Positions 1 to 64,000 of a stretch of 64,000 nucleotides of DNA are shown here, one piece after another. The DNA is taken from NCBI GenBank assembly GCA_001002285.1, contig LCLX01000001.1:30-64029 (forward strand), in the 5' to 3' direction. Source of the stretch: Microgenomates group bacterium GW2011_GWC1_46_15 (lineage in GTDB: Bacteria > Patescibacteriota > Microgenomatia > UBA1400 > UBA12028). The notes beneath the pieces were generated by a model. The model saw only the letters and a list, made by a program, of their open reading frames with translations. It did not search any database and had not been told where the DNA came from. Both the position numbers and the translations under genes were made by a program. Position 1 is the first letter of the stretch. Every line of letters begins with the position of its first letter.

Positions 1-110
1 TAATACTTATTTAGATTGATTAATGAAGACATTGCGGCTTATTATACCGCTTTAAGTTTACTAGCCCCTATGATATAATCCTGATATATCAATAAAAAAA
101 GAGGTTCATT

Positions 111-521
111 ATGACTCGCCTTGAAGGAACAATATCCAATTTTATTGACGTTGCAAAAAAATTAAATGATGTCCTCGATGATTTCAAACGCAATTCTCCA
201 GATAAATATGCGGAGATTCTAGATAGTTTCACTTTCCCTGTAGGTGATGGGGCATGTGGATCAGATAGGAACGCCTGGATTAATGCTATCGAGGAACTAG
301 CAACGCTTCCAATTACAGCGGGTTCTGAATTTGGTAGGATTGTAAGACATGCTGCCATTCATTACAAACTATGTCAACAGAGGCGTATTATTGGTCGAAA
401 TGTTTTTCTTACACTTATCTCTTGCTCGGAAGTACTCCATAATCACATTTGGGCAATGGCTTTCCCCAAACAAGGATCCATCGGTGGAGCGCGGGCTCGT
501 CAGTCTGAGCGTCGTACATAA
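111..521 (+). CDS. hypothetical protein
   Basis: Six-frame ORF, 136 aa, no recognisable motif. Confidence 0.3.
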   Translation: MTRLEGTISNFIDVAKKLNDVLDDFKRNSPDKYAEILDSFTFPVGDGACGSDRNAWINAIEELATLPITAGSEFGRIVRHAAIHYKLCQQRRIIGRNVFLTLISCSEVLHNHIWAMAFPKQGSIGGARARQSERRT

Positions 522-561
522 AGTTCGTTACATTCCCGATCCGCCGTCGACCACACCAGCA

Positions 562-2136
562 TCACTGTCTACTGCCCGTACCTTCCACCGGAGTTGCCAA
601 CACGCCGAACAACTGCAGAACTTGTTTCACGCCCTTATCCGCGGTAAGTAATGCCTCCTGCAGTGTTTTATCTCCACTATTCACCGAGTTGATCACGTTT
701 TCATAGTACTTAATCGTTTGGTCATTAATACCGTTGTCAAACGTGCGCGAAGACAAGTACCACGACTGCGCTTTTGGCGCATCCTGAATATACGCGCCCA
801 TGTACGGATCGGAGGCAATGAGATCTTTCATGTCCACGCGCGAGTAAATTTCGCCAAACAATCGTGGTGTATTTTGCGCGGACGCGTTGTGCAGTTTTTG
901 CATCACGTCTTTACTGCTCATGTACACTAACAATTTCCATGCAACATCTGCGTTCTTGCTCGTTTTTGATACGCCTTCCGCCCAGTAACTCGCAAACGCA
1001 ACGTTCGTACCTGGAAGTTGTGGTACCGGTGCAATACCAAAATCAAGGTTTGGGTTAATAGATTTTACTTCAAACGCTCTCCACGAAGGCGCGAACATCA
1101 TCGCGGATTTTTCTGTCGCAAATGCATATGTTGAGTTTGGAAGCGTTTCATCCCACACCTTGAGCGCGCGGTAAAAGTTGGTGTAGTACTTGATTGCGTC
1201 GGAGGCAAGCTGTGTGCTGGGATTCGCTGGATCGGCATTGTTTTGGAAAAGCAAAAGGGCGAGAATATCAGAAAAATTGTCCACGTTTGTGGTTGTACCA
1301 AGCGCGATGCCGGCGCGGTCAATTTTCTTTGTTGTTGTGTTGCGGACTGTTAAGTCTTTCGCAATTGTTTCGAGGTCAGCCCACGTCGTTGGCGGTGTTT
1401 TCCCAGCCGTTTGGAAAAGCGTTTTGTTGTAGTACAAACCAAGGCCGTCATACATAAGTGGAATGCCAACAACGCCATCGGGTGTTTCAAGGTCTTTTGC
1501 GGCAGCAGGGTAAAATGTTTTTTCAAAATCTTGCCGGGATATGAGTGAAGACGGGAGTACCGCAAGCGATGTTCTCAGCATTGGCGTCCATGTCGCGTGG
1601 AAGCGGAACAGGTCTGGACCCTGTCCTTTTTTGAGTGCGTCTTGCAGGCGTTCGCGGTAGTCTTTTGGAGACTGCTGTTGATACTGTACGACGACATTAT
1701 TTTGTTTTTGGAACTCACTTAATACGTCAGTCATCGCGGCAGAGGGTTCCCATAGCCCCCAGTAGGTGATCGTTTTTTGTGAACCGCCGGGGCGGGCAAC
1801 GTCGCCGCCTGTTTGCGTATCTGATCCGGCCGGCGGAGTGGTTGAAAGGCTCGGTCCGTTTTGCTTTAACCCGCCAATGACGCGCGAAACAATAAAGAAA
1901 ATGATGCCGAAAACAACAAGACCTCCCAAAATAAATGGTAAAAATCGGAATGGTGATTTTTGAATATGGCTTGGATCTGCCGTCGCCACCGTTGCTCCTA
2001 CTTGAGAGAAAGACGGGTTTTCTGCAACCGATGGCTGTGTGGAAAACTGTGGAGTTTGTGATTGTGGTTGCGGTTGCCCCTGTGGTTGCGCTGGTAAAGA
2101 CTGCGGTGATTGAAACACTGATGTTGGATCGGGCAT
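562..2136 (-). CDS. ABC transporter extracellular solute-binding protein (family 1, sugar-type) with N-terminal TM anchor and P/Q-rich linker
   Basis: 524 aa; N-terminal hydrophobic helix then low-complexity PQ-rich stretch; body resembles MalE-like SBP (ITYWGLWEP..., KDYRERLQDALKKGQGPDLF). Confidence 0.65.
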   Translation of the reverse strand: MPDPTSVFQSPQSLPAQPQGQPQPQSQTPQFSTQPSVAENPSFSQVGATVATADPSHIQKSPFRFLPFILGGLVVFGIIFFIVSRVIGGLKQNGPSLSTTPPAGSDTQTGGDVARPGGSQKTITYWGLWEPSAAMTDVLSEFQKQNNVVVQYQQQSPKDYRERLQDALKKGQGPDLFRFHATWTPMLRTSLAVLPSSLISRQDFEKTFYPAAAKDLETPDGVVGIPLMYDGLGLYYNKTLFQTAGKTPPTTWADLETIAKDLTVRNTTTKKIDRAGIALGTTTNVDNFSDILALLLFQNNADPANPSTQLASDAIKYYTNFYRALKVWDETLPNSTYAFATEKSAMMFAPSWRAFEVKSINPNLDFGIAPVPQLPGTNVAFASYWAEGVSKTSKNADVAWKLLVYMSSKDVMQKLHNASAQNTPRLFGEIYSRVDMKDLIASDPYMGAYIQDAPKAQSWYLSSRTFDNGINDQTIKYYENVINSVNSGDKTLQEALLTADKGVKQVLQLFGVLATPVEGTGSRQ

Positions 2137-2165
2137 GATGATTCCTCTATACTACAATACAACAC

Positions 2166-3965
2166 ATGAGAAAGTTCCCACAAGGGAGCAAGCGGAAAAG
2201 CGGACGATACCAATCACTTCGCCGTACCACGCTCCATATTTTTCTCGGCTTTATTACTGCACTCTGCATTTTTCTCGTGTGGGTGTTCGCTATTTTTCGA
2301 AGCACTCCTTACATTTTACCCGGAGTGTCCGTAAACGGCGTTGAGGTTGGCGGAGAAACAAAAGAGCGCGCGGTTGAAATGGTCCGCGTGGCCATTCAGC
2401 ATAATCAGCAAAAACTCCCTGATATTGCGTTTACCATCGAACGCTCCACCTTTGCAACGCCGTCCGCAAGTCTGGGTATGCGACAAGACGTTGAGTATGC
2501 CGTAGATCAAGCATTTTCTGTTGGCCGGTCTTTTTCTCTGTTCAAAAACGTCATTGATATTACCGATGCGTACCGGCACGGGCGCGCCATTTTTGCGCCA
2601 TATGTGTTTGATGGCCAACGCATACGTAGCTGGACCGCGATGGTCGCAAAAGAAGTTGATGTTCCCGGGACAGAACCGTCTCTTGTGTTGCGCGTTTCTG
2701 GAAATCCTTCCACTCTTTCTGTGATTCCTGGAAAAGAACGGCGCGTGGTAGACACAACCGCGCTTGTTGAAACATTAAGCCAGCGTTTTCAAGAACCTCC
2801 CCCCCATATTGCACTACCTATTGTTGTTCGCCCGGCACTTACCCCGGACGAGAGTATTACTATTCAAAACCGGGCAAAAAACTTTGTCGGCAAATCCATT
2901 GTTGTTCGTATTGATTCATTTTCAACCACACTCAAAGACAAGGCATTGATTGATGTGCTTGCGCTCCCCACTGGGTTTCAGAAAGACCACATCCTTACGT
3001 TGGCAGAACGATGGAAAAAAAGTGTTGAGCGCCCCGCGCAGGAACCTAAGTTCGTATACGATGGGAAAAAAGTTACGACGTTTGATCCTCCCATATATGG
3101 ACGAACTATTTCTATTGATGAGACTGTTCGTAGTTTTACCGACGCGATGCATGCTATTGAGTACTCGAAGCTCGGTCAAGAAAACGAGCGCTTCATCGAA
3201 ATTTCTGTTGAAAAAACATATCCAAAAACGTCGCTCAAGTCATTGAATACGCTCGGCATTAACGAGCAAATTGGATATGGCGACTCGTTGTTTTATCACT
3301 CTATTCCAACGCGTGTTCACAATGTTGTACTCACCGCGCAACGCATTGATCTTTCGCTCGTTGCGCCAGGAGAAACGTTCAGCTTTAACGCGCATCTTGG
3401 CGACGTTTCTGGAAAAACAGGGTTCCAGCAAGCGTATGTTATTCAGGAGGGCCGCACGGTGTTGGGTGATGGCGGCGGGGTGTGTCAAGTTTCCACAACC
3501 GTGTTCCGCGCTGTACTGGATGCTGGTTTACCGATTGTTGAGCGACACGGACATAGTTATCGTGTTGGATATTACGAGCAAAACTCCGCGCCCGGATTTG
3601 ATGCAACAGTGTTTGCGCCATCGGTTGATTTTAAGTTTAAAAATGACACGCCTGCGTATATTTTGGTCCATACCGTTCCCGATGCGAAAAATTTAAGCTT
3701 ACAAATCGAGCTGTGGGGAACAAAAGATGGGCGGACTGTTGAAATTTCTGAACAAAAAGTGTGGGATAACGTGCCGCCACGGTCAACAATATATCAGGAC
3801 GATCCGTCATTACCGCCCGGAGTATTAAAGCAAGTTGATTGGTCGGCGCCGGGGGCAAAAGCATCGTTCAAGTATGTGGTAAAGCGAGATGGTGAAGTGT
3901 TACAGGACCGCGTGTTTAAGACGGTGTATCAACCGTGGGCGGCGGTGTATTTGAGAGGGATTTAA
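2166..3965 (+). CDS. VanW family protein
   Basis: 599 aa; N-terminal TM; VanW core motif GGGVCQVSTTVFRAVLDAGLPIVERHGHSY. Confidence 0.75.
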   Translation: MRKFPQGSKRKSGRYQSLRRTTLHIFLGFITALCIFLVWVFAIFRSTPYILPGVSVNGVEVGGETKERAVEMVRVAIQHNQQKLPDIAFTIERSTFATPSASLGMRQDVEYAVDQAFSVGRSFSLFKNVIDITDAYRHGRAIFAPYVFDGQRIRSWTAMVAKEVDVPGTEPSLVLRVSGNPSTLSVIPGKERRVVDTTALVETLSQRFQEPPPHIALPIVVRPALTPDESITIQNRAKNFVGKSIVVRIDSFSTTLKDKALIDVLALPTGFQKDHILTLAERWKKSVERPAQEPKFVYDGKKVTTFDPPIYGRTISIDETVRSFTDAMHAIEYSKLGQENERFIEISVEKTYPKTSLKSLNTLGINEQIGYGDSLFYHSIPTRVHNVVLTAQRIDLSLVAPGETFSFNAHLGDVSGKTGFQQAYVIQEGRTVLGDGGGVCQVSTTVFRAVLDAGLPIVERHGHSYRVGYYEQNSAPGFDATVFAPSVDFKFKNDTPAYILVHTVPDAKNLSLQIELWGTKDGRTVEISEQKVWDNVPPRSTIYQDDPSLPPGVLKQVDWSAPGAKASFKYVVKRDGEVLQDRVFKTVYQPWAAVYLRGI

Positions 3966-3977
3966 AAAAATATCAAT

Positions 3978-4277
3978 CTACTGATGTTGCGTAAGCCCTC
4001 GAATCTTTGCCTCAATAAGTTCTTTTATCCCTTTTTTGAGTTCGGAAATATTCCCCGCTTCTGTAAGTCCCTGAGCGGTGCTCAGCATAACTTTGCCATC
4101 AGCGTAAAGCATTACCGTTAAACCACGTAACTGGGCAGACACATATTTGGTGGGGTCACAAAAAATTGCAACATCTTGGGGTTGCGTGTCAAAACCTTGT
4201 GCAAGAAGGGGTACAAATTCTTTTCTTACATAGGCTTCCATCTGGCCAACAGAAAGCATTTTTATATCTTCTACCAA
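3978..4277 (-). CDS. hypothetical small protein (possible roadblock/LC7-like fold)
   Basis: 99 aa ORF; only weak resemblance to roadblock domain. Confidence 0.3.
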   Translation of the reverse strand: MVEDIKMLSVGQMEAYVRKEFVPLLAQGFDTQPQDVAIFCDPTKYVSAQLRGLTVMLYADGKVMLSTAQGLTEAGNISELKKGIKELIEAKIRGLTQHQ

Positions 4278-4339
4278 TCCTCATGTAACATACCCATCGA
4301 TGTCTACCAACTGAAGTCCCATATTTCCTCCTTTGTCCT

Positions 4340-6700
4340 TTGTACAGTCCCCGCAATTGTATCGTTTTTTTACCTCAAGTCAAACTTCCCATTTCCCTTT
4401 CCTTCGAGTACAATCGGGCCATGGACACAGCCTTTATTCCCAAAGATCATGAGTCATCAATGTACGCGTTGTGGGAACAAAACAACGCGTTTCAGCCTGA
4501 CCTCAAAAGTACAAAAAAACCGTTTTCTATTCTCCTTCCTCCGCCAAATGCTAACGCGTCGTTACACGCCGGTCACGCAATGTACGTGATTGAAGACATT
4601 TTAGTCCGGTGGAAACGCATGCAGGGTTACCCCACTGTGTGGATTCCCGGCACCGACCACGCGGGATACGAAACACAGTATGTGTATGAAAAACAGCTCT
4701 CGAAACAGGGAAAATCACGGTTCGAGTTTGACCGGCAAACACTGTATGACGATGTTGCGGCATTTGTGAAACAAAACTCCGGCCTCATTGAGGAACAGCT
4801 CAAAGTTCTTGGATTTTCGCTTGATTGGTCGCGTAAAACATTCATGCTTGATGAAAAAGTCATCCGCATTGTGTACTCCACGTTTGAAAAATTAGTGAAA
4901 GACGGCTTAGTGTACCGCGACAACTACATCGTGAACTTTTGCCCAAAGTGTGGCACGACGTTTGCTGATCTGGAAGTCAACCATATTGAGCGCAAAGATC
5001 CGCTGTACTACATCAAGTACGGCCCGTTTACAATCGCAACGGTGCGGCCAGAAACAAAGTTTCGCGATGTTGCATTAGCGGCACATCCAAAAGACCCCCG
5101 GTATAAAAAGTGGATCGGGAAAAAAGTTGAAGTGCTTGGGTTGCTTGGCCCTGTGAGCATGACTGTGTTGGCCGATGAAGGCGTTGATCCAAAGTTTGGC
5201 ACCGGCATCATGAAGGTGACCCCCGCGCACGATCCGCATGATTTTGCATTAGGAAAAAAACACAACCTTCCTGTTGATTCTATTATTGATACCCGCGGCC
5301 GCATGGACTTCTCGTGGTACTTGAATACACATAACGAAAAAAATACCGAGGTTAAATATCTTGACCGCGCGAAAAAATATCATGGAAAATCGGTCAAAGA
5401 CATGCGCGTACTTATGCTCGAGGATCTCAAGCAAGATGGCATTTTAGAAAAAATTGATGAGAACTACACACATAGTGTCGCGGTGTGTTACAAGTCCGAC
5501 CATGACATTGAACCGCTCGTGCTCCCCAACTGGTTTATCCGCATGAAACCATTAGCTGAGCCCGCGATGAAAGCAGCAAAAGAAGGCCTCGTAACATTCG
5601 TGCCAAAGCGGTTTGAAAAGCAGTACTACCAATGGTTGGAAAAGTTCATTGATTGGCCAATTTCCCGTCAGATTGTGTGGGGCATCCGCATTCCCGTGTG
5701 GTACTCCGTCAAAGAAAATCCTGATCTTGAGGTAACGTTTTTAAATGCAAAACATGAACGTGTGATTGGAAAAGTATCTGAGCTCCTTGCGCAACACAAC
5801 ACAATGCAAGAAATCACTGATGGGCTCCAGCAGCTTCGCGCTTCAGCCAACGCTAAATTTGTCGTGAGCGATAAAAAACCCGGCGAAGAGTACTTGCCGG
5901 AAACCGACACATTTGACACGTGGTTTAGTTCGGGCCAATGGCCGCTCACAACGCTCGACTATCCAAATGGTAAAGATTTTAAAACATTCTACCCAACAAG
6001 CGTGCTCGACACGATGTGGGATATTTTGTTTTTCTGGGTTGCCCGCATGATCATGTTTGGGTTGTACATGACCGGCGAAGTTCCGTTCAAAACGGTGTAC
6101 CTCCACTCGATGGTTACTGATGAAAAAGGCCAAAAAATGAGTAAATCAAAAGGCAACGTCATTAATCCTATTGAAATCGTGAACGAGTTTGGCGCGGACG
6201 CTTTGCGTATTTCGTTGGTTGCTGGATCAACGCCGGGAAATCCCATCGCGTTGAGCAAGGAAAAAGTAAAAGGCTACCGGAACTTTGGAAACAAATTGTG
6301 GAATATCGGCCGATATATTCTGTTGCAACACGAGGCTGGAACAAAAATTATTGCGCTACCCAAAAAACTAGATAAAGAACACGCGACCATACTCAAAAGT
6401 CTGAGCTCAACAGTAAAGTACATCACTTCCGCACTTGAGAAGTACCGCTTCTCCGATGCCGCGCTTCGCCTTCACGGATTTGTGTGGGATGAGTGTGCAA
6501 ATACGTATCTTGAAAAAACAAAAAGCAATACAGATGGCGGTGAAACATTCACGACACTCGTACGCGTATTCACAACATCTCTTAAACTTCTTCATCCATT
6601 CATGCCGTTTGTTACGGAATCCATTTGGCAGGAATTTTCTAAAACACACCTTGTTGATGAACCATTACTCATGACCGCAGAATGGCCCAAATCAGTCTGA
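4340..6700 (+). CDS. valS: valine--tRNA ligase (class I aaRS); probable true start at Met near 4421
   Basis: PPPNANASLHAGHA (HIGH region in ValRS-style context), DWPISRQIVWGIRIPVWY, DTWFSSGQWP, KMSKSKGNVINP (KMSKS); lacks C-terminal coiled coil. Confidence 0.88.
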   Translation: MYSPRNCIVFLPQVKLPISLSFEYNRAMDTAFIPKDHESSMYALWEQNNAFQPDLKSTKKPFSILLPPPNANASLHAGHAMYVIEDILVRWKRMQGYPTVWIPGTDHAGYETQYVYEKQLSKQGKSRFEFDRQTLYDDVAAFVKQNSGLIEEQLKVLGFSLDWSRKTFMLDEKVIRIVYSTFEKLVKDGLVYRDNYIVNFCPKCGTTFADLEVNHIERKDPLYYIKYGPFTIATVRPETKFRDVALAAHPKDPRYKKWIGKKVEVLGLLGPVSMTVLADEGVDPKFGTGIMKVTPAHDPHDFALGKKHNLPVDSIIDTRGRMDFSWYLNTHNEKNTEVKYLDRAKKYHGKSVKDMRVLMLEDLKQDGILEKIDENYTHSVAVCYKSDHDIEPLVLPNWFIRMKPLAEPAMKAAKEGLVTFVPKRFEKQYYQWLEKFIDWPISRQIVWGIRIPVWYSVKENPDLEVTFLNAKHERVIGKVSELLAQHNTMQEITDGLQQLRASANAKFVVSDKKPGEEYLPETDTFDTWFSSGQWPLTTLDYPNGKDFKTFYPTSVLDTMWDILFFWVARMIMFGLYMTGEVPFKTVYLHSMVTDEKGQKMSKSKGNVINPIEIVNEFGADALRISLVAGSTPGNPIALSKEKVKGYRNFGNKLWNIGRYILLQHEAGTKIIALPKKLDKEHATILKSLSSTVKYITSALEKYRFSDAALRLHGFVWDECANTYLEKTKSNTDGGETFTTLVRVFTTSLKLLHPFMPFVTESIWQEFSKTHLVDEPLLMTAEWPKSV

Positions 6701-6712
6701 TATGATAACTCA

Positions 6713-7216
6713 ATGAGGGATTCACTTATTTTCGCTCTCGCGTATCTCAAATACGGCATTGATACTGTCGCACGTACGCCGTCTTATATTGTCCTGTGTG
6801 TATTTATTACGATCACACTGATTGCAACAGCGTTTCGATGGGACTCGGCAATACTGAAAACACATCCACTCATGGGAACTACTTCCCCATCAGCATATCT
6901 CAACGCTATTCATTTTCTTGTTTCGTCATATGGAGACCGACAGGCTGCGGAAGTTTTGGCGAAACAGATACGTGATACAAAAGAACTTGATGGCGCGCTC
7001 CATCCCGAAAACCGTATTAAAAATCTAGAAACATTTTGGCAATCGGTGGCCACTCAACAAGCAAATGCGCGTGAAGCGTTGTTTGCGTTGGCAATCATAC
7101 ACGTTCAACTCTATGAAGATGCTCAAGCAAAGGAGTCCGCACAACATGCGATGCTCGTCGAGCCAAACGATCCACGGAGAAATCAAGTACTTCGGGAAAT
7201 ACTGCAGAAAAATTAA
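6713..7216 (+). CDS. hypothetical membrane-anchored protein
   Basis: 167 aa, one TM helix, helical C-terminal part. Confidence 0.35.
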   Translation: MRDSLIFALAYLKYGIDTVARTPSYIVLCVFITITLIATAFRWDSAILKTHPLMGTTSPSAYLNAIHFLVSSYGDRQAAEVLAKQIRDTKELDGALHPENRIKNLETFWQSVATQQANAREALFALAIIHVQLYEDAQAKESAQHAMLVEPNDPRRNQVLREILQKN

Positions 7217-7962
7217 CCCTTTTTCTCTTCTTTTTTCTCGGGAGCTGCTGGTTTTATTGCTGGTTTTGCCGCCACTTTACCGGCTGGCTGTTTCGCACCA
7301 GCGCCAGCCTCAGCTGCCACTTCGCCTTCTTCGCCCTCTTTCTTCGCGCCTTGTACCGTTGTTTCAGTTTCAACTGGCTCAACAACCACTGGTTCCTCTT
7401 CTTTCTTTGGCTCTTGAATCAGCACAAGCACTTCTTCTGGAGGAAGCTTCACTTCAATTTTTGCGCGGTCAAACTGGAGATCAGAAACTTTATATTCCTT
7501 CCCAATTTCCGTAAGCCCACTAATATCAAACACAAACTTTTCTGGAAGATCGGATGGCAACGCCTCAACCTCAATCTCGTCGTGGAGCGCGAGCAAAACG
7601 CCACCAGCTTTCACCGCGACAGACTCTCCGATGAGCTCGAGCGGAACTTTTGCAGTCACTTTTTCTTTCAAGTCAACTTGCTGAAGATCAACGTGAAGCA
7701 GTTTTCCGGAAAGCGGGTGATATGCGATGTTGGTAACAAGTACGGGGCGAGGCGTTGTTTCGCCTTCAATAGTGAGTTCAATAAGACCCGTTTCTCCGGC
7801 AGCCGCAAATGTTTTTGTAAATGCAATTTCGTCGAGTTCAATCGAAACCGAGGCGGTGTTGCCGAACACATTCGCCGGAAGCTTGCGCTGCGCGCGGAGT
7901 TGTTTTACCTTTTTTCCAAGAAGCGTGCGCTTCTTTGCTTGAAGGATGTGTTTCTGTTTCAT
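7213..7962 (-). CDS. rplY: 50S ribosomal protein L25 / general stress protein Ctc form with E/K/A-rich C-terminal tail
   Basis: KLLHVDLQQVDLKEKVTAKVPLELIGESVAVKAGGVL...ALPSDLPE matches L25/Ctc core. Confidence 0.85.
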   Translation of the reverse strand: MKQKHILQAKKRTLLGKKVKQLRAQRKLPANVFGNTASVSIELDEIAFTKTFAAAGETGLIELTIEGETTPRPVLVTNIAYHPLSGKLLHVDLQQVDLKEKVTAKVPLELIGESVAVKAGGVLLALHDEIEVEALPSDLPEKFVFDISGLTEIGKEYKVSDLQFDRAKIEVKLPPEEVLVLIQEPKKEEEPVVVEPVETETTVQGAKKEGEEGEVAAEAGAGAKQPAGKVAAKPAIKPAAPEKKEEKKG

Positions 7963-7980
7963 AAGATGCTGATTCTATCA

Positions 7981-10620
7981 TCACTCTCGAGCAACTTCAA
8001 CAGCCATGTACTGGTGCGTGTCCATCGCGGTATCAAACTGAATAATGTTCCCTACCACCGCACCTTCCGGCGCAACAACCACCGCTTGCAGTGGTTTCTG
8101 CACTTGCAGAGAAAGCGAGGCGGGATAGGCATCGCTTCCGGGCTGACGTTGGAGAAAGAGCGCGTATGACGTAATTTTGGACGTAGTAAGTTGCGTGGTG
8201 TAACTCACCGTCACCGTCGTGGTCTTCCCCACCGGAATATCCAGAGGAAATCCAATAACACGCTTTCCAAACTCACTGTCCTGCGTAATGGCCGAAGCAG
8301 AAAGCGGTTTTTGGTCAATCACGATATTTGTGAGCTGAGTAAAATCAGGAACATACAGGCGGATGTAATCTCTATACGGGCCCGCCGGCCAAGCCGACGA
8401 CGGCGCGCCATTGGTAAACCGCATCGTGTGCGTATGAATCGCAGCATTTTCCGTCAAGATGACGGAGTGGTTCATAGACCGTTTTACATAAAAATTCGCA
8501 CGGTTTACCCCGACATTGGTGTCTACATGAAAAACCGTATCAACAAAGCATGGATACTGCGCAAACTGCGGCGGGCACGGCGGAGTTGCCACTGCCCCAC
8601 TCCACCCAAGCAGGGCAAACGTTTGTTGAATGTCGCTATCGTTTACCGCAAGTAATGTGTCGCTCGTTTCTAGTGTTTTTAAAAGCGCCGTTCCAAGTTT
8701 TTCCGCAGGCTCAACATCGCGCACTACCTGCACCGCTGAAAAAATTGTGCTGGAAAGCGCGGTTAAGTACTCCCGCTTTTTTGTGCCCGTGAGCGAAAGA
8801 GACAACTCACTTCTGTTCTGCAGGCGTTCAAAAATGTTCTCAACAGAAACCGACTCGTTATCATAGTCCGCGACACGAACCGGCCTAATCGCCCGGAGTA
8901 TTTCTTGTAGCGTATTCGCGTTAATTCCGATTACCCCGTCTATCTTTACCCCCAGTTCTTTCTCGATAAACCATAGTGATTGGCGCGCGGTTTTTGGAAA
9001 GTCCGGACTCCAGTTGCTGTCGCGGAAGTACCACTGTTTTTCTGAAAGATATTTTTGCAAGTCGGCCGGCGGCTCAACTTTGCCATTAAGCAGGGTGTCG
9101 GCGGCATACGAATCTTGGACTTGAACGTCCAACAACTTTCCTTTGTCAAACGTAACAAGTGCAAAACTGCCGATAAATCCGCCCGTTGGGCGTAGTTCCA
9201 GCGGGTTTTGAATTAACACAAGGTATGTTTTTTTCTGTTGAGTTCCGAACATCTGCGCGACCGCAGGGAGCGCATGATCAATCGAAATGGTGTCTTTCCG
9301 CAACTCCATGAGCTTTTTCTGCAGCGCCTGATATGTTTTATCATCCTCAAAAAGTGTGTTTTGTTTTGCGCGTGAAAGTTCAGCAGAAAACTGCGCAAGT
9401 TGCTTCTCGACGTACTCCGTGTCGCTCTGCACTTGGTTTACGTGTGCAAATGGCTGTTCATTCCCAGATGACACTACTTGAATAAATATATTCGCAAGCG
9501 ATTGAGAGAGTTGCGCGCTCGACTGCATCGCCGCCGCCCCCTTCTCTAAGATTTGAATAAGTTGTTCTGTGTCTTCAACAACATCTTCTTTTCCAAAAAG
9601 TGAGTACAATGGGGTAACGACTGGCCGCACTACCTGAAATACGATAGCCCTTCTTTGCAAAGCAGATGTTTCTTTTTTGATACTTCCCTGAGTAAGGGCG
9701 TCGGAAAACAGGACCGCCTGCGTTCCTCGAAGCGACGCCTGAATCCCCTTTTTAATGTACTCAAAAAGCAGCGTTACGCTTAAAAGAAATATTCCCGCTA
9801 TGGTGAGTGAAAAAAGAATAATTTTTGCTTCTTTATTGAGGTAACGAAATAATGGTTTATGCCTAGTGGCCTGGTCTGAGCGGCGCTGTGGTGAGCTTGG
9901 TTGTGGGGACATAGACGGCGCAGGCGCTTGGCGGTTCTTCTGAAACAGTGCAAATAGTACGCGCTCTTTTTCGTGCTCTTCGTGATCGCTTTCAGATTGA
10001 GATTGGGGCTGAACTTGCGGCGCCGTTTTTATTTTTATCTGCGGGACTTGCCGACGCACCGTCCCCCGGACTTCAAACTCTGTTGGAAGGTGCGAAAAAA
10101 GCGAGTACGTCTTGGAAACTGGAATAACAATCTTTTTTTTCTGCGCAGCTTCATCGCGCGCTTCTTGGCCAGTTTTTGTTGTGATCCGAACCTCTCCCCT
10201 CTTTTTTCTCCCATTCAAGATTTGATCAAGTACTGTGCGGATATTTTCAGGACTTACTTCAAACACATCCACAATCATGACAAGCGACTGCTTTGCTATT
10301 TTTTTTATCTCTTCCTGGCTAGACTCAAAAACGTTCTCTGAAATAAGGAGAAAACATGGGCTCCCCCACTCTTTTCCTTTTTGTATTGCGAGCGCAAGTG
10401 TCTCGGCAGTCCCTTTCCCCCATCGGTCAGCGGAAAAAACCACCGCGTATGGCGTTCCCTTGGGAGGAAACCGGGAAAATTCGTGCGCGAATCTCCCCTC
10501 GTACTCTGGATTTTGTATTCCAACGTGGCGTACAAGCGTTTCCACAAACACGCTCTTCTCACCGAAAAAGATAACGGGGATACTCTCCTGAAGTGTTTCT
10601 GTAATAAAGCGTCGTGGCAT
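7981..10620 (-). CDS. large membrane protein with DUF4012-like extracellular domain
   Basis: 879 aa; central TM; region LVLIQNPLELRPTGGFIGSFALVTFDKGKLLDVQVQDSY typical of DUF4012 (CPR/Actinobacteria). Confidence 0.55.
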   Translation of the reverse strand: MPRRFITETLQESIPVIFFGEKSVFVETLVRHVGIQNPEYEGRFAHEFSRFPPKGTPYAVVFSADRWGKGTAETLALAIQKGKEWGSPCFLLISENVFESSQEEIKKIAKQSLVMIVDVFEVSPENIRTVLDQILNGRKKRGEVRITTKTGQEARDEAAQKKKIVIPVSKTYSLFSHLPTEFEVRGTVRRQVPQIKIKTAPQVQPQSQSESDHEEHEKERVLFALFQKNRQAPAPSMSPQPSSPQRRSDQATRHKPLFRYLNKEAKIILFSLTIAGIFLLSVTLLFEYIKKGIQASLRGTQAVLFSDALTQGSIKKETSALQRRAIVFQVVRPVVTPLYSLFGKEDVVEDTEQLIQILEKGAAAMQSSAQLSQSLANIFIQVVSSGNEQPFAHVNQVQSDTEYVEKQLAQFSAELSRAKQNTLFEDDKTYQALQKKLMELRKDTISIDHALPAVAQMFGTQQKKTYLVLIQNPLELRPTGGFIGSFALVTFDKGKLLDVQVQDSYAADTLLNGKVEPPADLQKYLSEKQWYFRDSNWSPDFPKTARQSLWFIEKELGVKIDGVIGINANTLQEILRAIRPVRVADYDNESVSVENIFERLQNRSELSLSLTGTKKREYLTALSSTIFSAVQVVRDVEPAEKLGTALLKTLETSDTLLAVNDSDIQQTFALLGWSGAVATPPCPPQFAQYPCFVDTVFHVDTNVGVNRANFYVKRSMNHSVILTENAAIHTHTMRFTNGAPSSAWPAGPYRDYIRLYVPDFTQLTNIVIDQKPLSASAITQDSEFGKRVIGFPLDIPVGKTTTVTVSYTTQLTTSKITSYALFLQRQPGSDAYPASLSLQVQKPLQAVVVAPEGAVVGNIIQFDTAMDTHQYMAVEVARE

Positions 10621-10791
10621 GGCGGGCAGTCCTCTCCCCCTATCCTACTTCACCCTGACATTGGGTTCAAGATTAACGCCTGGAACGCTTCCCTTCATGA
10701 AGATTCTTTAAAAATTCCAACATAACGACGTTGAGTTTTCACGTTTTTGCTTTACCCATGTTTTGAGAGATATATTCTACTTGTGTGAGGA

Positions 10792-11253
10792 TTATCGTGA
10801 TGTAATCTCTGCGTCAAGCGCGGCATTCACCAATGCGTCAGCCCGTGCGTTTTTATCGCGGGGAATATGCGTGAATATATATGACAGTTTTAACGAGTCA
10901 AGAATGATGTGGATTTTCCTCACATACTCGAGAATGTGTGGTTGTTTTACTTTATATGTCCCGCTCATTTGTTGAACGACTAAAAGGGAGTCGAGAAAAA
11001 ATTGAATCCTTGTTGGTTTCTCCTTCCCAGAGGAAAGCGGGGAAGTGGGGGAACGGGAAAGCCATGTTGATGCCTGAAGAAGCGCTTCATACTCTGCGGT
11101 ATTATTGGTTGTTTGGCCAATATACAAACTTATTTCAAAAAGCGTTTTTCCTTGAAATTCTCCATGGACTCCTATTGCGGCTGGCCCCGGATTTCCCCGG
11201 GCTCCACCATCAGTAAAAATTGTTAGTGTGGAATCACTTACTTTTTGCATCAA
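10792..11253 (-). CDS. rnhA: ribonuclease HI
   Basis: FTDGGARGNPGPAAIGV ... NNTAEYEALL ... NARADALVNAAL. Confidence 0.85.
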   Translation of the reverse strand: MMQKVSDSTLTIFTDGGARGNPGPAAIGVHGEFQGKTLFEISLYIGQTTNNTAEYEALLQASTWLSRSPTSPLSSGKEKPTRIQFFLDSLLVVQQMSGTYKVKQPHILEYVRKIHIILDSLKLSYIFTHIPRDKNARADALVNAALDAEITSR

Positions 11254-11695
11254 GATTCCCCTCAGGAAACACCGTGAGTCTTCTTTCTATTCCTTCGCCC
11301 TCTGACTGCGTAACAACACCGGCGTCTTTGAGTGCCATATGCACAAGCCGGCGTTCTTCAGGAGAGAGCTGGGGAAGTGTTTCTGGTTTTCCAGACTCTT
11401 TAACCCGCTCAGCAACCTCAAGCGCCATCTGTTGAACAGCGTCGCCCCGACGCACCTTGTACTCATTAATGTCAACCGAGATGCGTTTTTCTCCCAATTG
11501 GTCGCGGAACGTTGTCGCGACAATGCGCTGAAGGCCGGTGAGCGTTTCACCACGGCGGCCAATAAACATCCCAGAGTCTTCCTCTGGGACGCGAATTGTT
11601 GCTTTAATGGTCTGCTCGTCTTCTTCTATGGTAATTTCTGCGTTTTCACACCCCATGTGGGCGAGTGCCTGTTCCAGATAATCTTGAATCGTCAT
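11234..11695 (-). CDS. jag: Jag/KhpB KH + R3H RNA-binding protein
   Basis: KH motif FIGRRGETLTGLQ and R3H LSPEERRLVHMAL; conserved position next to yidC. Confidence 0.8.
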   Translation of the reverse strand: MTIQDYLEQALAHMGCENAEITIEEDEQTIKATIRVPEEDSGMFIGRRGETLTGLQRIVATTFRDQLGEKRISVDINEYKVRRGDAVQQMALEVAERVKESGKPETLPQLSPEERRLVHMALKDAGVVTQSEGEGIERRLTVFPEGNLDAKSK

Positions 11696-12459
11696 GCCGT
11701 CTCCTTTTTTGCGCGTACAAATATTTTATTCCAATACATCTTGAGTCCACCTGGGCCAGAAACAAGCCATTGCTGGCCAATGCTAAACACTGTACTTGCA
11801 ACCCAATACACTGCGAGACCAGCGGGGAACTTGAGCGCTGCAAACGCCGTCATAAAGGGAATCATAAACACCATTTGCTTCTGAATAGACTCCGCCATGT
11901 CTTGCGCGTTTCCTTCTTTTTTATTTGCTTCTTTCAGCTTTTTTGACTTTGCATCATCTGGAATGAGGTCGTGTGACTCGACGCCAGGCAAAACCATCAC
12001 TGACAATATCAACTGTGTAAGTCCTGCGAGGACGGGGAGAATATATGTGTGGTCTGGTTTCGCTAAATCAATAGTAAAAAACATTGTGTTGATTGTTACA
12101 CCGTTTACTTGCGGAGTATTAAGAAATGTATTGAGCCCTTGATAAAGAATAATGAGCGCGGCAAACTGAAGAATAAACGGCAAACAGCCCGCGAGGGGGT
12201 TGACGTTGTGTTCTTGATAGAGTTTTAACTGTTCTTGCTGAAGTTTTGTCTTATCTCCCCCATGAAGCGTTTTAAGTTCGTCTAGGTGCGGCTTGAGTTC
12301 CTGCATTTTTTTCTGTGTTTTCATGGTTGGAATAGAGAGGGGGGCGAGGATGCCGCGCAAAATCAGTGTAAAAAGAATAATGGCAAACCCAAAGTTTCCG
12401 CCAGAGAGTTGGTAGAGATAGACAAGAAAATGGAGAATTGGTGCCGTGATTTGTTCCAT
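11692..12459 (-). CDS. yidC: membrane protein insertase YidC (short, Gram-positive type)
   Basis: 255 aa; GNFGFAIILFTLILRGILAPLSIPTMK, multi-TM; synteny rnpA-yidD-yidC-jag. Confidence 0.9.
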   Translation of the reverse strand: MEQITAPILHFLVYLYQLSGGNFGFAIILFTLILRGILAPLSIPTMKTQKKMQELKPHLDELKTLHGGDKTKLQQEQLKLYQEHNVNPLAGCLPFILQFAALIILYQGLNTFLNTPQVNGVTINTMFFTIDLAKPDHTYILPVLAGLTQLILSVMVLPGVESHDLIPDDAKSKKLKEANKKEGNAQDMAESIQKQMVFMIPFMTAFAALKFPAGLAVYWVASTVFSIGQQWLVSGPGGLKMYWNKIFVRAKKETA

Positions 12460-12493
12460 ATGTCGCGCGAACGAATATACGTATGATCTGTAT

Positions 12494-12733
12494 TTATGAT
12501 CTACACGAGAGAATGCGTTTCATTCCCATCAATAATCCCCGCATTGTACCATATTTTTGAATGCTTCTTGCCGCATACTCACTGCAGGTGGGGGAGTGGA
12601 TACACTCCGGCGCGCGACCAAACGCCGTTTTTTCCATAGACCGAAATACTGGGTACACTGCCCGATAGGCATTAACGAGTCCTATCGCGCATTTCTGTGA
12701 GAAGGTGAGTGATGGTGCGCTCGAGTGAGTCAT
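12494..12733 (-). CDS. yidD: membrane protein insertion efficiency factor YidD
   Basis: CIHSPTCSEYAARSIQKYG...RILSC motif. Confidence 0.8.
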   Translation of the reverse strand: MTHSSAPSLTFSQKCAIGLVNAYRAVYPVFRSMEKTAFGRAPECIHSPTCSEYAARSIQKYGTMRGLLMGMKRILSCRS

Positions 12734-13016
12734 GCGTTTCTCCTGCTTTATGAATAATAATAATACACTCTTTGCCTTGTATTTCGGTGGCGTTATTAAT
12801 AATTTTTTCTTGAATAATCGCGCTCACGATTCTTTTGAGAAGATTGCGCCCTGTTGCTTTTCTTACCACAGTCGCCGGAACAATAACAGCGGCGCGCGGT
12901 GTCTTATCTTGAGATTTTCTCCAATAGAGTCCTACTCCGCGCAGTGATACCCGCTTTGCCTGAGGAAAAAATTTCTTTTCTTTGCGGAGGTGAAGGCGAT
13001 TCTGTTGAGGAAGCAT
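12672..13016 (-). CDS. rnpA: ribonuclease P protein component
   Basis: 114 aa basic protein; NRLHLRK...RVSLRGVGLYWRKS...RNLLKR; synteny downstream of rpmH. Confidence 0.85.
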   Translation of the reverse strand: MLPQQNRLHLRKEKKFFPQAKRVSLRGVGLYWRKSQDKTPRAAVIVPATVVRKATGRNLLKRIVSAIIQEKIINNATEIQGKECIIIIHKAGETHDSLERTITHLLTEMRDRTR

Positions 13017-13024
13017 GCGGTGCG

Positions 13025-13168
13025 CTACACAGTCAGCGTTTTTCTACCTTTTTGTCTGCGCCTTGCCAAGACCTTGCGGCCATCTTTTGTCTGCATGCGC
13101 TTGCGGAATCCGTGCGTGCGGGTCCGTTTCTTTTTCTTTGGTTGCCATGTGCGAAATGTTTTTGCCAT
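13025..13168 (-). CDS. rpmH: 50S ribosomal protein L34 (missed as a separate ORF in the supplied track because of frame overlap)
   Basis: Manual translation of minus strand gives [47 protein letters not shown], a canonical L34. Confidence 0.85.
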
Positions 13169-13237
13169 GTGGGCATTATATCAGGAAAAGCCGAGAGTAC
13201 AACGTCACCGCCCTCTGTTTCTTTATGTTCTTTAGTT

Positions 13238-13307
13238 ATCCACATCATCATTTTTAACAAATGTGTTTTTTAGTCCGTCTTTTTTCCTACTTGTAAAATG
13301 TGGATAA
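13238..13307. promoter_or_regulatory. DnaA boxes upstream of dnaA (TTATCCACA at 13238-13246; TGTGGATAA at 13299-13307)
   Basis: Perfect 9-mer consensus in both orientations in the rpmH-dnaA intergenic region. Confidence 0.55.
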
Positions 13308-13427
13308 CTGCATATAAGATTGGTGGACGTTTCCCCGCCCAAAAACTCTATTGCGTATATCCACGCAGTTCTGTCACCAAACGCTGCCCAATTCCGCCCG
13401 CCAACGTTACACATAAAAGGCGCTCAT

Positions 13428-14894
13428 ATGACCATGATGACTCCACAAGAACTCTGGGAAAAATCCCGCCCACCACTTGAAGACGCTCTCTCAAAAAGGA
13501 TGTATACTTTTTGGTTTAGTACAACAGAACTTACCGAAATCCGTGAAGTCGGAGAAGACCGCGCGATCGGTGTTATTAGCGGCTCAAGCGTTTTTCATCT
13601 TAGTAATGTTGAAAATAAATACTACGCGCACATTAAGGAAGTGTTTGACAAACTTACGGGGAAAAAATTTGAACTTCAGTTCGCCATTAAGCGGGGAGTG
13701 AAAAAACAGAAGAGCATTGCTGGGGGAACGGGGAAGGGTTCATCAAAGAAAAATCCTCAAGAAGAGTTCCCCAACCTTTTTTCGCAGGAAAATCAGCGCA
13801 TTGAAGGATCTCAAGAAAAAGGTAAAACATTTCCCACCTCGTTTACGTTTGCCCTGCAAAAGGCTGGCCTTCGCGAAGACTACGCATTTGAAACGCTCGC
13901 TGTTTCTTCAAGTAATGAAATGGCACACGCCGCCGCGGTCGCGGTGTCACAAAATCCCGGAACCGCATACAACCCGCTTTTCCTTTACGGCGGGGTGGGG
14001 GTGGGGAAAACCCACCTTATGCAAGCAATCGGCAATAATATTTTGAGGAAAAATCCACAAACGCCCATTGCATATATTACGGGCGAGCAGTTTACAAACG
14101 AAATCGTCGCGGCAATTCAGCAAAAGCGCACGATTGATCTCAAGAAAAAGTTCCGCAACTATAAGGTACTCCTTGTTGATGACGTGCAGTTTATCGCAGG
14201 GAAAAACACCGTGCAGGAAGAGTTTTTCCACACGTTCAACGCGATCACACCGGCGGGGGGACAAATTATTTTGACTTCAGACCGCCCACCACACGAAATC
14301 ATGTTGCTTGAAGACCGGTTACGTTCGCGGTTCGAGGCCGGGCTTATTGTTGATATTCAGCAGCCCTCGTTTGAACTCCGCACCGCCATTTTGCTCATCA
14401 AGGCTAAAAAACTCGAGCTCGACCTTCCTATGGATGTGGCACAGCGGATTGCTTCGGCGATTGAAAGCACCCGGAGGCTCGAGGGAATCCTTATTAAACT
14501 CCACTCTGAACACACTCTTTTTAAAAAACCCATCTCTATTGAGCTTGTGGAGGAAATTTTGGGGAAAATCGAGAAAGTTGAGTTTCCAAAACAAGATATT
14601 AAGCCCGCAGAAGTATTAAAAACGGTTGCCGCGCAGTTCCATCTCACAACAAATAGCCTCAAGGGGCCGTCCCGAGTTAAAAATCTCGTTGAAGCTCGGC
14701 ATATTGCGATGTATATTCTCCGGTATGATCTCGGGGTAACCCTCGATCAAATCGGTCTTTTGTTTAATGGGCGGGACCACTCCAGCATTATTCATGCAAC
14801 CGAAAAAATTAAGGCTACTATTATAGAAAATGAGGAGCTCCGCACTCGGGTAAACGCGGTAAAAACAAGCCTGTCATTCCGCCAAGAGTCGTAG
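13428..14894 (+). CDS. dnaA: chromosomal replication initiator DnaA (ORF track start 13320; likely start MTMMTPQE at 13428)
   Basis: Walker A GGVGVGKTHLMQAIGN, LLVDDVQFIAGK, sensor/box VII SRFEAGLIVDIQQP, C-terminal HTH. Confidence 0.95.
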   Translation: MTMMTPQELWEKSRPPLEDALSKRMYTFWFSTTELTEIREVGEDRAIGVISGSSVFHLSNVENKYYAHIKEVFDKLTGKKFELQFAIKRGVKKQKSIAGGTGKGSSKKNPQEEFPNLFSQENQRIEGSQEKGKTFPTSFTFALQKAGLREDYAFETLAVSSSNEMAHAAAVAVSQNPGTAYNPLFLYGGVGVGKTHLMQAIGNNILRKNPQTPIAYITGEQFTNEIVAAIQQKRTIDLKKKFRNYKVLLVDDVQFIAGKNTVQEEFFHTFNAITPAGGQIILTSDRPPHEIMLLEDRLRSRFEAGLIVDIQQPSFELRTAILLIKAKKLELDLPMDVAQRIASAIESTRRLEGILIKLHSEHTLFKKPISIELVEEILGKIEKVEFPKQDIKPAEVLKTVAAQFHLTTNSLKGPSRVKNLVEARHIAMYILRYDLGVTLDQIGLLFNGRDHSSIIHATEKIKATIIENEELRTRVNAVKTSLSFRQES

Positions 14895-14939
14895 TCCTTT
14901 CCCACATTTCTAGACCACAATGGTAAAAAGATGTTGATA

Positions 14940-15160
14940 TCTCTACTCCAATTGTGGGAACTGTGGACAACCCCAACTGAGTTATCCACTTACCCACAAA
15001 ATTGGGCGGTTATCCACAAAGTTATCCACAGTTTTCCACATAGTATTCAACACAAATATCTCCCGAATTACTTGAAGGGCCGTCGATGAGTTATCCATTT
15101 ACCCCCATTCCTACTACTAGTACTACTATTGTATATACGTTTAAGAAAGACACGAACAGC
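14940..15160. promoter_or_regulatory. oriC: DnaA-box cluster plus AT-rich unwinding region between dnaA and dnaN
   Basis: TTATCCACA at 15010-15018 and 15022-15030; variants TTATCCACT (14982-14990), TTTTCCACA (15032-15040), TTATCCATT (15091-15099), TGTGGACAA (14962-14970); AT-rich tactactagtactactattgtatatacg at 15101-15130. Confidence 0.75.
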
Positions 15161-15244
15161 CCCTCCAGGAACTCTCTTTAACAATCCTTCTCAAAACTAT
15201 CGGTACTTCACAAACCTCCTTTACACGTTTACAATTCGGGCACG

Positions 15245-16357
15245 ATGCAATTCACTATTCTCCAAGAAAATCTTTTAAAGGCAACACAAGAAGTTCTTCG
15301 TTTCATTCCATCAAAAACACCGCTTCCGATTCTTTCATGTTTTCTTCTTGAGGTAAAAAGGGGGGAAATATCCTTCTCCGCAACGGACTTGCAGACAGGG
15401 ATCAAAGAAACCGTTGATGGAAAAGTGATGAGTACGGGGGCTACCGCGCTTCCAGCAAGAGTATTTGTCGAGTATATTTCTTCACTACCAGCCGGAACAA
15501 TTGAAGTCGAAGAAAAAGATGCAGAGCTTCATATAACAGCGGGGAAAGCGTCAGCAGTGTTTCAAATATCTTCTCCAAAAGACTTTCCACAGTTCCCAGA
15601 AAAAGAAGGGGAGGATGTTGTTTTGCCGCGCGAAGCATTTCTCTCGATTATAGAAAAAGGAGGACTTGCCTCTGGTGTGGATGAAACGCGCCCCGTATTC
15701 TCATCGCTCTATATTGAAGGAAAAGACGGGGTATTGTGTGGGGTGAGCACCGACGGATACAGGTTGGCACGGAAAGAAGTAAAGATAAAAGGGTGGAAGT
15801 ACGACGGCATCCTTTTGCCAACCAAAGCCGTCCGCGAAATTTCCCGCATCATTGACCGCCTGCACGTGGAAAGCGTTGGAATAAGCCTCTCTGCACGCTT
15901 AGGGCAAGTCTTTTTTACCGCCGGCGATTTATTTTGCAGTGTTCGGCTCATCGAAGCAAGTTTTCCGGACTACGACACAATTATCCCAAAAGAATTCGGT
16001 GTTCAAATAAAGTTTCAGCGTGAAGAATTTTTGTCTGCACTCAAAACTGCGCTTGTATTTGGAAAAGAAAGTTCTGGAATTATTAAACTTTCCATTCAAA
16101 AGGACTCGTTGTTGATTACTGCATCATCAAACGCTGTTGGGAAAAATGAAACACAGGTTGATATAGAAAAAATTACGGGAGAAAATGCAGAAATTGCGTT
16201 CAATGGGAAGTATCTTCAGGATTTACTGTCCGCGGTTACCGGCGAGACCGTGTGGTTTGGAATGAATGAGCCATTAAAGCCTGGAATGTTCAAAATTGAA
16301 GGTGAAGAAGGATTTGTGTATATCGTGATGCCGTTCCGTATGCAGGGGGAAAGTTAG
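15245..16357 (+). CDS. dnaN: DNA polymerase III beta sliding clamp
   Basis: 370 aa; MQFTILQENLLKATQEVLRFIPSK... three-domain clamp pattern; follows dnaA. Confidence 0.95.
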   Translation: MQFTILQENLLKATQEVLRFIPSKTPLPILSCFLLEVKRGEISFSATDLQTGIKETVDGKVMSTGATALPARVFVEYISSLPAGTIEVEEKDAELHITAGKASAVFQISSPKDFPQFPEKEGEDVVLPREAFLSIIEKGGLASGVDETRPVFSSLYIEGKDGVLCGVSTDGYRLARKEVKIKGWKYDGILLPTKAVREISRIIDRLHVESVGISLSARLGQVFFTAGDLFCSVRLIEASFPDYDTIIPKEFGVQIKFQREEFLSALKTALVFGKESSGIIKLSIQKDSLLITASSNAVGKNETQVDIEKITGENAEIAFNGKYLQDLLSAVTGETVWFGMNEPLKPGMFKIEGEEGFVYIVMPFRMQGES

Positions 16358-16359
16358 AT

Positions 16360-18288
16360 TTAAGCGGCCGCCTGCAGTTGTGGTTGCGATAGCGGTTGAC
16401 CAGCCGGCGCTGGAGCGTTTTGTGCCTGGCCAGAGAGTTGCGAGGCACTTCGTTTTTGTAATATTTCTTCAGGATTCGTTGTAATAAGGTCGTGTTCGTC
16501 TTGCGACGCAACGACGCGGATCGCGACATGATTTTGTCCGGCAAAAAATAATCCTTCACCAACGTCGCTTGCTATCAAAAACCTCCGCTCTCCTTCGGAT
16601 AAGAAAAAGACTTGTGAGAGATAGGGGATCGCGGCAGACGACTGTTTCATTAAAAATTGAATGGACGAGTTTGTAACAATCGCTTTTCCAAAATCGTTGT
16701 TCAAAAAGTCCTCAACGTCCTGTGTGATCGTGGTGATGCCAAGATAATACTTGCGCGCGCGCTTCGCCATGGAGTGCAAGAAACTTGCGGAGTCTTTGTA
16801 CTTCATAAAGTACCACGCCTCATCGACGATCAGAATGCGTTTTTTAAGGTTTTTCTTAATGCGTGTCCAAACAAAATCAAGGATTAAAAACATCGCAATT
16901 GGGCGAAGTTCCTCTTCCATTTCTTTCACGGAAAACACAGTGAATTGATTTGTGATGTTGATGTTTGATTTTTGATCGAAAATACCACGGAATGACCCCT
17001 TGATGAATTTCTCCAGGCGCGCGGCGAGATTTTGGGACTCTTGGTTTTCCATTCCAAGAAGCGCTTTATATAAATCTTCCATAAGCGGAGGTTCATTGGT
17101 TTGTGTTGCCGGATCGGGTGTAATTCCTTTGGCCTTGTATGCCGCGATGAGCGCGCGGTCGAGCATCGCGTCTTCGGTTGGAGAAAGCTCTCCCATCATA
17201 ATTTTTAACAACGTATGAATGGAAATAATCTTCATTCCAAGCTCATTTTCACCCTCTTCATAGACCGCGCTCAAATCAAACGGATTGATTTTTTTAGGAG
17301 AACTAAACGTGAAGTTGATGTACTCGCCGCCAACGGATGTGCAAAGATCTTCGTACTCATGTTCGGGATCAAGAACAATGAGTTCGACATCAAACATGAG
17401 CTGGCGCAGAGCCTCAAGCTTCACGGCGTATGATTTTCCAGCACCGGATTTTGCAAACACCACCATGTTCGCGTTTTCCATACTAAACCGGTCGAAAATC
17501 ACCAACGAATCATTGTGCTCATTTACGCCGTACAACAGGCCCGTGTCGCTTGTGAGTTCGGCTGAAGTGAATGGGAATGTTGTCGCAAGCGACGTGGTGT
17601 CCATGTTGCGCGTGATCAAAAGTTTGTCCACGCCGATCGGGAGGGTGGTCTTAAACCCATCTTCAATTTGAAGCGCAGCAACCTTGCTCACAATAAGTAA
17701 TGAGCCGAGCATGGAGCGGATTTTATTTGTTGTTTTATTGAGTTCTTCCAGTGAAACATCAGAAATAGTGATATACAGTCCAAACTGGTAGAACCGTTCT
17801 GCGCCTTTTGCCAACTGTTCCTGGATTGATCGCGCGTCTTCTAGCTTAATTTCGGTATTAATATTACTCAGTTTTCCTTGCCGAATATCCGAACTAATTT
17901 CAGCCTCCATTTCAGTGATTTTCCGCCGTAAATCATCCAGAATCTTCTTTGATTCAACAGGGAAAATATGCATAGAAATGTCCAATGAATGCGGGAAATT
18001 AATGAGTGGGGAGAGCCAGTTTGCCGGAACGGTTCTTGGGTAGCCAGCGACAAATAATGTGCGGATAAACACATCATTGATTTTTTGGTATGAAAAATCC
18101 ACCTCAATTGCTTCCGGCGCAATAATGTCTTGGATGCTCACAAGGCCGGATGAAAATCGGTCAAGATCTTCTTTTGAAGGAATATGGGGCTGAGTACTGG
18201 ACGGGACAGTCGCCCCGCCGCTAGAGCTAGCGTTTTGCTGCGCAGAGTCTTTTTGTTTTGGTTTTAAAAACGGAAATGTGATGGGCAT
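16360..18288 (-). CDS. VirB4/TraE/PrgJ-like type IV secretion ATPase
   Basis: 642 aa; N-terminal DIIAPEAIEVDF...FVAGYPRTV typical of Gram-positive VirB4; Walker A FAKSGAGKSYAVK, Walker B ILIVDEAWYF. Confidence 0.8.
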   Translation of the reverse strand: MPITFPFLKPKQKDSAQQNASSSGGATVPSSTQPHIPSKEDLDRFSSGLVSIQDIIAPEAIEVDFSYQKINDVFIRTLFVAGYPRTVPANWLSPLINFPHSLDISMHIFPVESKKILDDLRRKITEMEAEISSDIRQGKLSNINTEIKLEDARSIQEQLAKGAERFYQFGLYITISDVSLEELNKTTNKIRSMLGSLLIVSKVAALQIEDGFKTTLPIGVDKLLITRNMDTTSLATTFPFTSAELTSDTGLLYGVNEHNDSLVIFDRFSMENANMVVFAKSGAGKSYAVKLEALRQLMFDVELIVLDPEHEYEDLCTSVGGEYINFTFSSPKKINPFDLSAVYEEGENELGMKIISIHTLLKIMMGELSPTEDAMLDRALIAAYKAKGITPDPATQTNEPPLMEDLYKALLGMENQESQNLAARLEKFIKGSFRGIFDQKSNINITNQFTVFSVKEMEEELRPIAMFLILDFVWTRIKKNLKKRILIVDEAWYFMKYKDSASFLHSMAKRARKYYLGITTITQDVEDFLNNDFGKAIVTNSSIQFLMKQSSAAIPYLSQVFFLSEGERRFLIASDVGEGLFFAGQNHVAIRVVASQDEHDLITTNPEEILQKRSASQLSGQAQNAPAPAGQPLSQPQLQAAA

Positions 18289-18314
18289 AGCAATGCACTC
18301 ATGGTATCAGGCAT

Positions 18315-19337
18315 ATGTATGATGTTCAACACCGCGCCCCACGCCTACAATTTAATGCAATCCAATCAACAACACAAAACTATCTCGAAATCTACGACGT
18401 TACAAACGATCTCGTCATTTTGCGCGATGGAACCGTGGCGCTTCTCCTGACGACAAACTCGCTCAACTTTGGACTGCTTTCCGAAGAAGAACAGGACTCG
18501 ATCATTTACACGTACGCCGGCTTATTAAACTCACTCTCTTTCCCCATTGAAATCGTGATTCGGTCGCAGAAAAAAGATATTTCCGTGTATCTTCATTATG
18601 TTGAAGAACTTGAACAAAAAAATCCGATGCCAATTCGCAAAACGCAGATCCGCCGGTACCGCGAGTTTATTCAGGAGTTGGTAAAAGAACGGAATATTTT
18701 AGACAAGAAATTTTATATCGCAATTCCATTTGCGGGAGCGTCGCTATCGCTTTCCGGCGCGATTCCGAACATTAAGAAAGAAAAAACGTTTTCTTTAGAT
18801 AAAGCGTATGTTCTCGAAAAAGCAAAAACAGACCTGGAGCCCAAACGCGACCACTTGATCGCGCAGTTTGCCCGCATCGGACTATATGCCCGCCAGCTCA
18901 CAACGCAGGAAATTATTCATCTCATGTACACGATTTATAATCCTGGGACGTCTGAAGGACAGAGAATGACGGATACGGGAAGTTACACAACGCCGCTTGT
19001 TGAGGCGAGCTTGCAAGGAGTGATGAGTCAGCCAGCGCTGCAGTCGTTCACAAAAGATGCGGATATGGGTGAAAAAGTAGCACCGACACCAGCGCCACAA
19101 GCGCAAACCCCAGCACAAACGCCCCCACCAACTCAATTGGAAGAAAAACCCATCGTGCAACAATCCGCGCAACCACCCCAATCAGAAAAAACGAGTGGAA
19201 CTGTCCGCATTATTCCTCCAGGAGAGCCGGTAAAAATTCAGCCACCGACAATGCCAATAACGCCAACGATGCCAGGAGCATCAGTACCAACACCATCAAC
19301 GCTCCAGAATTTACAAACTCCAACACCGGTGGTTTAA
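18315..19337 (+). CDS. hypothetical protein with P/Q/T-rich C-terminal tail, divergent from VirB4-like gene
   Basis: 340 aa; N-terminal globular part, low-complexity PTPAPQAQTPAQTPPPTQ tail; T4SS context. Confidence 0.35.
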   Translation: MYDVQHRAPRLQFNAIQSTTQNYLEIYDVTNDLVILRDGTVALLLTTNSLNFGLLSEEEQDSIIYTYAGLLNSLSFPIEIVIRSQKKDISVYLHYVEELEQKNPMPIRKTQIRRYREFIQELVKERNILDKKFYIAIPFAGASLSLSGAIPNIKKEKTFSLDKAYVLEKAKTDLEPKRDHLIAQFARIGLYARQLTTQEIIHLMYTIYNPGTSEGQRMTDTGSYTTPLVEASLQGVMSQPALQSFTKDADMGEKVAPTPAPQAQTPAQTPPPTQLEEKPIVQQSAQPPQSEKTSGTVRIIPPGEPVKIQPPTMPITPTMPGASVPTPSTLQNLQTPTPVV

Positions 19338-19397
19338 TTTTTCGCGCGGATTTCCAGAGGCCCAAGAATAGCGTTATTCATCGAAAGCGTGATTGGA

Positions 19398-20396
19398 TCA
19401 AACGTAAACCCGTCTTTTTCTGTGGTAATGCGGTACTCGCCAGACTTGAGTGGGGATGTTGAGAAAAACTGACCAAGTCTCCAACACCATGCCAACGACA
19501 ACGTTAGGGGTCGTTGGTGTTTTTGGAAAGGGGAGCATTGTGTTTACCGTAGCCTTCGTTGCGGTATCCGTTGCTTGTGATGAAAACGCAACTTGATCGG
19601 AATGATAGTGAAGCACATCTGGCGCTGCTTTTTGTGGTTGTAGCGCTTGTTCAGGCTTAATTCCTTGAGCAGTGTCACGGGCAACAGAAACAGGTTTTTC
19701 TCGCGCAATAGTCACGGTTTTATTTATCCCGGGAAGCACGCGGTCTTTCAACTCTCTTTGTTCTTTGATTTTTGAGAGTGAAATAATGCCGCGCATTTTT
19801 GACGGATCCTGCGCGTGTAAACTATGCATCGTAACAACGAGCGATGGTTTTTCAGCATACTCATCAAGCATATTTGGTCCACCACTGGAAACGGTAACAT
19901 TCTTTGCCGCGGGAGTAGTGTCGTATAACTGCTGAAGCGCCGCGACCCTATCATATATTTCTTGATCAAACTCATCCCGCACGACTGGTTTTGCGATGGA
20001 CTCAAAATACGCCTGTGCACGCGATGACCTGCTTTTTGCCGAACTCATCGGAAGTGGCGCAGTAGCCACGGTTTGCGAGCGCGTATATGAAAAAAGATCC
20101 GGCACGCGCAATGATTTTTTCCAGTTGAACTTTGTTGGGTTGTAAATGGCGCGGATAAACGCGAGAAACCATTGGTCGAGTGGCCGTTCCTCAAGCGGGA
20201 GAAACGCGAGCGCTGCTCCAGCTAGGACAAAGATAATAATAAGCGGAAACTTAAAAATCTGAGGAAGATTCGAAGAATATGTTAAAAATGCAAGCACGCC
20301 GCCCGACGCCAGTTCAAAAAACTGTTTCAGTGTCATGTTTCCAATGAGATGGAACTCGTATGACGTTACATTCTGTGGGACAGGATGCTCTTGCAT
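19398..20396 (-). CDS. PrgI-like (VirB3-analogue) T4SS membrane protein with long C-terminal extension
   Basis: N-terminus YEFHLIGNMTLKQFFELASGGVLAFLTY...PLIIIFVLAGAALAFLPLEERPLDQWFLAFIRAIYNPTKFNWKK matches PrgI family pattern (T-x-RQ, two TM, RP-x-D-x-W, K-x-x-W). Confidence 0.55.
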   Translation of the reverse strand: MQEHPVPQNVTSYEFHLIGNMTLKQFFELASGGVLAFLTYSSNLPQIFKFPLIIIFVLAGAALAFLPLEERPLDQWFLAFIRAIYNPTKFNWKKSLRVPDLFSYTRSQTVATAPLPMSSAKSRSSRAQAYFESIAKPVVRDEFDQEIYDRVAALQQLYDTTPAAKNVTVSSGGPNMLDEYAEKPSLVVTMHSLHAQDPSKMRGIISLSKIKEQRELKDRVLPGINKTVTIAREKPVSVARDTAQGIKPEQALQPQKAAPDVLHYHSDQVAFSSQATDTATKATVNTMLPFPKTPTTPNVVVGMVLETWSVFLNIPTQVWRVPHYHRKRRVYV

Positions 20397-20429
20397 GAAA
20401 ACATTGTAGCAGAGAAGAAGGGCGACCGA

Positions 20430-21434
20430 TTATTGCGTAACCGCAGTGGTGATAATTTCGATGTGAGTGGGAAGCCCCTGTGCATTTTTTGCCGTTCCAC
20501 CAAAGCGGTAATAGGGAATATATGTTTGATCGGATGAAGTAAAACGGTACTCAATGTGTACAGAGTCAAACACAGCTTCGGTAAGAGCGCTAAGTGATAA
20601 AACATTTCCACCAACGATAGCAGAAGAAACAACTGTTCCTTTTCCACCCCGCAAGTTTTCAAGAGCCTGATTCATAGAAAGAGGAGTAATGTTTTTATCT
20701 TGTGTGGGTTGTGGTGGAACTATACTAAACTTCAGCTTTGCAATAGTCCCATCTGAACGAACAAAGGCCAATGCGGTTGGAGCAATTGTGCTTTCAAAGA
20801 AAACAGGGTATTCGTTGAGTGAAAATATAAAAGGAATGCTTGCAAGGTTTGCAACGATCCGATCTGCTTTTTCAAGATCATGTGTTTCTAAGAAAAATAA
20901 TGTATTTTTTCTATCAGGCAACAGGTGTTCTGTGTTAAAACCCAAAGAAGCAAGAAGGATTTCGGCGTTTTGAATACTGTTTGTAAATGTTTGTTCCAAC
21001 TGAAAGGTTGTTTTTGACGGCGATCCTCCTTGGCGGGAATACTCGACAGAACGGGAAACTTTGCTGTATGAAATTTCTTCCTGCGTTGATGGATTTGTCC
21101 ATACTCCCGCGTATGTTCCGGGTGGAAGAGCAAGTTTTTTAGCAAGAGCGGAAGCAAACTCTTCTGGTAACTGAGTTTTTCCGCTGGTATATGTTGCAAG
21201 TGTTAGGGGAAGAGTTGGCGCTGTTCCGGTGAAAGAAAATGATTGTATTGAAAGTTTTGGAACAATAGCAGGAATGTTTTGTTCAGCGCCTTCGGGCAGG
21301 GTGGGTTTTTTAGAACGTGAAAAGAGCACAAACCCAATGGCGAGCACCATGATAACAATACATAGAATAATCCAAGATGATTTTTTTGAAAAAGTGAAGT
21401 TCATAATGTACTCGTATTGTATCCCGGATCGCAT
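20430..21434 (-). CDS. hypothetical membrane-anchored protein (T4SS-like operon)
   Basis: 334 aa, N-terminal TM, no known motif; overlaps upstream gene by 34 nt (operonic). Confidence 0.35.
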   Translation of the reverse strand: MRSGIQYEYIMNFTFSKKSSWIILCIVIMVLAIGFVLFSRSKKPTLPEGAEQNIPAIVPKLSIQSFSFTGTAPTLPLTLATYTSGKTQLPEEFASALAKKLALPPGTYAGVWTNPSTQEEISYSKVSRSVEYSRQGGSPSKTTFQLEQTFTNSIQNAEILLASLGFNTEHLLPDRKNTLFFLETHDLEKADRIVANLASIPFIFSLNEYPVFFESTIAPTALAFVRSDGTIAKLKFSIVPPQPTQDKNITPLSMNQALENLRGGKGTVVSSAIVGGNVLSLSALTEAVFDSVHIEYRFTSSDQTYIPYYRFGGTAKNAQGLPTHIEIITTAVTQ

Positions 21435-24400
21435 TTCGACCGAACTTCTCCATCCATTATTGGTGGTTCCTGGACGATTTCATCACGGTATGCCCCGTGA
21501 ACCTCATAGTGTACGTGTGGCCCCGTTGAATGGCCGCTACTATTTACCGTTCCAATAACGTCTCCAATAGAAACAGAAGCCTCTGTCCCCGCACCAAAGT
21601 TACCAAAATCGTTGAGGTGTCCAAAGAAAAACACGAGATCTTTTCCGTTTATTGTTGACTTAAGGATGACGTGGTTTCCGTACCCACAATCTATGCCGAA
21701 TGCACTAGCAATACTACAAATTCCAAATCCTTCTGGGTAAAATGTTGCAACTCCGGGATACGGAGCGTATACCGGAGCACCCGTTGGCGCACCAATGTCA
21801 ATCGCTTGTCCACCAAGTCCTGGTCCTACACCACACACATTTTGCCCGGAAAGCCCCGTTTCACACCCATGATGAACGCCGTGAGTGCCACCACCGAGCC
21901 GTGAAGAATAAACATCGAGTCCATTCACTTGTCCGCTCGTTGGCCAGCATCCCTGATTACCAACTCCAGTTGCGTATATTGCAGAACGAATACTGCCTTC
22001 TACTGATGTTTGAAATGCCAACTGCCGTTGTTGTTGTGTAAGTGCCCCCCATCCCAAAACTCCAAGCCCTGTTGTGGCGACAACCGCTCCGGAGAATCCG
22101 CCGACCGTTCCAAGCCCCGCGCTTAACTGAGTCATAAAAGATGAAAATCCGGCACCAAGCCCAGTGAAAAATTTTGTTAGTCCACCTAGGGCCCATTTTC
22201 CAACAGCAGCAAAAAGATTTTTTGTTACTCCAAGGAGACCCGAAAGATTTGCGACTCCTTGTGAAAAAAACCACTTTGCTCCTTGCCAAATTGCCCATCC
22301 AATAAGACCCAAAATAAGTGCGATCGCGGCCATAATACCGGCAAGGATCGCGAGCAACAACTTGAGTTGTTTCCCAGTCATCTCAACAAGCTTGTTGTAT
22401 GCGTCTTGAATAATTGGGCCAAGAACTGGAATTTGCGAAGCAATTTGAATAACTTGGTTGAGTTTTTCAATGGCGGCAGCGGCTTCAGGTCCAAGAACGC
22501 CAGCGGCTAATATCGTAAGCACAAATTGACCCAACTGCCGGTCAAGATTGTTTTTATCCTGCGCGCCAGTAAACATTGGCGAGTTTTGTCCGGCAGAAAA
22601 TCCCTCACCCATGAATTCGCTCAACGCGCTTCCGGCCTCAAACAGCCCATCGTCACCGATATTTTGAAGATACAAAAACTGCACAAAATCCTGGCTCACG
22701 CCGTACTGCATAAAAAGCTGGTACAGCTGAGTTGTTTTCTCTTTTTGATGAAGCTGTTTCCATACCGTTGCAGAAAACGGTGTCGTAGGCGCGAATTGAT
22801 TCACTAAGTATTCCTGTATGCCTTGTGGTTGGCCAAGAAAATTCTGTATATGTTGATTGAGGGTTCCGCGGAAACGAGCACCGGCCTGATTTGGCTGAGG
22901 GGAAGTGCCATACAATCCCGCGGCAACCTCCTTAAATCCGAACGCCTGCAGCGCTTTTTCAACACCTAGCGTTACTTGCGGCCGCACCCCGTGTGTGGGA
23001 TCGGCATACAATACGCCGTTTTGATGCGTGAGCGCATAGATTTGTTGGCGGTGCGCGGAAATATAATGCAAAAAGAATGACTGCCAAGAGAATGCTTGCA
23101 CTCCGGCGGCTTTTGCGCGTGCGATCTCGGCCTCAAGATTTCTTTGTATCGTTGGACTTTGAAAAAGATCACTAAACAACCGTTCAAACGCTTTTTCATC
23201 CATCCGATCAACATTTGCTCGTGTAATTGCCAACGCTTTAAGTCGCAAAAGTACACCGTTAATATCTTGTTCGGGCACATGAATAGTTGTTAAAAATGTG
23301 CGGAGGTTTTTTTCAAGTGAGTCGGTATATGCCTCAGACGAGCGGATATCGGAGCCCGCTTTTTGATTAAACTCCGCGATTTTTTGAAGATTTGCTTCAA
23401 GCTCTTTACCATTTTCTTGATTTTTTAAAACGCCGCTGAATGTTGCGTTATCAATATTCTGTGCGATGGTTGCGGGTGTAATGGAGGCAAACTGCTGGGC
23501 AAACCGCTTTTTTGCCTGCACCTTGTTTTCAAACAATTTTCCATTTGTGGAGTTGAGCGCATCGAATAGCGCGTCTTGGAATGATCTCTTTGTTTGCGCG
23601 CGAATCATGATATCGCGGAACAACCGAAGTCGGGCGCCCGTTTTTCCAACATCTTCTGGCCGGAGTTTTTGCAGTTCAAGCAAAATAAATGGATATAACT
23701 CGTCGCGCGACTTAAAAAATGTGTTACGGAATACCACAAACTGCTGGTCATTTACACCATACGAAGCAGCGATACCACGAAGCACCGCCTCACGGATGCG
23801 TTCAGCCTCTTTGAGATACGCAATGTTAAACTTGTCGACGTCTTGCGCACGCGCATACAGGTCTTTATCAATAGGCTGGGGCGGTTTTTGTTCCTCCTGT
23901 TTCTTTTTCTCCTTTTCCTCCTTCTCTTTCTTCTTGTCTTTTTCGATGATGGGAATTGGAATACCAGCACCACCGCTAGTTTCTCCTTGTGCCTTCACAA
24001 CTTCTTCTGCAGTCTCTTCCTCTTTTTTGAGTTCTTCTATCGCCCCAATGGGCAAAACGATTGACTGCGCTTCTTCCAAACACGCAACCAGCAACGCCGC
24101 ATCATCAATGTCATTCTGCTTGCGCGCCGGCGTATATCCCTCAAGTTTTACCGCGCCAAATCGCGCGCTTTGCGCCCGTTCATTAAATACTTGCTGCTTA
24201 TGAAAAATGTCGAGATCAAACTCTTCGGGAATTTGCAGGCGAATGGTAATCAGCAAACTCAAGAGTTTATTGAGTGAAATATGATATCCGCCATCACTGT
24301 CCGGTGTTACGGCGAGCTCGGCGAGCAGAACATCGCGCCCCGCATTTGTCTGAAGCTCATGCAAGAGATGTGCCGCATTCTCAATATCGCGCTGAGAAAA

Positions 24401-24508
24401 CGGAACTTTTTGCAAGCGGTACACAACACTCTGAAGCTTGTGATTTGTAAGCCGTACTTCTGGAAAAAACTTTCGCGCAGCGTCTGCCATATCCGTATTG
24501 TATCTCAA
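21401..24508 (-). CDS. large multi-TM protein with C-terminal M23 (LytM-like) peptidoglycan peptidase domain; probable T4SS cell-wall hydrolase (PrgK/VirB1 functional analogue)
   Basis: 1035 aa; K/E-rich coiled region, Gly-rich TM bundle, C-terminal GYGNHVILKS...GHL...GTVNSSGHSTGPHVHYEV (M23 HxxxD/HxH motifs). Confidence 0.7.
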   Translation of the reverse strand: MRYNTDMADAARKFFPEVRLTNHKLQSVVYRLQKVPFSQRDIENAAHLLHELQTNAGRDVLLAELAVTPDSDGGYHISLNKLLSLLITIRLQIPEEFDLDIFHKQQVFNERAQSARFGAVKLEGYTPARKQNDIDDAALLVACLEEAQSIVLPIGAIEELKKEEETAEEVVKAQGETSGGAGIPIPIIEKDKKKEKEEKEKKKQEEQKPPQPIDKDLYARAQDVDKFNIAYLKEAERIREAVLRGIAASYGVNDQQFVVFRNTFFKSRDELYPFILLELQKLRPEDVGKTGARLRLFRDIMIRAQTKRSFQDALFDALNSTNGKLFENKVQAKKRFAQQFASITPATIAQNIDNATFSGVLKNQENGKELEANLQKIAEFNQKAGSDIRSSEAYTDSLEKNLRTFLTTIHVPEQDINGVLLRLKALAITRANVDRMDEKAFERLFSDLFQSPTIQRNLEAEIARAKAAGVQAFSWQSFFLHYISAHRQQIYALTHQNGVLYADPTHGVRPQVTLGVEKALQAFGFKEVAAGLYGTSPQPNQAGARFRGTLNQHIQNFLGQPQGIQEYLVNQFAPTTPFSATVWKQLHQKEKTTQLYQLFMQYGVSQDFVQFLYLQNIGDDGLFEAGSALSEFMGEGFSAGQNSPMFTGAQDKNNLDRQLGQFVLTILAAGVLGPEAAAAIEKLNQVIQIASQIPVLGPIIQDAYNKLVEMTGKQLKLLLAILAGIMAAIALILGLIGWAIWQGAKWFFSQGVANLSGLLGVTKNLFAAVGKWALGGLTKFFTGLGAGFSSFMTQLSAGLGTVGGFSGAVVATTGLGVLGWGALTQQQRQLAFQTSVEGSIRSAIYATGVGNQGCWPTSGQVNGLDVYSSRLGGGTHGVHHGCETGLSGQNVCGVGPGLGGQAIDIGAPTGAPVYAPYPGVATFYPEGFGICSIASAFGIDCGYGNHVILKSTINGKDLVFFFGHLNDFGNFGAGTEASVSIGDVIGTVNSSGHSTGPHVHYEVHGAYRDEIVQEPPIMDGEVRSKCDPGYNTSTL

Positions 24509-24514
24509 ACATGA

Positions 24515-26293
24515 TTACGAGATTGAAGAAAAAGAGGCGGACATCACCCGATTGAGAGGAAGAAGGGTGGATTGAATAAGCTCGCTCGCTCCAACGCGGC
24601 CAAACTGAAAAAAATCTGTTGCGGTTGGATCAGAAAACTCCCCGGCCCCCGTTGTTGTGCGCGAATCATCAGCAAAACTATTCTTTTCCCACGTCAGCTC
24701 GCACCGCCAACACACACCGCACTCACCAACAAAGTCTGTGTTTCCGCACGCGACACATGTTCCTTGTTTGAAGTTCTGGTCAAACCGTTCTTTGCCGATC
24801 AACTGCGCAATTTGATCCTTAGTAAACACGTGGCCACGGTCTTTAATCGCGGTAAACAACTCAGCCGAACCCATGCTCGGCAACCCAAGCCCCTGCATAA
24901 ATGAGGTGCTGTTTGCCATTTCGGTAAACCGCGTGAGTCCGCCAAAACTTCCAACCGTACAATCTAAACCAGAGTACATGCGGGATAAAACATTTCCCAT
25001 AGAAGGAGCCTTTTCAACCAAAGAGAGAAGATGAGTATTGCGTTGTTTCTGTAGTTGAATATCTGTCGTGTGGGCAGAGCGGTTTTCTGGATTAAAACTT
25101 TCTGTATATTGTGCGAGTGCTGCTTGAGTATCAAATGTTTTTTTCTTGTGCAGAAACGTATTCATGACGATGTCGAGGGCAACACGATTGAGGACGAACT
25201 CCCGCGTGTGATCAATGATGCCGTGCGCGCGGAGACGTTCAAACCGCGCATATTCTTCCAATAATACCGTCGAAATATACTCTGTGGCAGATTGAATAAC
25301 TGGAGACAGTTCAGAAAACTGACCAAGCGCAGTTTGTTGTTCTATAAAAAGTTGTTTGAATTTTTCATGCGATTGGAGCTGGGCAATCATCTCGCCAAAA
25401 AACTCCATCGCTCCTAAGGGCTGATAGTGTGAATCAACTGTAAAGACGGTATTCATAATATCGTTTTCGGTTGGCCGCACTGCAGAATCTTTTTGAGCAA
25501 ACTGCAGTGCCCGCACTTGTTCTTCATGCCCAAGCCGATTAAGGTATTGATGAATCAATACAACTCGCTGTTTTCCTTCAGGAAGCCAGGGAACATATAC
25601 CTCTTGCCACACATTCCAAAATGCTGTTTTCCCGGGATACACATCAAGATTTTGTGGAAGAACAAAAAAATGTTTGGGCCCAACAAGTGGCCGGCGCGTT
25701 TCATCTACATGTTTTTGCAAATCAATGTCATGAGGGAGGGCGCCTTCATATGGGACAAGGCCCGCCGGGATTGTCTCTCCATCTACATATTCTAGAAGCG
25801 CATGTGGACATATAGTATTGAACTCCTGAATAACTGTAGCAACACGTTCAACCTGTTTTTTTTCCAGAACAAACCGCGCGCGATATTCCGCATTTGCCGC
25901 GTGTTCAACCGCCCGCGCGCTTAAATCACGCAAATCATCATTTCCGTGATCCGGACTCAGGAGGCGCAACGCCCCATCTTCTTGTGGTTCGATAGTAAGA
26001 TAGCGCTGATCGTATACGGGAAAGCCAAGAATTTCTTTGAGTGCGTCGGTAAGTTGACGGCCGACAATTGCAGAAAGTTCAAACTTGATCTTTTCATATC
26101 TTTGTTGCGGTGACTCATGTTCGTATTTTTTGAAAAGATTGGGAAGAATGTAATCAAACACGTGGGAAAGGTTGAAGTGAGCGGCAACTTCGTGATTATT
26201 TTGTTGTCGTTTGGGCTGTTCAAATAGTTCCGATTGTCCAAATTGGTTGCGTTGATCAAACTGAATAGACTCAATAGTAGTGGTGCGCGCCAT
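24515..26293 (-). CDS. hypothetical protein with C-terminal zinc-ribbon (CxxC...CxxC)
   Basis: 592 aa; CVACGNTDFVGECGVCWRCE near C-terminus; first gene of minus-strand T4SS-like operon. Confidence 0.4.
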   Translation of the reverse strand: MARTTTIESIQFDQRNQFGQSELFEQPKRQQNNHEVAAHFNLSHVFDYILPNLFKKYEHESPQQRYEKIKFELSAIVGRQLTDALKEILGFPVYDQRYLTIEPQEDGALRLLSPDHGNDDLRDLSARAVEHAANAEYRARFVLEKKQVERVATVIQEFNTICPHALLEYVDGETIPAGLVPYEGALPHDIDLQKHVDETRRPLVGPKHFFVLPQNLDVYPGKTAFWNVWQEVYVPWLPEGKQRVVLIHQYLNRLGHEEQVRALQFAQKDSAVRPTENDIMNTVFTVDSHYQPLGAMEFFGEMIAQLQSHEKFKQLFIEQQTALGQFSELSPVIQSATEYISTVLLEEYARFERLRAHGIIDHTREFVLNRVALDIVMNTFLHKKKTFDTQAALAQYTESFNPENRSAHTTDIQLQKQRNTHLLSLVEKAPSMGNVLSRMYSGLDCTVGSFGGLTRFTEMANSTSFMQGLGLPSMGSAELFTAIKDRGHVFTKDQIAQLIGKERFDQNFKQGTCVACGNTDFVGECGVCWRCELTWEKNSFADDSRTTTGAGEFSDPTATDFFQFGRVGASELIQSTLLPLNRVMSASFSSIS

Positions 26294-26296
26294 AAA

Positions 26297-26321
26297 AACC
26301 CCTCTTGAGGAGGGGATAATG
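26297..26321 (-). terminator. rho-independent terminator-like hairpin (CCCCTCCTCAAGAGGGG + T5 on minus strand)
   Basis: Perfect GC-rich stem followed by TTTTT on the minus strand, immediately 5' of the 592-aa gene start. Confidence 0.45.
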
Positions 26322-26607
26322 TTTCAACCAAGCGCACTCGCGTGCGTGTGCATCTCCCTCGCTCGGAGATCAACACAATGTCTCGTTCCTGACTTTCGAG
26401 GCTAGGGGTTGCGTTGTCGCTTTTACCACCAGCGCTCGATTCACAGTTGCGGCACAGTCCGCGATTTGCACGCGGTTCCGAGTAAGAAAGAGTGTAACAT
26501 GAAAAAAGATTTGCGAAAAGTCTTACAACTCAGCCCCTCAACTTAGCCTTTCAACTCAGCCTCGCAATGTAGCCCCTTCGACTCTTGTGTGGCCACCGTA
26601 AACTACC

Positions 26608-26652
26608 ACCATAAACACACTTGACTCTATTCCCAATTGCACATATAATCAT
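26608..26652 (+). promoter_or_regulatory. consensus sigma70 promoter (TTGACT-17-TATAAT) with overlapping palindrome TGCACATATAATCATGTGCATATG (putative AbiEi autoregulatory operator)
   Basis: -35 at 26608-26613, -10 at 26631-26636, inverted repeat spanning the -10 and start codon of abiEi. Confidence 0.6.
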
Positions 26653-27303
26653 GTGCATATGGAAATAAACTATAAATCCTTGATTTCAGAAAGTACTACC
26701 CCCTTTTTTACCAGACAAAATCTAAAAATACTTTTAGGACGCAATCGACGCACAGTGGACTATCGCATCAAGTCTTTAATCAAAGACGGAATATTGGTCG
26801 CGGTGAAATCCGGATTTTATATCAATAATGTCTTGTATAAAAGCACTTCTACCCCCAAAGACATGGTTCTCTATATAGGTGGGATATTGGTGCCACAAAG
26901 TTATGTTTCTCTGGAATATGCGTTGTCTTTTTATGGTTTTTTGGCTGAGCAGGTATACACCGTCACATATATCACAACGCAAAAGACCAGAAAGTTTCAA
27001 AATAACCTTTTCAGTTTCTCGTACCGGAACATAAAACCGGCGCTGTATTGGGGATATATGAAACGCCCTTTTGGAGACTTGTCTTATCAGATGGCCAGTC
27101 CCGCCAAAGCAATGTTTGATTTTCTCTATTTGACTCCAGCGGGGACTGATCAAGCAACCAGAAATTTGTTGTTTGACTCACGATTCAATTGGGGAGCGTT
27201 CTCCGCCAAAGATAAAAAGGAATTTCAAGAGATTATAGAAAAATCCACATCAAAAAAGATGGCAAATATACTGAAATACCTGACACAGGAGAATGTTATA
27301 TGA
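26653..27303 (+). CDS. AbiEi-like antitoxin/transcriptional regulator (type IV TA / abortive infection)
   Basis: 216 aa; N-terminal wHTH-like region; 4-nt overlap with downstream AbiEii gene. Confidence 0.55.
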   Translation: MHMEINYKSLISESTTPFFTRQNLKILLGRNRRTVDYRIKSLIKDGILVAVKSGFYINNVLYKSTSTPKDMVLYIGGILVPQSYVSLEYALSFYGFLAEQVYTVTYITTQKTRKFQNNLFSFSYRNIKPALYWGYMKRPFGDLSYQMASPAKAMFDFLYLTPAGTDQATRNLLFDSRFNWGAFSAKDKKEFQEIIEKSTSKKMANILKYLTQENVI

Positions 27304-28052
27304 ACAACCAAGGCATGTATCAAAGGAATGTCATCAAAGAACGTTTGCAGGATGAAATTCTACGTTTTATCTACAACAACGATGTGTATAGCGAATTAAT
27401 TTTTACGGGGGGGACGTGTCTACGTAAAGTATATGGTCTTAATCGCTTGTCCGAAGATCTGGATTTTGATTTTTCTCCCGATGTCTCATTTGACACTAAG
27501 ATATTTGCCAAAGACGTAAGGACATATCTATCGGCGGATACCAGAATATCCGGCAATAATAATACAGTGTTTGTCAAATTCCCCGACAACATTTTTGTAC
27601 GATGTGACTTTTCCCCGATTATCTTAGGGGAATATCAAATACAAAAGAGCTTGATTATGGCTGACAATTGTCAATTTTTTGTTAATGCATATGATTTACC
27701 CACTCTTTATGCCAACAAAATAGCGGCTTTTTTAAGTAGAAACTTTTTTAAAGGAAAGTTTCAAAAAATTCCTTTCAAAGGCCGCGACATTTATGATTTG
27801 TATTGGCTCCTTCAGCTTTCGGCAAAAACAGGATACACCCTCAAACCGAACATCCCACGATTAATGGCCCTTTTGGGAAAAGATTCTTTGCTGGAAATAA
27901 AGAATTTTGTCAAAGACAAGATATGTGCAGTAGATCCGCAGTTTGTTTACAATGACCTGTCCCCGCTTATTGAATCTAAAGAGTTTTTGGATCAGTTTTT
28001 ACAAGATTTTGGGAAAACAATTGTCAATCAACTAGACTATGTTTTAACATAA
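27300..28052 (+). CDS. AbiEii/AbiGii nucleotidyltransferase toxin (DUF1814)
   Basis: LIFTGGTCLRKVYGLNRLSEDLDFDF matches GGTAL...R.SEDIDF signature of AbiEii. Confidence 0.75.
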   Translation: MNNQGMYQRNVIKERLQDEILRFIYNNDVYSELIFTGGTCLRKVYGLNRLSEDLDFDFSPDVSFDTKIFAKDVRTYLSADTRISGNNNTVFVKFPDNIFVRCDFSPIILGEYQIQKSLIMADNCQFFVNAYDLPTLYANKIAAFLSRNFFKGKFQKIPFKGRDIYDLYWLLQLSAKTGYTLKPNIPRLMALLGKDSLLEIKNFVKDKICAVDPQFVYNDLSPLIESKEFLDQFLQDFGKTIVNQLDYVLT

Positions 28053-28100
28053 AAGTAATACATATTGACAAAGTATTACTTTATATAGTAGTATTACCAC

Positions 28101-28331
28101 ATGCACACAGCAACAATAACACAAAAAGGGCAAATAACGATTCCCTTGGTCTTGAGGGAAGCCTTTGGATTAAGAGCGTACGGTAAAGCCAGGCTGGAAC
28201 AAGGAGATGGTTTCATCAAGGTATACGCGCAGGAGGACATTTTGGATTTAGTTGATACATTTGTTCCCAAAGTGAAAAAACCACTCATGAAAACCCGCGA
28301 GGCGTTTGAAAAGAAATATACGAGGTTTTAA
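28101..28331 (+). CDS. AbrB/SpoVT-type antitoxin (VapB-like)
   Basis: 76 aa; ITQKGQITIPLVLREAFGL swapped-hairpin motif; overlaps PIN gene start (ATGA). Confidence 0.65.
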   Translation: MHTATITQKGQITIPLVLREAFGLRAYGKARLEQGDGFIKVYAQEDILDLVDTFVPKVKKPLMKTREAFEKKYTRF

Positions 28332-28750
28332 TGATCTATTTTATAGATACAAACATTTTTTTGAGAGTTCTCATACGGGAAAACGAAAGCGCGTTTCAGC
28401 AGAGTAAAGCCTTTTTAGAGATGGTAAAACGCAATGTATATGACGCGGTAACAAGCACGATGGTGATTTCCGAAATAGTGTGGACTCTGGGCTCCTATTA
28501 CAAATTTCCAAAGAAAAAAGTACTACGGACAATACAAGGAATACTTCATCTCAGCGGGCTAAAAATCGTGGACGAATACGATATAAACAAATCTCTTGCA
28601 CTCTATGAATCCCACACATGTAAATACATAGACGCCATGATCGCAGGAATGCCGGGGGTACAGTCGGGCGCCTGGAACATCGTTTCCTATGATAAGGAGT
28701 TTGACAAATTGGGTGTCAAAAGAGTGGTGCCCGCAAAATTGTTGAAATAG
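28331..28750 (+). CDS. PIN-domain ribonuclease toxin (VapC-like)
   Basis: 139 aa; N-terminal FIDTNIF acidic motif, PIN-like spacing of D/E residues. Confidence 0.75.
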   Translation: MIYFIDTNIFLRVLIRENESAFQQSKAFLEMVKRNVYDAVTSTMVISEIVWTLGSYYKFPKKKVLRTIQGILHLSGLKIVDEYDINKSLALYESHTCKYIDAMIAGMPGVQSGAWNIVSYDKEFDKLGVKRVVPAKLLK

Positions 28751-28756
28751 TATTGA

Positions 28757-30169
28757 TTGTTATTCCCCTCCTTTTTCGTTAGTATGGAAGCTACTATGAG
28801 TGATGGAAACTTTGAGGGCGGAGCTCCGTCCACATCAGCACCAATAGCTCCGGTAGTAGATACGCCGGCGGTGCAGCCACCTCCATCCAATGAGGTCTCT
28901 GTAGAACAAGAGGCAACCAAGCGGTGGACTCCACCAAATCTTGATGACATTCCAGAGATGAAAAACGCAAAAAAACTTGGAGACAAAGAAACAAGCACAG
29001 ACTATGCGGCGTTCAAAAAAAGAGATAAGGATGGGAGCCTCATTCACGTTGATTTATCTGGAATGACCGACGAACAGAAAGAAAAAATCGATGGAATAGA
29101 CACATACTACGAGTTTGGGGGACAAACCGCGTATCATGATTTTGCAACATGGGCGGCCTCCGAAAAAGTTGGATTGTATGAGGAAAGGAAAAGCGAAGGC
29201 GGCCAAACAATAGGATTTCTTCCAAAAGAAGGAGTAAGTGTTAAAGACGCGTTTGATAGATTTCTCATTGAATCAGATAAAGGAAAAGCTATCGTCGCTT
29301 CAAAAACGACAGAAGTAGAAAAACAACGCGTGCGCCAAGAAGCAGATGGAGAATTTCTTGAGGGGATTGAAAAAGCGGTCGAAGACAGGAATTTGGGGGA
29401 GTTTACGCGACTGTATAGAGAAAGAATACAAAACGTCCTTAGAGATGGGGGGTTGAGCGATCAAGAAGTTGAAGAAATTTTTTCTTCGCAGAACGCATTT
29501 GTCCAAACGCTGAGAGAAATTGCAAGTAAAGGTGATCAAGATACAGAGGAAAAACCAACTGATGATGGAGTAAAAAAAGAACCCAAAACCCCTCTTGAAA
29601 AACTACTAGCGGGGGGAGATGAAGGAAGGCTAAAGAAACTACGAAAAAAACTTGGAGAACTTGATTTTTCTGCAGCGACAAACTTTGGAGAATCAATAGC
29701 CGCCGCAATTGAAAATGAAATGGACCTAGGAATACTTATTGATTATTTCTGCACAGGAAGGTATTACGACAAAATTGCGAAGAGCTTGGGATATAAATCA
29801 AAAGAAGAACTTGGGACAAAAGGAATTGGTCCCTCGGAAATTGAAGACTATACAAAAAGAGATCCCAAAAAAGAACTTCTCCTTTTAGCCAAGGGATTGG
29901 AAGAGGCGAGAATCATATCGGAAGAAGAATATAGAACCTATCTTGAGAGCGATTCCGCAGAAATATTAAAAAGTGAAGAATTTAGAAAAAAATTATCCAA
30001 TATTTCGAAAGAAAATAAACATAAATTTGATGAAGGGATTGTGAAAGAAATGAATAGGCTTGGACATGAAATCTCAAGAGAAGGGTTTGCATATTTAATG
30101 ATGATTCCTGAAAATGTAAAAAATCTTGGAGGAAATCAAACAAAAAACGAAGAACATGAGCAAGAGTAA
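28757..30169 (+). CDS. hypothetical acidic protein (ORFan), AT-rich island
   Basis: 470 aa, E/K-rich, no signal peptide or known motif; distinctly lower GC than flanks. Confidence 0.4.
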   Translation: MLFPSFFVSMEATMSDGNFEGGAPSTSAPIAPVVDTPAVQPPPSNEVSVEQEATKRWTPPNLDDIPEMKNAKKLGDKETSTDYAAFKKRDKDGSLIHVDLSGMTDEQKEKIDGIDTYYEFGGQTAYHDFATWAASEKVGLYEERKSEGGQTIGFLPKEGVSVKDAFDRFLIESDKGKAIVASKTTEVEKQRVRQEADGEFLEGIEKAVEDRNLGEFTRLYRERIQNVLRDGGLSDQEVEEIFSSQNAFVQTLREIASKGDQDTEEKPTDDGVKKEPKTPLEKLLAGGDEGRLKKLRKKLGELDFSAATNFGESIAAAIENEMDLGILIDYFCTGRYYDKIAKSLGYKSKEELGTKGIGPSEIEDYTKRDPKKELLLLAKGLEEARIISEEEYRTYLESDSAEILKSEEFRKKLSNISKENKHKFDEGIVKEMNRLGHEISREGFAYLMMIPENVKNLGGNQTKNEEHEQE

Positions 30170-30191
30170 TATTGCATGGTAAAATAACGGT

Positions 30192-32738
30192 ATGAATCCA
30201 GGATCGGGCTTATCAGGTTTTGAGAGAGGGAGATATTTTGATGCTCCAAAAGATGCTGGTGGCAACGTTATTCAACCCACCGCGTTAAACGAAATTAAAC
30301 TAGATGGCCAGCATCCCTACGTTGCCGTAGATCTTTGGGAACAGTATTCTCTTGATCGGCTTCGAGAAAAAGAATCTTTCATTAGAGAGGCATTAATTTT
30401 ATTAAATGCGGCGAAATCTCATCCAAAAATAACACCAGAAGATTTGGCGGCAATAGAACAGCTATCGAAACGAATTACAGACATTATTGCGAGACTTCCG
30501 GAAAAAGAAAAAGGAACAGACACAATAAAAAAATATTTACTTCGAAGAAAATCAATAGACCAAGTAACCTACGAGAGACTTACAACAACAGAGGCTGGTG
30601 CACGAGCAATTGCGAGAATGCTTATTGACGAAATGCATGTGCAAATAGGGATTATCCAAGACTCAGACAAAATTTATATTAACTCGGATATTGCATCTTG
30701 GAAATTTGAAATACAATCAGGACTAGAAACAGATCTCAAGTCCTTAGGAGAGTCTCTTCAGTCTTTAAGTCCAAGCCACGAAAAAATAGGAGAGCAGTTT
30801 CTCACAGATCTTTTTGCCATTTCGAAGTTAACAAAACTATGTAATGGATTAGAGAGTACACAAAAGAATGCTAAAGGAACGGCGGAGTATCTTGATAGTA
30901 TTAAAGTTCATCTCACAGACGGACAGAAAAAAAGAATAATTGCCATAGCTGGAAAGGAATATTGCGAGAAAGATGGAAGGTATTTAGCGCAGGATGTTCA
31001 TGATGCCTTAGTAATGTATGAGGCTTTATGTGCTCCAGAAATAATGACTATTGAAACGGAAGATGGAACAATTATTCATGGATATCCTGTTAAAACTAAA
31101 TATAATGCATTTCCCCAAAGTATCGCTTCAAATATAGAAATAAGATACGCAATTAGAAGAGCAATAGGTGCGATTCGTGGAGAAAATCCCACAGAACTTG
31201 GGCAATTGGGACGCGACTTGACTGTAGCTCTTGCAGAAAAAGATCCAAAAGAAAAAAGAAGAAAGATAAAAAAACTTTTAGAAGAGAATATTTCTTTTTA
31301 TAAGGAAAAGGCAAAAACAGATGAAAAAGCAAAAATGGACGATGCGGGAACAACAAAACATTCTTGGTTTGCGGAACTAATGGCGATTAATTATCTTGAA
31401 GGAGAAGTATATTCTGCGCATTATGATGCTGGACAAATAAAAAAGGACTCAAGCGGACAACCTATTCTTGGAAGCAGTGGCTATCCAATCATTGATCGCT
31501 TCGGTGGATGCGCCGCAACGTATAAGTTTGCCGTTGTTACTAATGCGGCGGCCGGCATGGCGAAATATAGTATTCCCGGAGAAGCGGAGCGAGGAGACCC
31601 AGGACCACCAATCTTAAGAAATATTTTAGTTGCTCCACTACTTCCATTAGATGAATACCTTTTTATTGAGGAAGGGAAGCGTGGGACAGCGAGCAGATTA
31701 ATGGGAATGACTTTACGTGAAGCAATTTTTAATACAACCTCTGCAGAAGAATTAGAACAGGTTTGGAATAGTTCCGCAGAGAATCTTATTAACGCAGATG
31801 AACAAGTTCAGGGGGCCATACATGAGGGGTGGGCATTTTGGGAGATGATGGTGAAGGGTATGGGAATTAAATTTTCTAAGATTGCCCACGTTGCTGAATG
31901 GTCAGAGGGACTTGACATAGAAATAGATCCATCCATAGAAACCAAATTAAAGGGGGTGTCGAGCGGAATAGAATACTGGCTAATAAGGGATAATATTAGA
32001 AATAAAAATTCTATTCAAAAACTTTTTGTGAAAGAATTTGGATCAGGAACCGATTGGAGAAAAGAATACATAAGATACAAAAAGTTCGAGGCAGTTGTAG
32101 TTGGGATAAAAAGGAGCGGGGGAGATGTTGATTTAGCGGTTCAGCAATTTCAAAGAAATGAAGGATTAACACAAAATATTGTGGACACATACAAAAAAAT
32201 ATACAACGAATTGCGCAAAATTGCCTCACAGGACTTTGATTTGGCGGAGGGTTGGGATAAGGGATCTCCTGGCGAAAATGATGAATATTTTATGAGATTT
32301 TCTGAGCGCGTGTTCACAAGAATTTTTGGTATTGATATAAAACAGACCAAGGAAGGAAAGTATGGAGAATTTGTTAAAGAAATTTTCAAAAATGACGTAA
32401 CTGATTGGATAAGGACAATGAAAAAATTTGTTATAGGGCTTCTTGTTATAGGACAAATACAACTCAATAAAGAGGCAGCAAACATTCAAAAAGATGATGT
32501 GCTCGCTATAAAAGCAATGTTAAATTATGATTTTTGGCACCATGAGCAAGAACGGCTTTCCGTGAAAATAGTGAGAGCGATGCGGGGAATTAGTGGTAAA
32601 ACAATTGAATTTACCGGAGTTGGTCTGTTTGAGCAAGATGAAGTTAATGCAATTATGAAAGATGCCGGAGTTCCGCGTGGAGTCATTGTTGACGCAGAGC
32701 ACGTGTGGAAAAGAGTACAGCAAATCAAACACGGTTAA
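30192..32738 (+). CDS. hypothetical large protein (ORFan), AT-rich island
   Basis: 848 aa, no recognisable catalytic motif; 23-nt spacing from upstream ORFan (operonic). Confidence 0.4.
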   Translation: MNPGSGLSGFERGRYFDAPKDAGGNVIQPTALNEIKLDGQHPYVAVDLWEQYSLDRLREKESFIREALILLNAAKSHPKITPEDLAAIEQLSKRITDIIARLPEKEKGTDTIKKYLLRRKSIDQVTYERLTTTEAGARAIARMLIDEMHVQIGIIQDSDKIYINSDIASWKFEIQSGLETDLKSLGESLQSLSPSHEKIGEQFLTDLFAISKLTKLCNGLESTQKNAKGTAEYLDSIKVHLTDGQKKRIIAIAGKEYCEKDGRYLAQDVHDALVMYEALCAPEIMTIETEDGTIIHGYPVKTKYNAFPQSIASNIEIRYAIRRAIGAIRGENPTELGQLGRDLTVALAEKDPKEKRRKIKKLLEENISFYKEKAKTDEKAKMDDAGTTKHSWFAELMAINYLEGEVYSAHYDAGQIKKDSSGQPILGSSGYPIIDRFGGCAATYKFAVVTNAAAGMAKYSIPGEAERGDPGPPILRNILVAPLLPLDEYLFIEEGKRGTASRLMGMTLREAIFNTTSAEELEQVWNSSAENLINADEQVQGAIHEGWAFWEMMVKGMGIKFSKIAHVAEWSEGLDIEIDPSIETKLKGVSSGIEYWLIRDNIRNKNSIQKLFVKEFGSGTDWRKEYIRYKKFEAVVVGIKRSGGDVDLAVQQFQRNEGLTQNIVDTYKKIYNELRKIASQDFDLAEGWDKGSPGENDEYFMRFSERVFTRIFGIDIKQTKEGKYGEFVKEIFKNDVTDWIRTMKKFVIGLLVIGQIQLNKEAANIQKDDVLAIKAMLNYDFWHHEQERLSVKIVRAMRGISGKTIEFTGVGLFEQDEVNAIMKDAGVPRGVIVDAEHVWKRVQQIKHG

Positions 32739-32749
32739 TTACTTCTGTC

Positions 32750-34531
32750 TTAAACTGGAAATCCCTCATCACCTTTTACCGATTCGTTCCTACTAGGCTG
32801 GAGATTTGAGATAGTTTCTTTACGCTTCTTTGTTTCAGGTGTCTCTGGCACTTTTTCTGGCGTGAGAACCTGACCAATTTGCTCCGCTATTTTAATATTT
32901 GTAATCTGCTGGTTAGCGAACTTCGCAACTTTATCAACTTGTGGTGCCACGTATTTTATTGTAGCAGGGGCAACAGCCCCAACGCCAGTTCCTATAAGTC
33001 CTCCAGCGAGCATTTTGCCAACACCCTGTCCACGTTGCGAATATGCACCAACAGCTGCCCCCCCAATAGCACCAAGAGAGGAAGTTGCTCCAAGAGAAAG
33101 CGCTTCTGGGAGGATTTTTCCCATTCCTGGTAATGTGGGACCAATTCCAGGGACCAGTTGTCCACCCTTCCATCCTTTACCCAGATTTTCTCCAATCTTC
33201 GGCAACCACTCATCCATCAATCCCTTCGCGCCAAGCCACTTTTTGCTCATCTCAACAGCCTCGGGGATAAGCATGAGAATGCCGAGGGCAATCAGACCAG
33301 ACGCAGCGCCGGAAAATCCATCACCCACTGTAATTTGTGGAGCCTGGAACCCACCGGTATCACCCGCGCGGTATCCAATACTTCCTTTTCCGCTTCCGCC
33401 AAGCGCGAGTGCAAGGAAAATCATCACGATCACAACGGGGAACGGCAATAATGTCGCAGCAAGGTTTTTTATCCATTGCACAAAATCTCCGCCGTCTTTG
33501 AGCGCACCAAGCAGCAACTGGAACGGCGCAAAAATCACCGAAATAATGAATGTTACATAACTTTTCAATAATTCAAAAAAGGTTTTGATGACTGCAAAAA
33601 ACATGGCAACTGCGATAATGACATACCCAACGACACCGACTGATTTTCCAACGATGTTTGATGCAAAATCTCCAGTATTTGCGAAAAGGTTTTCCGCAAT
33701 ATCTCCAATTGCTTTTGCCGCACCACCAACAACACTCCCCTTTACTCCGCTGTCACCGATACCAAAAATAAGACCGAGACCATTTGTTACAATATCTCTT
33801 GATAGTGCGATGTCAATCAATGTAAGATTATCTCCAAACTTCGATGTATCAATCAAATTTGCAAACACCCCCGTGATGAAGTAAATCACAAGATACATGA
33901 TGTCGATCATGAAGCCGGCGATGGCATACGAAAACGTAATCAGTAGCAGCGTAATCACGAGGTTGGGGAGCGCGTTACTAATGGTAATCACGGTTTGGCC
34001 GTGCAAATTCTTGCGGAACATAATCATGAACCCAATCGCGATAAACACGAGGACAAACACAACGTACGAAAGATCGCGGAACGCTTTCCACACAGGCAAG
34101 ATGGGGTTCAAGCTCTTGAATCCGATGCCCTGCGCGTACGCCTGTGAAACAAGCGGAGAGTGTTGAAGAAGATCAGCAAGCCACAACTCGCCACTCGCAG
34201 GCGGGTTTTTAATCATCATCGCGATAGCATTTCCCATCTCAGGGACAACGCCCTTGACAACGTACTGGCCTTTTTCATCTTGCACGCCCAGCAACATTGC
34301 CCCAATGCCGCCAACTTGTGAGCCGGTGGTGTAGAGGGTGGCCGACTCAAGAGGATACGTTCCGGTTCTTGCGCTGTTGATGATGGTTTGGTCAAACGTC
34401 TGTTTCGAGGGGACAGCTTCGGCCTGCGCGTACGCAATGGGGGTGGCAAAAAACACAACAGCAAAAACGCCCAAAAACACCGCAAATATTGCGCAAAAAA
34501 ACCGGCGGCCAAACTTCCTCATATGTTTCAC
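32750..34531 (-). CDS. polytopic membrane protein, VirB6/TrbL-like (topology- and context-based)
   Basis: 593 aa; signal peptide, periplasmic domain, about 7 TM helices, Gly-rich C-terminal region. Confidence 0.4.
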   Translation of the reverse strand: MKHMRKFGRRFFCAIFAVFLGVFAVVFFATPIAYAQAEAVPSKQTFDQTIINSARTGTYPLESATLYTTGSQVGGIGAMLLGVQDEKGQYVVKGVVPEMGNAIAMMIKNPPASGELWLADLLQHSPLVSQAYAQGIGFKSLNPILPVWKAFRDLSYVVFVLVFIAIGFMIMFRKNLHGQTVITISNALPNLVITLLLITFSYAIAGFMIDIMYLVIYFITGVFANLIDTSKFGDNLTLIDIALSRDIVTNGLGLIFGIGDSGVKGSVVGGAAKAIGDIAENLFANTGDFASNIVGKSVGVVGYVIIAVAMFFAVIKTFFELLKSYVTFIISVIFAPFQLLLGALKDGGDFVQWIKNLAATLLPFPVVIVMIFLALALGGSGKGSIGYRAGDTGGFQAPQITVGDGFSGAASGLIALGILMLIPEAVEMSKKWLGAKGLMDEWLPKIGENLGKGWKGGQLVPGIGPTLPGMGKILPEALSLGATSSLGAIGGAAVGAYSQRGQGVGKMLAGGLIGTGVGAVAPATIKYVAPQVDKVAKFANQQITNIKIAEQIGQVLTPEKVPETPETKKRKETISNLQPSRNESVKGDEGFPV

Positions 34532-34611
34532 ATTTTACTGGCATCGTGAAGGGAACGCAACACACCTCTTTCTAGTAAAAAGACATCTTGACAAAAATAA
34601 ATCATTGTATA

Positions 34612-34952
34612 TGATGGTCATATACAACATGAAACCAAAAACAATCCTATTTCCAGAGTTATTACGGTTTGAATGGGATCGGGGAAATGAAAGAAAAAAT
34701 AAAGAGAAACATGGAGTTGAACAAAAAGAATGTGAAGAAATTTTCTTCAACGATCCACTCATTCATCTTGATATTAAACACTCGATTACGGAAACACGCC
34801 TTTTTGCTTTGGGAAAAACACGCGAAGGGAGATATTTGTGCCTTATTTTTACGGTAAGAAAGGAATGTGTGCGGGTGATTTCTGCTCGAGATCAAAGTAA
34901 GGAAGAGCGATCAGCATATACAACACATAAAAGAAAGGGAAAGAAGAGGTAA
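34612..34952 (+). CDS. brnT: BrnT ribonuclease toxin (DUF497)
   Basis: FEWDRGNERKNKEKHGVEQKECEEIFFNDP...ISARDQSKEER matches BrnT motif (FEWD..K...N..KHGV; ISAR). Confidence 0.75.
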
Positions 34953-34957
34953 ATAGT

Positions 34958-35236
34958 ATGAAAAAAATGAAAAAATCTATTCCGGTCTTCAAAAACGAGC
35001 GCGATGAAGCGAGATTTTGGTTGTCGCACGATACGACCCAATATATTGATTGGAGTAACGCCGCGCGCGCCGAGTTTCCCAACCTCAAACCAACCACGAA
35101 AACGATTACGTTGCGCCTTCCCATGATGTTGTTGAACAGCATTAAGAAGTTGGCAAACAAAAAAGACGTGCCGTATCAATCGCTCATGAAGGTGTTTCTT
35201 GATGAAAAAGTCAGAGAAGAAATGCTCACACCATGA
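34958..35236 (+). CDS. brnA: BrnA antitoxin
   Basis: 92 aa; ITLRLPMMLLNSIKKLANKKDVPYQSLMKVFL RHH-like C-terminus typical of BrnA; 5 nt after brnT. Confidence 0.7.
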   Translation: MKKMKKSIPVFKNERDEARFWLSHDTTQYIDWSNAARAEFPNLKPTTKTITLRLPMMLLNSIKKLANKKDVPYQSLMKVFLDEKVREEMLTP

Positions 35237-35248
35237 TAGAATCAGGGC

Positions 35249-38200
35249 ATGCGGCTACGCTCAAAAATTTCTTTTTTCGTCTCCAGGGAACCCTCCACCC
35301 TGAGTTCCTCAAAAAGGAAATATCTCGCATATTGTATTTTTCTCATCATACTTTTTGCTTTTGAAATTTTTGCCACGCTTGCACCGATCAAAGCATTTGC
35401 CGCGGGTAACGTTCTTGGCACACACCTCGCATTTTTTGACCCGGGCAATCAAATTCGCATCCTTCAGTTCATTAAGTCGCTCAAACCACCCGCACAGTAT
35501 CCTATAACCGCGGTTGCGGAAATCAGTTGGGGAGAGGACAGTAATAATTCGCTCACCAGCCTAGTGGCGGAGCTAAACGCAGGGGATTATGCAATTAACC
35601 TTCGTATTGCTGGACTGGCAGCGGACACAACACCAGCTCAGGTGGTCGCGCTCGCACAAAAACTCAATCAAGTTACATGGGTGTATGGCAAACCCATCAT
35701 CATTTTTGGAAACGAAGATAATAATATTGATGTTGAGTGGTATTTTTCTGATCTTAGCGTTGCATCAGCAAAGTACGCCGAGTTATTTACCGCGTTCGCG
35801 GGTGCGTTGGACACATCTAAAATGGATTTGTCTGCCGCGCCAATTCCAGAACACCCCAAATATCCACAAAGCGCGTTTTTAAACGGCGCGGCAACCGTAT
35901 TTAAAAGTCCAAAAATTTCAGCATTTGTATTTAACTTGTACGACAACGGCGCTGGCTCGTTTGAGCCGTCCGGGTGGAGAACTCAGCAAGCCTTTGAGGG
36001 GATTAAGCCTCGCAAAGTATTAACCGAGTTTGGTCCAAACCCGCAAAATCCAGCAGACAATACATATAAAAATTGGTCGGAGTTCCTCAAGAAATATGAA
36101 AATACCCTTCCTGAGGGGTTCCAAACCGCAACGGTGTTAGTCCCGAACTTGTGCGATAAAACGACAACGCTCGCGAATCAGTGGTACTACTACATTCTCG
36201 GCAATTTTTACGACTCAAACCTCAATGAAATTGATGAGTCATGTTCAGCGCAAACGGGAACCGTAATTTTTCCTGGGCCTGACGATATTCTTTCCTCTTG
36301 TGCAGCAACAGGCGGTGGTGCGGCGTGCGAGTCAAAGTTTCAGGAAGTTGCATCAAAGTACATGATGACGTGCTCGCCCGTTATTACGTTTAAGCCGAGC
36401 ATTGATCCCGCAGGCGAGGAAATTAAAATAGGGTCGTTTGTGGGAACGCTTCTTGATTATTGTGCGAACAGGCAGTCGGATAACAACTGTATTTTTGATC
36501 CGGTAAAAAACACGATTGATGTGAATGCGTCTAGTGCGACATTCCCGTATATACGGAGCCAAACTCCTGGCCGCACGGGTAGCCTTGAAGGATTTTTTAC
36601 CACGGATACCCAGCGTACGCGGACCAATGTAAATGATTTTACACAGTACTCACCGCTTTCCAAACTTCAACCAGCGGGATTAACGTGCAAGCAAAATATC
36701 CAACAACTTGAGTCCGTGGAAACGTTGTGCCGCGAGTTTTCTGATCCACTGAAACAAGGAAGAATGGCGGATAACCAACCGTCACTTGTTGAGAAATTCC
36801 GGTCTGCGCTTGGGCTTAAACCTGGCGCTTGCGACCTTAATGCAACAATTGATGGAAAAAAGTACCTCGATATCTTGAAAGATGTGCGGGATACAATGGG
36901 TGGCAATGCACAAAGCTATTGTACTTCTGACACATTTTTACATCCGCAGGCAGATACAGAAACTACATTGGTGAAACTCGTCATGCGGGTACAGCCGGTA
37001 CTCCGTGCGGCATATAAAAAAGCGTACTTTGTTATTTATCTCCAAGCGCCTTCAGAAAATACGGATGCGGCATCAGCATTAATAAGCGCGCTTTTTCACA
37101 CAAAAGACAAAGGTCAGGAGCTTTTCAAAGTCGTTCCCGTGCTCATTCCCGCAACGTTTGGATCACAGAAGGACGACAGCGATATTTACCGCATTGACGG
37201 AACAAAAGTTGAGGGAGCGTCGTTTAACGGAGCATACACACAAACAATTTCTCCACTCTTGAGTGGAAATGCACAAAAGAATATCTCAGATAAACTTATT
37301 GAGGATGAACAAACCATCTTTTCCCAAATGCAGAGATTGGGTGGGTCGGCACCGGGGAATCCTGACTTACTTAATGTTTCTGGATGTGTTCCAGGGCCAG
37401 AAAGTCAAACATCACTTGCATGCCAGTTTGCTTCCCGCGTAAACGCAGGGCTACAAAAACATGAGTTTACAATTCCAAATCAAAAGGGAACGTGCGAGTT
37501 TCACGAAGAAGTTGCTGGTGGGCAAACTGCACAGGTTTTAAACACGCCGGTTAAAGCAGGATTTTTAGACACCATTCTTGCATTTTTCTCCTCACTCTTT
37601 GAACCACAAAAGTCCGACATAAGTGTTACGGGAAATATTAACGCAGGAAAACTTGACGAGATTTCGGAAGAACAGGCAAAACTCCGCGTCTTTTTGCTTA
37701 TTCCACGCTCAGAATTCGGCCTTATTAAATACACGGAAAAAGCATTATACCAGGCGATTGTTCCGGATGCGGCGTCACAAAAAGTTTTTACGGAAGTAAA
37801 AGAGGGAAAGATTTTAGACACGAATGAGTTTTTACGGACACAGGGAGTGATGTTGAATGAACAGGGTGGCGCAAAACGTTCGTATTTAACAAACGCATCA
37901 CCCGCGCCCGTTATTCCTCCCGCAACACCTGTGCCGATCACGACAGAACTGACCGCGTCGTTCAAGCCCCAAGGAGACGCAAACCCGCTTCTGTATGGAG
38001 GGTGGTTAGCGCGCATGATTCACTCGTTTACCGCAAACGTGCTTGCTCCCGTAGCCTCAACAATTTATGATGCCAGCTACGAAACAACGAAAGGTTTAGA
38101 GAACTATTGGTTAAGGGGGGGGAAAGGAATGGGTTTGAACTACGGCAAGGAAATTACCTCATGCGATGGATACCGTCAGCAAACAACGATGATGCCCAAC

Positions 38201-38710
38201 ATTGCTGGAGTGAAACAGCAAATTTGTGACGTTGCCACAAAATATAACATTCCATATCAAGTGCTTTGGGGAACGTTTAAGATCGAAGGAGGGCGCGCGA
38301 GATCACGTGCATATAATGGCGGCGGGACGGTTGCTTGCAGCGTGAACTCTGTTGGAGCGGTTGGACCATTGCAGCATCTCGAAGATATCTGTCGCCCCGG
38401 CCAGATATCGCAGGAAAATGAAGCTCAAGGGAAAAATGTATGCGATTTTAATATTGGACTGGACGTAACGGCGCAAATTTATAAACGCTTTACCAATGAT
38501 CCGAATTATCAATATGCAGACGGGAAACCAAATTGGTATTGGATAACGGGGGAGTATAACATGGGTGGTAAAGTAACAGGATTTGGGCCCAAGTGCGAAG
38601 GTGCGCCAGCGACCGACGGATGTAATGGAGCAAACTATTGCGTCTGTGCAATAGAAACATTTGCAGATGAGATTTCTTGTCCCAATGCTCCGGAATTACT
38701 GAATATATAA
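35249..38710 (+). CDS. large secreted protein with C-terminal lysozyme-like/SLT-type domain (VirB1-like candidate)
   Basis: 1153 aa; signal peptide/TM; C-terminal KIEGGRARSRAYNGGGTVACSVNSVGAVGPLQHLEDI resembles the ES...GA.GLMQ transglycosylase motif. Confidence 0.45.
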   Translation: MRLRSKISFFVSREPSTLSSSKRKYLAYCIFLIILFAFEIFATLAPIKAFAAGNVLGTHLAFFDPGNQIRILQFIKSLKPPAQYPITAVAEISWGEDSNNSLTSLVAELNAGDYAINLRIAGLAADTTPAQVVALAQKLNQVTWVYGKPIIIFGNEDNNIDVEWYFSDLSVASAKYAELFTAFAGALDTSKMDLSAAPIPEHPKYPQSAFLNGAATVFKSPKISAFVFNLYDNGAGSFEPSGWRTQQAFEGIKPRKVLTEFGPNPQNPADNTYKNWSEFLKKYENTLPEGFQTATVLVPNLCDKTTTLANQWYYYILGNFYDSNLNEIDESCSAQTGTVIFPGPDDILSSCAATGGGAACESKFQEVASKYMMTCSPVITFKPSIDPAGEEIKIGSFVGTLLDYCANRQSDNNCIFDPVKNTIDVNASSATFPYIRSQTPGRTGSLEGFFTTDTQRTRTNVNDFTQYSPLSKLQPAGLTCKQNIQQLESVETLCREFSDPLKQGRMADNQPSLVEKFRSALGLKPGACDLNATIDGKKYLDILKDVRDTMGGNAQSYCTSDTFLHPQADTETTLVKLVMRVQPVLRAAYKKAYFVIYLQAPSENTDAASALISALFHTKDKGQELFKVVPVLIPATFGSQKDDSDIYRIDGTKVEGASFNGAYTQTISPLLSGNAQKNISDKLIEDEQTIFSQMQRLGGSAPGNPDLLNVSGCVPGPESQTSLACQFASRVNAGLQKHEFTIPNQKGTCEFHEEVAGGQTAQVLNTPVKAGFLDTILAFFSSLFEPQKSDISVTGNINAGKLDEISEEQAKLRVFLLIPRSEFGLIKYTEKALYQAIVPDAASQKVFTEVKEGKILDTNEFLRTQGVMLNEQGGAKRSYLTNASPAPVIPPATPVPITTELTASFKPQGDANPLLYGGWLARMIHSFTANVLAPVASTIYDASYETTKGLENYWLRGGKGMGLNYGKEITSCDGYRQQTTMMPNIAGVKQQICDVATKYNIPYQVLWGTFKIEGGRARSRAYNGGGTVACSVNSVGAVGPLQHLEDICRPGQISQENEAQGKNVCDFNIGLDVTAQIYKRFTNDPNYQYADGKPNWYWITGEYNMGGKVTGFGPKCEGAPATDGCNGANYCVCAIETFADEISCPNAPELLNI

Positions 38711-38714
38711 ACAC

Positions 38715-39149
38715 TTACGGTTGCACGATCCTAAAAATCGTGATTTTTTCACCTACCCCCGTGAACACACTAATAAAGTTAATAATAATCCAACCGAGAA
38801 GGGCAACGACAATACCGGTAATGGCCATCGTAAGCGTTTTCTTTGCCGCATCAGTTGATTTTGGATTTCCACCAGAGGTGAGATACAAAAACGAACCAAT
38901 CAGCAACATCACAAACGCGGCAATGCCAATTGCGGTCATTGCAATACCAAGAATGTTTTGAACGACACACTCAGCGCCTTGTAGCGTGGCAACATCAGCG
39001 GTTCCTTCCGGAACTGTTTCAGTAGAGACACATCCGGACTGGATATCTTTCCATGACTTTGTTACTTGGGCGTGTGCCGGAGTTGGAGATGCTAAAACAG
39101 TGGCGAAGCAAAATACTGCAACAACGGAAGAAAAAAGAAACTTTCTCAT
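38715..39149 (-). CDS. T4SS pilin-like (VirB2/TrbC-like) protein with extended Cys-containing N-terminal domain (ORF track extends start to 39179)
   Basis: Signal peptide MRKFLFSSVVAVFCFATVLA; C-terminal LIGSFLYLTSGGNPKSTDAAKKTLTMAITGIVVALLGWIIINF matches paralog motif. Confidence 0.5.
   Translation of the reverse strand: MRKFLFSSVVAVFCFATVLASPTPAHAQVTKSWKDIQSGCVSTETVPEGTADVATLQGAECVVQNILGIAMTAIGIAAFVMLLIGSFLYLTSGGNPKSTDAAKKTLTMAITGIVVALLGWIIINFISVFTGVGEKITIFRIVQP
38725..38750 (+). terminator. rho-independent terminator (CACGAT-7 nt loop-ATCGTG + ATTTTTT)
   Basis: Perfect 6-bp stem plus T-run 15 nt after stop of the 1153-aa gene. Confidence 0.5.
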
Positions 39150-39183
39150 GGGGTCAATTGTAGCATACACGAAAACCAAAAGA

Positions 39184-39213
39184 CCTCCCTTGCGGGAGGC
39201 CTTCCAATTTCAA
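39184..39213 (-). terminator. rho-independent terminator (CCTCCCGCAAGGGAGG + TCTTTTGGTTTT on minus strand)
   Basis: Hairpin plus U-rich tail downstream of pilin gene 39258-39593. Confidence 0.5.
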
Positions 39214-39257
39214 ATCCCCTTTCAGAGGATTCTCTCTGTACACGGAAAAATTAAATT

Positions 39258-39593
39258 TTAGTACAACGGTTTAATGTTACTCAGATTGAAAATATCAATG
39301 CCGAACAAGAACGCGACAACCTGCATAAGCGCGTAGGACGCTGCAACAATGGCAAGGCCAACAAGCGCCGCGGTGATTTTTCCTCGAGCTGCTTCTGTCT
39401 TTCCCTTATCTCCGCCGGAAGTAATCCACTCAATGCCTCCGAGCACGAGATATGCGAACACGAGAATCGCGGCAACAATCAATGCGATTCCAAGGACGCG
39501 GGAAAACAACAAACCCAGATCAGTAATCAAAAACCCATTAGCCCTTGGGTCAATTGTAATAGGTGGCTTTGCCTGTGCAATCAACGCGAACAT
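39258..39593 (-). CDS. T4SS pilin-like small membrane protein (paralog 2)
   Basis: LVLGGIEWITSGGDKGKTEAARGKITAALVGLAIVAASYAL; two TM helices. Confidence 0.55.
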   Translation of the reverse strand: MFALIAQAKPPITIDPRANGFLITDLGLLFSRVLGIALIVAAILVFAYLVLGGIEWITSGGDKGKTEAARGKITAALVGLAIVAASYALMQVVAFLFGIDIFNLSNIKPLY

Positions 39594-39637
39594 ATTCCTC
39601 CTTTATTCACACGTATACCTGTATTGTACGGCGTGTT

Positions 39638-39949
39638 TTATAGTTTGACAATATCAATCCCAAACAGATACTGCAAGAGCCCAAAAAATGCAAACGATGC
39701 TGCGGTAATTGTTAACCCAATGATAGCGTTCGTGATGTCCTGGCGCGCGGCATCGAGTTTTCCTTTGTCTCCGCCGGCCGTTGTCCACTTTAGGCCGCCA
39801 AGAACGAGAAATGCAAACGTCGCAATGCCAGCCAATATTAAGCCAAAACCAGCAAATCTTCCAATAAATATACCCAAATCAAACTGCGTGTTCGGTGAAA
39901 CTTTTGCGAGTTCACCCCCGATGTCTACCGTTGCTTGAAAAAGTGTCAT
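39638..39949 (-). CDS. T4SS pilin-like small membrane protein (paralog 3)
   Basis: LVLGGLKWTTAGGDKGKLDAARQDITNAIIGLTITAASFAF. Confidence 0.55.
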   Translation of the reverse strand: MTLFQATVDIGGELAKVSPNTQFDLGIFIGRFAGFGLILAGIATFAFLVLGGLKWTTAGGDKGKLDAARQDITNAIIGLTITAASFAFFGLLQYLFGIDIVKL

Positions 39950-39983
39950 AAAAGTTTCTTTCTATTTTGTCGTTCCACCATTA

Positions 39984-40337
39984 TTAATTAAGCACACTAA
40001 AATCTGGCTTCAATAAATTAATGCCAAGCGGCCCACTCAGGAATGTGCTGATTGCCGCGACAGAACTCAACACAACAAATCCGATAACCGCTTGAATGAT
40101 GCGCTCTTTTGCTTGCTCAATCTTTCCTTTTTCTCCACCCGCGGTAATCCAGTAGAATCCGCCAACGAGAAGATACAAAATAATGCCGAGACCACCCACA
40201 ATAATGGCGGTCTGCCAGAGGACAGCAATATATTTTGCCAGTACGCCAGCTGCCGCGGCTGGAGTACTTGCATTCGACACATCGCCCGGTAACGCGGGGT
40301 TTGTAATTTGCGTGACAAGTGTTGACAAAATTATCAT
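39984..40337 (-). CDS. T4SS pilin-like small membrane protein (paralog 4)
   Basis: LLVGGFYWITAGGEKGKIEQAKERIIQAVIGFVVLSSVAAI. Confidence 0.55.
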   Translation of the reverse strand: MIILSTLVTQITNPALPGDVSNASTPAAAAGVLAKYIAVLWQTAIIVGGLGIILYLLVGGFYWITAGGEKGKIEQAKERIIQAVIGFVVLSSVAAISTFLSGPLGINLLKPDFSVLN

Positions 40338-40711
40338 TTAAACAACCCTCCAAGTGCCGTTGCGGGATTTAAGATACTCAATCCGAGCACACCACCCACA
40401 ATCCCAATAATGGCTTGTGAAACAATAACGATAATAAGCCCAATTGCGGCGTTTGTTAACTGTGTGCGCGCTGCCTCAACTTTACCCTTTTCACCGCCAG
40501 CCGAAAGCCACGCGAGACCTCCGAACACAAAGTACATGAGGAACATAAGACCGCCAACGATTGTGAAGAAACCAAGGAGGACGGAGAGAAACTGCTCGAT
40601 GGGTTGGCCGCCGACATTTGCGCCACTGGCATCGAAATTAGGTTGGAAGTTTTCCGCTCCTGGTCCGGTAATGGTTCCTTCAAGTGGATTTTGTGCAAGA
40701 AATGTTTTCAT
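40334..40711 (-). CDS. T4SS pilin-like small membrane protein (paralog 5)
   Basis: FVFGGLAWLSAGGEKGKVEAARTQLTNAAIGLIIVIVSQAI. Confidence 0.55.
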   Translation of the reverse strand: MKTFLAQNPLEGTITGPGAENFQPNFDASGANVGGQPIEQFLSVLLGFFTIVGGLMFLMYFVFGGLAWLSAGGEKGKVEAARTQLTNAAIGLIIVIVSQAIIGIVGGVLGLSILNPATALGGLFK

Positions 40712-40717
40712 ATTAAT

Positions 40718-41140
40718 TTATAAGTATTCGTTTTGTCCCCCACCACCGCCCCCACCTGGTGTTTGAATTGTTTCTTCCGGTCCCTTCAACTGTGGTTTCA
40801 AGAAAAACGTTGGATCCTTAAACAACACCCACCCCATCACCGCCATAATTGCTGGTGCCATAATCATCAACACAATGCCAAGCAAGCTCATGTTTAACTT
40901 GCTTAGTACTTTTTCGTGTGCCTTTGCGTCACCAGAACCAGTTAAGTAAAGATACCCAGCAGTGATAATATTGAATAGTGCGAACAACCCGCCCGATAAC
41001 ACAATAAGCGTAAGCATATTAGAGATAAAAACAATAAGACCGCCGCTTGTCCCATATGCTTTAAGTGCTTCGGGTTGCGTAATTGTTCCAAAAAAAGTTT
41101 CCATTTCACTCGATGTTTGTGCGAGAAATGTTGTTAGCAT
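40718..41140 (-). CDS. divergent pilin-like small membrane protein (paralog 6)
   Basis: YLYLTGSGDAKAHEKVLSKLNMSLLGIVLMIMAPAIMAV; C-terminal GGGGGG tail. Confidence 0.4.
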   Translation of the reverse strand: MLTTFLAQTSSEMETFFGTITQPEALKAYGTSGGLIVFISNMLTLIVLSGGLFALFNIITAGYLYLTGSGDAKAHEKVLSKLNMSLLGIVLMIMAPAIMAVMGWVLFKDPTFFLKPQLKGPEETIQTPGGGGGGGQNEYL

Positions 41141-41161
41141 AATAAGTTCTTCTATCGTGCG

Positions 41162-41482
41162 TTAAAACGATAAAATCTGCAACCCCGTTACAATTTGTAT
41201 GATCTGGATGATCCAGTACGACGCAAAGATTACGAGAAATCCAATGACCGCGCCGGTAATCGCCTGTGTTCCTTTTTCAAGTCCTTTTGGATCTCCTCCT
41301 GAGGAAATTATACTGAACCCACCAAACACAAGCAAGGCAAACACAATAAGTCCGGCGGCGATGTACGCGTTGGGCAACAATGTATTAATGAAGGCGGCAG
41401 GAGTTCCAAACGTGTCGGCAACAGTTTGAGTTTTATTGAGAAGAAATTTCTCTTTTAAATTAACTGCAGCCAAGAGATTCAT
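41162..41482 (-). CDS. T4SS pilin-like small membrane protein (paralog 7)
   Basis: LLVFGGFSIISSGGDPKGLEKGTQAITGAVIGFLVIFASYWIIQIIQIVTGLQILSF. Confidence 0.55.
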   Translation of the reverse strand: MNLLAAVNLKEKFLLNKTQTVADTFGTPAAFINTLLPNAYIAAGLIVFALLVFGGFSIISSGGDPKGLEKGTQAITGAVIGFLVIFASYWIIQIIQIVTGLQILSF

Positions 41483-41514
41483 ACTGATATTGTAGCACAG
41501 GGCAAGTTCGGGAC

Positions 41515-41907
41515 TTACTGCGTAGTTCCCGACCCCGTTGCTGTTTGTCCCGCGGTTGGTGTTGGCGAAGGTGTTGGTGTTGGACTAGGATTGTTTTTTG
41601 CCGCTCCACCGCCCCCGCCGTTGCCATTTTTGCCAACTTCTTCAACTTCTTGCGTCACTGTAAACGACGCTAACTCATCGACACTAAATATTCTTCGCTT
41701 CTTAAGATCTTCAAGCGCCTGCGTGTTAATAATGGGACTCAACGAAAGAATTTGTTGTTTCACATTCGGCGTGAGCGTATTTTTACGCAGTGAAAAATAC
41801 ACGCCCAATCCAATCCATACAACCGCGGCGAGCAAGCCGAACACAAGAATGTACAGCAGATCTTTACGCTTGAGGAGTGATGAAAGTTTTGACGTGTTTG
41901 GGTTCAT
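41515..41907 (-). CDS. small membrane protein with Gly-rich and TPTPSPTPT low-complexity C-terminus
   Basis: 130 aa, single TM. Confidence 0.35.
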   Translation of the reverse strand: MNPNTSKLSSLLKRKDLLYILVFGLLAAVVWIGLGVYFSLRKNTLTPNVKQQILSLSPIINTQALEDLKKRRIFSVDELASFTVTQEVEEVGKNGNGGGGGAAKNNPSPTPTPSPTPTAGQTATGSGTTQ

Positions 41908-41924
41908 ATTTTTGATACCTTTGG

Positions 41925-42674
41925 TTATTTCTTTACTGCCACTGGAGCAACTCCATAGTATGCGGCTCTCAGTGTTGCCTTTGCTTGCAGGAGAGGGTTG
42001 GTTTGAACGACTGCCGCTCCGCGCGCGGTTTGCTGATCTTGTTGATTAATAATGAGCGTATCTACGGTTAAGTATCGGTCAGCGGAAAGAAGTGCTTGAA
42101 AAAAGTCATGAATGTCTAAGTAGGAACCTTTAACCGAAATAGTGAGAAGGAATGCGGTAACGGCATTTTGTTGGGGCACCGCGGGGGTTGCTGACGAAGT
42201 TTTTGCTGCTGGTTTTTGCCCAGGTTGTGCCGATTGTTCTGGGGTTTGACCGTCAGGAGTTGTTTCGCGCGGAACGCTACTGGTTTGAACGCTGGAAAGC
42301 ACAACGTTGTGTTCTGATGCAATTTTTTCAATCCGGCGAAGTAACCCATCAATATCCGGTGTATTTGGAAGAGCAAGATCAAGCAGCGCTAAATCTTTTT
42401 GAAGCGCGAGTACCTCATTGCTTGTGGTGGAAAGCGCGGCGATTTTCTTTGTGAGCGCCTGGTCGGTCGTCTTTCTATCAGCAATATCTTTGAGCAATTG
42501 AGACATTGTGGTCAGCGTTGGCCCGATGGCGGCGAGCGCTAAAAACATAACCGCCACGATGGTAATAATGAGTTCAGTGGAAACTTTCGCGATGGGTTTT
42601 TGGTAGAACTTTTGCAGTTCCTGCATCGAGCGGTTACGGATCATGCTGAAGGTGACGCGGATTGGTGTGCTCAT
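41925..42674 (-). CDS. type IV pilus assembly protein PilO-like
   Basis: 249 aa; N-terminal TM, coiled coil, C-terminal LTISVKGSYLDIHDFFQALLSADRYLTVDTLII PilO-like. Confidence 0.5.
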   Translation of the reverse strand: MSTPIRVTFSMIRNRSMQELQKFYQKPIAKVSTELIITIVAVMFLALAAIGPTLTTMSQLLKDIADRKTTDQALTKKIAALSTTSNEVLALQKDLALLDLALPNTPDIDGLLRRIEKIASEHNVVLSSVQTSSVPRETTPDGQTPEQSAQPGQKPAAKTSSATPAVPQQNAVTAFLLTISVKGSYLDIHDFFQALLSADRYLTVDTLIINQQDQQTARGAAVVQTNPLLQAKATLRAAYYGVAPVAVKK

Positions 42675-42691
42675 AATTTTTACATAGCGCT

Positions 42692-43240
42692 TTATTTTGC
42701 CAGCGCGATCCTCATCGTAAACTCAAATCCCGCTAGCCCCTGGTCCGAGCTTTTTACTTGATCAACAACGAGACCTTTTACAAGTGATTTTCTCTGTAAA
42801 TTTACGATAAAGATCGCCAAATCTTTAGATGACGGCGCTGTTCCCACAACCTGCACTTGTTGGTCATGGAGTTGTGTAACAGAAAGAACAACATTTGGAG
42901 GAATAAGTGTGGAAACAACGTCAAGAATGTCCAGCGGTGTGAGTAGCGCTTTTTGCTGGGTCAAAAACTCTGTTTTCTTTTGAATTGTTCGTATATCGTT
43001 TTCGAGTGATCCATACGAGCTGATGAGGTTAGATTTTTGAGTAATGCCAGAATTGAGATCGGTGAGATCGCGGTCCAGTTTAAACCGCGTCGCAAAGCTG
43101 ATAATCACGACGAGTTCAGTAAAAACCACGAGGTATCGCCCAATGTTTGATGCCCACAGCAACATCCGTCCAAGCGCCGTTTCGTAAAACGGGTCCTGCG
43201 GCATAAGATTAATAGAAAGTGGGCGAGGCTTTGTTGTCAT
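42692..43240 (-). CDS. type IV pilus assembly protein PilN-like (ORF track start 43561 probably over-extended)
   Basis: Start at MTTKPRPLSINLMPQD; TM, coiled coil, PilN-like C-terminus. Confidence 0.5.
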   Translation of the reverse strand: MTTKPRPLSINLMPQDPFYETALGRMLLWASNIGRYLVVFTELVVIISFATRFKLDRDLTDLNSGITQKSNLISSYGSLENDIRTIQKKTEFLTQQKALLTPLDILDVVSTLIPPNVVLSVTQLHDQQVQVVGTAPSSKDLAIFIVNLQRKSLVKGLVVDQVKSSDQGLAGFEFTMRIALAK

Positions 43241-43296
43241 GGTGTTGGTGTACGATGGGAGTACAATACAGGCTGTCCATTTCGTACGGAAAAAGT

Positions 43297-43839
43297 ATGA
43301 CAGAAAACACACTGATCTTCCAGCTGAAAAAGGGGAGCGCGCAGGCGGTGGAACGGTGGTACGCGGAGTACTCCAAACGACTATTCCGTTTTGTTGTGTT
43401 AAAAGTGTCAAATACACACGATGCCGAGGAGATTTGCCATGATACGTTTTTATCCTGCCTAGAAAGTCTGCCGGTGTTCCGCGAAAACTCCTCATTGTGG
43501 ACGTGGATGTGTTCGGTCGCGCGGCACGAAATTGCTGATTACTTCCGCAAGCGCTACGCAAAAAAATTGTTACGCATGGTGCCGTTTAGCGATGCGGTGT
43601 TGCCCGAAAGTTATCTTGATATGCATGAAACATCAGATGCAGTGCGCGCCGTTTTACATGCTTTGCCGATCCGTGACCGCGAACTTCTCATCTTGAAGTA
43701 TATTGATCGGTTGAGTGTGCAGAACATTGCCAGCAAGCTAAATATGAAGTTTAAGGCTGTTGAGTCGGCGTTGTTCCGCGCGCGCAAGGCGTTTCAGGCG
43801 GTATATGCGCAGCAAGAAGAAAACGTTGAGGAAAAGTAA
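43297..43839 (+). CDS. ECF-type RNA polymerase sigma-70 family factor (ORF track start 43219)
   Basis: Region 2 FRFVVLKVSNTHDAEEICHDTFL; region 4 HTH LSVQNIASKLNMKFKAVESALFRARKAF. Confidence 0.8.
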   Translation: MTENTLIFQLKKGSAQAVERWYAEYSKRLFRFVVLKVSNTHDAEEICHDTFLSCLESLPVFRENSSLWTWMCSVARHEIADYFRKRYAKKLLRMVPFSDAVLPESYLDMHETSDAVRAVLHALPIRDRELLILKYIDRLSVQNIASKLNMKFKAVESALFRARKAFQAVYAQQEENVEEK

Positions 43840-43841
43840 AC

Positions 43842-44081
43842 ATGAAATCACACGATAAAACATTTATTCAGGCGATGCAAAATATCGCAAAAGAACAGAA
43901 GGTTTTGATGGAGACTTCACCGTTTCCGCAGTGGTTTGGGCCGGTTAATGCGCTGGTATTAAACCATGCGCTGGTTACGATTGTGGCATTATCGCTTGGA
44001 GTAAGTATGGTTATTTTTGTTCTGTATTTCCGATTTTTCTTTGCATTGGCGGTAGGAATGGCAGGAGGTCTAGGACTATGA
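43842..44081 (+). CDS. small membrane protein (possible anti-sigma factor)
   Basis: 79 aa, one or two TM, immediately after ECF sigma. Confidence 0.3.
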   Translation: MKSHDKTFIQAMQNIAKEQKVLMETSPFPQWFGPVNALVLNHALVTIVALSLGVSMVIFVLYFRFFFALAVGMAGGLGL

Positions 44082-44395
44082 AAATCAAATTTGTTTCATG
44101 GTCCATGGGATACAGTGTTTTTCAGGTCGTGCAAGGATTGTTGATTCACCCATACCAAACGATGCGGCAAGTGGTCCGCGAGCGCGTTTTTATTTGGTTG
44201 AGTTTCTCGCCCGTTTTTTTGTGGATTTTTGGTCTGGCGATTTGGAGGATTCTTGAGGTGTTACTCCTTCGCGTCATTCCGTATCCCAATGGCTGGATGT
44301 TTTTGGCGCTGTGGTTCACCACGGCGATTGGGATGTACCAGGTATTGCTGGCCTATTTGTTGGTGCGCTTTCTCTCGGTGGCCAGGCCTGAATGA
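44078..44395 (+). CDS. small membrane protein
   Basis: 105 aa, three predicted TM helices, overlaps upstream gene by 4 nt. Confidence 0.3.
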   Translation: MKIKFVSWSMGYSVFQVVQGLLIHPYQTMRQVVRERVFIWLSFSPVFLWIFGLAIWRILEVLLLRVIPYPNGWMFLALWFTTAIGMYQVLLAYLLVRFLSVARPE

Positions 44396-44424
44396 TTTTA
44401 TCCCCCTTTTGCGACTAACGGTGC

Positions 44425-44754
44425 ATGCCTCCGCAAACAGAACATCTTACACCAGAAGAAGTGGATGTATTGATTGAGGACTCGATTACGCACTATCCTA
44501 CCCCTGGTACAGGAGCTGGAGGTGGAACGAGTTCAAGTATTCCAATGTGGCATCGGACAAATTGGGAGCGATTACATCTCCCAGGCATGAAGTTCTGTCC
44601 AACGTGTCAGGAAAAAGGAGAAAATCCTTTTCGATTAGGAACACGGCGATGTTGTCAGATTTGCGGGACAGTACTAGAATCTCAGCCACCACAGGAAAGC
44701 CAAGCAGTAATGTTGAGCGCGCCCATAATGCGGGCGCTTGTATCGAAAGAATAA
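44425..44754 (+). CDS. hypothetical zinc-ribbon protein
   Basis: CPTCQ...CCQICG. Confidence 0.3.
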   Translation: MPPQTEHLTPEEVDVLIEDSITHYPTPGTGAGGGTSSSIPMWHRTNWERLHLPGMKFCPTCQEKGENPFRLGTRRCCQICGTVLESQPPQESQAVMLSAPIMRALVSKE

Positions 44755-44757
44755 TAT

Positions 44758-45300
44758 ATGGCGACACACCTCATTCTTGTTGATAAAAACGACAATCAGG
44801 TAGGGGCGACTGATGTTTTGGATGCCCACCGTGGTGATGCAAAGCGTCATCGAGCCATTTCCGTGTTTTTATTCAACGAAAAAGGCGAACTTCTCATGCA
44901 ACAGCGAAGCGCAAAAAAAATTGTCGGCGCGCTCCAATGGGCAAATGCGTGTTGTGGAAATGTTCACGATGGAGAAACACGCGAAGCATGTGCACACTGC
45001 CGATTAAAAGAAGAGTTGGGAATCACCGATGTTGTTTTGAAGCCATTGTGCACATTTGAGTATCATGTTCAGTGCAATCCAAAGTTCAGCGAGTGGGAAA
45101 TAGACCAAGTGTTTGTCGGGGAGTATGATGGTGCAGTTCAACCGAATCCAGATGAAGTAAAAGCATACGCGTTTATGAAGATCGCGGATATTGAACGCCA
45201 AACAAAGTCGAAAAAAGAAATGTACACGCCGTGGTTCCACATCTTTCTGAAAAACAAAAACGTACACGATGAAATACAAAGGAGGGCGTATGCCAAATAG
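44758..45300 (+). CDS. idi: isopentenyl-diphosphate delta-isomerase, type 1 (Nudix fold)
   Basis: LILVDKNDNQVGATDVLDAHRGDAKRHRAISVFLFNEKGELLMQQRSAKKI...CCGNVHDGETREACAHCRLKEELGI. Confidence 0.8.
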   Translation: MATHLILVDKNDNQVGATDVLDAHRGDAKRHRAISVFLFNEKGELLMQQRSAKKIVGALQWANACCGNVHDGETREACAHCRLKEELGITDVVLKPLCTFEYHVQCNPKFSEWEIDQVFVGEYDGAVQPNPDEVKAYAFMKIADIERQTKSKKEMYTPWFHIFLKNKNVHDEIQRRAYAK

Positions 45301-45559
45301 TGAAGGTGTAAAAATATATGTGTCGATGCGCGGGTTATTGGATAATGATGTACAGCGCGTGTTAACATTTCTCGCGCCGGATGAGTCGCAAAGAATCATG
45401 CACCTCGTTGGCGGCGAAGATGGATATACATATGAGCTTGTCAGCGGAGAAGGGGAGACAGAAACAGATTTACAACGGGCGGTTGAAGATTGTTTGAATC
45501 GTTTTTCCGGAGTTTCTTATACATTTATCGCAAAACTCGTACAAGAATTTGCGTTTTAA
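45269..45559 (+). CDS. hypothetical protein
   Basis: 96 aa ORF overlapping idi 3' end; no motif. Confidence 0.25.
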   Translation: MKYKGGRMPNSEGVKIYVSMRGLLDNDVQRVLTFLAPDESQRIMHLVGGEDGYTYELVSGEGETETDLQRAVEDCLNRFSGVSYTFIAKLVQEFAF

Positions 45560-46379
45560 GCGTCATACTCTATGTATGAAAAAGAAAAACGTTGTTCTCA
45601 TCAAACTCGGCGGCTCTATTATCACCAACAAAGATATTCCCATGTCGTTACGGCAGGACGCATTAGATAGATTAGTGCATGAAATTGTCCGCGCACGCCA
45701 AGAGCAAAAAGACACATTGTTCGTCGTTGGCCACGGCCAGGGGAGTTTTGCCCACGTGCCGGCGGTGAAGTATCAAACAATGCAGGGATTTGTGAACGAT
45801 GAAAGCCCAATGGGTATGGCGATTGTTCAGGACTCTGCGGCTCAACTCAACCGCATCGTTGTCCGCGCGTTTCTTCAGCAAGGAGTCCCCGCGGTGTCGT
45901 TATACCCAAGCAATAGCCTGGTTACGAACGCGCGCAAACCAGTAGCATACTTTACCGATGTATTCGAGCAGTATCTCCGCCTAGGAATGTTTCCTGTAAC
46001 GGGCGGTGACGTGATTGCAGATGAAAAACAAGGGTGCACGATTTGGTCCACAGAGGAAGTGTTGTCATTTTTTGCTCAGCAGTTTGTTAAAAAAGGATGG
46101 CACATTACAGGTATTTTTCATATTGTTGAAGTTGATGGCGTGTATGATCTCAACAAGCGCCTGGTTTCAAGGATCACGTACAAAAATTGGCCAAAAATAA
46201 AACAGGCGATTACCTGTACAAAGGGATTTGATGTGACCGGCGGAATGGGATTAAAGGTTGAGGAGTCATTGGCACTCGCAAAACTCGGGATTCCATCAAA
46301 TATTCTTTCGGGACTTGTAAAAGACAATGTGTACAACGCTTTGGTTGGAAAACAGTGGAAAGGGACAGAAATCCTCTAG
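45549..46379 (+). CDS. isopentenyl phosphate kinase (amino-acid-kinase fold; archaeal-type mevalonate pathway enzyme)
   Basis: LIKLGGSIITNK, VVGHGQGSFAHVPAVKY, PAVSLYPS, DVTGGMGLKV, C-terminal GTEI; aligns motif-by-motif with archaeal IPK. Confidence 0.75.
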   Translation: MRFKRHTLCMKKKNVVLIKLGGSIITNKDIPMSLRQDALDRLVHEIVRARQEQKDTLFVVGHGQGSFAHVPAVKYQTMQGFVNDESPMGMAIVQDSAAQLNRIVVRAFLQQGVPAVSLYPSNSLVTNARKPVAYFTDVFEQYLRLGMFPVTGGDVIADEKQGCTIWSTEEVLSFFAQQFVKKGWHITGIFHIVEVDGVYDLNKRLVSRITYKNWPKIKQAITCTKGFDVTGGMGLKVEESLALAKLGIPSNILSGLVKDNVYNALVGKQWKGTEIL

Positions 46380-46401
46380 AGATTCTGGTACAATACTGCC
46401 T

Positions 46402-47106
46402 ATGAACGCCTCGAAAAACACCATAAAACACATCGCCATCATCATGGATGGCAACCGCAGATGGGCAAAAAAACAGGGGTTGGGTGCAATCAATGGTCAC
46501 CAGCATGTTGTAGATAATATTATCGAGCCACTCGTTGATCGGTGCATCGAACTCGGGATCAAATACCTCACGTTTTGGGCGTTCAGCACAGAAAACTGGG
46601 AGCGCGACAAAATGGAGCTGGAAGGCATGATGCAGTTGTTTCGCCACGCATTTGAGCGGAAAGTTGAAGATCTGCATAAAAAAGGAGTACGGCTGCAGAT
46701 TTTAGGTGAAATTGATAAGTTTCCAAAAGACATTGCGGAGCAGGCGAGGCGGTGGGTAGAGATTTCTAAAAACAACACAAATATTACTGCGAGTTTTGCG
46801 CTCAACTATGGTGGCCGCGACGAAATCACGCGCGCGATCAAAAAGATGGTGCAGCTCAATCCAAGTTTAGTTGCTAATCAAGTGACCGAACAAAAAATTC
46901 AGTCATATCTTGATACCACTGATATGCCTGATCCCGACTTAATTATCCGCCCCGGTGGCCAACTCCGGCTTTCCGGATTTATGCCATGGCAGGGAGTGTA
47001 TAGCGAGTTGTACTTCACTGATGTGTTGATGCCTGAGTTTACCGTTGCGGAGTTAGACAAAGCATTAGCTGATTTTACCGCGCGCCAAAGACGGTTTGGA
47101 AAATAA
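46402..47106 (+). CDS. uppS: undecaprenyl-diphosphate synthase (ORF track start 46327)
   Basis: HIAIIMDGNRRWA, YLTFWAFSTENWERD, IRPGGQLRLSGFMPWQ. Confidence 0.9.
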   Translation: MNASKNTIKHIAIIMDGNRRWAKKQGLGAINGHQHVVDNIIEPLVDRCIELGIKYLTFWAFSTENWERDKMELEGMMQLFRHAFERKVEDLHKKGVRLQILGEIDKFPKDIAEQARRWVEISKNNTNITASFALNYGGRDEITRAIKKMVQLNPSLVANQVTEQKIQSYLDTTDMPDPDLIIRPGGQLRLSGFMPWQGVYSELYFTDVLMPEFTVAELDKALADFTARQRRFGK

Positions 47107-47139
47107 CACCAGGCGTTTTGAGTTTCTCCAAGCAGATAT

Positions 47140-47502
47140 TTACCCAAGAATGGTAATGCCGAACACAATTTGAAGAAGTTGTGCAATCCAGTACGATGCG
47201 AAAAGAAGAACAAATCCGATGACCGCTGCCGTCATGCGCTGCTTTCCCGCTTCTTGTGATTTTGGTTCCGCTGCACCAGTGAGCATTTCGAACCCACCCC
47301 AAATGAACATGAGAAAAAGGATAATCCCGCCAAAAGTGAGAAGGTACGGAAGGAGCGCAGAAAGAATGCCGCCGGGGGTATCAAGACCTTCCTTGAGGCC
47401 AATCGCGCCTTCGATGGTAGACATAATTTCGGAAGTTGCTCCGCCAGAACTTCTCCCAAAAGGATTTGCCCCGCCATTTTGTGCAAGAAGCATACCAATC
47501 AT
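47140..47502 (-). CDS. T4SS pilin-like small membrane protein (paralog 8, remote from main array)
   Basis: LMFIWGGFEMLTGAAEPKSQEAGKQRMTAAVIGFVLLFASYWIAQLLQIVFGITILG, near-identical C-terminus to paralog 7. Confidence 0.5.
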   Translation of the reverse strand: MIGMLLAQNGGANPFGRSSGGATSEIMSTIEGAIGLKEGLDTPGGILSALLPYLLTFGGIILFLMFIWGGFEMLTGAAEPKSQEAGKQRMTAAVIGFVLLFASYWIAQLLQIVFGITILG

Positions 47503-47512
47503 ATGACGACCC

Positions 47513-48268
47513 TCAAAATCCTGGGATCTGCAACACCGTGATCCCTATTGTTTTTAATAGTACCATCGAAAAGATGATGAAGAGTAACCCGCTTACCGCC
47601 GCGGTAATTTTATTCTTCGCTTCTTCCGTCGCTTTTGGGTCACCTTTGCTTGTTGTAAGTTGAAAAGCGGCCGCCAACGTCTTGAGGAGTACGATGCCCC
47701 CGCCCATGCTAAGTGCGAGGCGGACAAAGGCGGTGAGGATTCCATTTGAGTCTGTTGGAATGCAACCGATCGCGGTCCAAACACCATCTTTATTTGAACA
47801 ATTTTCACACTGGATTCTTGCAGTATCGTCGGAAACCCGGGCACAGAGTTTAAAAGAGGGGGTATTCCATGTCAATGGATCTTCGGTTTTGTATAGACAC
47901 ACAAAAGATCCATCTGCCGTTTCTTTTGGGATTGTATTTGCGTCACGACAGTGCTGGCTTCGGAGTCTTGTGACTTCATACCTAAAACACGCTGGTTGTC
48001 CGTGCTCACCGCAATCCGGATTTGGAGAGCATGTACATACCCCGATTGCGCCAACTCCGAGACATATTTTTGTGTCTGGTATTTCTGTTGGATCTGTACA
48101 TATGGCAACACACCCAAATGGTCCGCAGTTCGGGAGACCTGATAATCCACAAATATTAACGCCGAGACATGAAGACGCTTCTACTGGGGAGAGGTGACCT
48201 GAACGGAGGAAAAGTAGAGATGTTGCGAACATGGAAACGACAAACAAAATAAATGTATTCACTTTCAT
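47513..48268 (-). CDS. secreted Cys-rich protein fused to a pilin-like C-terminal module (possible minor/tip pilin or adhesin)
   Basis: 251 aa; signal peptide; about 20 Cys in N-terminal 170 aa; C-terminal LLKTLAAAFQLTTSKGDPKATEEAKNKITAAVSGLLFIIFSMVLL matches pilin paralog motif. Confidence 0.5.
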   Translation of the reverse strand: MKVNTFILFVVSMFATSLLFLRSGHLSPVEASSCLGVNICGLSGLPNCGPFGCVAICTDPTEIPDTKICLGVGAIGVCTCSPNPDCGEHGQPACFRYEVTRLRSQHCRDANTIPKETADGSFVCLYKTEDPLTWNTPSFKLCARVSDDTARIQCENCSNKDGVWTAIGCIPTDSNGILTAFVRLALSMGGGIVLLKTLAAAFQLTTSKGDPKATEEAKNKITAAVSGLLFIIFSMVLLKTIGITVLQIPGF

Positions 48269-48331
48269 ACTTTTCGTATTTTACAATGAAAAAGACAGAC
48301 ATACTACAAGATATTATGTTACCCTTACTTT

Positions 48332-50089
48332 ATGTCGCCCACTTTTCGCACACTCATTGTTTTGCTCGCACTCGTTCTGTCTTTTACCCTCGTTTATTCT
48401 GTCTCTTTTGCTCTCGACTGTGCTGGCGACTCTACATGCGTAAGTATCCAACAAGATATTGATAAACTTGCTGAAGATCTCAGGCTTAGTGTCAACGCAA
48501 CCACCCCTTTAGAAAAACAAGTCGCCGGTCTTACGTCGCGCATCAACGCGGCACAGGCGGAAATCAACAAGGCAAAGAAACAAGCGGATACACTTGCGCG
48601 CGGGATCCAAGACCGCGAACAAAGCTTAGCTGAGCAATACGCAATCTTTAAGCAACGTGTGCGCGATCGGTACAAGCGAGAAAAAACATTCTCGCCACTC
48701 ACATTGCTTTTTTCTTCAAGTACGGCGACTGAGTTTACCCGGCAGATTGGGTATTGGGAAACGCTGGAACGACGAGATCAATCTATCATCCAGTCGGTTG
48801 GTGAGGAAATTCTGCAGTTGGAAACGGATAAGAAAACGTTGGAAGTAAAACAAGGACAGTTGGCCGAGCTTCAAAAAAATCTGGACAAGCAAGCGGCGTT
48901 TTTTAAAGGAGAAATTTCAAAAGCAAAAGCATATCAAGCTGAGTTGAGTGGGAAAATCGCGGTGCTTTCTGCCCGCCAGCAGGAAATTTTATCTGAGAAA
49001 ACCGGAACGTTTCAAACTACGGTTGGTGACGTACCGCTGGCCGATGACTTTAACGCATCGCCGGCGTACAACCCCGGGTTTAGTCCTGCATTCGCAGCGT
49101 TTTCGTTTGGTGCTCCACACTTTAAAGGTATGAGTCAGTACGGAGCGTACGGTCGTGCGAAGTCGGGCCAAAACGAAGAGGATATTTTGAAAGCCTACTA
49201 TGGCAACGTGCGGATCGAAACTGTAGATACGGGCGGCAACATCAATACATCGTCCGGGAGCATGAATATCGAAGACCGCTATCTCATGGGCATTGCTGAG
49301 ATGCCGTCGTCCTGGGACGCAAATAATCTCGCCGCGCTCAAAGCACAGGCCATTGCCGCGCGGTCATACGGTTTGGCGTACGTTGGGTGGCGGATGGGAA
49401 GCAGAAGCGTCAAAAGTTCCATTTGCACATCAGAAAACTGCCAAGTATGGAGTTCAAGTAAGGCAAGCAGTGCGCCGGATAACTGGAAGCGCGCAGTCCA
49501 AGAAACACGTGGGAAAATTGTAGTGAGCAACGCGTCTGGTGAAATTGTGAATACTTGGTATGCGTCAACATCCGGTGGCTATCAGGAAAGCTACTCGAGT
49601 CTTGGTCACTCGACCCCGGGCTTTTGGGACACAAAGAACGGCAGAAGCGGGTGGACAAGCGACGCATACGAAAAAATTGGCGGAAGCCCATGGTTTTACA
49701 AAGCGTGGTACAAGTCGCGGTCCGGCGATGCGTGTGGTCGGTCGCACCCCTGGCTTACACAAGAAGAAATGGCGGATGTCTTGAATGCTTGGGTGGTTTT
49801 GCAAGCAGGTTCGGATGACCGCGTTTCACCGCTTGGCGGATGTTGGGGTGGTAGTCCGTACTCTATTGATGAGCTCCGCAACAAGGCCAACGAAAAAGGC
49901 GGGGCGTTTACATCGGTTTCAAATGTTTCGATTGAGTACAGCGAAGGTGGATACACCGCCAACGTGCGGTTTAGCACAAATAAGGGGGATGTCAGCATTT
50001 CCGGGGCAGAGTTTAAGAAAGCATTTAACTTGCGTGCGCCCGGAAGAATTAGCTTGAAGAGTGGCCTTTTTTCGATCGAGAAGCGGTAA
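48332..50089 (+). CDS. SpoIID/LytB domain protein with N-terminal coiled coil
   Basis: YLMGIAEMPSSWDANNLAALKAQAIAARSYGLAY...CTSENCQVW...WYASTSGGYQES. Confidence 0.75.
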   Translation: MSPTFRTLIVLLALVLSFTLVYSVSFALDCAGDSTCVSIQQDIDKLAEDLRLSVNATTPLEKQVAGLTSRINAAQAEINKAKKQADTLARGIQDREQSLAEQYAIFKQRVRDRYKREKTFSPLTLLFSSSTATEFTRQIGYWETLERRDQSIIQSVGEEILQLETDKKTLEVKQGQLAELQKNLDKQAAFFKGEISKAKAYQAELSGKIAVLSARQQEILSEKTGTFQTTVGDVPLADDFNASPAYNPGFSPAFAAFSFGAPHFKGMSQYGAYGRAKSGQNEEDILKAYYGNVRIETVDTGGNINTSSGSMNIEDRYLMGIAEMPSSWDANNLAALKAQAIAARSYGLAYVGWRMGSRSVKSSICTSENCQVWSSSKASSAPDNWKRAVQETRGKIVVSNASGEIVNTWYASTSGGYQESYSSLGHSTPGFWDTKNGRSGWTSDAYEKIGGSPWFYKAWYKSRSGDACGRSHPWLTQEEMADVLNAWVVLQAGSDDRVSPLGGCWGGSPYSIDELRNKANEKGGAFTSVSNVSIEYSEGGYTANVRFSTNKGDVSISGAEFKKAFNLRAPGRISLKSGLFSIEKR

Positions 50090-50143
50090 CTCGCCACGAG
50101 CGCTGTAAGATTTGGACTTTCCACCTCATGGTACAATATCCTC

Positions 50144-50902
50144 ATGTCACCGGAAATTTTCAACGCAAAAACAGCAAGAGCGGGAACACATTCCCAGAAA
50201 AAGATCGGGACTTCAACAACCACCCCGCAGTTTCACCCCCACGCTCAACAGCAACCTCAGTCCCACTCCCAACCTCAGCACCCTCACCATCACCGCAGAG
50301 CCGAGGACTACAGTACAATCATCGCTTCTCACAAACCAAGCACAAACTCGCTCGCCTCGTTTGCAATCCGTCCAGCAGGAGTAACGTTTGACTCCCAAGA
50401 ACCCGATGAAGAAGTGCTTCTTTTCCTCCGTCAGCACATCATTATCAACATTCCTTGGCTTATTGCCGTAGCACTCATGATTATCACACCGCTCATTCTT
50501 CTTCCGTTCTTTTCTCCATTCAAATCAATTCCATGGAACTTTCAGTTTGTGCTCGTGTTGTCGTGGTACTTGCTCACCGCCGGCTTTGCGATCGAAAAAA
50601 TTCTGATGTGGTTGTTTAATTCCTTTATCATTACCGATGAACGCATGGTGGACATTGATCTCTACTCGCTTATTTTTAAAGAGGCAAACTACGCTCAGAT
50701 CGATAAAATTCAGGATGTAACCGTCAAAACCGGTGGTGCGCTCAACTCACTGTTAGACGTTGGTGATGTATTTGTGCAAACCGCCAGTGAAGTTCCGGAG
50801 TTTATATTTGATAACATTTATCATCCTACAAAAGTTGCGAAACTCCTCAACGAACTCATGATCGAAGAACACCGCGAAGAGTTAGAGGGGAGGGTCAGAT
50901 GA
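50144..50902 (+). CDS. membrane protein with H/Q/P-rich N-terminus and bacterial PH-like C-terminal region
   Basis: 252 aa; two TM helices followed by about 100-aa domain. Confidence 0.35.
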   Translation: MSPEIFNAKTARAGTHSQKKIGTSTTTPQFHPHAQQQPQSHSQPQHPHHHRRAEDYSTIIASHKPSTNSLASFAIRPAGVTFDSQEPDEEVLLFLRQHIIINIPWLIAVALMIITPLILLPFFSPFKSIPWNFQFVLVLSWYLLTAGFAIEKILMWLFNSFIITDERMVDIDLYSLIFKEANYAQIDKIQDVTVKTGGALNSLLDVGDVFVQTASEVPEFIFDNIYHPTKVAKLLNELMIEEHREELEGRVR

Positions 50903-51159
50903 ATCAGCTCCCAGTCAGCCAATTTGTTTCTTTTTTCTCGAATCCACAGAACGCAACAAGCGCGGTGTTGGGCACCATGAAAATCCTCATCGTGCTTGTT
51001 CTTTCACTCTATCTCGTGTTTGGCGTTGTTATTCTCCGCCAAATTTCACTGATGACAAAAACGGTAGACACCCCGCTTACCCCCAAGATCAAGTTTCTTG
51101 GATATATCCACATGATTTTTTCAATCCTCGTATGGTTATGCGCGATTGTATTATTGTAG
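50899..51159 (+). CDS. small membrane protein
   Basis: 86 aa, two TM, 4-nt overlap with upstream gene. Confidence 0.3.
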   Translation: MNQLPVSQFVSFFSNPQNATSAVLGTMKILIVLVLSLYLVFGVVILRQISLMTKTVDTPLTPKIKFLGYIHMIFSILVWLCAIVLL

Positions 51160-51171
51160 TATGATGCGTTT

Positions 51172-53034
51172 ATGAGCTTCTCAACCGCTCCAGTTGTTGG
51201 GATGCCGGACAACACTTCTTGGCCGCAGGTATTTCAGCACTACACAGAATCCACCCTTTTTGTTTCTGCGTTTGTTATGAGCAATGGCGGTAAAGCGCGC
51301 ACATACGGCCACGCATTCATTGAGCGGTTAGAGAAACTTCAATACAACAATGTTGCGGAACTTTCCTCGCTCCTTGAGCAGGCATACATGGAGTTTGAAA
51401 AACACATCAAATCGTTTTCTGCCGGATATTTTGAACATGCTGGGCGGGTGGTCGTGTGGTCAGTAAAGCAAGGTACAGTATTTCTTCAGCGGGAAGAAAA
51501 GTTTGGAAAAGTACTGCAAAGCGATGAATGGAAGGTAACCGAAGGAAAGGCTCAAAAGAATGACACATTTTTTTGCGGAACAGACGCGTTTTCTTCGCTG
51601 ATGCCACTACACACGCATGAAAAAAATAGAAACATGCGCCCCGATGCGCTTGCCGAACTATTGGCTCAGCAGATTCAGTCGCACGCCGATACCGCGCGCA
51701 TTGCGGCATACGTTGTACAGTCAGGTATTGCTGTATCATTCGCGCCAATCCCGGTGGAACCGTCATCGGCGAAAGAAGAGGAAAAGGTTCCTCCGTATCT
51801 ATACTACTCTGGCGATCAACCAACTCAGACGAAAACCGGTCGAGGTACCGCACAGTTTAGCATTGGTGTGATGTTGCGCGCATTTTTTTCAACTCTCCAG
51901 CGCATCCCGTTTTTCCGCCGCCAAAGTGTGTATGTACGCTCTTTATCAAAAAAGAAAAGAATAGCGGTCGTTAGCGCTATGTTGTTGGTCATACTGCTGA
52001 TGCTGATTGGCATTGGGTGGACTAAGCGCCAGGCGTCACTCAGAAATCAACACGTGCAAACTCTTCTTGCCCCGTATCAACAAAAAATGAATGAAGCCAA
52101 GGCAAAACAGGGCATTGATCTTAGCGCGGCGCGTATCTTGGCAAAAGAGGCGCTGACCGGCGCGCAGTCAACACTCAACGAAACTTCGAAAAAAAAGCCG
52201 GAGTACAAAAGCATTTCAGTGTTTGTAACAACTGCCCAGCAGTACTTTGACTCGATTTCCGGCGAAAAACATTTCGATAGTTTGCCGGTGTTTTTTAACT
52301 TTCAACTTGTACAGTCTGGGTTTTTGGCAAAAAAGTCTGCAGTTGTGGGCGAGACTGCGGTATTTCTCGATACAGAAACAAATGTTGGCATCTCGCTGAA
52401 CTTGCACTCTAAACAATCCGCGCGCATGGAAATGGGGGACATTGCTACGTCGCGCGATATTACCGCGGAAGATAAACATATCATTGTGTTGGGGAGCGAC
52501 GCGCTCTATCTCGATGGGAAGAAAGCACTCGAAGGCATTGATTCAACAAAAGACCCCGCATTTCTCTCAAGCTTTGGCGGGAATGCGTACGTGTTTTACC
52601 GCGGAGATGGTACACTATTGAAACACGTAAGCAGTGGGAGCACATTTTCTACTGGCACAAACTGGATCCGTTCCGCGCTTGGTTTTCAAAAAGACACCGC
52701 AACATCGCTCGCGATTGATGGCAAGGTGTGGATAGGAACAACCGATGGGCGGATCATCGTGTTTTCGCAGGGGACGCGGTTTTCGTTTACGACAAAAGGA
52801 CTTACGGAACCGTTTGCCAGCGCGGTGATTGTGTACACCACGTCCGATCTTCAACACGTCTATGTGTTGGAAGCGGGTAAAAACCGTGTTGTTGTGCTGA
52901 ATAAAGACGGAACGTATGTTGCCTCATACTTTGCGCCAGAGTTAGGAACAAGCACAGGTGTGCTGATTTCTGCTGACGAAAGCACCGTGTATTTCCCCTC
53001 TGGCTCGGTGGTATATTCGCTAAATCTCAAGTAA
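51172..53034 (+). CDS. hypothetical membrane-spanning protein
   Basis: 620 aa; central TM; no confident motif. Confidence 0.35.
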   Translation: MSFSTAPVVGMPDNTSWPQVFQHYTESTLFVSAFVMSNGGKARTYGHAFIERLEKLQYNNVAELSSLLEQAYMEFEKHIKSFSAGYFEHAGRVVVWSVKQGTVFLQREEKFGKVLQSDEWKVTEGKAQKNDTFFCGTDAFSSLMPLHTHEKNRNMRPDALAELLAQQIQSHADTARIAAYVVQSGIAVSFAPIPVEPSSAKEEEKVPPYLYYSGDQPTQTKTGRGTAQFSIGVMLRAFFSTLQRIPFFRRQSVYVRSLSKKKRIAVVSAMLLVILLMLIGIGWTKRQASLRNQHVQTLLAPYQQKMNEAKAKQGIDLSAARILAKEALTGAQSTLNETSKKKPEYKSISVFVTTAQQYFDSISGEKHFDSLPVFFNFQLVQSGFLAKKSAVVGETAVFLDTETNVGISLNLHSKQSARMEMGDIATSRDITAEDKHIIVLGSDALYLDGKKALEGIDSTKDPAFLSSFGGNAYVFYRGDGTLLKHVSSGSTFSTGTNWIRSALGFQKDTATSLAIDGKVWIGTTDGRIIVFSQGTRFSFTTKGLTEPFASAVIVYTTSDLQHVYVLEAGKNRVVVLNKDGTYVASYFAPELGTSTGVLISADESTVYFPSGSVVYSLNLK

Positions 53035-53043
53035 AATACGGGC

Positions 53044-53493
53044 ATGCAAATGCTCATTGAAAACCGCCGCGCACGGGCGGAGTACACCATTGTTGAAACC
53101 TTTGAGGCGGGAATTGTGCTTTCCGGCCCCGAGGTCAAAATGCTTCGTTTAAAGAGGGGTGGTCTTGTTGGTGCCCACGTGCGGGTGATGCAGGACGAAG
53201 CGGTATTGTTGAACGCCCAGATTCCAGCATATCCATACGCTCGGCAGGAAGAGTACGATCCAAAACGCACACGAAAGCTGTTGCTCCACAAACACGAGAT
53301 TTTAAAGCTGAAGCAGTCGCAGGAAACAAAAGGCTCGGCGATCATTCCGTTGTCTATAGGGATTTCACATGGATTTATGAAGGTGAAAGTTGCGATTGCC
53401 CGCGGAAAAAAGCAGTACGAACGGCGTGAGGAGTTAAAGAAGCGCGACTTAGCGCGGGAAGTCGAACGGGTGACGAAGAAGAGGATGAAGTAA
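53044..53493 (+). CDS. smpB: SsrA-binding protein
   Basis: RARAEYTIVETFEAGIVLSGPEVKMLR...LLLHKHEILKL. Confidence 0.9.
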   Translation: MQMLIENRRARAEYTIVETFEAGIVLSGPEVKMLRLKRGGLVGAHVRVMQDEAVLLNAQIPAYPYARQEEYDPKRTRKLLLHKHEILKLKQSQETKGSAIIPLSIGISHGFMKVKVAIARGKKQYERREELKKRDLAREVERVTKKRMK

Positions 53494-53498
53494 AAAAC

Positions 53499-53981
53499 TC
53501 ATTGAGCGAGTGGATCACGAGGATTCGCAATGTGAGGGGTATTTTCAGCGATTTTTTCCTGAACGTCATCGACAAGAAAATAGCCTTCACAAAACACACC
53601 ACCCCCAAATCTAACACAGCGAACATCGACAGCTCCTTTATTTTTTAGAACAATTTCTGCATATGTTTGATGCAATGGAAGTTCTCCAATGTCATAAAAT
53701 ATGACGCACAATGCTCCGCAACCCCCTCTATCTTGATGAAAAACGATGTCATACGTATGAATAGTCCCAGCACCAAACTCTCTATCCAGTTGTTGAGTGA
53801 TGCCGAGACATAGGGAATCTACAAAATCTAAAACCCTGGGAGGACATGTTAGAACCTCTCTCGGTTTTTCCGGCCTACGGAAGAATCTTCCAACACTTCT
53901 CCCAATTTCTCCTAAGGCTGCTCGCATATATTCCTTTCCGGCAGGATATGGTACAACCCTCACATTATCGCACATCATCAA
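53499..53981 (-). CDS. hypothetical Cys-containing protein
   Basis: 160 aa ORF between smpB and tmRNA. Confidence 0.3.
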   Translation of the reverse strand: MMMCDNVRVVPYPAGKEYMRAALGEIGRSVGRFFRRPEKPREVLTCPPRVLDFVDSLCLGITQQLDREFGAGTIHTYDIVFHQDRGGCGALCVIFYDIGELPLHQTYAEIVLKNKGAVDVRCVRFGGGVFCEGYFLVDDVQEKIAENTPHIANPRDPLAQ

Positions 53982-54080
53982 TCCATTTCAAGTGGAGAGC
54001 TCCTCAAGTGGGAACGCAGAAAGACCCCGATAACGGCTGGACTTTTGAGCTGTTTTCTGATATAGTGCACCTCAAGTTAC

Positions 54081-54483
54081 GGGGATGAATTGATTCGACG
54101 TAACGAGCTCTTTACCATCTGCAAGCCGTTTTGGACATAACGTAAAAATTCCAAAATACATCTGCAATTTCAACATTACAGAACTTGGTCGCGAAGACCG
54201 TAGACACAGCCAAAAGCCTAGTCTTTGGTTCTAACGTCCAACTCGCAGGCGTTTTCGCCTAAGAGCATTCATGCCGTCTTTCTCACTGATGGAGCGGTAT
54301 GGGTGGAAACACAGTCAGTGTGGTAGCGAGTGCTCGAACGCGGCATTCGAATAAACTTTAGCGTTAGGGGAAAAAGTATGGTTGGTTTGCTTCCCGCTTT
54401 TTCCTTCACCAAAAGCATTCTACGCTTGTAGACGATGATAGATTTCTCTTACGGACCGCGGCTCATTACCGCGCATCTCCACA
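54081..54483 (+). ncRNA. ssrA: tmRNA (ssrA)
   Basis: 5' GGGGATGAATTGATTCGACG matches tmRNA 5' consensus; 3' strand CATCTCC pairs with 5' GGGGATG giving the G3:U70 wobble of the tRNA-Ala-like domain; T-arm-like CGCGG/CCGCG; CCA not fully encoded; adjacent to smpB. Tentative tag ORF ...AGVFA* ending 54260. Confidence 0.65.
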
Positions 54484-54603
54484 CAAGAACGCAGTTCCTG
54501 TGGGATGCCCGAACGCAAGTGAGGGCGCCACCACCACAATATAAAATACAGATAAACCAAGCGCGCAACGCCTGATGGATGACCCACGAGTCATCCACTC
54601 ATT

Positions 54604-55212
54604 TTATTGAAGACTTGCTTCCTCTAAGTATTGTTTGATTTCTTTTTGGTTTGTTTTATGTCCGGGCATATATAACACATCTTCTGAGTAATCAATATCT
54701 TCAAAGTATGCGAGTTGCACTCGAAAAAATTTTTCATTAAATTCTACTCCAAACAACACATCTGCTTGTGTGGCAAGTTCACGAAGAGAGAACTGTTTTA
54801 GTAAGAAAAAGAGATCAACATAATCCTTCCATTTTGCCCGTTTTCCCAAAGCAAATGCTTTCATTGCACCCAGCGTTAATAAGCTAGGTAATGTAATCAC
54901 ATTATCAAAATCTTTTTCGAATTTGATAGAGTATGGAAAAGAATAAAAAGTCAGTTTAACCTGATTCACAAGCACCGTTAACTCATTTTCTCCCTGAATA
55001 TATGTATGTTCAATCTTTGCTGTTTTGTGGATCTGAGATTTGACGCGCTCAATATCAAATGTTCGTAGAGTAAATAAATCGAAGTCAATTGACCTACGAT
55101 GGCCAAGATATAACGCAATAGCTGTTCCACTAACGAGACCAAACTGCGGAGTAAACACCGCAATCAATGGCAAAAGTTTTTCTTGGTTCTCGCTTAAAAT
55201 GTTACGATGCAT
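54604..55212 (-). CDS. AbiEii-like nucleotidyltransferase family protein (ORF track start 55308)
   Basis: LVSGTAIALYLGHRRSIDFDLF matches GGTAL..R.S.DIDF nucleotidyltransferase motif; AT-rich. Confidence 0.55.
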   Translation of the reverse strand: MHRNILSENQEKLLPLIAVFTPQFGLVSGTAIALYLGHRRSIDFDLFTLRTFDIERVKSQIHKTAKIEHTYIQGENELTVLVNQVKLTFYSFPYSIKFEKDFDNVITLPSLLTLGAMKAFALGKRAKWKDYVDLFFLLKQFSLRELATQADVLFGVEFNEKFFRVQLAYFEDIDYSEDVLYMPGHKTNQKEIKQYLEEASLQ

Positions 55213-55459
55213 ACTTTTGAAAAAAACGCATAAAATAGTGTTGTACTTCTGGAAGATAATTTGTACGGCGCTTACTATTCGTTTTGCGGAAAATCTGTGC
55301 AGTTTCACGCGACCCCTTAATCCTAATGTACGTTTTTACGTCCTCCCAATTCCCATAATTCAACACATGCTCAAGCACAAACTCGTCCGACAGTTGACCC
55401 GGATCTTTTACATACCAAGCTAAATATGGCTTTTGCTTTATAATGTCTTGAATAAACAT
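55202..55459 (-). CDS. hypothetical small protein, possible cognate partner of the nucleotidyltransferase
   Basis: Starts MFIQDIIKQKPYLAWYV; overlaps downstream gene start by about 11 nt. Confidence 0.3.
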   Translation of the reverse strand: MFIQDIIKQKPYLAWYVKDPGQLSDEFVLEHVLNYGNWEDVKTYIRIKGSRETAQIFRKTNSKRRTNYLPEVQHYFMRFFQKYAS

Positions 55460-55506
55460 ACGAATAGTATAACAAAAAACAGCTGGATTTGGAGAAGAGT
55501 TACATT

Positions 55507-56178
55507 TTAAAACGAGTGGGCGAGTACCACGCCCCACACTTCTTTTGCTCCCGCTTTCTTTAAGACCTCGCACGCAAGGGACAAAGTAGTGCGAGTGGTT
55601 GCAACGTCATCCACCAATCCAATTTTCTTCTTTTGAACATCTTTTTTATGCAGACAAACAAATCCTTGTTGGAGGTTCTGTTTACGATCATCAACTTTTA
55701 ATGATGCCTGCGAAGCTGTCTCGCGGATTTTTACCAGCGCATCTGTAAGCACGGGTGTCCGATTGAGCCTTCCTAAATGGTGAGCAAAGAGTTCGGCTTG
55801 GTTAAACCCTCGCACTCTCAGCTTTTTTGGATGCATAGGAACAGGAATAAGCGCATCAAACGACGGGGCAAAGTCGGGCCAGTGAAGCGAAAACATACTA
55901 TATGCCTCTCGGGCGGCATCACACACGCGGGCATACTTAATCTTTTTCATGAGATCAGAAGCGGGCTCGCGGTACTGGACAATAGGGATAAAACCATCCA
56001 AACCAAGCGGGGATCGGCAGACGTCATGCGTTTTTCCATCGTTCGTTGGCCGGTCGCAGATTGGACAGAGCGAAAAATCAAAATACCGCAACTCTTGTTT
56101 GCATAAATCGCACAGATACGATCCCCATGCGTCACACGAGGCACACCGTTTTGGAAACAGGAGATCATCAATGAACAT
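55507..56178 (-). CDS. comF: ComF family protein (phosphoribosyltransferase-type competence protein; ORF track start 56277)
   Basis: N-terminal zinc finger CASCDAWG...CDLC...CPICDR; C-terminal PRTase motif IGLVDDVATTRTTL. Confidence 0.75.
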   Translation of the reverse strand: MFIDDLLFPKRCASCDAWGSYLCDLCKQELRYFDFSLCPICDRPTNDGKTHDVCRSPLGLDGFIPIVQYREPASDLMKKIKYARVCDAAREAYSMFSLHWPDFAPSFDALIPVPMHPKKLRVRGFNQAELFAHHLGRLNRTPVLTDALVKIRETASQASLKVDDRKQNLQQGFVCLHKKDVQKKKIGLVDDVATTRTTLSLACEVLKKAGAKEVWGVVLAHSF

Positions 56179-56288
56179 ATCCGCACTGTATACCGCCGAT
56201 CTTACAACGACCTTACGAAAATGAAACTGCTCAACGCATTGGGAGTTGGGGAAAACTCTGCGGATGTTCTGGTACAATACACATGCCT

Positions 56289-56374
56289 GGAGAGGTGCAG
56301 GGAATGGTTATCCGGACAGTCTTGAAAACTGTTGCCGCAAGGCATTGTGGGTTCGAGTCCCACCCTCTCCGCCA
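56289..56374 (+). tRNA. tRNA-Ser (anticodon TGA), type II with long variable arm
   Basis: GGAGAGG...anticodon loop CTTGAAA...GGTTCGAGTCCCACCCTCTCCGCCA. Confidence 0.85.
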
Positions 56375-56391
56375 ACTTATTGGAATAACCT

Positions 56392-56476
56392 GGAGGGGTC
56401 GCCTAGTGGTTTATGGCAATAGTTTACTAAACTATCAGCGCAAGCTACCGTGGGTTCGAATCCCACCCCCTCCGCA
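56392..56476 (+). tRNA. type II tRNA, Ser-like, apparent anticodon ACT (loop TTACTAA); CCA not fully encoded
   Basis: GGAGGGG...GGTTCGAATCCCACCCCCTCCG; anticodon stem ATAGT/ACTAT. Confidence 0.7.
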
Positions 56477-56767
56477 ATATGAAAAACTCAAAAATAGAAT
56501 TGTTCACGCATAGTGGTGAAACACTCGCAGTAATTTTTCAAGAATCATATACAGTTGTCCCCGGTGTTGTGTGTGATGTATAGAACTAACAATTACTCAT
56601 CGAGATGGAATGGAGTCTGTTTTTGAGGTTAGTCCGGAACATGAGGGTTTTTCTCATCCAGTTGAAATTGGAGAAATCATGCAATGGCAAGCTGATGAAA
56701 ACGAGAGTCTAGTGGTTTTTGAAATCTGTTTTCCACCCTATCAAGATGGTCGTTTTGAAAATCTACC

Positions 56768-57214
56768 CTAAACCACCACACGCTCCAGCGCTTTCCGCAT
56801 ATCGGGGTTTTTAAAAATCTCAGTGGATTGAAGAATTTCTTCTTTTGTGAGCCAAAGCACTTCAAAAATATCTTCATATTGAGCAGGGTTTTTTGTCACG
56901 TCAACCGTTGGTTCTCCAATCAATGTACATTGATATCCCGAACACACAATACGAATATTTTGCTCTGATGTATGAAGGACAAAATCCCAACCACCTACAG
57001 GACGTTGAATTTCAATGGTAAGTCCGACTTCTTCCATGACCTCGCGCAAGAGCGCGTCGTGTGATGACTCTCCAGGCTCAACGCCTCCACCTGGAATAGT
57101 GTGGAGGATTCTTTCGAGACCGCGATCAACAACTTTTTGTTTTACGATCAGAATTTTTCCGGCATAAACAATAAACGCCTTCACCGAAGGGCGGATTCTG
57201 ACGATAGGTTTCAT
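56768..57214 (-). CDS. NUDIX hydrolase (ORF track start 57265)
   Basis: Nudix box GGGVEPGESSHDALLREVMEEVGL. Confidence 0.75.
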   Translation of the reverse strand: MKPIVRIRPSVKAFIVYAGKILIVKQKVVDRGLERILHTIPGGGVEPGESSHDALLREVMEEVGLTIEIQRPVGGWDFVLHTSEQNIRIVCSGYQCTLIGEPTVDVTKNPAQYEDIFEVLWLTKEEILQSTEIFKNPDMRKALERVVV

Positions 57215-57230
57215 ATCAATATGTGTTCCC

Positions 57231-59684
57231 CTAGAAAAACACGCTCCGAATCTGCGGTACAGCAAGAATAATCCCCTGAAGCACAGCTGATATCACGACG
57301 GTTATAATCAAAAACCGGTTTGAGTACGCCGGCGTGTGCTTTCCACGGACAAGAAACACGACGAGAAGTTCCAGCGCAACGAGCGTAGTAAAGACCGCAC
57401 CGCGACTAAAAGACAATCCGCGGCTTAGTGCAAATGCAAAAACACTTAGCGCAATCACGGCTTGTCCAATCCCAACCCCGCCTATCCACACATAGTTTTC
57501 TCTGGTTAATAACGCCGTCCGGTTTACTTGGTATTTTTTCAACATCGTTCTTCCATCGCTGGGATCAATGGCAAGGGCGAGCGCGGGGAGTCCGTCTGTT
57601 ACAATGTTGATCCACAGTATCGCCGGTGGCAGCAAGGGCAGCGGTAGGCCAAAAAGAAGCGCACCAAACATCACGCACACCTCGCCAAGGTTAGACGACA
57701 ACAAGTACACAATAGTGTGGGTTAAGTTGGTAAAAACAGTTCGCCCTTCTTGGATAGCGGCCACAATAGTCGCAAAGTTGTCGTCGGTAATCACGATATC
57801 CGAAGCCTCTTTTGCAACGTCCGTTCCGGTCATGCCCATCGCAACTCCAACCTCCGCCTTTTTGAGCGCGGGCGCATCATTTACGCCGTCTCCTGTTACG
57901 GCAACAACGCGGCCCATTTCTTGAAATGCGCGGACAATCCGCAGTTTGTCTGTTGGCGTCACGCGGGCAAAAATACGCACGCGGCTTAAATGCTGACGAA
58001 GAATACTATCTTCATACTGCGCAAGCTGTTGGCCGGTTAAAATTTCATCATCATGGTCAATGAGGCCAATTGACTCGGCAATGGAACGTGCGGTTTCCGG
58101 CGAATCACCCGTCAACATGACAGTCATAATGCCGGCGCGCTTACAGATACGGAGTGCCTCAGTAACCTCTTCCCTTGGGGGGTCGGAAATGGCAACAAGT
58201 CCGGCAAACGTATATCCGGAAAATGTTTCTTTTTGTACTCCTTTTGTATAGTGTGCAGAAAGCCGTTTGTGTGCAAACGCCAACACGCGGAACCCCCGCC
58301 GACCAAAATCCTCCGCCTTCTTTCGATATATTTCTTTCTCTTTTTCATTCAGCGAACTGCAAAACTGCAGAATAGATTCTGCTGCGCCTTTCGCATACGC
58401 ATGCGTTGCAGTATGCACAGCCATGGCTTTTCTATTGGAATCAAACGGATACTCCTCGATGGTGGGGAACTGTTCGCGCAGAGAAACCGTACTCAACCCG
58501 GACTTTTCGACAAGAATAAGAAGCGATCCCTCTGTTGTGTCGCCAAGAACGCGGAACTCTTTTCCACCATCCTCAACAAGCGCCAACGAACTCGTGTTAC
58601 ACAGCGCGCTAATGTGAAGCAAGATAGAAAGATCGTCGTGTGTGGCAAGATCTGCAATACGTTTTCCCGTTTTTTCTTCAATAATTTCTCCACTTTTTGT
58701 GTACCCGATTCCGGTTACGGTATACGCGCGCGTGGGTGTTACAAGATGTTTCACAACCATTTCATTTTTTGTTAATGTTCCGGTTTTGTCGGTGCAAATC
58801 ACATCAACTGACCCCAAAGCCTCAACCGCGGGAAGCCGCTTTACAATCGCCTTTTTTCCCGCAAGTCGCTTGACGCCAAACGCCAAAGCAATGGTAAGCA
58901 CGGCAATCAAGCCTTCCGGGATTGCGGCGACCGCGAGCGCAACTGCAGACAAAAACATATCGTACGGCCGTTCTCCCCGCATTAAACCGATACCCCAGAT
59001 GAGGAGAATGAGGAAGCCAATGCCGATGCCGAGCACTCGACCCAAAGAAGAAAGCTTTTTTTCCAGCGGGGTATGCTCTTCATGTATTTCGGAAAGGCGC
59101 TGGGCGATTTGGCCAAACGCCGTATGAGCCCCCGTCTTTGTTACAAGAGCGACGGCTTTTCCCGAGAGCACAGTCGTTGCCATAAATGCCGCATCGTGTA
59201 CACCCTTTGGCACAGGAACACTTTCTCCAGTGAGCGATGCCTCATTGACCGAAAGAGAAGAAGTGGACAAGATCTCGCAGTCGGCAGGGACACTGTCTCC
59301 CTCGGTAAGAATAACAACGTCCCCCGGAAGGAGCGACTTTGCTTTTATGAGTTTTTCTTTTCCATCGCGGATCACACGTGCATACGGAATGAGAAGTTTT
59401 TTGAGCGCAGCAATTTCGTGTTTTGCGCGCATTTCCTGAAGAAAACTGATTGATGCGTTTAAAAGGACAATGAAAAAAATAAAGTACGCATCTAATGTTT
59501 CGTGAAGATAGTACGATACGCTGCCGGCAAAAAGAAGAATAAAAACAAACAAGGAGCGGAACTGTTTAAGGAAAATGAAAATAACGGGAAGTTCACGCGC
59601 CTTTGGAAGAGTGTTATATCCAAACTGGTCCCGTAGCCGAGAAATGTCCTCCGACCGCAGTCCTGTCCCTGTAGGCTGTATCAT
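57231..59684 (-). CDS. P-type cation-transporting ATPase (type II, Ca2+/Mg2+-like)
   Basis: DKTGTLT phosphorylation motif, TGDGVNDAPALKKA hinge, 8-10 TM. Confidence 0.9.
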   Translation of the reverse strand: MIQPTGTGLRSEDISRLRDQFGYNTLPKARELPVIFIFLKQFRSLFVFILLFAGSVSYYLHETLDAYFIFFIVLLNASISFLQEMRAKHEIAALKKLLIPYARVIRDGKEKLIKAKSLLPGDVVILTEGDSVPADCEILSTSSLSVNEASLTGESVPVPKGVHDAAFMATTVLSGKAVALVTKTGAHTAFGQIAQRLSEIHEEHTPLEKKLSSLGRVLGIGIGFLILLIWGIGLMRGERPYDMFLSAVALAVAAIPEGLIAVLTIALAFGVKRLAGKKAIVKRLPAVEALGSVDVICTDKTGTLTKNEMVVKHLVTPTRAYTVTGIGYTKSGEIIEEKTGKRIADLATHDDLSILLHISALCNTSSLALVEDGGKEFRVLGDTTEGSLLILVEKSGLSTVSLREQFPTIEEYPFDSNRKAMAVHTATHAYAKGAAESILQFCSSLNEKEKEIYRKKAEDFGRRGFRVLAFAHKRLSAHYTKGVQKETFSGYTFAGLVAISDPPREEVTEALRICKRAGIMTVMLTGDSPETARSIAESIGLIDHDDEILTGQQLAQYEDSILRQHLSRVRIFARVTPTDKLRIVRAFQEMGRVVAVTGDGVNDAPALKKAEVGVAMGMTGTDVAKEASDIVITDDNFATIVAAIQEGRTVFTNLTHTIVYLLSSNLGEVCVMFGALLFGLPLPLLPPAILWINIVTDGLPALALAIDPSDGRTMLKKYQVNRTALLTRENYVWIGGVGIGQAVIALSVFAFALSRGLSFSRGAVFTTLVALELLVVFLVRGKHTPAYSNRFLIITVVISAVLQGIILAVPQIRSVFF

Positions 59685-60288
59685 GCACTCAGTGTATCAT
59701 GGGAGTATGCGAGTTCTGCCCCGGCCCATCTCGAAAAAAAGAAGAGGAAAAATATACACGCACGTTCTTGTTTTAACGTTGAGTGTTGTTGTTGCGCTCT
59801 TTTTAGTTCAATCTTCTGCGGTACACCGTCTTTTAGAAGTCAGCAGAGAGCTGCAGATCGTATCCGCATTTCTTGCGGGAGTGTTTTTCACTTCAGTATT
59901 TACCGTTATCCCCGCAACAGCAGCACTGTTCGTTTTAGGAGAAGAAAGCCACGCGTTGTGGCTTGCGCTTATTGCGGCATTTGGCTCTGTGGTAGGCGAC
60001 ACGTTTATTCTGAAGTTTATAGAAAACGATATTTTTTCTGATGCAAAACTTTTTGTAACATCAAAAACGAGGGCAACATTCCGCCATATTTTACAAAAGA
60101 AACTATTCCGGCTCCCATTAACGCTTCTTGGAGCGCTTATTATTGCTTCACCCTTGCCGGACGAACTTGGTATAGCACTACTGGATATTGCAAAAATAAA
60201 AATGAAGTCGTTTTACCTCATTTCATTCGCGTTGAATTTTCTCGGCATTATCGCAATTATGGAAACAGGAACACTTCTCTCAAAATAG
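59684..60288 (+). CDS. hypothetical membrane protein (ORF track start 59575)
   Basis: About 200 aa, several TM helices. Confidence 0.35.
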
Positions 60289-60323
60289 AGCGCCAAAATA
60301 GGGTACCAACACCGAACGCCGAT

Positions 60324-60689
60324 TTAGAACTTCAGCTGATCTGCGTACTTTCCAATGACTGGCAACTCTTCCATCTTGCCGTTGAGTGCGTTCATCACAC
60401 CCATCACCCAAAGCACAAGGAAGAATACACTAACGATCAAACCAATCAACCCGCTTGCAACCCAACCGAGCATGGGAAGCTGTGCCAAGAGTGATTCGGC
60501 AACATTCACCACAACGCTGGCGATCAACAATACAAGCGCTTGCTTGACGTGAAACTTCACGAATGGATCGTTCTTATCCTTTGTTAATAACGGAACAAAG
60601 AACAAAATGTAAGCGACCATCGCCATTACCGTGTTCTTTTTCCCAGACGTTGTTCGCGCTACCGCGCGCGATTTCTTTTTCGCAGGCAT
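60324..60689 (-). CDS. DUF4870-like small membrane protein
   Basis: KFHVKQALVLLI motif and two TM helices. Confidence 0.45.
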   Translation of the reverse strand: MPAKKKSRAVARTTSGKKNTVMAMVAYILFFVPLLTKDKNDPFVKFHVKQALVLLIASVVVNVAESLLAQLPMLGWVASGLIGLIVSVFFLVLWVMGVMNALNGKMEELPVIGKYADQLKF

Positions 60690-60744
60690 ATTTCCTCCAA
60701 TTGTTAGGCAGTACTAGTATCACTATAGATGGATTGAGTACAGA

Positions 60745-61977
60745 TTGACAACAGGCACTCTCTCGAGCTACGCTAAAACGATGACCCAAAGAAAGAACGA
60801 AAATCAAGACAAAAGGGGAGGGGATGGTGGCGGAAGGACTGTTCCGCTTGCCGTGCGGATCCGCCCCTCAACCTTGGATGAGTTTATCGGCCAGTCACAC
60901 TTAGTTGGTGTCGGCAAGCCTTTGCGCATTGCAATCGAAAAACATCAGATTTTCTCGATGATTTTTTGGGGGCCTCCGGGAGTTGGTAAAACAAGTTTGG
61001 CTAAGATTTTAGCGGGGGCAGTCAATGCTGATTTTTTTGAGTTGTCTGCGGTTTCGGCGGGGAAAAGCGATTTAAGGACGATTATTGATGGCGCTTCTGC
61101 AAAAACCAGGCGTACAGTTGTGTTTTTGGATGAAATTCATCGGTTTAACAAGGCTCAGCAGGATTTTTTGTTGCCCTATGTTGAGTCCGGGGTCATTACG
61201 CTGATTGGTGCGACAACGGAAAATCCCAGTTTTGAAGTCATTGCCCCATTGTTATCGCGGTGCCGCGTGTTTGTTCTGCGCGAACTTATCAGCGAAGAAA
61301 TGGCTAAGATTATTGACCGCGCGTTAGTAACGCTCCATGCAAAAATGGACCAGGACGCAAAAGATTGGCTGACGGCAATGGCGAATGGAGATGGCCGCCA
61401 AGCAATTACGATGATCGAGAATGCGTTTGGGCTGTACACCAAGTTGACGGTTGAAACACTCAAGGATACTTTACAGTCCAAACACTTGCGGTTTGATAAA
61501 CAGGGTGAGGAGCATTTCAATACCATCAGCGCGTTTATCAAAAGCATGCGGGCGAGTGATGTGAACGCAGCGCTGTATTACTTGGCAAGAATGGTTGATG
61601 CCGGCGAAGATCCCCTGTTTATTGCCCGTCGCATGGTAGTGTTTGCGAGCGAGGATATTGGAATGGCTCAGCCCACCGCTTTAGTGGTGGCAAACGCCGT
61701 GTTCCGCGCGTGCGAAACGATTGGATACCCCGAGTGCCAGGAAAACTTGGCGCACGGCGTGGTGTACTTGGCGAGTGCAAAAAAAGACCGGTCCGCATAT
61801 GACGCATACTTCCGCGCTTTGAATGACGTCAAGCAGTTTGGCAACTTGCCCATCCCAATGAACGTACGCAACACGCCAACGAAACTCATGAAATCCTTGG
61901 GGTATGGTAAAGGATATGAGAAATACGATACAACAAGCCACTTGCCCGAGGAGTTGAAAGACAAGAAGTATTACTGA
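60745..61977 (+). CDS. rarA: replication-associated recombination protein A (AAA+ ATPase)
   Basis: Walker A GPPGVGKTSLAKI, Walker B VVFLDEIHRFNKAQQD, sensor GATTENPSFEV. Confidence 0.9.
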   Translation: MTTGTLSSYAKTMTQRKNENQDKRGGDGGGRTVPLAVRIRPSTLDEFIGQSHLVGVGKPLRIAIEKHQIFSMIFWGPPGVGKTSLAKILAGAVNADFFELSAVSAGKSDLRTIIDGASAKTRRTVVFLDEIHRFNKAQQDFLLPYVESGVITLIGATTENPSFEVIAPLLSRCRVFVLRELISEEMAKIIDRALVTLHAKMDQDAKDWLTAMANGDGRQAITMIENAFGLYTKLTVETLKDTLQSKHLRFDKQGEEHFNTISAFIKSMRASDVNAALYYLARMVDAGEDPLFIARRMVVFASEDIGMAQPTALVVANAVFRACETIGYPECQENLAHGVVYLASAKKDRSAYDAYFRALNDVKQFGNLPIPMNVRNTPTKLMKSLGYGKGYEKYDTTSHLPEELKDKKYY

Positions 61978-61996
61978 TATAAAGGAGGAGGGGAAA

Positions 61997-62257
61997 ATGA
62001 TAAATGGAAGTTTGATTGACATTGCGGGACAAACAATAGAGCAGTCACGGATTGGCGAAAAAGCGAGGATTGCTCTTACAGTAGAGGAACTCAAACGACT
62101 TCTTACAAAGTGGCTCGAACGAAAAGAAGAGTTTACAATAGACGATATTCAAACTGCGCAGGCCAACATTGCTGGTCTTGGAGGATATAACCAAGCGGCG
62201 CAAGATACAGGATATTCCGCACAAGAGTTAAGAAGTATGACGAATGAATTAGAGTGA
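61997..62257 (+). CDS. hypothetical protein
   Basis: 86 aa ORF with RBS-like GGAGGAGG upstream. Confidence 0.3.
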   Translation: MINGSLIDIAGQTIEQSRIGEKARIALTVEELKRLLTKWLERKEEFTIDDIQTAQANIAGLGGYNQAAQDTGYSAQELRSMTNELE

Positions 62258-62260
62258 ACT

Positions 62261-62698
62261 ATGTCCCTCCGCACACAAATCACCGATCAGATCAAAACCG
62301 CGATGAAAGCGCGCGACACTGTTACTCTTAATGCTCTGCGGTACATTCTTTCAACGATTAAAAATGTTGAGATCGATGCAAAACATGAATTAAATGACGA
62401 AGAAGTGCTGAATGTGATCCAAAAAGAAGTCAAAAACCGCCGCGAAGCGATTATCCAGTTTCAGCAGGGCGGTCGTATGGACATCGTGACCGAAGAACAG
62501 AAAAAACTTGACGTATTATTAAAGTTCCTTCCGGCGCAGTTAAGCCAGCAAGACGTTGAAGAAAAAGTCCGCGCAATTGTTGCGGCACTTCCATCGAAAG
62601 ATATGCCTTCAGCAATGAAAGCAGTGATGGCCGAACTCAAAGGCAAAGCCGATGGAAAAATGATTGCAGACGCGGTAAAAGTAGCGATTACTATATAA
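62261..62698 (+). CDS. GatB/YqeY domain protein
   Basis: LRTQITDQIKTAMKARDTVTLNALRYILSTIKNVEID...VIQKEVKNRREAI. Confidence 0.8.
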   Translation: MSLRTQITDQIKTAMKARDTVTLNALRYILSTIKNVEIDAKHELNDEEVLNVIQKEVKNRREAIIQFQQGGRMDIVTEEQKKLDVLLKFLPAQLSQQDVEEKVRAIVAALPSKDMPSAMKAVMAELKGKADGKMIADAVKVAITI

Positions 62699-62703
62699 CA
62701 AAC

Positions 62704-62967
62704 TCAAACTTCTTTAACAATCTTTCTTGTTAAGTTAACTTCAAGAGAGAAGCTCTGAGGTCCCTTTTCCCCTTGAGCGCTAATACTAACAATGTATATG
62801 TTATTCCCTCTTTCAGTAACGGAATACGAAACATTTCGGAGAACCCCAAGCTTTGGATAAGATTGATCCAACCAAGACGTTGCTAGGAGTATAGCCTCTC
62901 TTGCTCCCCCTTCCCCATCTTGTTGTGTGGGGACAACCTCCCCACCACTTGGACTTGGAAGTGCCAT
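62704..62967 (-). CDS. hypothetical protein
   Basis: 87 aa ORF. Confidence 0.25.
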   Translation of the reverse strand: MALPSPSGGEVVPTQQDGEGGAREAILLATSWLDQSYPKLGVLRNVSYSVTERGNNIYIVSISAQGEKGPQSFSLEVNLTRKIVKEV

Positions 62968-63077
62968 AACTTTCCTTTCCGTTTATCTATCTTACCTATT
63001 GTAGCATTCCCCTAAGTTCTAAAGCGAATCCGAACACTACAATGTTCGGATATGACCAATAGGATACTGTTAGTATT

Positions 63078-63977
63078 TCATAACTGTTGCCACAAGATTA
63101 CGTAGCTATACAGACTTGGACTATACACAGGATTATTCTCCCTTATTGTCTTCACAATTGCTGAATGTGTTGCAATAGCATTTCCTTGTTGGTCATAAGA
63201 AGTTGCTGTATATTTTCCAACAGGAATATTTTCGAAAATTGCGGCAAACAACCCGGGGACTTCTGGATGTTCTGGAGAATGAATCACCGCCTTTTCGTAA
63301 GAGTTTGACAACGTTTCATGCTGGATACGCACACGATACCCAGCAAGATCGTCGTAATGTGTGTTATAAACAGAAGCAAATAACGTTCCTTTTCCTTGCT
63401 CTCCATCACTTTGCACATTGACAGTTCGGACCCCTTGAACTAACGGGAAATCAGTAAGGTTATAGTATATGGTCAATGGTCCCTCAGTTTGTCCTGTAGG
63501 AATAGCGACTGTTTCATTATATTGAGAAAACCGCACGACATTTGTGTACTGCGTGTACTCATTGTTGGGATATACAACAGTAAGTGTGTATTTCAGACCC
63601 CGTTCTGGTTTGAGATCGAGCGCAACGGGACTATCATTAAATGCGTACCGGAAACCAAACGTTGTTGTTATCGTACTATTTGTTGCAGCTGTATCAGAAC
63701 TCGTAATAGCAAAATTTACTCGAAATGGATCAGCAATCCCTTCTCTTTGTTTGAATGCATACACAAATGTTGTAAACTCCGCACGGTTTCCATTTGCTTG
63801 CGGCCCATAGATTTTTCCAGTGCCGGAAAACTTCCAAATAGGCATAAGATATCCAAATGGAAACTTTGTTGTGTCAGTAACCGTAGTTCTTCCAGCGTGG
63901 TTTGTACTGAGATAATACACCAGTTCACCAGAGGTAACAACCGCATCGCGAATATCATATCCATCGTCAGTATTCAT
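63078..63977 (-). CDS. hypothetical T/N-rich protein, possibly N-terminally truncated at window edge
   Basis: 299 aa, beta-rich composition, no N-terminal signal within window. Confidence 0.3.
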   Translation of the reverse strand: MNTDDGYDIRDAVVTSGELVYYLSTNHAGRTTVTDTTKFPFGYLMPIWKFSGTGKIYGPQANGNRAEFTTFVYAFKQREGIADPFRVNFAITSSDTAATNSTITTTFGFRYAFNDSPVALDLKPERGLKYTLTVVYPNNEYTQYTNVVRFSQYNETVAIPTGQTEGPLTIYYNLTDFPLVQGVRTVNVQSDGEQGKGTLFASVYNTHYDDLAGYRVRIQHETLSNSYEKAVIHSPEHPEVPGLFAAIFENIPVGKYTATSYDQQGNAIATHSAIVKTIRENNPVYSPSLYSYVILWQQL

Positions 63978-64000
63978 TGTGGTGTATATATCGTTAGTGT

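Follow-up and report, generated by a model that had tools for sequence, protein, structure and literature searches.

The window analysed here, a stretch of 64,000 nt, carries genes for VirB4, a TrsD/TraC-like protein, PrgI, an M23 hydrolase and an array of seven T4SS_pilin proteins, adjoining dnaA/dnaN; the locus is a chromosomal, dnaA-proximal Patescibacteria type IV secretion system (T4SS) in a metagenome-assembled genome of Candidatus Pacebacteria, ultra-small bacteria of the Patescibacteria/CPR. Its layout in the clade is a minus-strand block, a plus-strand gene pair, a minus-strand VirB6-like gene, and then a plus-strand large surface protein and the pilins. The minus-strand operon runs from a gene for a 592-aa protein through the M23 hydrolase (1035 aa) and a 334-aa protein to PrgI/VirB3-like. 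The 592-aa protein (24515-26293, minus strand) is soluble and acidic (net charge -18, no TM segment) and has, at its C-terminus, a Cys-rich motif resembling a zinc ribbon; no Pfam or NCBIfam family matches it, and positional homologues are present in the related loci L003, L008 and L019. The gene at 32750-34531 (minus strand) encodes a polytopic membrane protein, and homologues of 32-52% identity adjoin the same slot in all related loci, making it the right-hand anchor of that slot. The name VirB6-like, given in the initial annotation, agrees with its eight predicted TM segments and its position; since no Pfam VirB6 HMM matches the protein, the label denotes topology and position only. Neither a relaxase nor a coupling protein (T4CP) was found among the scanned genes of the T4SS block.

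A cobalamin riboswitch heads the T4SS operon that adjoins the mobile cassette described below. Its aptamer (RF00174, 26363-26516, minus strand) is part of the 592-aa gene's 5' leader and scores 27.7 bits (E = 2.4e-5), under the gathering score of 31.5, which the orthologous leaders surpass with 32.8-41.7 bits. Eight copies share the P1 stem and a hairpin that shows two compensatory pairs. Promoter-like -35/-10 elements can be read in the sequences directly upstream of the aptamer on the minus strand. The Shine-Dalgarno sequence directly preceding the ATG of the 592-aa gene is overlapped by a terminator-like hairpin with a trailing U-run (26299-26315).

The AbiEi-AbiEii and VapB-VapC pairs of the initial annotation lie on the plus strand, and profile searches uphold both, VapB weakly. 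The AbiEi antitoxin/transcriptional regulator of a type IV toxin-antitoxin (TA) or abortive infection system (26653-27303) matches PADLOC AbiEi (PDLC02241, E = 6.1e-41) and, weakly, NCBIfam TAA_AbiEi. The AbiEii nucleotidyltransferase toxin (27300-28052; PF08843, 70.5 bits with a cut-off of 22.5; PADLOC AbiEii, E = 7.9e-30) starts within a 4-nt overlap with the abiEi stop. The VapB-type antitoxin of the AbrB/SpoVT fold (28101-28331) reaches 23.4 bits with TIGR01439, under the cut-off of 28.3; its assignment is supported by position, the 3' end of vapB overlapping the start of the gene for the PIN-domain toxin VapC (28331-28750; PF01850, 43.2 bits, cut-off 23.6). A promoter-like site, TTGACT-17-TATAAT, precedes abiE at 26621-26649. 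Between it and the riboswitch promoter a repeat search found four tandem 13-nt units (AGCCyyTCAACTy, family D2; 26519-26570, plus strand), possibly an operator.

These genes lie in a segment of 2550 nt (26289-28836) with 96.5% nucleotide identity to the metagenome contig L019. The segment includes the riboswitch leader, abiEi, abiEii, vapB, vapC and the 5' end of the next gene, ORF470 (the first ~40 nt from its ATG, or ~80 nt from its TTG start); the L019 proteins flanking the shared block are 47% (592-like) and 26% (ORF470-like) identical to those of the window. Among the related T4SS loci compared, AbiE/VapBC is carried by the window and L019 only: the equivalent intergenic region measures 125-267 nt in L001, L003, L005 and L008, where these genes were not found, versus 2.5 kb in the window. 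The cassette is located within the divergent promoter region that separates the operon of the 592-aa gene from the pair ORF470/ORF848, and its true insertion boundaries are at about 26289 and 28836. The comparison shows that AbiE and VapBC behave as mobile cargo, a cassette exchanged between genomes. One may ask instead whether the block is the vertically inherited backbone of two close strains with no recent cassette transfer, flanked by a hypervariable 592 N-terminus and ORF470 that were replaced through recombination or diversifying selection. The window and L019 genomes are related, because identity in the 592-aa protein is 75-97% over the C-terminal 150 aa, compared with only 20-55% over the 440 aa at the N-terminus, and the nucleotides at 24354-24952 are 82% identical; moreover, the hypervariability falls in exactly the two genes that border the block. 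However, the cassette, at 96.5%, stands well above this 82%, the value of the sole other comparable backbone stretch, four other syntenic loci are without it, and in GC1/GC2 it departs from the rest of the genome; we consider vertical inheritance improbable.

The BrnTA pair noticed earlier beyond the VirB6-like gene was confirmed as a type II TA pair of BrnT (34629-34952, plus strand; PF04365, 77.1 bits) and BrnA (34958-35236, plus strand; PF12441, 107.6 bits). It is likewise inserted, in a second divergent intergenic region, the one upstream of the start of the VirB6-like gene: in L001 this region is empty (169 nt), and L005 has a Fic/MerR gene there. A MazE-PIN pair is found beside the M23 gene in JGI 3300042731.

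Two large linked genes on the plus strand lie in the slot flanked by the 592-aa and VirB6-like genes. ORF470 (28796-30169 from ATG, 457 aa; with the TTG at 28757 as start, 470 aa), an open reading frame with syntenic homologues, is annotated as hypothetical protein DCX25_04260 of Candidatus Pacebacteria. Its product, very acidic (net charge -26), soluble, free of TM segments and disordered in part, evolves faster than any other in the locus. ORF848 (30192-32738), convergent with the VirB6-like gene, encodes an acidic soluble protein, also with no TM segment, whose strongly conserved motifs are charged and aromatic. The description of both as lacking recognisable domains was correct: they are true orphans, with no significant match in Pfam, PADLOC, NCBIfam or PHROG, and searches for relatives of the pair among defence, phage, plasmid and PDB proteins found none, ORF470 having no sequence match in PDB. 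The AlphaFold2 model of ORF848 is confident (pLDDT 81) and has no structural relative in the PDB and viral structure libraries; with respect to these libraries, the predicted fold appears not to have been seen before.

Gene order in related genomes separates this pair from the cassette. The pair occupies the slot between the same two genes in L001/L002, L003, L005 and L019, and homologues of both ORFs in the same order are present in L001/L002, L003, L004 and L005, all free of AbiE/VapBC (the L019 contig stops short of the ORF848 position). ORF470 homologues hold this position in L003 (31% identity), L001, L004, L005 and L019. Across the related loci, identity is 42-80% for neighbouring genes, 25-51% for ORF848 and 26-31% for ORF470, and the latter is only 10-42% identical to its L019 counterpart though the adjoining DNA is 96.5% identical. 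The family comprises 18 representatives in 1.84 billion proteins, and the pair occurs only in a small clade of the Microgenomatia/Pacebacteria type. In remote relatives its slot is taken by single proteins of 1100-1570 aa, and distant ORF848 homologues of 1211-1572 aa adjoin the VirB6-like genes of L081-L083, about 1300 aa in total being kept whether in one gene or two. Homology of ORF470 to the N-terminal halves of these long proteins was not detectable, and fission or fusion is an idea drawn from size, charge and position only. In L008 the slot, beside the same riboswitch, holds a 446-aa protein (net charge -26) and a 963-aa protein in which neither HMM searches nor hhalign detect similarity to ORF470/ORF848, while the neighbouring genes are still 27-48% identical to those of the window; L009, L011 and L013 have other soluble acidic orphans with no Pfam match. 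Such variable content (L008, L009, L011) could reflect extreme divergence or non-orthologous replacement. Synteny thus shows ORF470/ORF848 to be an old, fast-evolving, ancestral pair of the T4SS locus and not cassette cargo. The single island over 26.6-32.7 kb proposed in the initial annotation is therefore not sustained: the gene order of relatives is conserved for ORF470/ORF848 and the T4SS genes, and not for AbiE/VapBC. Nor is the secretion locus split by the island, because the arrangement of minus-strand block, plus-strand pair and minus-strand VirB6-like gene is ancestral in the clade.

The AT-rich stretch with GC-richer flanks, on which that proposal was based, is real. In 500-nt windows GC drops to 0.36-0.40 between 26.5 and 32.7 kb, from about 0.46, with 0.45-0.50 on both sides and a slight increase to 0.45 at 28.5-29.2 kb; in 2-kb bins the stretch has 0.384-0.406 versus 0.44-0.49 for most of the window. 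Relative to 52 other ORFs of the window, z(GC) is -1.8 to -3.5 for the five genes of the stretch that reach 100 aa, a length that leaves out VapB. The dip is heterogeneous, with two separate causes: the AbiE/VapBC genes have low GC1/GC2 and normal GC3, and ORF470 and ORF848 have low GC3 (z = -2.0 and -2.3). Because ORF848 homologues in other genomes share the low GC3, the pair's low GC characterises its gene family and is not a sign of recent acquisition.

The region is thus very probably a composite of two unrelated things inside a T4SS locus, a mobile TA cassette and a resident gene pair. The competing proposal of one acquired AT-rich defence island, in which the pair would be an anti-phage system travelling with AbiE, VapBC and BrnTA, draws on the low GC throughout, on the TA/Abi genes flanking the pair on both sides and on the true mobility of AbiE/VapBC. 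Yet the pair occurs in at least four related T4SS loci without TA or Abi genes and is kept with or without such modules nearby, the high-identity block stops at 28836, within the 5' end of ORF470, and the pair has no PADLOC match and no plasmid or phage copies; its low GC3 is common to homologues elsewhere, and the compositional causes differ between cassette and pair. On the evidence of synteny the defence reading is largely refuted, and we give it very little credence.

What the resident pair does is a more tentative matter. We suggest, with somewhat less than even confidence, that it is the T4SS's own cargo module; the full statement, joining composite origin, residency and cargo function, is correspondingly provisional. 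ORF848, with its constrained core and a predicted fold unmatched in the libraries searched, would be the substrate exported through the T4SS to a host cell or host surface, and the hyper-acidic, partly disordered ORF470 would be its partner, as chaperone, adaptor or co-substrate. The secreted effectors offered as an alternative in the initial annotation thus stay viable. The C-terminus of the proposed cargo is conserved and mildly basic; ORF848 has no Sec signal, and no T4SS translocation signal was recognised. Because the pair lies directly 3' of vapC with no terminator predicted in between, it would, judging from spacing, probably be co-transcribed after the insertion from the abiE and/or vapBC promoters.

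A somewhat less probable alternative makes the pair a lineage-specific cytoplasmic component of the T4SS that is not secreted, either a substrate receptor or assembly platform in place of the absent coupling protein or a protein regulating VirB4 or the VirB6-like channel. Its unchanging place among the machinery genes at each related locus, the conserved ~1300-aa total, the strong constraint on the ORF848 motifs and the lack of a T4CP among the scanned T4SS-block genes are in keeping with this; in Patescibacteria T4SSs the relaxase is absent and the coupling protein usually not nearby, T4CPs being rarely found near virB4 (PMC12102498). However, the proteins lack an NTPase motif, neither VirD4/TrwB, VirB11 nor any other T4SS part matches in fold, the family is tiny for machinery that is otherwise recognisable across classes, ORF470 outpaces every machinery gene, and the content of the L008 slot is unrecognisable between neighbours that are still similar. 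Less probable still is a function unrelated to secretion, for instance a cytoplasmic enzyme with a partner trapped in a conserved origin-proximal neighbourhood. No feature links the two soluble proteins biochemically to the T4SS, and the charged and aromatic motifs suggest an enzymatic or ligand-binding core that could belong to an intracellular enzyme; against this, all homologues with a readable neighbourhood, down to about 23% identity in ORF848, adjoin a VirB6-like gene, and their distribution is much narrower than a housekeeping function would predict.

The TA modules resemble known systems closely. As in other AbiE systems, a gene for an AbiEi-family regulator is followed by an overlapping PF08843 nucleotidyltransferase gene, and the copy in the window differs only in its site, in a T4SS divergent promoter region adjoining a riboswitch promoter. 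VapBC (a PIN toxin with a small AbrB-type antitoxin) and BrnTA (PF04365 with PF12441) are ordinary members of their families; similar toxin-type genes fill intergenic regions of related T4SS loci. For the proposed cargo, the nearest analogy is CagA with its chaperone CagF in the cag T4SS of Helicobacter pylori. CagA is a large soluble protein with a fold of its own, encoded with its partner within the secretion locus, fast-evolving and restricted to one lineage. ORF848/ORF470 would be alike in these respects, but they have no sequence or structural similarity to CagA/CagF, the recipient would be another bacterium and secretion here is putative. The riboswitch has the RF00174 core (GGAACC...GUGCAAAUC...CUGUGCCGCAACUGU...AGUCAGGA B12 box), the P1 stem and the covarying hairpin. 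Other copies of the same core precede the usual B12 genes (DUF4430, CbiX, MetE, BtuF-like, ECF); the aptamer in the window is compact and precedes the gene that opens a T4SS operon, not genes for B12 transport, synthesis or B12-independent isozymes, and our literature search found no paper linking a cobalamin riboswitch with Patescibacteria T4SSs. The secretion locus itself agrees with the MPF-FATA-like T4SS of Patescibacteria (Quinonero-Coronel et al. 2025, PMC12102498; Wang et al. 2023, PMC10633639), which is essential for epibiotic growth and for which the literature names no substrates: both are chromosomal and adjoin dnaA, with VirB4, a TrsD/TraC-like gene, PrgI/VirB3, a large M23 hydrolase, a polytopic VirB6-like protein and an array of divergent VirB2-like pilins. 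The locus described here differs in possessing the ORF470/ORF848 pair, which is missing from the catalogued components, and in having its operon headed by a cobalamin riboswitch.

The orphan gene pair ORF470 (28757/28796-30169, plus strand) and ORF848 (30192-32738, plus strand) represents a real, very rare family that belongs to a Patescibacteria T4SS locus. Judged by its gene families, this locus is a chromosomal MPF-FATA-like T4SS beside dnaA, with VirB4, PrgI/VirB3-like and TrsD/TraC-like genes, a hydrolase, and a VirB2-like pilin array. dnaA (13320-14894) and dnaN lie 2-5 kb from the T4SS genes. VirB4 (16360-18288) matches P-loop_TraG with 93.9 bits, PrgI/VirB3 matches PrgI with 36 bits, and the 1035-aa M23 hydrolase matches Peptidase_M23 with 47.4 bits; the gene of 592 aa (24515-26293, minus strand) encodes a soluble protein without known domain. 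A C-terminal Cys-rich zinc-ribbon-like motif (CxxC...CxxC) is present both in the latter protein and in its divergent version from the related locus L001 (6007-7557, minus strand). The locus further includes a polytopic 593-aa membrane protein (VirB6-like; 32750-34531, minus strand), a 1153-aa surface protein, and seven divergent VirB2-like pilin genes (38715-41482, minus strand), all with T4SS_pilin matches, three of them above the cut-off. The type IV pilus genes PilO/PilN (41925-43561, minus strand) directly follow the pilin array. In the window, the TrsD/TraC-like gene (18315-19337) lies on the plus strand; in the related loci L001, L002, and L005 it is co-oriented with virB4 and prgI. Inversion of this single gene or a quirk of the assembly may account for the difference. 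Location near dnaA, pilin arrays, absence of a relaxase, and only rarely a nearby coupling protein were described for the MPF-FATA-like T4SSs of Patescibacteria by Quinonero-Coronel et al. (2025, PMC12102498). Such a T4SS is essential for epibiotic growth of Saccharibacteria, and its substrate is unknown (PMC10633639, PMC12857230).

The protein encoded by ORF470 is identical to the hypothetical protein DCX25_04260 from a Candidatus Pacebacteria MAG (GCA_003484165.1, contig DNDA01000013.1). ORF848 has only three full-length homologues, 43-51% identical, among 5.8 billion clustered proteins; its profile retrieved 18 representatives from 1.84 billion proteins and, in a repeated search of the 5.8-billion-protein set, one additional fragment only. 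No ORF848 relatives were found among GTDB species representatives. The same neighbourhood was observed on all fetched contigs with ORF848 homologues. A minus-strand block of VirB4, TraC-like, PrgI, an unnamed gene, M23 hydrolase, and the 592-like gene is followed by the ORF470 and ORF848 homologues on the plus strand, then by the VirB6-like gene on the minus strand, a large surface protein, and pilins. The full layout is kept in the related loci L001/L002, L003, L004, and L005, the ORF848 identity in L005 being just 25%, and neither AbiE nor VapBC was found in these T4SS loci. Remote relatives of ORF848 are 1100-1570 aa long, each a single protein whose C-terminal part holds the homology. In three contigs (L081-L083) they have the same orientation and adjoin VirB6-like genes; two longer contigs, L083 and JGI 3300042731, also show pilin and hydrolase genes. 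Fusion of ORF470 into these long single-gene relatives was considered and gained no support, the ORF470 HMM having no match in them.

Other occupants of the slot between the 592-like and VirB6-like genes were located by a GTDB search with the VirB6-like neighbour. The slot of a Paceibacterota MAG (L008) holds a 446-aa protein with the same net charge as ORF470 (-26) and a 963-aa protein, neither of them detectably similar to the pair, and soluble acidic orphans of 1338, 1108, or ~715 aa reside there in other lineages. These slot proteins have no Pfam match, and no similarity to the ORF848 family profile was detected either in those of L008 and L009 by HMM and hhalign or in those of L011 and L013 by HMM only. 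The slot itself is thus kept across lineages, and its occupants change rapidly. ORF470 and ORF848 are soluble, single-lineage residents of this locus that evolve faster than the secretion machinery.

At the protein level, ORF470 and ORF848 are both acidic (net charge -26 and -10); a TM scan revealed no transmembrane segments in either, and a Sec signal appears to be absent. ORF470, with its Pro/Ala/Ser-rich N-terminus, is the fastest-evolving gene of the locus; ORF848 retains the near-invariant blocks RFGGxAATYKF, RGDPGPP, HEGWxFW, SSGIEYWLxRDN, GQIQLNKEA, and GVGLF. The AlphaFold2 model of ORF848 built on a 17-sequence alignment, used instead of a four-sequence attempt with pLDDT 49.6, consists largely of helices, plus a few small sheets (pLDDT 81, pTM 0.78), and Foldseek identified no structural relative of it in the PDB (best E 0.2) or in the BFVD viral library (best E 0.18). 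Sequence searches were equally empty, in agreement with the initial annotation, which had described two large ORFs without recognizable domains. Neither protein has a Pfam, NCBIfam, PADLOC, or PHROG match (a DUF3837 match of 17.7 bits, seen in family searches on both ORFs, fell below its cut-off and was disregarded); PADLOC-DB protein models gave no family at E <= 0.01, neither the ORF848 profile nor ORF470 retrieved any PDB sequence, and no NTPase, relaxase, hydrolase, or defence signatures were detected in the pair. The possibility that ORF848 is a coupling protein (VirD4/TcpA) or a relaxase was rejected, as it lacks NTPase and HUH motifs and its fold has no match; neither the P-loop NTPase domain nor the N-terminal membrane anchor of a T4SS coupling protein was found in it.

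The toxin-antitoxin (TA) and Abi modules that border the pair are, by their family matches, ordinary members of known families. AbiEi (26653-27303, plus strand) matches the PADLOC model AbiEi PDLC02241 over its full length (E 6.1e-41) and overlaps by 4 nt (27300-27303) with AbiEii (27300-28052, plus strand), a nucleotidyltransferase toxin of PF08843 (DUF1814; 70.5 bits versus the cut-off 22.5). VapC (28331-28750, plus strand) is a PIN toxin (PF01850, 43.2 bits versus 23.6). VapB (28101-28331, plus strand) is a small, putatively AbrB-type protein that scores below the cut-off of TIGR01439 (23.4 bits versus 28.3); its length of 76 aa and its stop codon overlapping the vapC start fit a VapBC antitoxin. 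On the far side of the VirB6-like gene, BrnT (34629-34952, plus strand; PF04365, 77.1 bits, cut-off 34.5) precedes BrnA (34958-35236, plus strand; PF12441, 107.6 bits, cut-off 28). The gene content recognized initially, namely AbiEi-AbiEii, VapBC, two domain-less ORFs, and BrnTA, agrees with these gene calls. Toxin-type genes recur in intergenic regions of related T4SS loci: besides BrnTA in the window (34629-35236), L005 has a Fic/MerR gene (14597-15586) at the equivalent place, and in the JGI 3300042731 locus a MazE-PIN pair adjoins the M23 hydrolase gene.

Comparison with L019, a metagenome contig that also carries AbiE and VapBC, delimits the mobile part of this region. It matches the window at 26289-28836 with 96.5% nucleotide identity, including the leader, AbiEi, AbiEii, VapB, VapC, and the first codons of ORF470; the sole other alignable backbone stretch is 82% identical. 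The 592-like protein of L019 (4206-5927, compared with window 24515-26293) is 47% identical overall, with 20-55% in the N-terminal 440 aa and 75-97% in the C-terminal 150 aa, and the ORF470-like protein (103-1704, compared with 28796-30169) is 26% identical (range 10-42%), despite the adjoining 96.5%-identical DNA. Both genes flanking the block are hypervariable between the two genomes. The distance from the 592-like gene to the pair is 125-267 nt in related loci versus 2.5 kb in the window. Because of the identity contrast with L019 and the absence of the block from four syntenic loci, we describe it as a mobile TA/Abi cassette of 2.5 kb, extending from about 26289 to about 28836. A repeat search found no convincing direct or inverted repeats of the kind that would flank an integrated element, and among the ORFs called in 26.3-35.3 kb no integrase or transposase was matched. 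The likeliest route appears to be homologous exchange between related populations. The hypervariable flanks would also suit the reverse reading, that the AbiE/VapBC block is conserved backbone, which we consider unlikely beside its absence from the syntenic loci. The single 6-kb island of the initial annotation is not upheld: the mobile part amounts to 2.5 kb, and the orphan pair resides in cassette-free loci as well.

The drop of base composition, on which that island was based, is nevertheless real. GC content is 0.36-0.40 over approximately 26.5-32.7 kb, apart from a local rise (0.45 at 28.5-29.2 kb), and 0.45-0.50 on either side (500-nt windows); the three lowest 2-kb bins in the window are in 26-32 kb (GC 0.384-0.406, window mean 0.454). 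This one dip has two causes. The AbiE and VapBC genes are low in GC at codon positions 1 and 2 with normal GC3 (0.38-0.49), whereas ORF470 and ORF848 have low GC3 (0.31 and 0.29; z -2.0 and -2.3 versus 52 other ORFs) and normal-to-low GC1 and GC2. The ORF848 homologue in L001, L003, L004, and L005 and the large slot protein in L008 have the lowest or near-lowest GC3 in their own loci. Since the homologues in other loci are also low in GC3, AT-richness of the pair is a family trait and not a mark of recent acquisition. Outside the studied region, the lowest-GC gene of the window is located at 54604-55308 (minus strand; GC 0.355, z -3.8), and ARAGORN predicts a tRNA-Ser with the unusual anticodon ACT at 56392-56475 (plus strand), beside tRNA-Ser(TGA).

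Alignment of intergenic regions revealed an element of ~100 nt, far better conserved than the flanking proteins, in L001, L003, L005, and L008. In the window it corresponds to a candidate cobalamin riboswitch (RF00174; 26363-26516, minus strand) with 27.7 bits and E 2.4e-5, the gathering score being 31.5. Orthologous leaders score above gathering, 32.8-41.7 bits, in five loci: L005 (7521-7659), L053 (1412-1553), L062 (5423-5561), L055 (738-866), and L058 (598-678). The riboswitch is kept in at least 10 related T4SS loci; the P1 stem is conserved, and likewise a hairpin with two compensatory pairs. It is in sense orientation, 70 nt ahead of the 592-aa gene with its ATG at 26293, and is preceded by promoter-like -35/-10 sequences; a hairpin with a U-run (26299-26315) covers the Shine-Dalgarno sequence just before this ATG. 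The 592-aa gene is in turn tightly coupled to the M23 hydrolase gene, a 334-aa gene, and PrgI. Other copies with the same core govern usual B12 genes (DUF4430, CbiX, MetE, BtuF-like, ECF), and 66 metagenome matches to the core are mostly ordinary B12 riboswitches elsewhere. As same-core copies control ordinary B12 genes, the aptamer class is genuine, and what is odd is its occurrence in a T4SS context. The literature searched contained no link between cobalamin riboswitches and T4SSs or Patescibacteria; on the adjoining operon, such a riboswitch would place a secretion system under nutritional control in a way not reported before. The interval from the riboswitch promoter to the abiE promoter contains, at 26519-26570, four tandem 13-nt units (AGCCyyTCAACTy), which could be an AbiEi operator. 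In two further contigs, L031 (499-2058 and 2024-3512) and L054, AbiEi/AbiEii homologues with 35-41% identity lie beside a 25-mer that matches the B12 aptamer core exactly; the ~1.5 kb after them has no ORF of at least 60 aa and no Rfam match, for which a different genetic code or an extensive non-coding region could account.

We tentatively prefer to regard the pair as cargo of the T4SS, a reading that draws indirectly on soluble, locus-encoded, fast-evolving proteins with no apparent Sec signal in a variable slot. ORF848 would leave the cell through the T4SS as its substrate, with ORF470 as a chaperone, adaptor, or co-substrate. The main rival is that the pair is a cytoplasmic lineage-specific accessory, for instance a receptor for substrates that takes the place of the absent coupling protein; we hold this alternative to be possible if doubtful. 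A function unrelated to secretion is improbable for genes kept at one position of a T4SS locus. The initial annotation had proposed a novel defence or effector module, the former from the neighbouring TA and Abi genes. Variable presence or co-travel with defence islands or mobile elements was not observed, the position being fixed with or without TA genes, no PADLOC match was obtained, and no copy occurs in the plasmid and phage collections searched, so that a defence system is very improbable.

As to expression of the pair, vapC and the start of ORF470 are separated by 34-46 nt in which no terminator is predicted. Insertion of the cassette has probably displaced the pair from its ancestral promoter region, and it is probably read from the putative vapBC promoter (28065-28094) and/or abiE promoter (26621-26649). 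Combining the cargo reading with the riboswitch, the slot would encode a Patescibacteria T4SS cargo module directed to the host bacterium, with the machine gated by the B12 riboswitch and on when B12 is scarce, a scenario that we rate as rather unlikely in its entirety. Under it, the substrates would be hypervariable and lineage-specific, and auxotrophic epibionts would switch on host exploitation under B12 scarcity.

In the sole tested system, the epibiotic lifestyle requires the Patescibacteria T4SS; the cargo of this T4SS is unknown, and it has neither relaxase nor coupling proteins (PMC10633639, PMC12102498, PMC12857230). A soluble orphan pair in a fixed slot, conserved yet fast-evolving, provides a concrete testable candidate for T4SS cargo or a new accessory part. 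The initial observation was sound and its interpretation partly so, in the TA/Abi identities and the orphan status, and not in the single island or the defence reading. This is a caution for genome scanning: an AT-rich stretch with TA/Abi genes need not be one island, and cargo-looking orphans in it may be residents. Overall, the sequence data suggest a CPR T4SS locus of uncultivated organisms with an uncharacterised variable-slot module and putative riboswitch control; the function of the pair is inferred. As proposed here, ORF848 with ORF470 would be analogous to CagA with CagF among locus-encoded substrates.

Follow-up and report, generated by a model that had tools for sequence, protein, structure and literature searches.

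We analysed a window of 64,000 nucleotides of contig LCLX01000001.1 (assembly GCA_001002285.1, Microgenomates group bacterium GW2011_GWC1_46_15), in which a gene for a large exported protein faces an array of small pilin genes. The features, in positions of the window, are:

35249..38710, + strand: whole gene, stop codon included, with an ATG start, for a 1153-aa exported multidomain protein (ORF listing and translation)
35249..35404, + strand: signal peptide or N-terminal anchor, residues 1–52 (hydropathy scan; cleavage presumed)
35405..36283, + strand: N domain, residues ~53–345, predicted (beta/alpha)8 TIM barrel, clan GH-A-like (AF2 model and Foldseek)
35714–35716, + strand: candidate acid/base Glu156, motif GNEDNN (model position and conservation)
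36026–36028, + strand: candidate nucleophile Glu260, motif TEFG (model position and conservation)
36284..38125, + strand: middle region, residues ~346–959 (M1 346–600, M2 601–900 and a linker), with no recognisable relative
38126..38707, + strand: C domain, residues ~960–1153, putative divergent SLT/GH23 lysozyme-like domain (AF2 model, fold matches, profile and conservation)
38285–38287, + strand: candidate catalytic Glu1013, motif KIEGG (family conservation and alignments)
38715..41907, − strand: convergent array of about seven small PF18895 (VirB2-like T4SS pilin) paralogs (Pfam)
38715–39179, 39258–39593, 39638–39949, 39984–40337, 40334–40711, 40718–41140 and 41162–41482, − strand: ORFs of the array with Pfam matches to PF18895
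34338..35236, + strand: BrnT toxin (34338–34952; PF04365, E 5e-21) and CopG/BrnA antitoxin (34958–35236; PF12441, E 5.5e-31)
32750..34531, − strand: 593-aa polytopic membrane protein (several hydrophobic segments in the translation)

A sequence-only reading of this DNA had described a 1153-aa secreted protein at 35249–38710 (+), and this ORF is real, with a predicted Sec-type signal peptide. The signal region consists of a basic n-region and a hydrophobic core (~25–47), after which AFA precedes the putative cleavage point and AG follows it; residues 1–52 have low pLDDT in the full-length AF2 model, which overall reaches a pLDDT of 83.2 and a pTM of 0.68. In the ortholog P0001, which is 77% identical and lies on a contig syntenic with the window, the signal peptide is shorter and classical, ending in KIFA before AG. 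The N-terminal hydrophobic segment (residues ~25–50) is the only one found in the protein by the hydropathy scan, and 24 further Cys residues lie beyond it; together with the AxA motif, these properties are in keeping with export.

An exhaustive HMMER search gathered a family of 98 representatives at 50% identity, for which neither Pfam nor NCBIfam holds a model covering the whole protein, and a scan of GTDB genomes with the family found no close relative. The whole window protein had no sequence-model match in Pfam, NCBIfam or the PDB (phmmer), nor did its 300-aa slices match Pfam. Since the gene has a syntenic ortholog, 98 family representatives and a dN/dS of 0.06–0.12 over residues 53–959, indicative of strong purifying selection, it stands far above what chance would produce. 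The middle region is the core of the family, with M1 detected in 74 and M2 in 65 of the 98 representatives by local HMM iteration. It is Cys-rich, of mixed alpha/beta structure, mostly confident in the AF2 model and has a dN/dS of 0.09–0.12; a six-sequence profile of this region had no match in the PDB, and none of its members matches Pfam.

The earlier reading had also proposed an SLT-like (soluble lytic transglycosylase) domain with a candidate catalytic Glu at the C-terminus, and this is borne out for the last ~130–190 aa. The C-terminal ~190 aa are modelled confidently (AF2 pLDDT 91.8), and all 58 of the 58 fold matches of the C-domain model to PDB structures are GH23 or lysozyme-like, among them MltF, MltC, MltE, Slt, the phi6 lysin, goose lysozyme, GH124 and FlgJ, at weak scores (best E 0.037, none below E 1e-3). 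The motifs quoted in that reading, K1011-I-E1013-G-G and S1031-V-N-S-V-G-A-V-G-P-L-Q1042, are present. Family-1 lytic transglycosylases are defined by motifs I (E-S), II (G-L-M-Q) and III (A-Y-N-x-G), and the window protein only approximates the latter two, with G1039-P-L-Q1042 within GAVGPLQ (1036–1042) and Y1103-N-M-G1106 within YNMGG (1103–1107). Glu1013 is followed by Gly (EGG), as in much of the family, where the next residue is Gly in 49 members and Ser in 7, and the one after it Ser in 22 and Gly in 20. Of 63 family members, 60 have Glu1013 itself and 3 have Asp at that position, and C1030 is present in all 63; conservation is partial at Q1042 (37/63), Y1103 (30/63) and N1104 (23/63). 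The domain carries further conserved cysteines (C972, C1048, C1065, C1116, C1125, C1131 and C1133), which together with C1030 suggest disulfides.

Neither the window protein nor its isolated C-domain matched PF01464, even at E<=10, and the gathering threshold was not reached. Within the family, 10 of 31 C-domains matched this model at E<=1, and the corresponding region of the relative P0096 passes the Pfam SLT gathering score (25.5 bits vs 21.3). Two non-circular links connect the window C-domain to P0096, namely a match of the two-sequence profile A1 (library-wide E 2.3e-4) and the alignment of KIE1013GG on the NLESG (E-S motif) of P0096; an hhalign comparison of A2 with P0096 was set aside as circular, P0096 being a row of A2. 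When the C-domain was used by itself in a word-indexed homolog search, the sole match was a 100%-identical fragment. The C-family profile, run against PDB sequences, matched only MltC; in this alignment Glu1013 falls on the Glu of the MltC E-S motif, which we take to be the catalytic residue. Based on the confident model, the uniform fold matches, the MltC and P0096 links and the retention of E1013, we assign the region to a very divergent SLT/GH23 lysozyme-like domain. It would share with family-1 lytic transglycosylases (PF01464/GH23; Escherichia coli Slt70, MltC and MltE, Pseudomonas aeruginosa MltF, goose-type lysozyme) the alpha-helical lysozyme-like fold and the order of a Glu at a helix end after a hydrophobic 'LWG..IE', then G-x-x-Q and Y-N-x-G, whereas it differs in lying below PF01464 detection, in having E-G instead of E-S, in its extra Cys residues and in aligning with solved structures at a TM of only ~0.45.

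The preceding about 1000 aa had been called novel, a description that now applies only to residues ~346–959, given that residues ~53–345 are predicted to form a GH-A-like TIM barrel. The AF2 model has eight strand/helix alternations across residues 56–300, with N155-E156 just past strand 4 (150–153) and E260 within strand 7 (255–263). Foldseek against the PDB gave PslG (GH39, E 2e-4) as the best match, followed by GH30, GH10, GH5/26, GH53 and GH128, and generic non-glycosidase TIM barrels were also among the fold matches; the top BFVD matches were phage GH5 proteins (E 5e-5 to 3e-4). Across 51 family members, Glu156 and Arg119 are each conserved in 50, Asn158 in 49 and Asn155 in 46, while E260 is found in 38/51 and replaced by Gly in 11/51; the window protein has both Glu156 and Glu260. 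The model thus places the N domain among clan GH-A-like ('4/7') barrels, with candidate acid/base and nucleophile Glu residues. It has in common with the retaining glycosidases of this clan (PslG/GH39, GH5, GH10, GH30, GH53 and GH128) the barrel, the Asn-Glu after strand 4 and the Glu on strand 7; unlike them, it has no sequence match to any GH family, keeps the strand-7 Glu in only part of its own family, and is compact (~290 aa), with a small segment after it that is rich in beta structure and contains Cys.

Searches of the window N-domain against Pfam and PDB sequences gave no match, and hence no membership of a defined GH family such as GH5 (PF00150) or GH39; the N-domain family profile gave chance-level matches only in the PDB, no glycosidase among them, and of 29 family N-domains one alone matched PF11790 (E 0.005). 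At the equivalent position, other family members reach the Pfam GH5 'Cellulase' model (P0034 with 25.4 bits against a cut-off of 23.5, P0019 with 23.2 bits). Homology of the window N-domain family to the GH5 domain of P0034 is unsupported, as a profile comparison showed no sequence relation, and this result, together with the generic TIM barrels among the fold matches, weakens the GH-A reading.

The modules of the protein do not diverge evenly. Between the window protein and P0001, the C domain is 46% identical, against 75–92% in the other parts, with pS saturated in the C domain and an identity breakpoint at ~residue 945–955. This pattern indicates cassette replacement, in which recombination between close relatives exchanged the SLT-like module. 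Across the family, the heads vary around the M1–M2 core: the N-domain is missing in some members and gives way to a Pfam-grade GH5 domain in others, and some carry different C-terminal tails.

A PF18895 pilin array adjoins the family gene in all 10 informative loci, whose members range from ~20 to 77% identity, and the adjacency survives an inversion. In six of these loci, the pilin operon ends with the family gene, which has a divergent ECF sigma factor upstream; in the window, the gene is convergent with the pilins and thus not co-transcribed with them. The last ORF of the array region, 41515–41907, had no match to PF18895. The VirB1-like context proposed previously, with the gene bracketed by a VirB6-like gene and the pilin array, therefore holds in spirit on the pilin side, whereas a flanking VirB6 could not be demonstrated and the genes directly upstream are BrnT/BrnA. 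This pair is shared by the window and L001 and absent at the equivalent position in L002, L004, L005 and L090; it is an insertion between the membrane-protein and hydrolase genes and no part of the system. The 593-aa membrane protein had no Pfam, NCBIfam or PDB match, and its identity as VirB6 is not established. It is 36–38% identical to neighbours of P0014 (E 8e-64) and P0021 (E 3e-54), so that a ~600-aa membrane protein is a conserved neighbour of the hydrolase family. The VirB4-like, PrgI-like and M23 genes of the window lie 11–19 kb upstream, beside dnaA/dnaN, the layout described for the T4SS of Patescibacteria (PMC12102498). The M23 giant (21401–24508) is separate from the 1153-aa protein and, with an unannotated 592-aa neighbour in the T4SS core locus, could already supply the VirB1-type function.

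Given these features, we place the 1153-aa protein with the T4SS-associated multidomain wall hydrolases. Monoderm VirB1-type hydrolases (PrgK of pCF10, TraG of pIP501, TcpG and TgaA; cited in PMC12102498) are likewise exported, multidomain and T4SS-encoded, with an SLT/lysozyme-like domain bearing a single catalytic Glu, a second wall-degrading domain and a presumed role in opening the wall locally. Their second domain is a CHAP, M23 or similar peptidase, whereas that of the window protein would be a GH-A-like TIM-barrel glycosidase; moreover, its two heads are set apart by a ~600-aa core without known relative, its SLT domain has diverged beyond the reach of Pfam and presumably of CONJScan-type profiles, and its linkage is not to virB4 but to an array of VirB2-like pilins, normally absent from monoderm T4SSs. 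In Ca. Southlakia epibionticum, the essential hydrolases of the T4SS cluster are SEML1_0006, with two lysozyme-like domains and a Cys protease, and SEML1_0007, which is M23-like (PMC10633639). Both patescibacterial T4SS loci lie near dnaA and have a pilin array and clustered wall-degrading enzymes (PMC10633639, Table S2), but the hydrolase genes of Ca. Southlakia epibionticum adjoin virB4 and differ in architecture from the window protein. The Saccharibacteria pilin array (SEML1_0014–0019) is followed by Hsp20 and, unlike that of the window, has no flanking GH-A/SLT giant. A 2025 survey reported that most Patescibacteria genomes with VirB2 have no detectable VirB1, that pilus biogenesis may not need VirB1 and that other glycosidases might fill its role (PMC12102498).

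We consider it probable, though by no means assured, that the protein is a two-headed glycan-cleaving enzyme, exported by Sec and acting outside the cytoplasm, that works within the VirB2-like pilus/monoderm-type T4SS module of an ultrasmall patescibacterial (CPR) cell. In this proposal, a disulfide-rich, conserved M1–M2 core of ~600 aa would bear an N-terminal GH-A-like glycosidase, with Glu156 as acid/base and Glu260 as nucleophile, and a C-terminal divergent SLT/GH23 domain with Glu1013 as the single catalytic acid. After export, the C-domain would cut the MurNAc-GlcNAc bonds of peptidoglycan, by lytic transglycosylase or hydrolase chemistry, and the N-domain would cut a non-peptidoglycan polysaccharide of the wall, capsule or EPS. 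Together, the two heads may clear a local path for the pilus or T4SS across the layers of polysaccharide and murein, a role of the VirB1/PrgK/TraG type, and the wall cut could belong to the producing cell or to the host cell of the epibiont. Against a two-headed enzyme speak the lack of a curated-model match, the weak C-domain fold scores, E-G in place of E-S and the change of Glu260 to Gly in family members; against a wall enzyme of the pilus or T4SS speak also the M23 giant and 592-aa neighbour of the core locus and the convergent orientation to the pilins. Synteny with the pilin array is an association, not a mechanism, and a functional link of the hydrolase gene to the pilus is what we infer from it.

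The same modules might instead act on the host. The protein could be a surface-displayed or pilus-associated depolymerase, a 'drill head' that breaches the host envelope rather than a housekeeping VirB1 analogue, its GH-A head directed at capsule, EPS or secondary wall polymers and its SLT head at host murein, with the heads swapped by recombination that tracks host wall chemistry. We regard this as rather unlikely, even though the M1–M2 core is constant and the heads variable, the C-module alone shows the divergence of a cassette replacement, the N-domain finds its best fold matches in hydrolases of EPS and plant polysaccharides and in phage depolymerase-like GH5 proteins, not in murein enzymes, and patescibacterial lytic transglycosylases have been proposed in reviews to compromise the envelope of the host (PMC11665869). 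Localisation and target are putative, no immunity-like gene consistently follows, and VirB1-type enzymes of monoderm T4SSs are multidomain too; module exchange could equally follow changes in the cell's own wall, and that all heads are muralytic is conjecture, the alternative tails showing no significant hhalign relation to the C family. A broader form of the idea, to which we give similarly little credence, is that the M1–M2 core is an unrecognised scaffold that docks on the patescibacterial VirB2-like pilus/T4SS and presents interchangeable heads, GH-A/GH5-type at the N-terminus and SLT-type, possibly with other muralytic modules, at the C-terminus, as a recombination-shuffled 'envelope drill' against host walls whose head exchange sets host range.

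Improbable in our view is a general autolysin or wall-remodelling enzyme for growth, division or turnover, its adjacency to the pilins being historical and without functional link. Among housekeeping wall enzymes, lytic transglycosylases and glycosidases are common, the gene forms its own transcription unit in the window and its closest relatives, and the toxin–antitoxin insertions show a neighbourhood that tolerates unrelated genes. However, the pilin adjacency at every informative locus, over such a range of identity and through an inversion, the terminal position in six pilin operons and the co-conserved polytopic membrane neighbour are at odds with a merely historical adjacency. We would be most surprised if the protein were a catalytically dead scaffold, in which one or both domains serve as glycan-binding modules of a lectin-like adhesin or stalk, keeping the fold without cleavage. 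The classical E-S pair is missing from the window C-domain, which scores below every curated model, Glu260 is lost in some relatives, and the protein is large, Cys-rich and elongated, as an adhesin might be; yet Glu1013, Glu156 and their surrounding motifs are among the most conserved positions, as expected of active sites, and Glu156 and Glu260 are both present in the window protein.

The hydrolase family bears on a standing question, the function of the T4SS and VirB2-like pilin array in Patescibacteria; in the single species tested, epibiotic growth cannot occur without the T4SS (PMC10633639). An unannotated family of this size, with hidden SLT-like and GH-A-like domains beside a pilin array, gives Microgenomatia-like lineages a candidate, open to testing, for their missing wall-opening enzyme, and E156, E260 and E1013 are the residues that we offer for mutation. 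Because the cassette-like exchange of a muralytic head suggests a possible diversifying pressure, the protein may face the host.

Two smaller points concern the 3' end of the gene and the alternative tails. The clean intrinsic terminator formerly placed at 38725–38750 turned out to be a weak hairpin with a 6-bp stem (dG −5.7 kcal/mol, z = −1.09; an equal or better fold in 30 of 200 shuffles) within the final codons of the pilin ORF 38715–39179, which is convergent; by inspection, the stem is missing at the ortholog locus, and terminator-like sites are not commoner across the region than in shuffles. Members without a match to the C HMM carry tails with motifs such as 'AMWGEESGF', 'ARSES..GPFQIN' and 'IALNENGGL', which by eye resemble those of lytic transglycosylases. 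The idea that these tails are other lytic-transglycosylase variants gained no support, with nothing relevant from phmmer against the PDB and an hhalign probability of <=3% against the C family.

The open reading frame at 35249–38710 on the plus strand starts with ATG and encodes 1153 aa, as the sequence-only reading had stated, and both motifs quoted there occur in the translation, as K1011-I-E-G-G1015 and S1031-VNSVGAVGPL-Q1042. A chance ORF is excluded by a syntenic ortholog, by dN/dS values of 0.06–0.12 across residues 53–959 and by the 98 relatives that exhaustive HMMER searching retrieved from 1.84 billion representatives, 58 of them with E below 1e-10. The ortholog (P0001) shares 77% identity with the window protein, lies on a syntenic 41.7-kb metagenomic contig and opens with the identical MRLRSKISF, which supports the start codon. 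The hydropathy scan revealed a single hydrophobic segment, located N-terminally (residues ~25–50) and followed by AFA|AG; together with 24 further cysteines, this fits a protein predicted to be exported by Sec to an oxidising extracytoplasmic location. No published description of the family was found in the open-access literature.

By sequence, the window protein has no match in Pfam, NCBIfam or PDB, and it does not qualify by score as a member of the Pfam SLT family (PF01464). The sequence-only reading had nevertheless proposed a C-terminal SLT-like lytic transglycosylase domain and had named a fold unrelated to lysozyme as the outcome that would count against it. The AF2 model of residues 960–1153 (pLDDT 91.8, pTM 0.88) retrieved only lysozyme-like or GH23 structures from the PDB with Foldseek (58/58), including MltF, MltC, MltE, Slt, phi6 lysin, goose-type lysozyme, GH124, SltB1 and FlgJ. 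The scores are modest (best E 0.037, TM ~0.45), which marks the domain as a highly divergent representative of the superfamily and not a textbook SLT. In A2, an alignment of C-domains from 31 family members, Glu1013 is invariant, and in a larger HMM alignment it is kept in 60 of 63 members, with Asp in the other 3. PF01464 was matched by 10 of the 31 C-domains at E<=1 (best E 7e-7), and one full-length relative, P0096, clears its gathering score (25.5 bits, cut-off 21.3, residues 654–766). Two non-circular links join P0096 to the window protein: the match of a two-sequence profile, A1 (library-wide E 2.3e-4), and pairwise BLASTP (24% identity over 174 aa, E 8e-11), which places KIE1013GG on NLESG of P0096. 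Searched against the PDB, the A2 profile reached only two MltC lytic transglycosylases, weakly (E ~0.3), aligned on the Glu of the E-S motif, which we take to be the catalytic residue. Fold, conserved Glu and transitive homology thus place the C-domain within the lysozyme-like/GH23 superfamily, and the central interpretation of the earlier reading was right but incomplete.

The same reading regarded the preceding ~1000 aa as novel, which holds for residues ~346–959 alone. In the full-length model (pLDDT 83.2, pTM 0.68), residues 56–300 form eight alternating beta/alpha units, with a G-N-E156-x-N-N motif directly after strand 4 (150–153) and T-E260-F-G inside strand 7 (255–263). As modelled, E156 and E260 occupy the positions of the two catalytic residues in clan GH-A ('4/7') retaining glycosidases. 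Foldseek ranked PslG (GH39) first for the N-domain (E 2e-4), followed by GH30, GH10, GH5/26, GH53 and GH128 enzymes, with generic TIM barrels further down the list; against viral models, the top three matches were phage 'glycoside hydrolase family 5' proteins (E 5e-5 to 3e-4). Conservation among 51 members is high for E156 (50), R119 (50), N158 (49), Y176 (48) and N155 (46), whereas E260 is kept in just 38 and replaced by Gly in 11. In two relatives, P0034 and P0019, the N-domain HMM misses the N-terminus and the same position reaches Pfam GH5 'Cellulase', with 25.4 bits (above the cut-off of 23.5) and 23.2 bits, respectively; homology between the window-type N-domain and the GH5-type N-domain of P0034 found no sequence-level support. 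No other part of the protein is shared as widely in the family as residues ~346–959 (M1, M2 and the linker), M1 being present in 74 and M2 in 65 of the 98 representatives; this region has no Pfam or PDB relative.

The gene lies in the following neighbourhood.

Features of the window around the hydrolase gene
13320–14894, dnaA
15245–16357, dnaN
16360–18288, minus strand, VirB4-like ATPase, directly after dnaA/dnaN
19398–20396, minus strand, PrgI-family protein
21401–24508, minus strand, M23-peptidase protein of 1035 aa, M23 domain C-terminal
21401–26293, minus strand, the M23 giant with the next gene, an unannotated 592-aa protein
26653–28052, 216-aa ORF and AbiEii, toxin-antitoxin module
28101–28750, small ORF and PIN, toxin-antitoxin module
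28757–32738, plus strand, two large unannotated proteins, 470 aa and 848 aa
34338–35236, BrnT/BrnA pair, inserted between the membrane-protein and hydrolase genes
within 38715–41907, minus strand, seven small ORFs matching PF18895 'T4SS_pilin'
41925–43839, PilO-like and PilN-like genes and an ECF sigma factor, directly flanking the pilin array
56289–56475, two tandem tRNA-Ser genes, 18 nt apart, ARAGORN anticodons TGA and ACT

This is the layout described for Patescibacteria, in which a monoderm-type T4SS lies beside dnaA and VirB2-like pilins form arrays, especially common in Microgenomatia (PMC12102498). Genomic context was compared for the window and nine other family members of ~20–77% identity. 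An array of 3–8 PF18895 pilin paralogs adjoins the gene in 10/10 loci with an informative flank, the window included. In six of them, the gene is co-directional with the pilins and is the final gene of a pilin operon whose start adjoins a divergently oriented ECF sigma factor gene. The block is inverted in the window and in the three relatives closest to it, where the gene and the pilins converge. The second constant neighbour is a ~600-aa polytopic membrane protein; the window copy shares 36–38% identity with those of distant loci (E 8e-64, 3e-54), so that it is better conserved than the hydrolase. The flanking VirB6-like gene of the earlier reading corresponds to this conserved neighbour, but the BrnT/BrnA pair stands in between and no VirB6 identity was established; the protein may well be the VirB6 analogue of the lineage.

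Several other features recur in these neighbourhoods. The BrnT/BrnA pair, common to the window and locus L001 only, breaks the otherwise conserved adjacency of the membrane-protein and hydrolase genes, and is one of several toxin-antitoxin modules (with AbiEii and PIN) in the T4SS/pilin neighbourhood of the window. A ~834–848-aa protein is found again beside the membrane protein and the hydrolase at L002, L005 and further loci, and is probably another component of their module. T4P-type genes (PilO/PilN, type IV pilus/T2SS alignment proteins) are mixed with T4SS-type pilins in the window, and again in L001, L002 and L004. Two related loci carry a GT87-family glycosyltransferase gene within the pilin array (L005, 8332–9501; L088, 6287–7456), a possible hint of glycosylation of the pilins or the wall.

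Over N, M1, M2 and the linker, the window protein is 92%, 82%, 75% and 86% identical to its ortholog, respectively; in the C-domain, the value drops sharply to 46% (window 38126–38707 against L001 12800–13411). Likewise, pS is 0.49–0.62 outside the C-domain and reaches 0.84, which is saturated, in the C-domain alone. The breakpoint (~residues 945–955) coincides with the low-confidence inter-domain linker of the model (958–967). The identity drop and the jump of pS to saturation at this point indicate a cassette-like replacement of the SLT-like module through recombination with a less closely related allele, and not simply faster evolution. Together with this exchange, the variable occupation of the N and C positions among family members gives the strongest hint of diversifying pressure on the heads. 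Where the window-type C-domain is absent, family members have different C-terminal modules (P0003/8/10/11/56/91; P0029/59/73/86/95; P0021/42; P0083; P0046); by eye, some of these tails show lytic-transglycosylase-like motifs ('AMWGEESGF', 'ARSES...GPFQIN', 'IALNENGGL'), and profile tests of the tails were not significant.

On balance, we favour an exported enzyme with two glycan-cleaving heads, dedicated to the VirB2-like pilus/T4SS module; its activity, substrates and pilus link we infer. The SLT-like head (Glu1013) would cut murein and the GH-A-like head (Glu156/Glu260) another polysaccharide layer, so that both together might open a passage for the apparatus in a role of the VirB1/PrgK/TraG type; the target could be the wall of the cell itself or that of its host. 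That the heads act as a 'drill' on the host wall in particular is suggested, indirectly, by the exchange of modules and the fold matches resembling EPS and phage depolymerases, but we give this variant a clearly lower, though not negligible, probability. A housekeeping autolysin linked to the pilins by coincidence is improbable in the face of the conserved synteny, and a non-catalytic scaffold is still less probable, given that the candidate catalytic residues are conserved.

Multidomain wall hydrolases are well known from monoderm T4SS clusters. The essential T4SS cluster of Ca. Southlakia epibionticum encodes SEML1_0006, with two lysozyme-like domains and a Cys protease, and the M23-like giant SEML1_0007, both adjoining virB4 (PMC10633639). 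In contrast to these hydrolases, the present family combines a GH-A barrel, a novel 600-aa core and a divergent GH23 domain, is welded to the pilin array, belongs to another lineage and is invisible to current profiles. A survey of 3,035 Patescibacteria genomes found VirB1 homologues in few of these bacteria; it concluded that the pilus possibly does without one, and noted that other glycosidases might stand in for it (PMC12102498). The present family is a concrete candidate for such a substitute. It involves no new principle, but as a widespread unannotated family it renders the 'missing VirB1' question and the function of CPR pili experimentally approachable.

By position, the M23 giant and the 592-aa protein of the window match SEML1_0007 and SEML1_0006; the 592-aa protein, for which Pfam and NCBIfam gave no match, could be a further hidden wall hydrolase. 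The ACT anticodon called by ARAGORN is unusual for a Ser tRNA. A housekeeping class I aminoacyl-tRNA synthetase encoded in the window (4340–6700) is 57–76% identical to those of MAGs that carry the labels Paceibacterota, Woesebacteria, CPR3 and Patescibacteria. Many of the GTDB-representative MAGs nearest by this synthetase are titled 'uncultured Pseudomonadales/Gammaproteobacteria bacterium' (L007, L010–L012 and others), and the titles of these TPA assemblies look like placeholder or mislabelled taxonomy.

Follow-up and report, generated by a model that had tools for sequence, protein, structure and literature searches.

Seven VirB2-like pilin-type proteins encoded in one conserved gene array of a Microgenomates bacterium: probable distinct subunits of a monoderm-type type IV secretion system

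The window, meaning the whole stretch of 64,000 nucleotides that was analyzed, carries seven minus-strand genes at positions 38715-41482. All seven, proposed by an earlier reading made from the sequence alone (the sequence-only reading), were confirmed as open reading frames at those positions, and the product of each is a two-helix hairpin membrane protein. The paralogs are referred to as types 1 to 7:

41162..41482, minus strand: type 1, predicted first gene of the operon, 106 aa, mini-leader MNLLAA, loop SGGDPKG, PF18895 E 3e-5, positional orthologs in relatives
40718..41140, minus strand: type 2, 140 aa, signature FFGTI.QP...ALFNI...GD.K.HEK, poly-Gly C-terminal tail, PF18895 E 3e-4
40334..40711, minus strand: type 3, 125 aa, signature IIGIVGGVLG..ILNP, PF18895 E 2e-7, above cutoff
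39984..40337, minus strand: type 4, 117 aa, signature ITNP...YIAVLWQT, PF18895 E 6.5e-9, above cutoff
39638..39949, minus strand: type 5, 103 aa, PF18895 E 7e-5, nearest paralog type 6 (53% identity)
39258..39593, minus strand: type 6, 111 aa, PF18895 match, modeled as a hairpin
38715..39149, minus strand: type 7, 144 aa counted from ATG, PF18895 E 9e-10, TrbC (PF04956) E 0.067

Type 2 is the most divergent copy (57% identity to its counterpart L001_g2), type 3 overlaps the next gene by 4 nt, and a TTG at 39179, upstream of the type 7 ATG, would give an alternative product of 154 aa. Every gap had been said to be shorter than 50 nt, which holds for five of the six (-4 to 44 nt); the one between types 6 and 7 measures 108 nt and contains a strong terminator hairpin and a separate promoter-like box. 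Similarly, the shared motif described before, GG..W.T/S.GGD/EKGK.E/DAAR/K, occurs exactly in four copies and as the variants SGGNPKSTDAAKK, GSGDAKAHEKVLSK and SGGDPKGLEKGTQ in types 7, 2 and 1, respectively. The count of seven stands for the array, but an HMM built from the seven cores found two more members, giving nine in the window:

47140..47502, minus strand: eighth family member, 120 aa, E 4e-21 to the HMM of the seven cores, mini-leader MIGMLLA|Q
47513..48268, minus strand: ninth family member, 251 aa, PF18895 E 5e-4, E 1e-10 to the HMM of the seven cores

These two form a separate pair between UppS and SpoIID, of which 47140..47502 is the second gene; its placement is the same in L006, L008 and L014. 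The 251-aa protein consists of a signal peptide, an exodomain with 16 Cys residues and a C-terminal pilin hairpin. Type 7 is organized alike, with a Sec-type signal peptide (..PAHA|Q), an exodomain of about 35 aa carrying a Cys pair, and then the pilin hairpin; the Cys-containing N-terminal extension attributed to this copy is therefore real, and its Cys pair is conserved in orthologs. Woesebacteria-like arrays lack type 7.

The HMM search that the sequence-only reading had proposed against T4SS pilin and TrbC families matched all seven copies to Pfam PF18895 (T4SS_pilin), with E values from 9e-10 to 3e-4. The gathering score of this family is 26.6 bits; types 7 (38.9 bits), 4 (36.2) and 3 (31.5) exceeded it, and the remaining four copies scored 21-24 bits (E 3e-5 to 3e-4). 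All 69 homologs of the type 6 protein matched PF18895 as well (best E 1e-11), and precomputed PF18895 labels were found on homologs. Since PF18895 is an independent model and every copy matches it, the resemblance among the seven is not a chance likeness of hydrophobic peptides. The canonical TrbC/VirB2 family PF04956 was matched by 11 of the 69 homologs at E <= 0.1 (best E 7.9e-6), the type 7 value being the best among the window copies; judged by sequence, these matches indicate relatedness to TrbC/VirB2, not membership. The proposed affiliation with a VirB2/TrbC-like T4SS pilin family thus stands, and the same assignment is used in PMC12102498 and PMC12857230.

In every copy, hydropathy analysis showed a pair of hydrophobic helices with a short charged loop between them, the loop carrying +2 to +4 and -1 to -3 charges. 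AlphaFold2 modeled type 6 as a confident hairpin (helices 23-58 and 63-97, core pLDDT above 90). Both the positive-inside rule and the analogy with VirB2, TraA and TrbC would place this mildly basic loop in the cytoplasm and the two termini on the outside. A Foldseek search returned no significant match; the fold is a plain transmembrane hairpin that does not single out a specific pilin.

The spacing of the genes is accompanied by predicted transcription and translation signals:

41489..41497, minus strand: TGCTACAAT, extended -10 box 6 nt before the type 1 ATG, predicted leaderless-type operon promoter
39172..39211, minus strand: intrinsic-terminator-like hairpin with U-tract after type 6, -35.1 kcal/mol over a 92-nt stretch, z = -4.2
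39157..39165, minus strand: TGCTACAAT, extended -10 box 7 nt before the type 7 ATG, leaderless-type promoter predicted from sequence

None of 200 shuffles was as stable as the terminator fold, and the hairpin is predicted to end a six-gene transcription unit. Types 1 to 6 would then be transcribed together, with type 7 under its own promoter; in 38% of type 7 genes, a box of the generic form TGnTAnAAT is found no more than 25 nt from the start. Among the window copies, the strong ribosome-binding site AAGGAGG precedes type 6 only, and across the loci compared 31% of type 6 genes had a strong Shine-Dalgarno sequence, whereas the share was 0-9% in each of the other types.

Full signal peptides are confined to type 7 and the 251-aa protein. 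The other copies begin with a conserved mini-leader of 6-10 residues that ends at a signal-peptidase-like phi-x-A site. Longer N-termini are excluded because in-frame stop codons occur 0-7 codons upstream, apart from type 1, whose upstream frame is open yet has no start codon.

Identity among the seven paralogs is 14-53%. When BLAST matrices were computed against three other Microgenomatia lineages, the diagonal dominated, and each paralog had a one-to-one positional ortholog. Across 80 species-level loci, 61 of them complete clusters, the order 1-2-3-4-5-6-7 was nearly invariant (exact in 36 of the 61, with a non-decreasing type order in 51), and in some lineages types 2 and 6 were occasionally present in additional copies. 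In each genome pair, conservation was highest for type 6 (55-84% identity to orthologs). Identity between orthologs was 46% in helix 1, 53% in the loop and 50% in helix 2, above the respective 24, 38 and 28% between paralogs, and the N-terminal tails, presumably exposed, were the most variable parts. In every copy pN (0.18-0.31) was far below pS (0.67-0.81), and the pilins diverged no faster than the neighboring PilN, PilO and x130. The seven types are under purifying selection, and sequence comparison shows the operon to be ancient, with its distinct subunit types in fixed order, and not the product of a recent amplification.

The array is flanked upstream by PilN/PilO-like genes and a sigma factor gene, and the same window, from a Ca. 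Pacebacteria (Microgenomatia) chromosome, holds a T4SS cluster 20 kb away:

43219..43839, plus strand: ECF-like sigma-70 family factor, divergent from the array
42692-43240, minus strand: PilN-like, upstream of the array, Pfam E 6e-9
41925-42674, minus strand: PilO-like, upstream of the array, Pfam E 4e-9
41515-41907, minus strand: 130-aa bitopic protein (x130), directly upstream of the array
16360..26293, minus strand: monoderm-type T4SS cluster beside dnaA/dnaN, which includes the next six entries
16360-18288: VirB4-like ATPase
18315-19337, plus strand: TrsD-like
19398-20396: PrgI/VirB3-like
20430-21434: 334-aa bitopic protein
21401-24508: 1035-aa membrane protein with M23 peptidase domain
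24515-26293: 592-aa protein

That the family accompanies T4SS genes, as had been claimed, was confirmed in relatives: VirB4/TrsD/PrgI genes adjoin the array in L004/L005 and L020-L026, and homologs of PrgI, the 334-aa protein and the M23 protein do so in L020-L026 and L052. Woesebacteria-like loci have the array next to PrgI and VirB6-side genes, Collierbacteria have it about 8 kb away, and overall a T4SS marker lies within 8 kb of the array in 13 of the 80 loci. In 34 of the 80, the upstream marker closest to the array is a homolog of the sigma-70 factor. The PilN/PilO/x130 insertion (41515..43240) is lineage-specific, being present in the window, L001-3, L008, L014 and L016-19, and absent from Woesebacteria, Collierbacteria and most other loci.

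We consider that the products of the conserved operon are probably seven different pilin-type subunits, VirB2-like (PF18895), of the monoderm-type T4SS of Patescibacteria. The evidence favors seven non-redundant subunits that act together in a T4SS pilus or conduit: one-to-one orthologs kept in a fixed order since an ancient duplication are to be expected of co-acting parts, not of interchangeable variants. We infer that the array proteins co-assemble, most likely as one abundant major subunit with accessory subunits of lower abundance, and may form a filament. Type 6 is likely the major subunit, since it is the best conserved and its ribosome-binding site is the strongest. The accessory subunits would act in priming, at the base or at the tip, and the disulfide-bonded exodomains of type 7 and the 251-aa protein would suit a tip or adhesin. 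A VirB4-driven machine could extract the subunits from the membrane into a pilus or a cell-wall-spanning conduit used in an episymbiotic lifestyle. In S. epibionticum, the six genes of the array SEML1_0014-0019 were individually classed GD/ES/ES, i.e. essential, by Tn-seq, and the stand-alone pilin SEML1_0024 was non-essential (Wang et al., 2023, PMC10633639).

A functional analogy, not a homology, is offered by the minor-pilin and pseudopilin operons GspG-K and FimU-PilVWXE. These consist of ancient divergent paralogs in conserved order that are non-redundant, one being the major subunit and the others priming or capping the fiber; their fold, their class III leader with PilD processing and their assembly ATPase are unrelated to those of the array. 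We know of no VirB2-type pilus for which such a heteromeric architecture has been shown. A more specific proposal, which we put forward tentatively, is that Microgenomatia build a heteromeric VirB2-type T4SS structure from seven obligate, non-interchangeable types, with type 6 as the major subunit and the rest as initiator, adaptor or tip, and that most of these are made as pre-pilins with an unusual mini-leader of 6-10 residues that is cleaved. The mini-leader would be removed at the same phi-x-A site that the full Sec signal peptides of orthologs use. If so, the N-tail would be inserted independently of Sec (YidC-type) and then cleaved by a signal-peptidase-I-like or TraF-like enzyme. To our knowledge, neither a VirB2-family pilus with defined minor subunits nor such a leader class has been described. 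Reading the array as a fixed, ordered set of distinct subunits yields predictions as to which type dominates in abundance, which sits at the tip and where the mature N-termini fall.

The same set of subunits might instead remain in the membrane, as small parts of the translocation channel or as assembly platforms, making up a hetero-oligomeric ring or lining with the VirB6-like protein, and never form an extracellular pilus. A fixed set of seven fits a defined complex as well as it fits a filament, the modeled hairpin is not specific to pilins, and in Saccharibacteria and Woesebacteria arrays adjoin a VirB6-like gene. Monoderm T4SSs, moreover, normally lack pili (PMC12102498). Against this stand the homology to pilus-forming TrbC/VirB2 and the exodomains of type 7 and the 251-aa protein, which suggest display at the surface. 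Membrane residence is itself compatible with a pilus, since canonical VirB2 forms an inner-membrane pool prior to extraction. We regard a purely membrane-bound complex as a serious but clearly less probable alternative to the pilus or conduit of distinct subunits.

The sequence-only reading had taken the extreme tandem amplification as a sign of antigenic or functional diversification, and interchangeable variants, serving antigenic variation or as a repertoire for different host strains, have also been suggested in PMC12102498 by analogy with virB2 paralogs of Bartonella and Anaplasma. The low within-array identity, the variable N-terminal tails and the occasional extra copies of types 2 and 6 agree with such variation. 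However, six independent assemblies of the same species were 99.9-100% identical over the array, with the same gene lengths and no change in copy number. There were no tandem repeats within or between the array genes; the longest inter-copy DNA repeat was 28 nt, such repeats being 68-79% identical; and the array held no simple-sequence tracts, homopolymers or invertible elements, the longest run being one A7. Nonsynonymous divergence is far below synonymous, and ortholog identity exceeds paralog identity in helices and loop alike. Together with the near-invariant order of one-to-one orthologs over the 80 loci, the identical population copies and the individual essentiality of all six genes of the Saccharibacterial array, these data disfavor antigenic or phase variation, and we consider the variant reading unlikely; functional diversification can be retained solely as an old, fixed sub-functionalization.

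It is still less probable that the array belongs to a type IV pilus or competence-pseudopilus machinery, a reading raised by its position co-oriented with and directly downstream of the PilN/PilO-like genes, since PilN-PilO-x130 precede the array here and in its closest relatives. In most of the 80 loci, including Woesebacteria and Collierbacteria, these genes are not beside the array and a sigma factor or T4SS genes take their place, and downstream of x130 there is a promoter-like box belonging to the array itself. A regular-expression scan for a class III (G|F...E) type IV prepilin leader, defined by a short basic leader, by G|F(M) and by a Glu at +5 in a hydrophobic N-terminal helix, found none in the nine proteins, and the array proteins matched no type IV pilin or T2SS family of Pfam. 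Least credible of all is that these are unrelated small membrane proteins (holins, toxins or stress proteins) with PF18895 matches due to hydrophobic composition: several copies fall below the Pfam threshold and weak matches to unrelated transmembrane families occur (E 1e-2 to 1e-4), but PF18895 recurs in every homolog, the charged loop motif is conserved, linkage to T4SS genes is recurrent, and none of the nine proteins matched PHROGs at E <= 0.01 or a holin or other phage family, the outcome that had been named as contradicting a pilin.

Patescibacterial VirB2 arrays of 2-11 genes, most abundant in Microgenomatia, have been reported, their paralogs sharing 25% identity on average and 54% at most (Quinonero-Coronel et al., 2025, PMC12102498). 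The array phenomenon is thus already published, and the array by itself leaves the picture unchanged. The present one resembles the published arrays in phylum, in PF18895 membership, in its tandem divergent paralogs and in its type of T4SS (VirB4, TrsD and PrgI close to dnaA; no relaxase was seen in the window). It differs in being detached from the VirB6-side genes, with PilN/PilO-like genes in front, and, unlike the S. epibionticum array of six (PMC10633639), it comprises seven types plus a separate pair. New here are the seven types with one-to-one orthology, the near-invariant order, the population identity, the absence of switching substrates and pN below pS; PMC12102498 makes no mention of conserved type order, one-to-one orthology or mini-leaders. 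Whereas the published reading is one of versatility and immune-evasion-like variation, the evidence here points to a defined multi-subunit apparatus and not to "variable pilins". This bears on two questions in the field: the ability of a Gram-positive-type T4SS to build a pilus, and the role of the essential Patescibacterial T4SS in the epibiotic lifestyle (PMC12857230). PMC12102498 also cites the virB2 paralogs found in Anaplasma, Bartonella and Rickettsiales, which are likewise several divergent tandem copies beside a T4SS and have been interpreted as antigenic or host-range variation; our array keeps its order and orthology from one lineage to the next and has identical copies in the population, and this points to subunits that function together.

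Like canonical VirB2/TrbC/TraA, the array proteins are small, have two hydrophobic helices, a short basic loop and a predicted Ala|Gln-type mature N-terminus, and are associated with VirB4. The canonical proteins are encoded by one gene per system, in diderm machines, with unusually long leaders of about 30-50 aa, in contrast to the seven genes, monoderm-type system and mostly 6-10-aa leaders found here. The archaeal Ced/Ted pili (PDB 8dfu, Aeropyrum pernix) share a VirB2-like helical hairpin in a cell without an outer membrane, and 8dfu, at rank 3 (TMt 0.67, E about 2, not significant), was the one pilus protein that Foldseek placed among its top matches; there was no evidence of gene content common to Ced/Ted and the array. 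Mbov_0395, a pilin-like conjugal transfer protein of Mycoplasma ICEs, is encoded by a single gene in a mobile conjugative element, and the present locus is chromosomal. The two are alike in encoding a small two-helix pilin-like protein, there beside VirB4 in a wall-less or monoderm MPF-FATA-type system, and the Mbov_0395 family NF045849 was the best NCBIfam match for four of the copies (E 7.5e-6 to 1e-3); all these matches lie under the 40-bit cutoff, so that the copies are not members of that equivalog.

Seven minus-strand open reading frames (ORFs) encoding VirB2-like pilins were found between 38715 and 41482, each at exactly the coordinates assigned in the sequence-only reading; they are numbered here as types 1 to 7 in the order of transcription.

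41162-41482, minus strand: type 1 pilin-like ORF, 106 aa
40718-41140, minus strand: type 2 pilin-like ORF, 140 aa
40334-40711, minus strand: type 3 pilin-like ORF, 125 aa
39984-40337, minus strand: type 4 pilin-like ORF, 117 aa
39638-39949, minus strand: type 5 pilin-like ORF, 103 aa
39258-39593, minus strand: type 6 pilin-like ORF, 111 aa
38715-39149, minus strand: type 7 pilin-like ORF, 144 aa counted from ATG

Five of the six gaps in the array measure between -4 and 44 nt, and the last one 108 nt. All seven proteins carry two strongly hydrophobic segments around a short charged loop, and the AlphaFold2 model of the type 6 copy (69 sequences) featured a confident helical hairpin formed by residues 23-58 and 63-97, with a core pLDDT above 90. 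The loop motif attributed earlier to every copy was exact in four of them and only recognisable as variants in types 1, 2, and 7 (starting at 41162, 40718, and 38715). The type 2 copy ends in a run of seven glycines (40718-40760, GGGGGGGQNEYL) that was not found in the ortholog of a GWF2_45_18-like genus (locus L001), whose type 2 protein is shorter.

The assignment of these proteins to a T4SS pilin family proved correct: PF18895 (T4SS_pilin) matched all seven, with E-values from 9e-10 to 3e-4 and three of them over the gathering score, as well as 69 of 69 homologs of the type 6 copy. The canonical TrbC/VirB2 family PF04956 was matched by 11 of these 69 homologs (best E-value 8e-6), and the closest NCBIfam model, that of the Mycoplasma ICE 'Mbov_0395 pilin-like conjugal transfer protein', was reached under its cutoff (E-value about 1e-5). 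A holin or phage origin was rejected, as a PHROG search returned no match. A type IV prepilin leader was found in none of the pilin-like proteins. When a profile of nine paralogs was compared with the sequences of solved structures, no meaningful match was obtained, and the solved-structure comparison was uninformative because the hairpin fold is so simple.

Using an HMM of the seven cores, two further family members were detected in the window:

47140-47502, minus strand: extra pilin copy, E-value 4e-21 to the seven-core HMM
47513-48268, minus strand: extra pilin copy of 251 aa, E-value 1e-10 to the seven-core HMM

The 251-aa copy consists of a signal peptide, an exodomain with 16 cysteines, and a C-terminal pilin hairpin. 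This second tandem pair is flanked by UppS (46327-47106) and SpoIID (48332-50089), with the same placement in Collierbacteria (L006), in the closest other species (L014), and in a same-species contig (L008).

Arrays of this kind have been reported before. Using PF18895 and PF04956 to screen 3,035 Patescibacteria genomes, Quinonero-Coronel et al. (2025; PMC12102498) described 441 'VirB2 arrays', each with 2-11 pilin genes, across 383 assemblies, commonest in Microgenomatia and Saccharimonadia, with a mean identity within arrays of 25% and a maximum of 54%; the paralogs were proposed to give possible versatility toward host strains (compare Bartonella and Anaplasma). A 2025 review likewise describes six VirB2-like pilins with conserved structure and divergent sequence (PMC12857230). 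The array studied here is an instance of this phenomenon, to which the present analysis adds evidence for an ancient, ordered seven-type set under purifying selection, together with the observation of mini-leaders.

Exact sequence matches trace the window to a MAG of Ca. Pacebacteria (Microgenomates). The window is chromosomal and lies near the replication origin, and the array has the following neighbors:

13320-16357: dnaA and dnaN
16360-26293: monoderm-type T4SS cluster directly beside dnaN/dnaA, with a VirB4-like ATPase, a TrsD-like protein, a PrgI/VirB3-like protein, a bitopic 334-aa protein, a 1035-aa membrane protein with an M23 peptidase domain, and a 592-aa protein
27300-28052: AbiEii toxin gene in a low-GC stretch
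28331-28750: PIN gene in the low-GC stretch
35249-38710, plus strand: 1153-aa protein with a single N-terminal hydrophobic segment, converging on the array
41515-43240, minus strand: PilN-like and PilO-like genes and x130, the gene of a 130-aa bitopic protein, immediately upstream of the array and co-oriented with it
43219-44395, plus strand: ECF-like sigma-70 factor and two small membrane proteins (79 and 105 aa), divergent from the pilin region
54604-55308, minus strand: second AbiEii-family toxin gene

The site of the T4SS cluster matches the origin-proximal placement reported for Patescibacteria, whose T4SS position near dnaA was noted by the same authors (PMC12102498). Within the cluster, the TrsD-like gene is separately encoded on the opposite strand, and neither a relaxase nor a coupling protein turned up in the ORFs that were scanned. 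No PilM, PilB, or PilC gene was found near the PilN-like and PilO-like genes, and their adjacency to the array is restricted to the window and its closest relatives (Pacebacteria-like), a sigma factor or T4SS genes flanking the array elsewhere; a type IV pilus link through this adjacency was rejected as a general explanation, the adjacency being lineage-specific.

The window paralogs are 14-53% identical to one another, so the duplications must be old. When the array was compared with those of three lineages, the GWF2_45_18-like genus, Woesebacteria (L004), and Collierbacteria, the diagonal dominated the score matrices, the best match of each window position being the same position elsewhere, and every position showed its own conserved signature. 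Position 6, for instance, was 71%, 60%, and 55% identical to its counterparts in the three arrays, and position 4 was 45%, 50%, and 45% identical. Orthologs were more alike than paralogs in helix 1 (46 vs 24%), the loop (53 vs 38%), and helix 2 (50 vs 28%). With seven type-specific HMMs, each pilin-domain ORF of 80 species-representative loci (GTDB genomes) was then assigned to a type, gene position being left out of the assignment. The exact order 1-2-3-4-5-6-7 was recovered in 36 of the 61 complete clusters, and 1-2-3-4-6-6-7 in seven others; the closest paralogs are types 5 and 6, which the HMMs separate at low margins. The type order was non-decreasing in 51 of the 61, with local duplications in the remainder. 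Type 7 was missing in five clusters, all Woesebacteria-like, in which the array adjoins the PrgI, 334-aa, and M23 genes.

Variation within and between species agreed poorly with the proposal that tandem amplification had served antigenic or functional diversification. All seven genes recurred, unchanged in length, in six independent same-species assemblies, which over 5.3 kb showed a nucleotide identity of 99.9-100% and differed at only 0-6 positions. Against L014, the pilin genes gave pN values of 0.18-0.31 compared to pS values of 0.67-0.81, with synonymous sites saturated, and diverged no faster than the adjacent PilN, PilO, and x130 genes. Because the same-species copies are so alike and L014 is saturated, the comparison of helix and loop selection takes the form of a bound, pN << pS, alongside the region-wise amino-acid identities. 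Neither simple-sequence tracts nor invertible repeats were found in the array, where the longest repeat between copies is 28 nt. The diversification reading is therefore left unsupported by ordered one-to-one types, purifying selection, near-identical population copies, and a lack of switching repeats. Taken together, the results speak against antigenic or phase variation as well as a recent amplification, and indicate that the seven subunit types are non-redundant and have been retained as a set. We thus read the array as an ancient ordered set of seven types and not as a variant repertoire. Consistent with non-redundant types, the Tn-seq table of Wang et al. lists SEML1_0014-0019 each as GD/ES/ES, the last gene included, with polarity possible for the upstream genes, and the stand-alone pilin SEML1_0024 as non-essential (PMC10633639).

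A full signal peptide is present only in type 7 and the 251-aa copy. In most other copies, the first 6-10 residues run up to a phi-x-A site, with Q or A as the next residue, as in MKTFLA|Q, MLTTFLA|Q, MFALIAQA|K, and MIGMLLA|Q; this Ala is missing from the type 4 copy (MIILSTLVTQ|ITNP). These mini-leaders were located in the N-termini of six array copies (39258-41482) and of 47140-47502. Longer N-termini are ruled out in all six array copies, since in-frame stops occur 0-7 codons upstream in five of them and the open upstream frame of type 1 contains no start codon. Within one ortholog type, either a full Sec signal peptide or a mini-leader precedes the same mature N-terminus: MKKILLFLSPISYLLSPSLAYA|AITN... 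and MSTNLLA|AITN... in type 4, and MKKALTVTSTLLSSLALATPAFA|QTIGIEQP... and MSLIPQAYA|QTIGIPQP... in type 6, with leader swaps observed among loci L016-L095. This exchange points to a putative processing site, and the mini-leaders seem to represent a class of short leaders not yet described among VirB2-like pilins.

The ATGs of types 1 and 7 are preceded, at 6 nt and 7 nt respectively, by an extended -10 box, TGCTACAAT; its exact form occurs at five sites (0.41 expected), with PrgI, type 1, and type 7 among the genes preceded. Sites of TGCTACAAT or TGnTAnAAT include 20403-20411, 39157-39165, and 41489-41497 (minus). Since extended -10 boxes stand 4-9 nt before many ATGs (PrgI, types 1 and 7, L25, UppS, the 1153-aa gene, and others), the sequence hints at leaderless mRNAs being widespread in this genome. 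T4SS co-regulation through a shared promoter was rejected for the same reason: TGnTAnAAT, also found before L25 and UppS, is a general leaderless-type promoter of this genome, and hence no sign of T4SS-specific regulation. Folding revealed a strong hairpin with a U-tract between types 6 and 7 (z = -4.2). Given this hairpin and the two boxes, types 1-6 appear to share a single leaderless-type operon and type 7 to be a unit of its own, in line with the lack of type 7 from some lineages. A generic promoter/terminator scan was uninformative, with fewer matches than in shuffled sequences, and missed the type 6/7 terminator later shown by folding. Type 6 alone in the array has a strong AAGGAGG ribosome-binding site, a feature present across loci in 31% of type 6 genes compared to 0-9% of the other types, and it is the most conserved type; from both properties, we infer that it may be the major subunit.

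For the function of the set, we infer a mechanism in which the hairpins would enter the membrane with their basic loop on the cytoplasmic side and the two tails facing outward, by analogy with VirB2 and TraA, the leaders would then be trimmed, and the subunits would be extracted by a VirB4-driven machine into a pilus or a wall-spanning conduit. The bulk would be made of type 6, the other types serving as initiator, adaptor, or tip subunits, and candidates for host contact would be the disulfide-bonded exodomains carried by type 7 and by the 251-aa copy. A pilus on a Gram-positive-type T4SS has also been raised as a possibility in a 2025 review (PMC12857230). The main rival to extraction is a reading in which the array proteins remain membrane-bound and act as subunits of a channel.

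A distance of 20 kb separates the array from virB4, with the AbiEii and PIN toxin genes in the low-GC stretch between them. This stretch (26600-34600; GC 0.38-0.41 vs about 0.46 elsewhere) shows strong GC and AT skew at 28-32 kb, encodes large proteins of 470, 848, and 593 aa without a family match, the last rich in transmembrane segments, and may be an insertion; it stands between the T4SS cluster and the array. Reading the C-terminus of the 1153-aa protein by eye as a VirB1-like lytic transglycosylase was dropped, as no Pfam, NCBIfam, or PDB sequence match was obtained; the protein is a conserved neighbor in several lineages (L016-19, L056, L063, L092). The PilN/PilO/x130 block, in which x130 has a Pro/Thr-rich tail, separates the array from the sigma factor, and the 79- and 105-aa membrane proteins that follow the latter are possibly anti-sigma factors. 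In 34 of the 80 loci, including lineages without PilN/PilO, the marker closest to the array on its upstream side is a homolog of the sigma factor; despite this recurrent neighbor, the array's own promoter-like box is of the housekeeping type.
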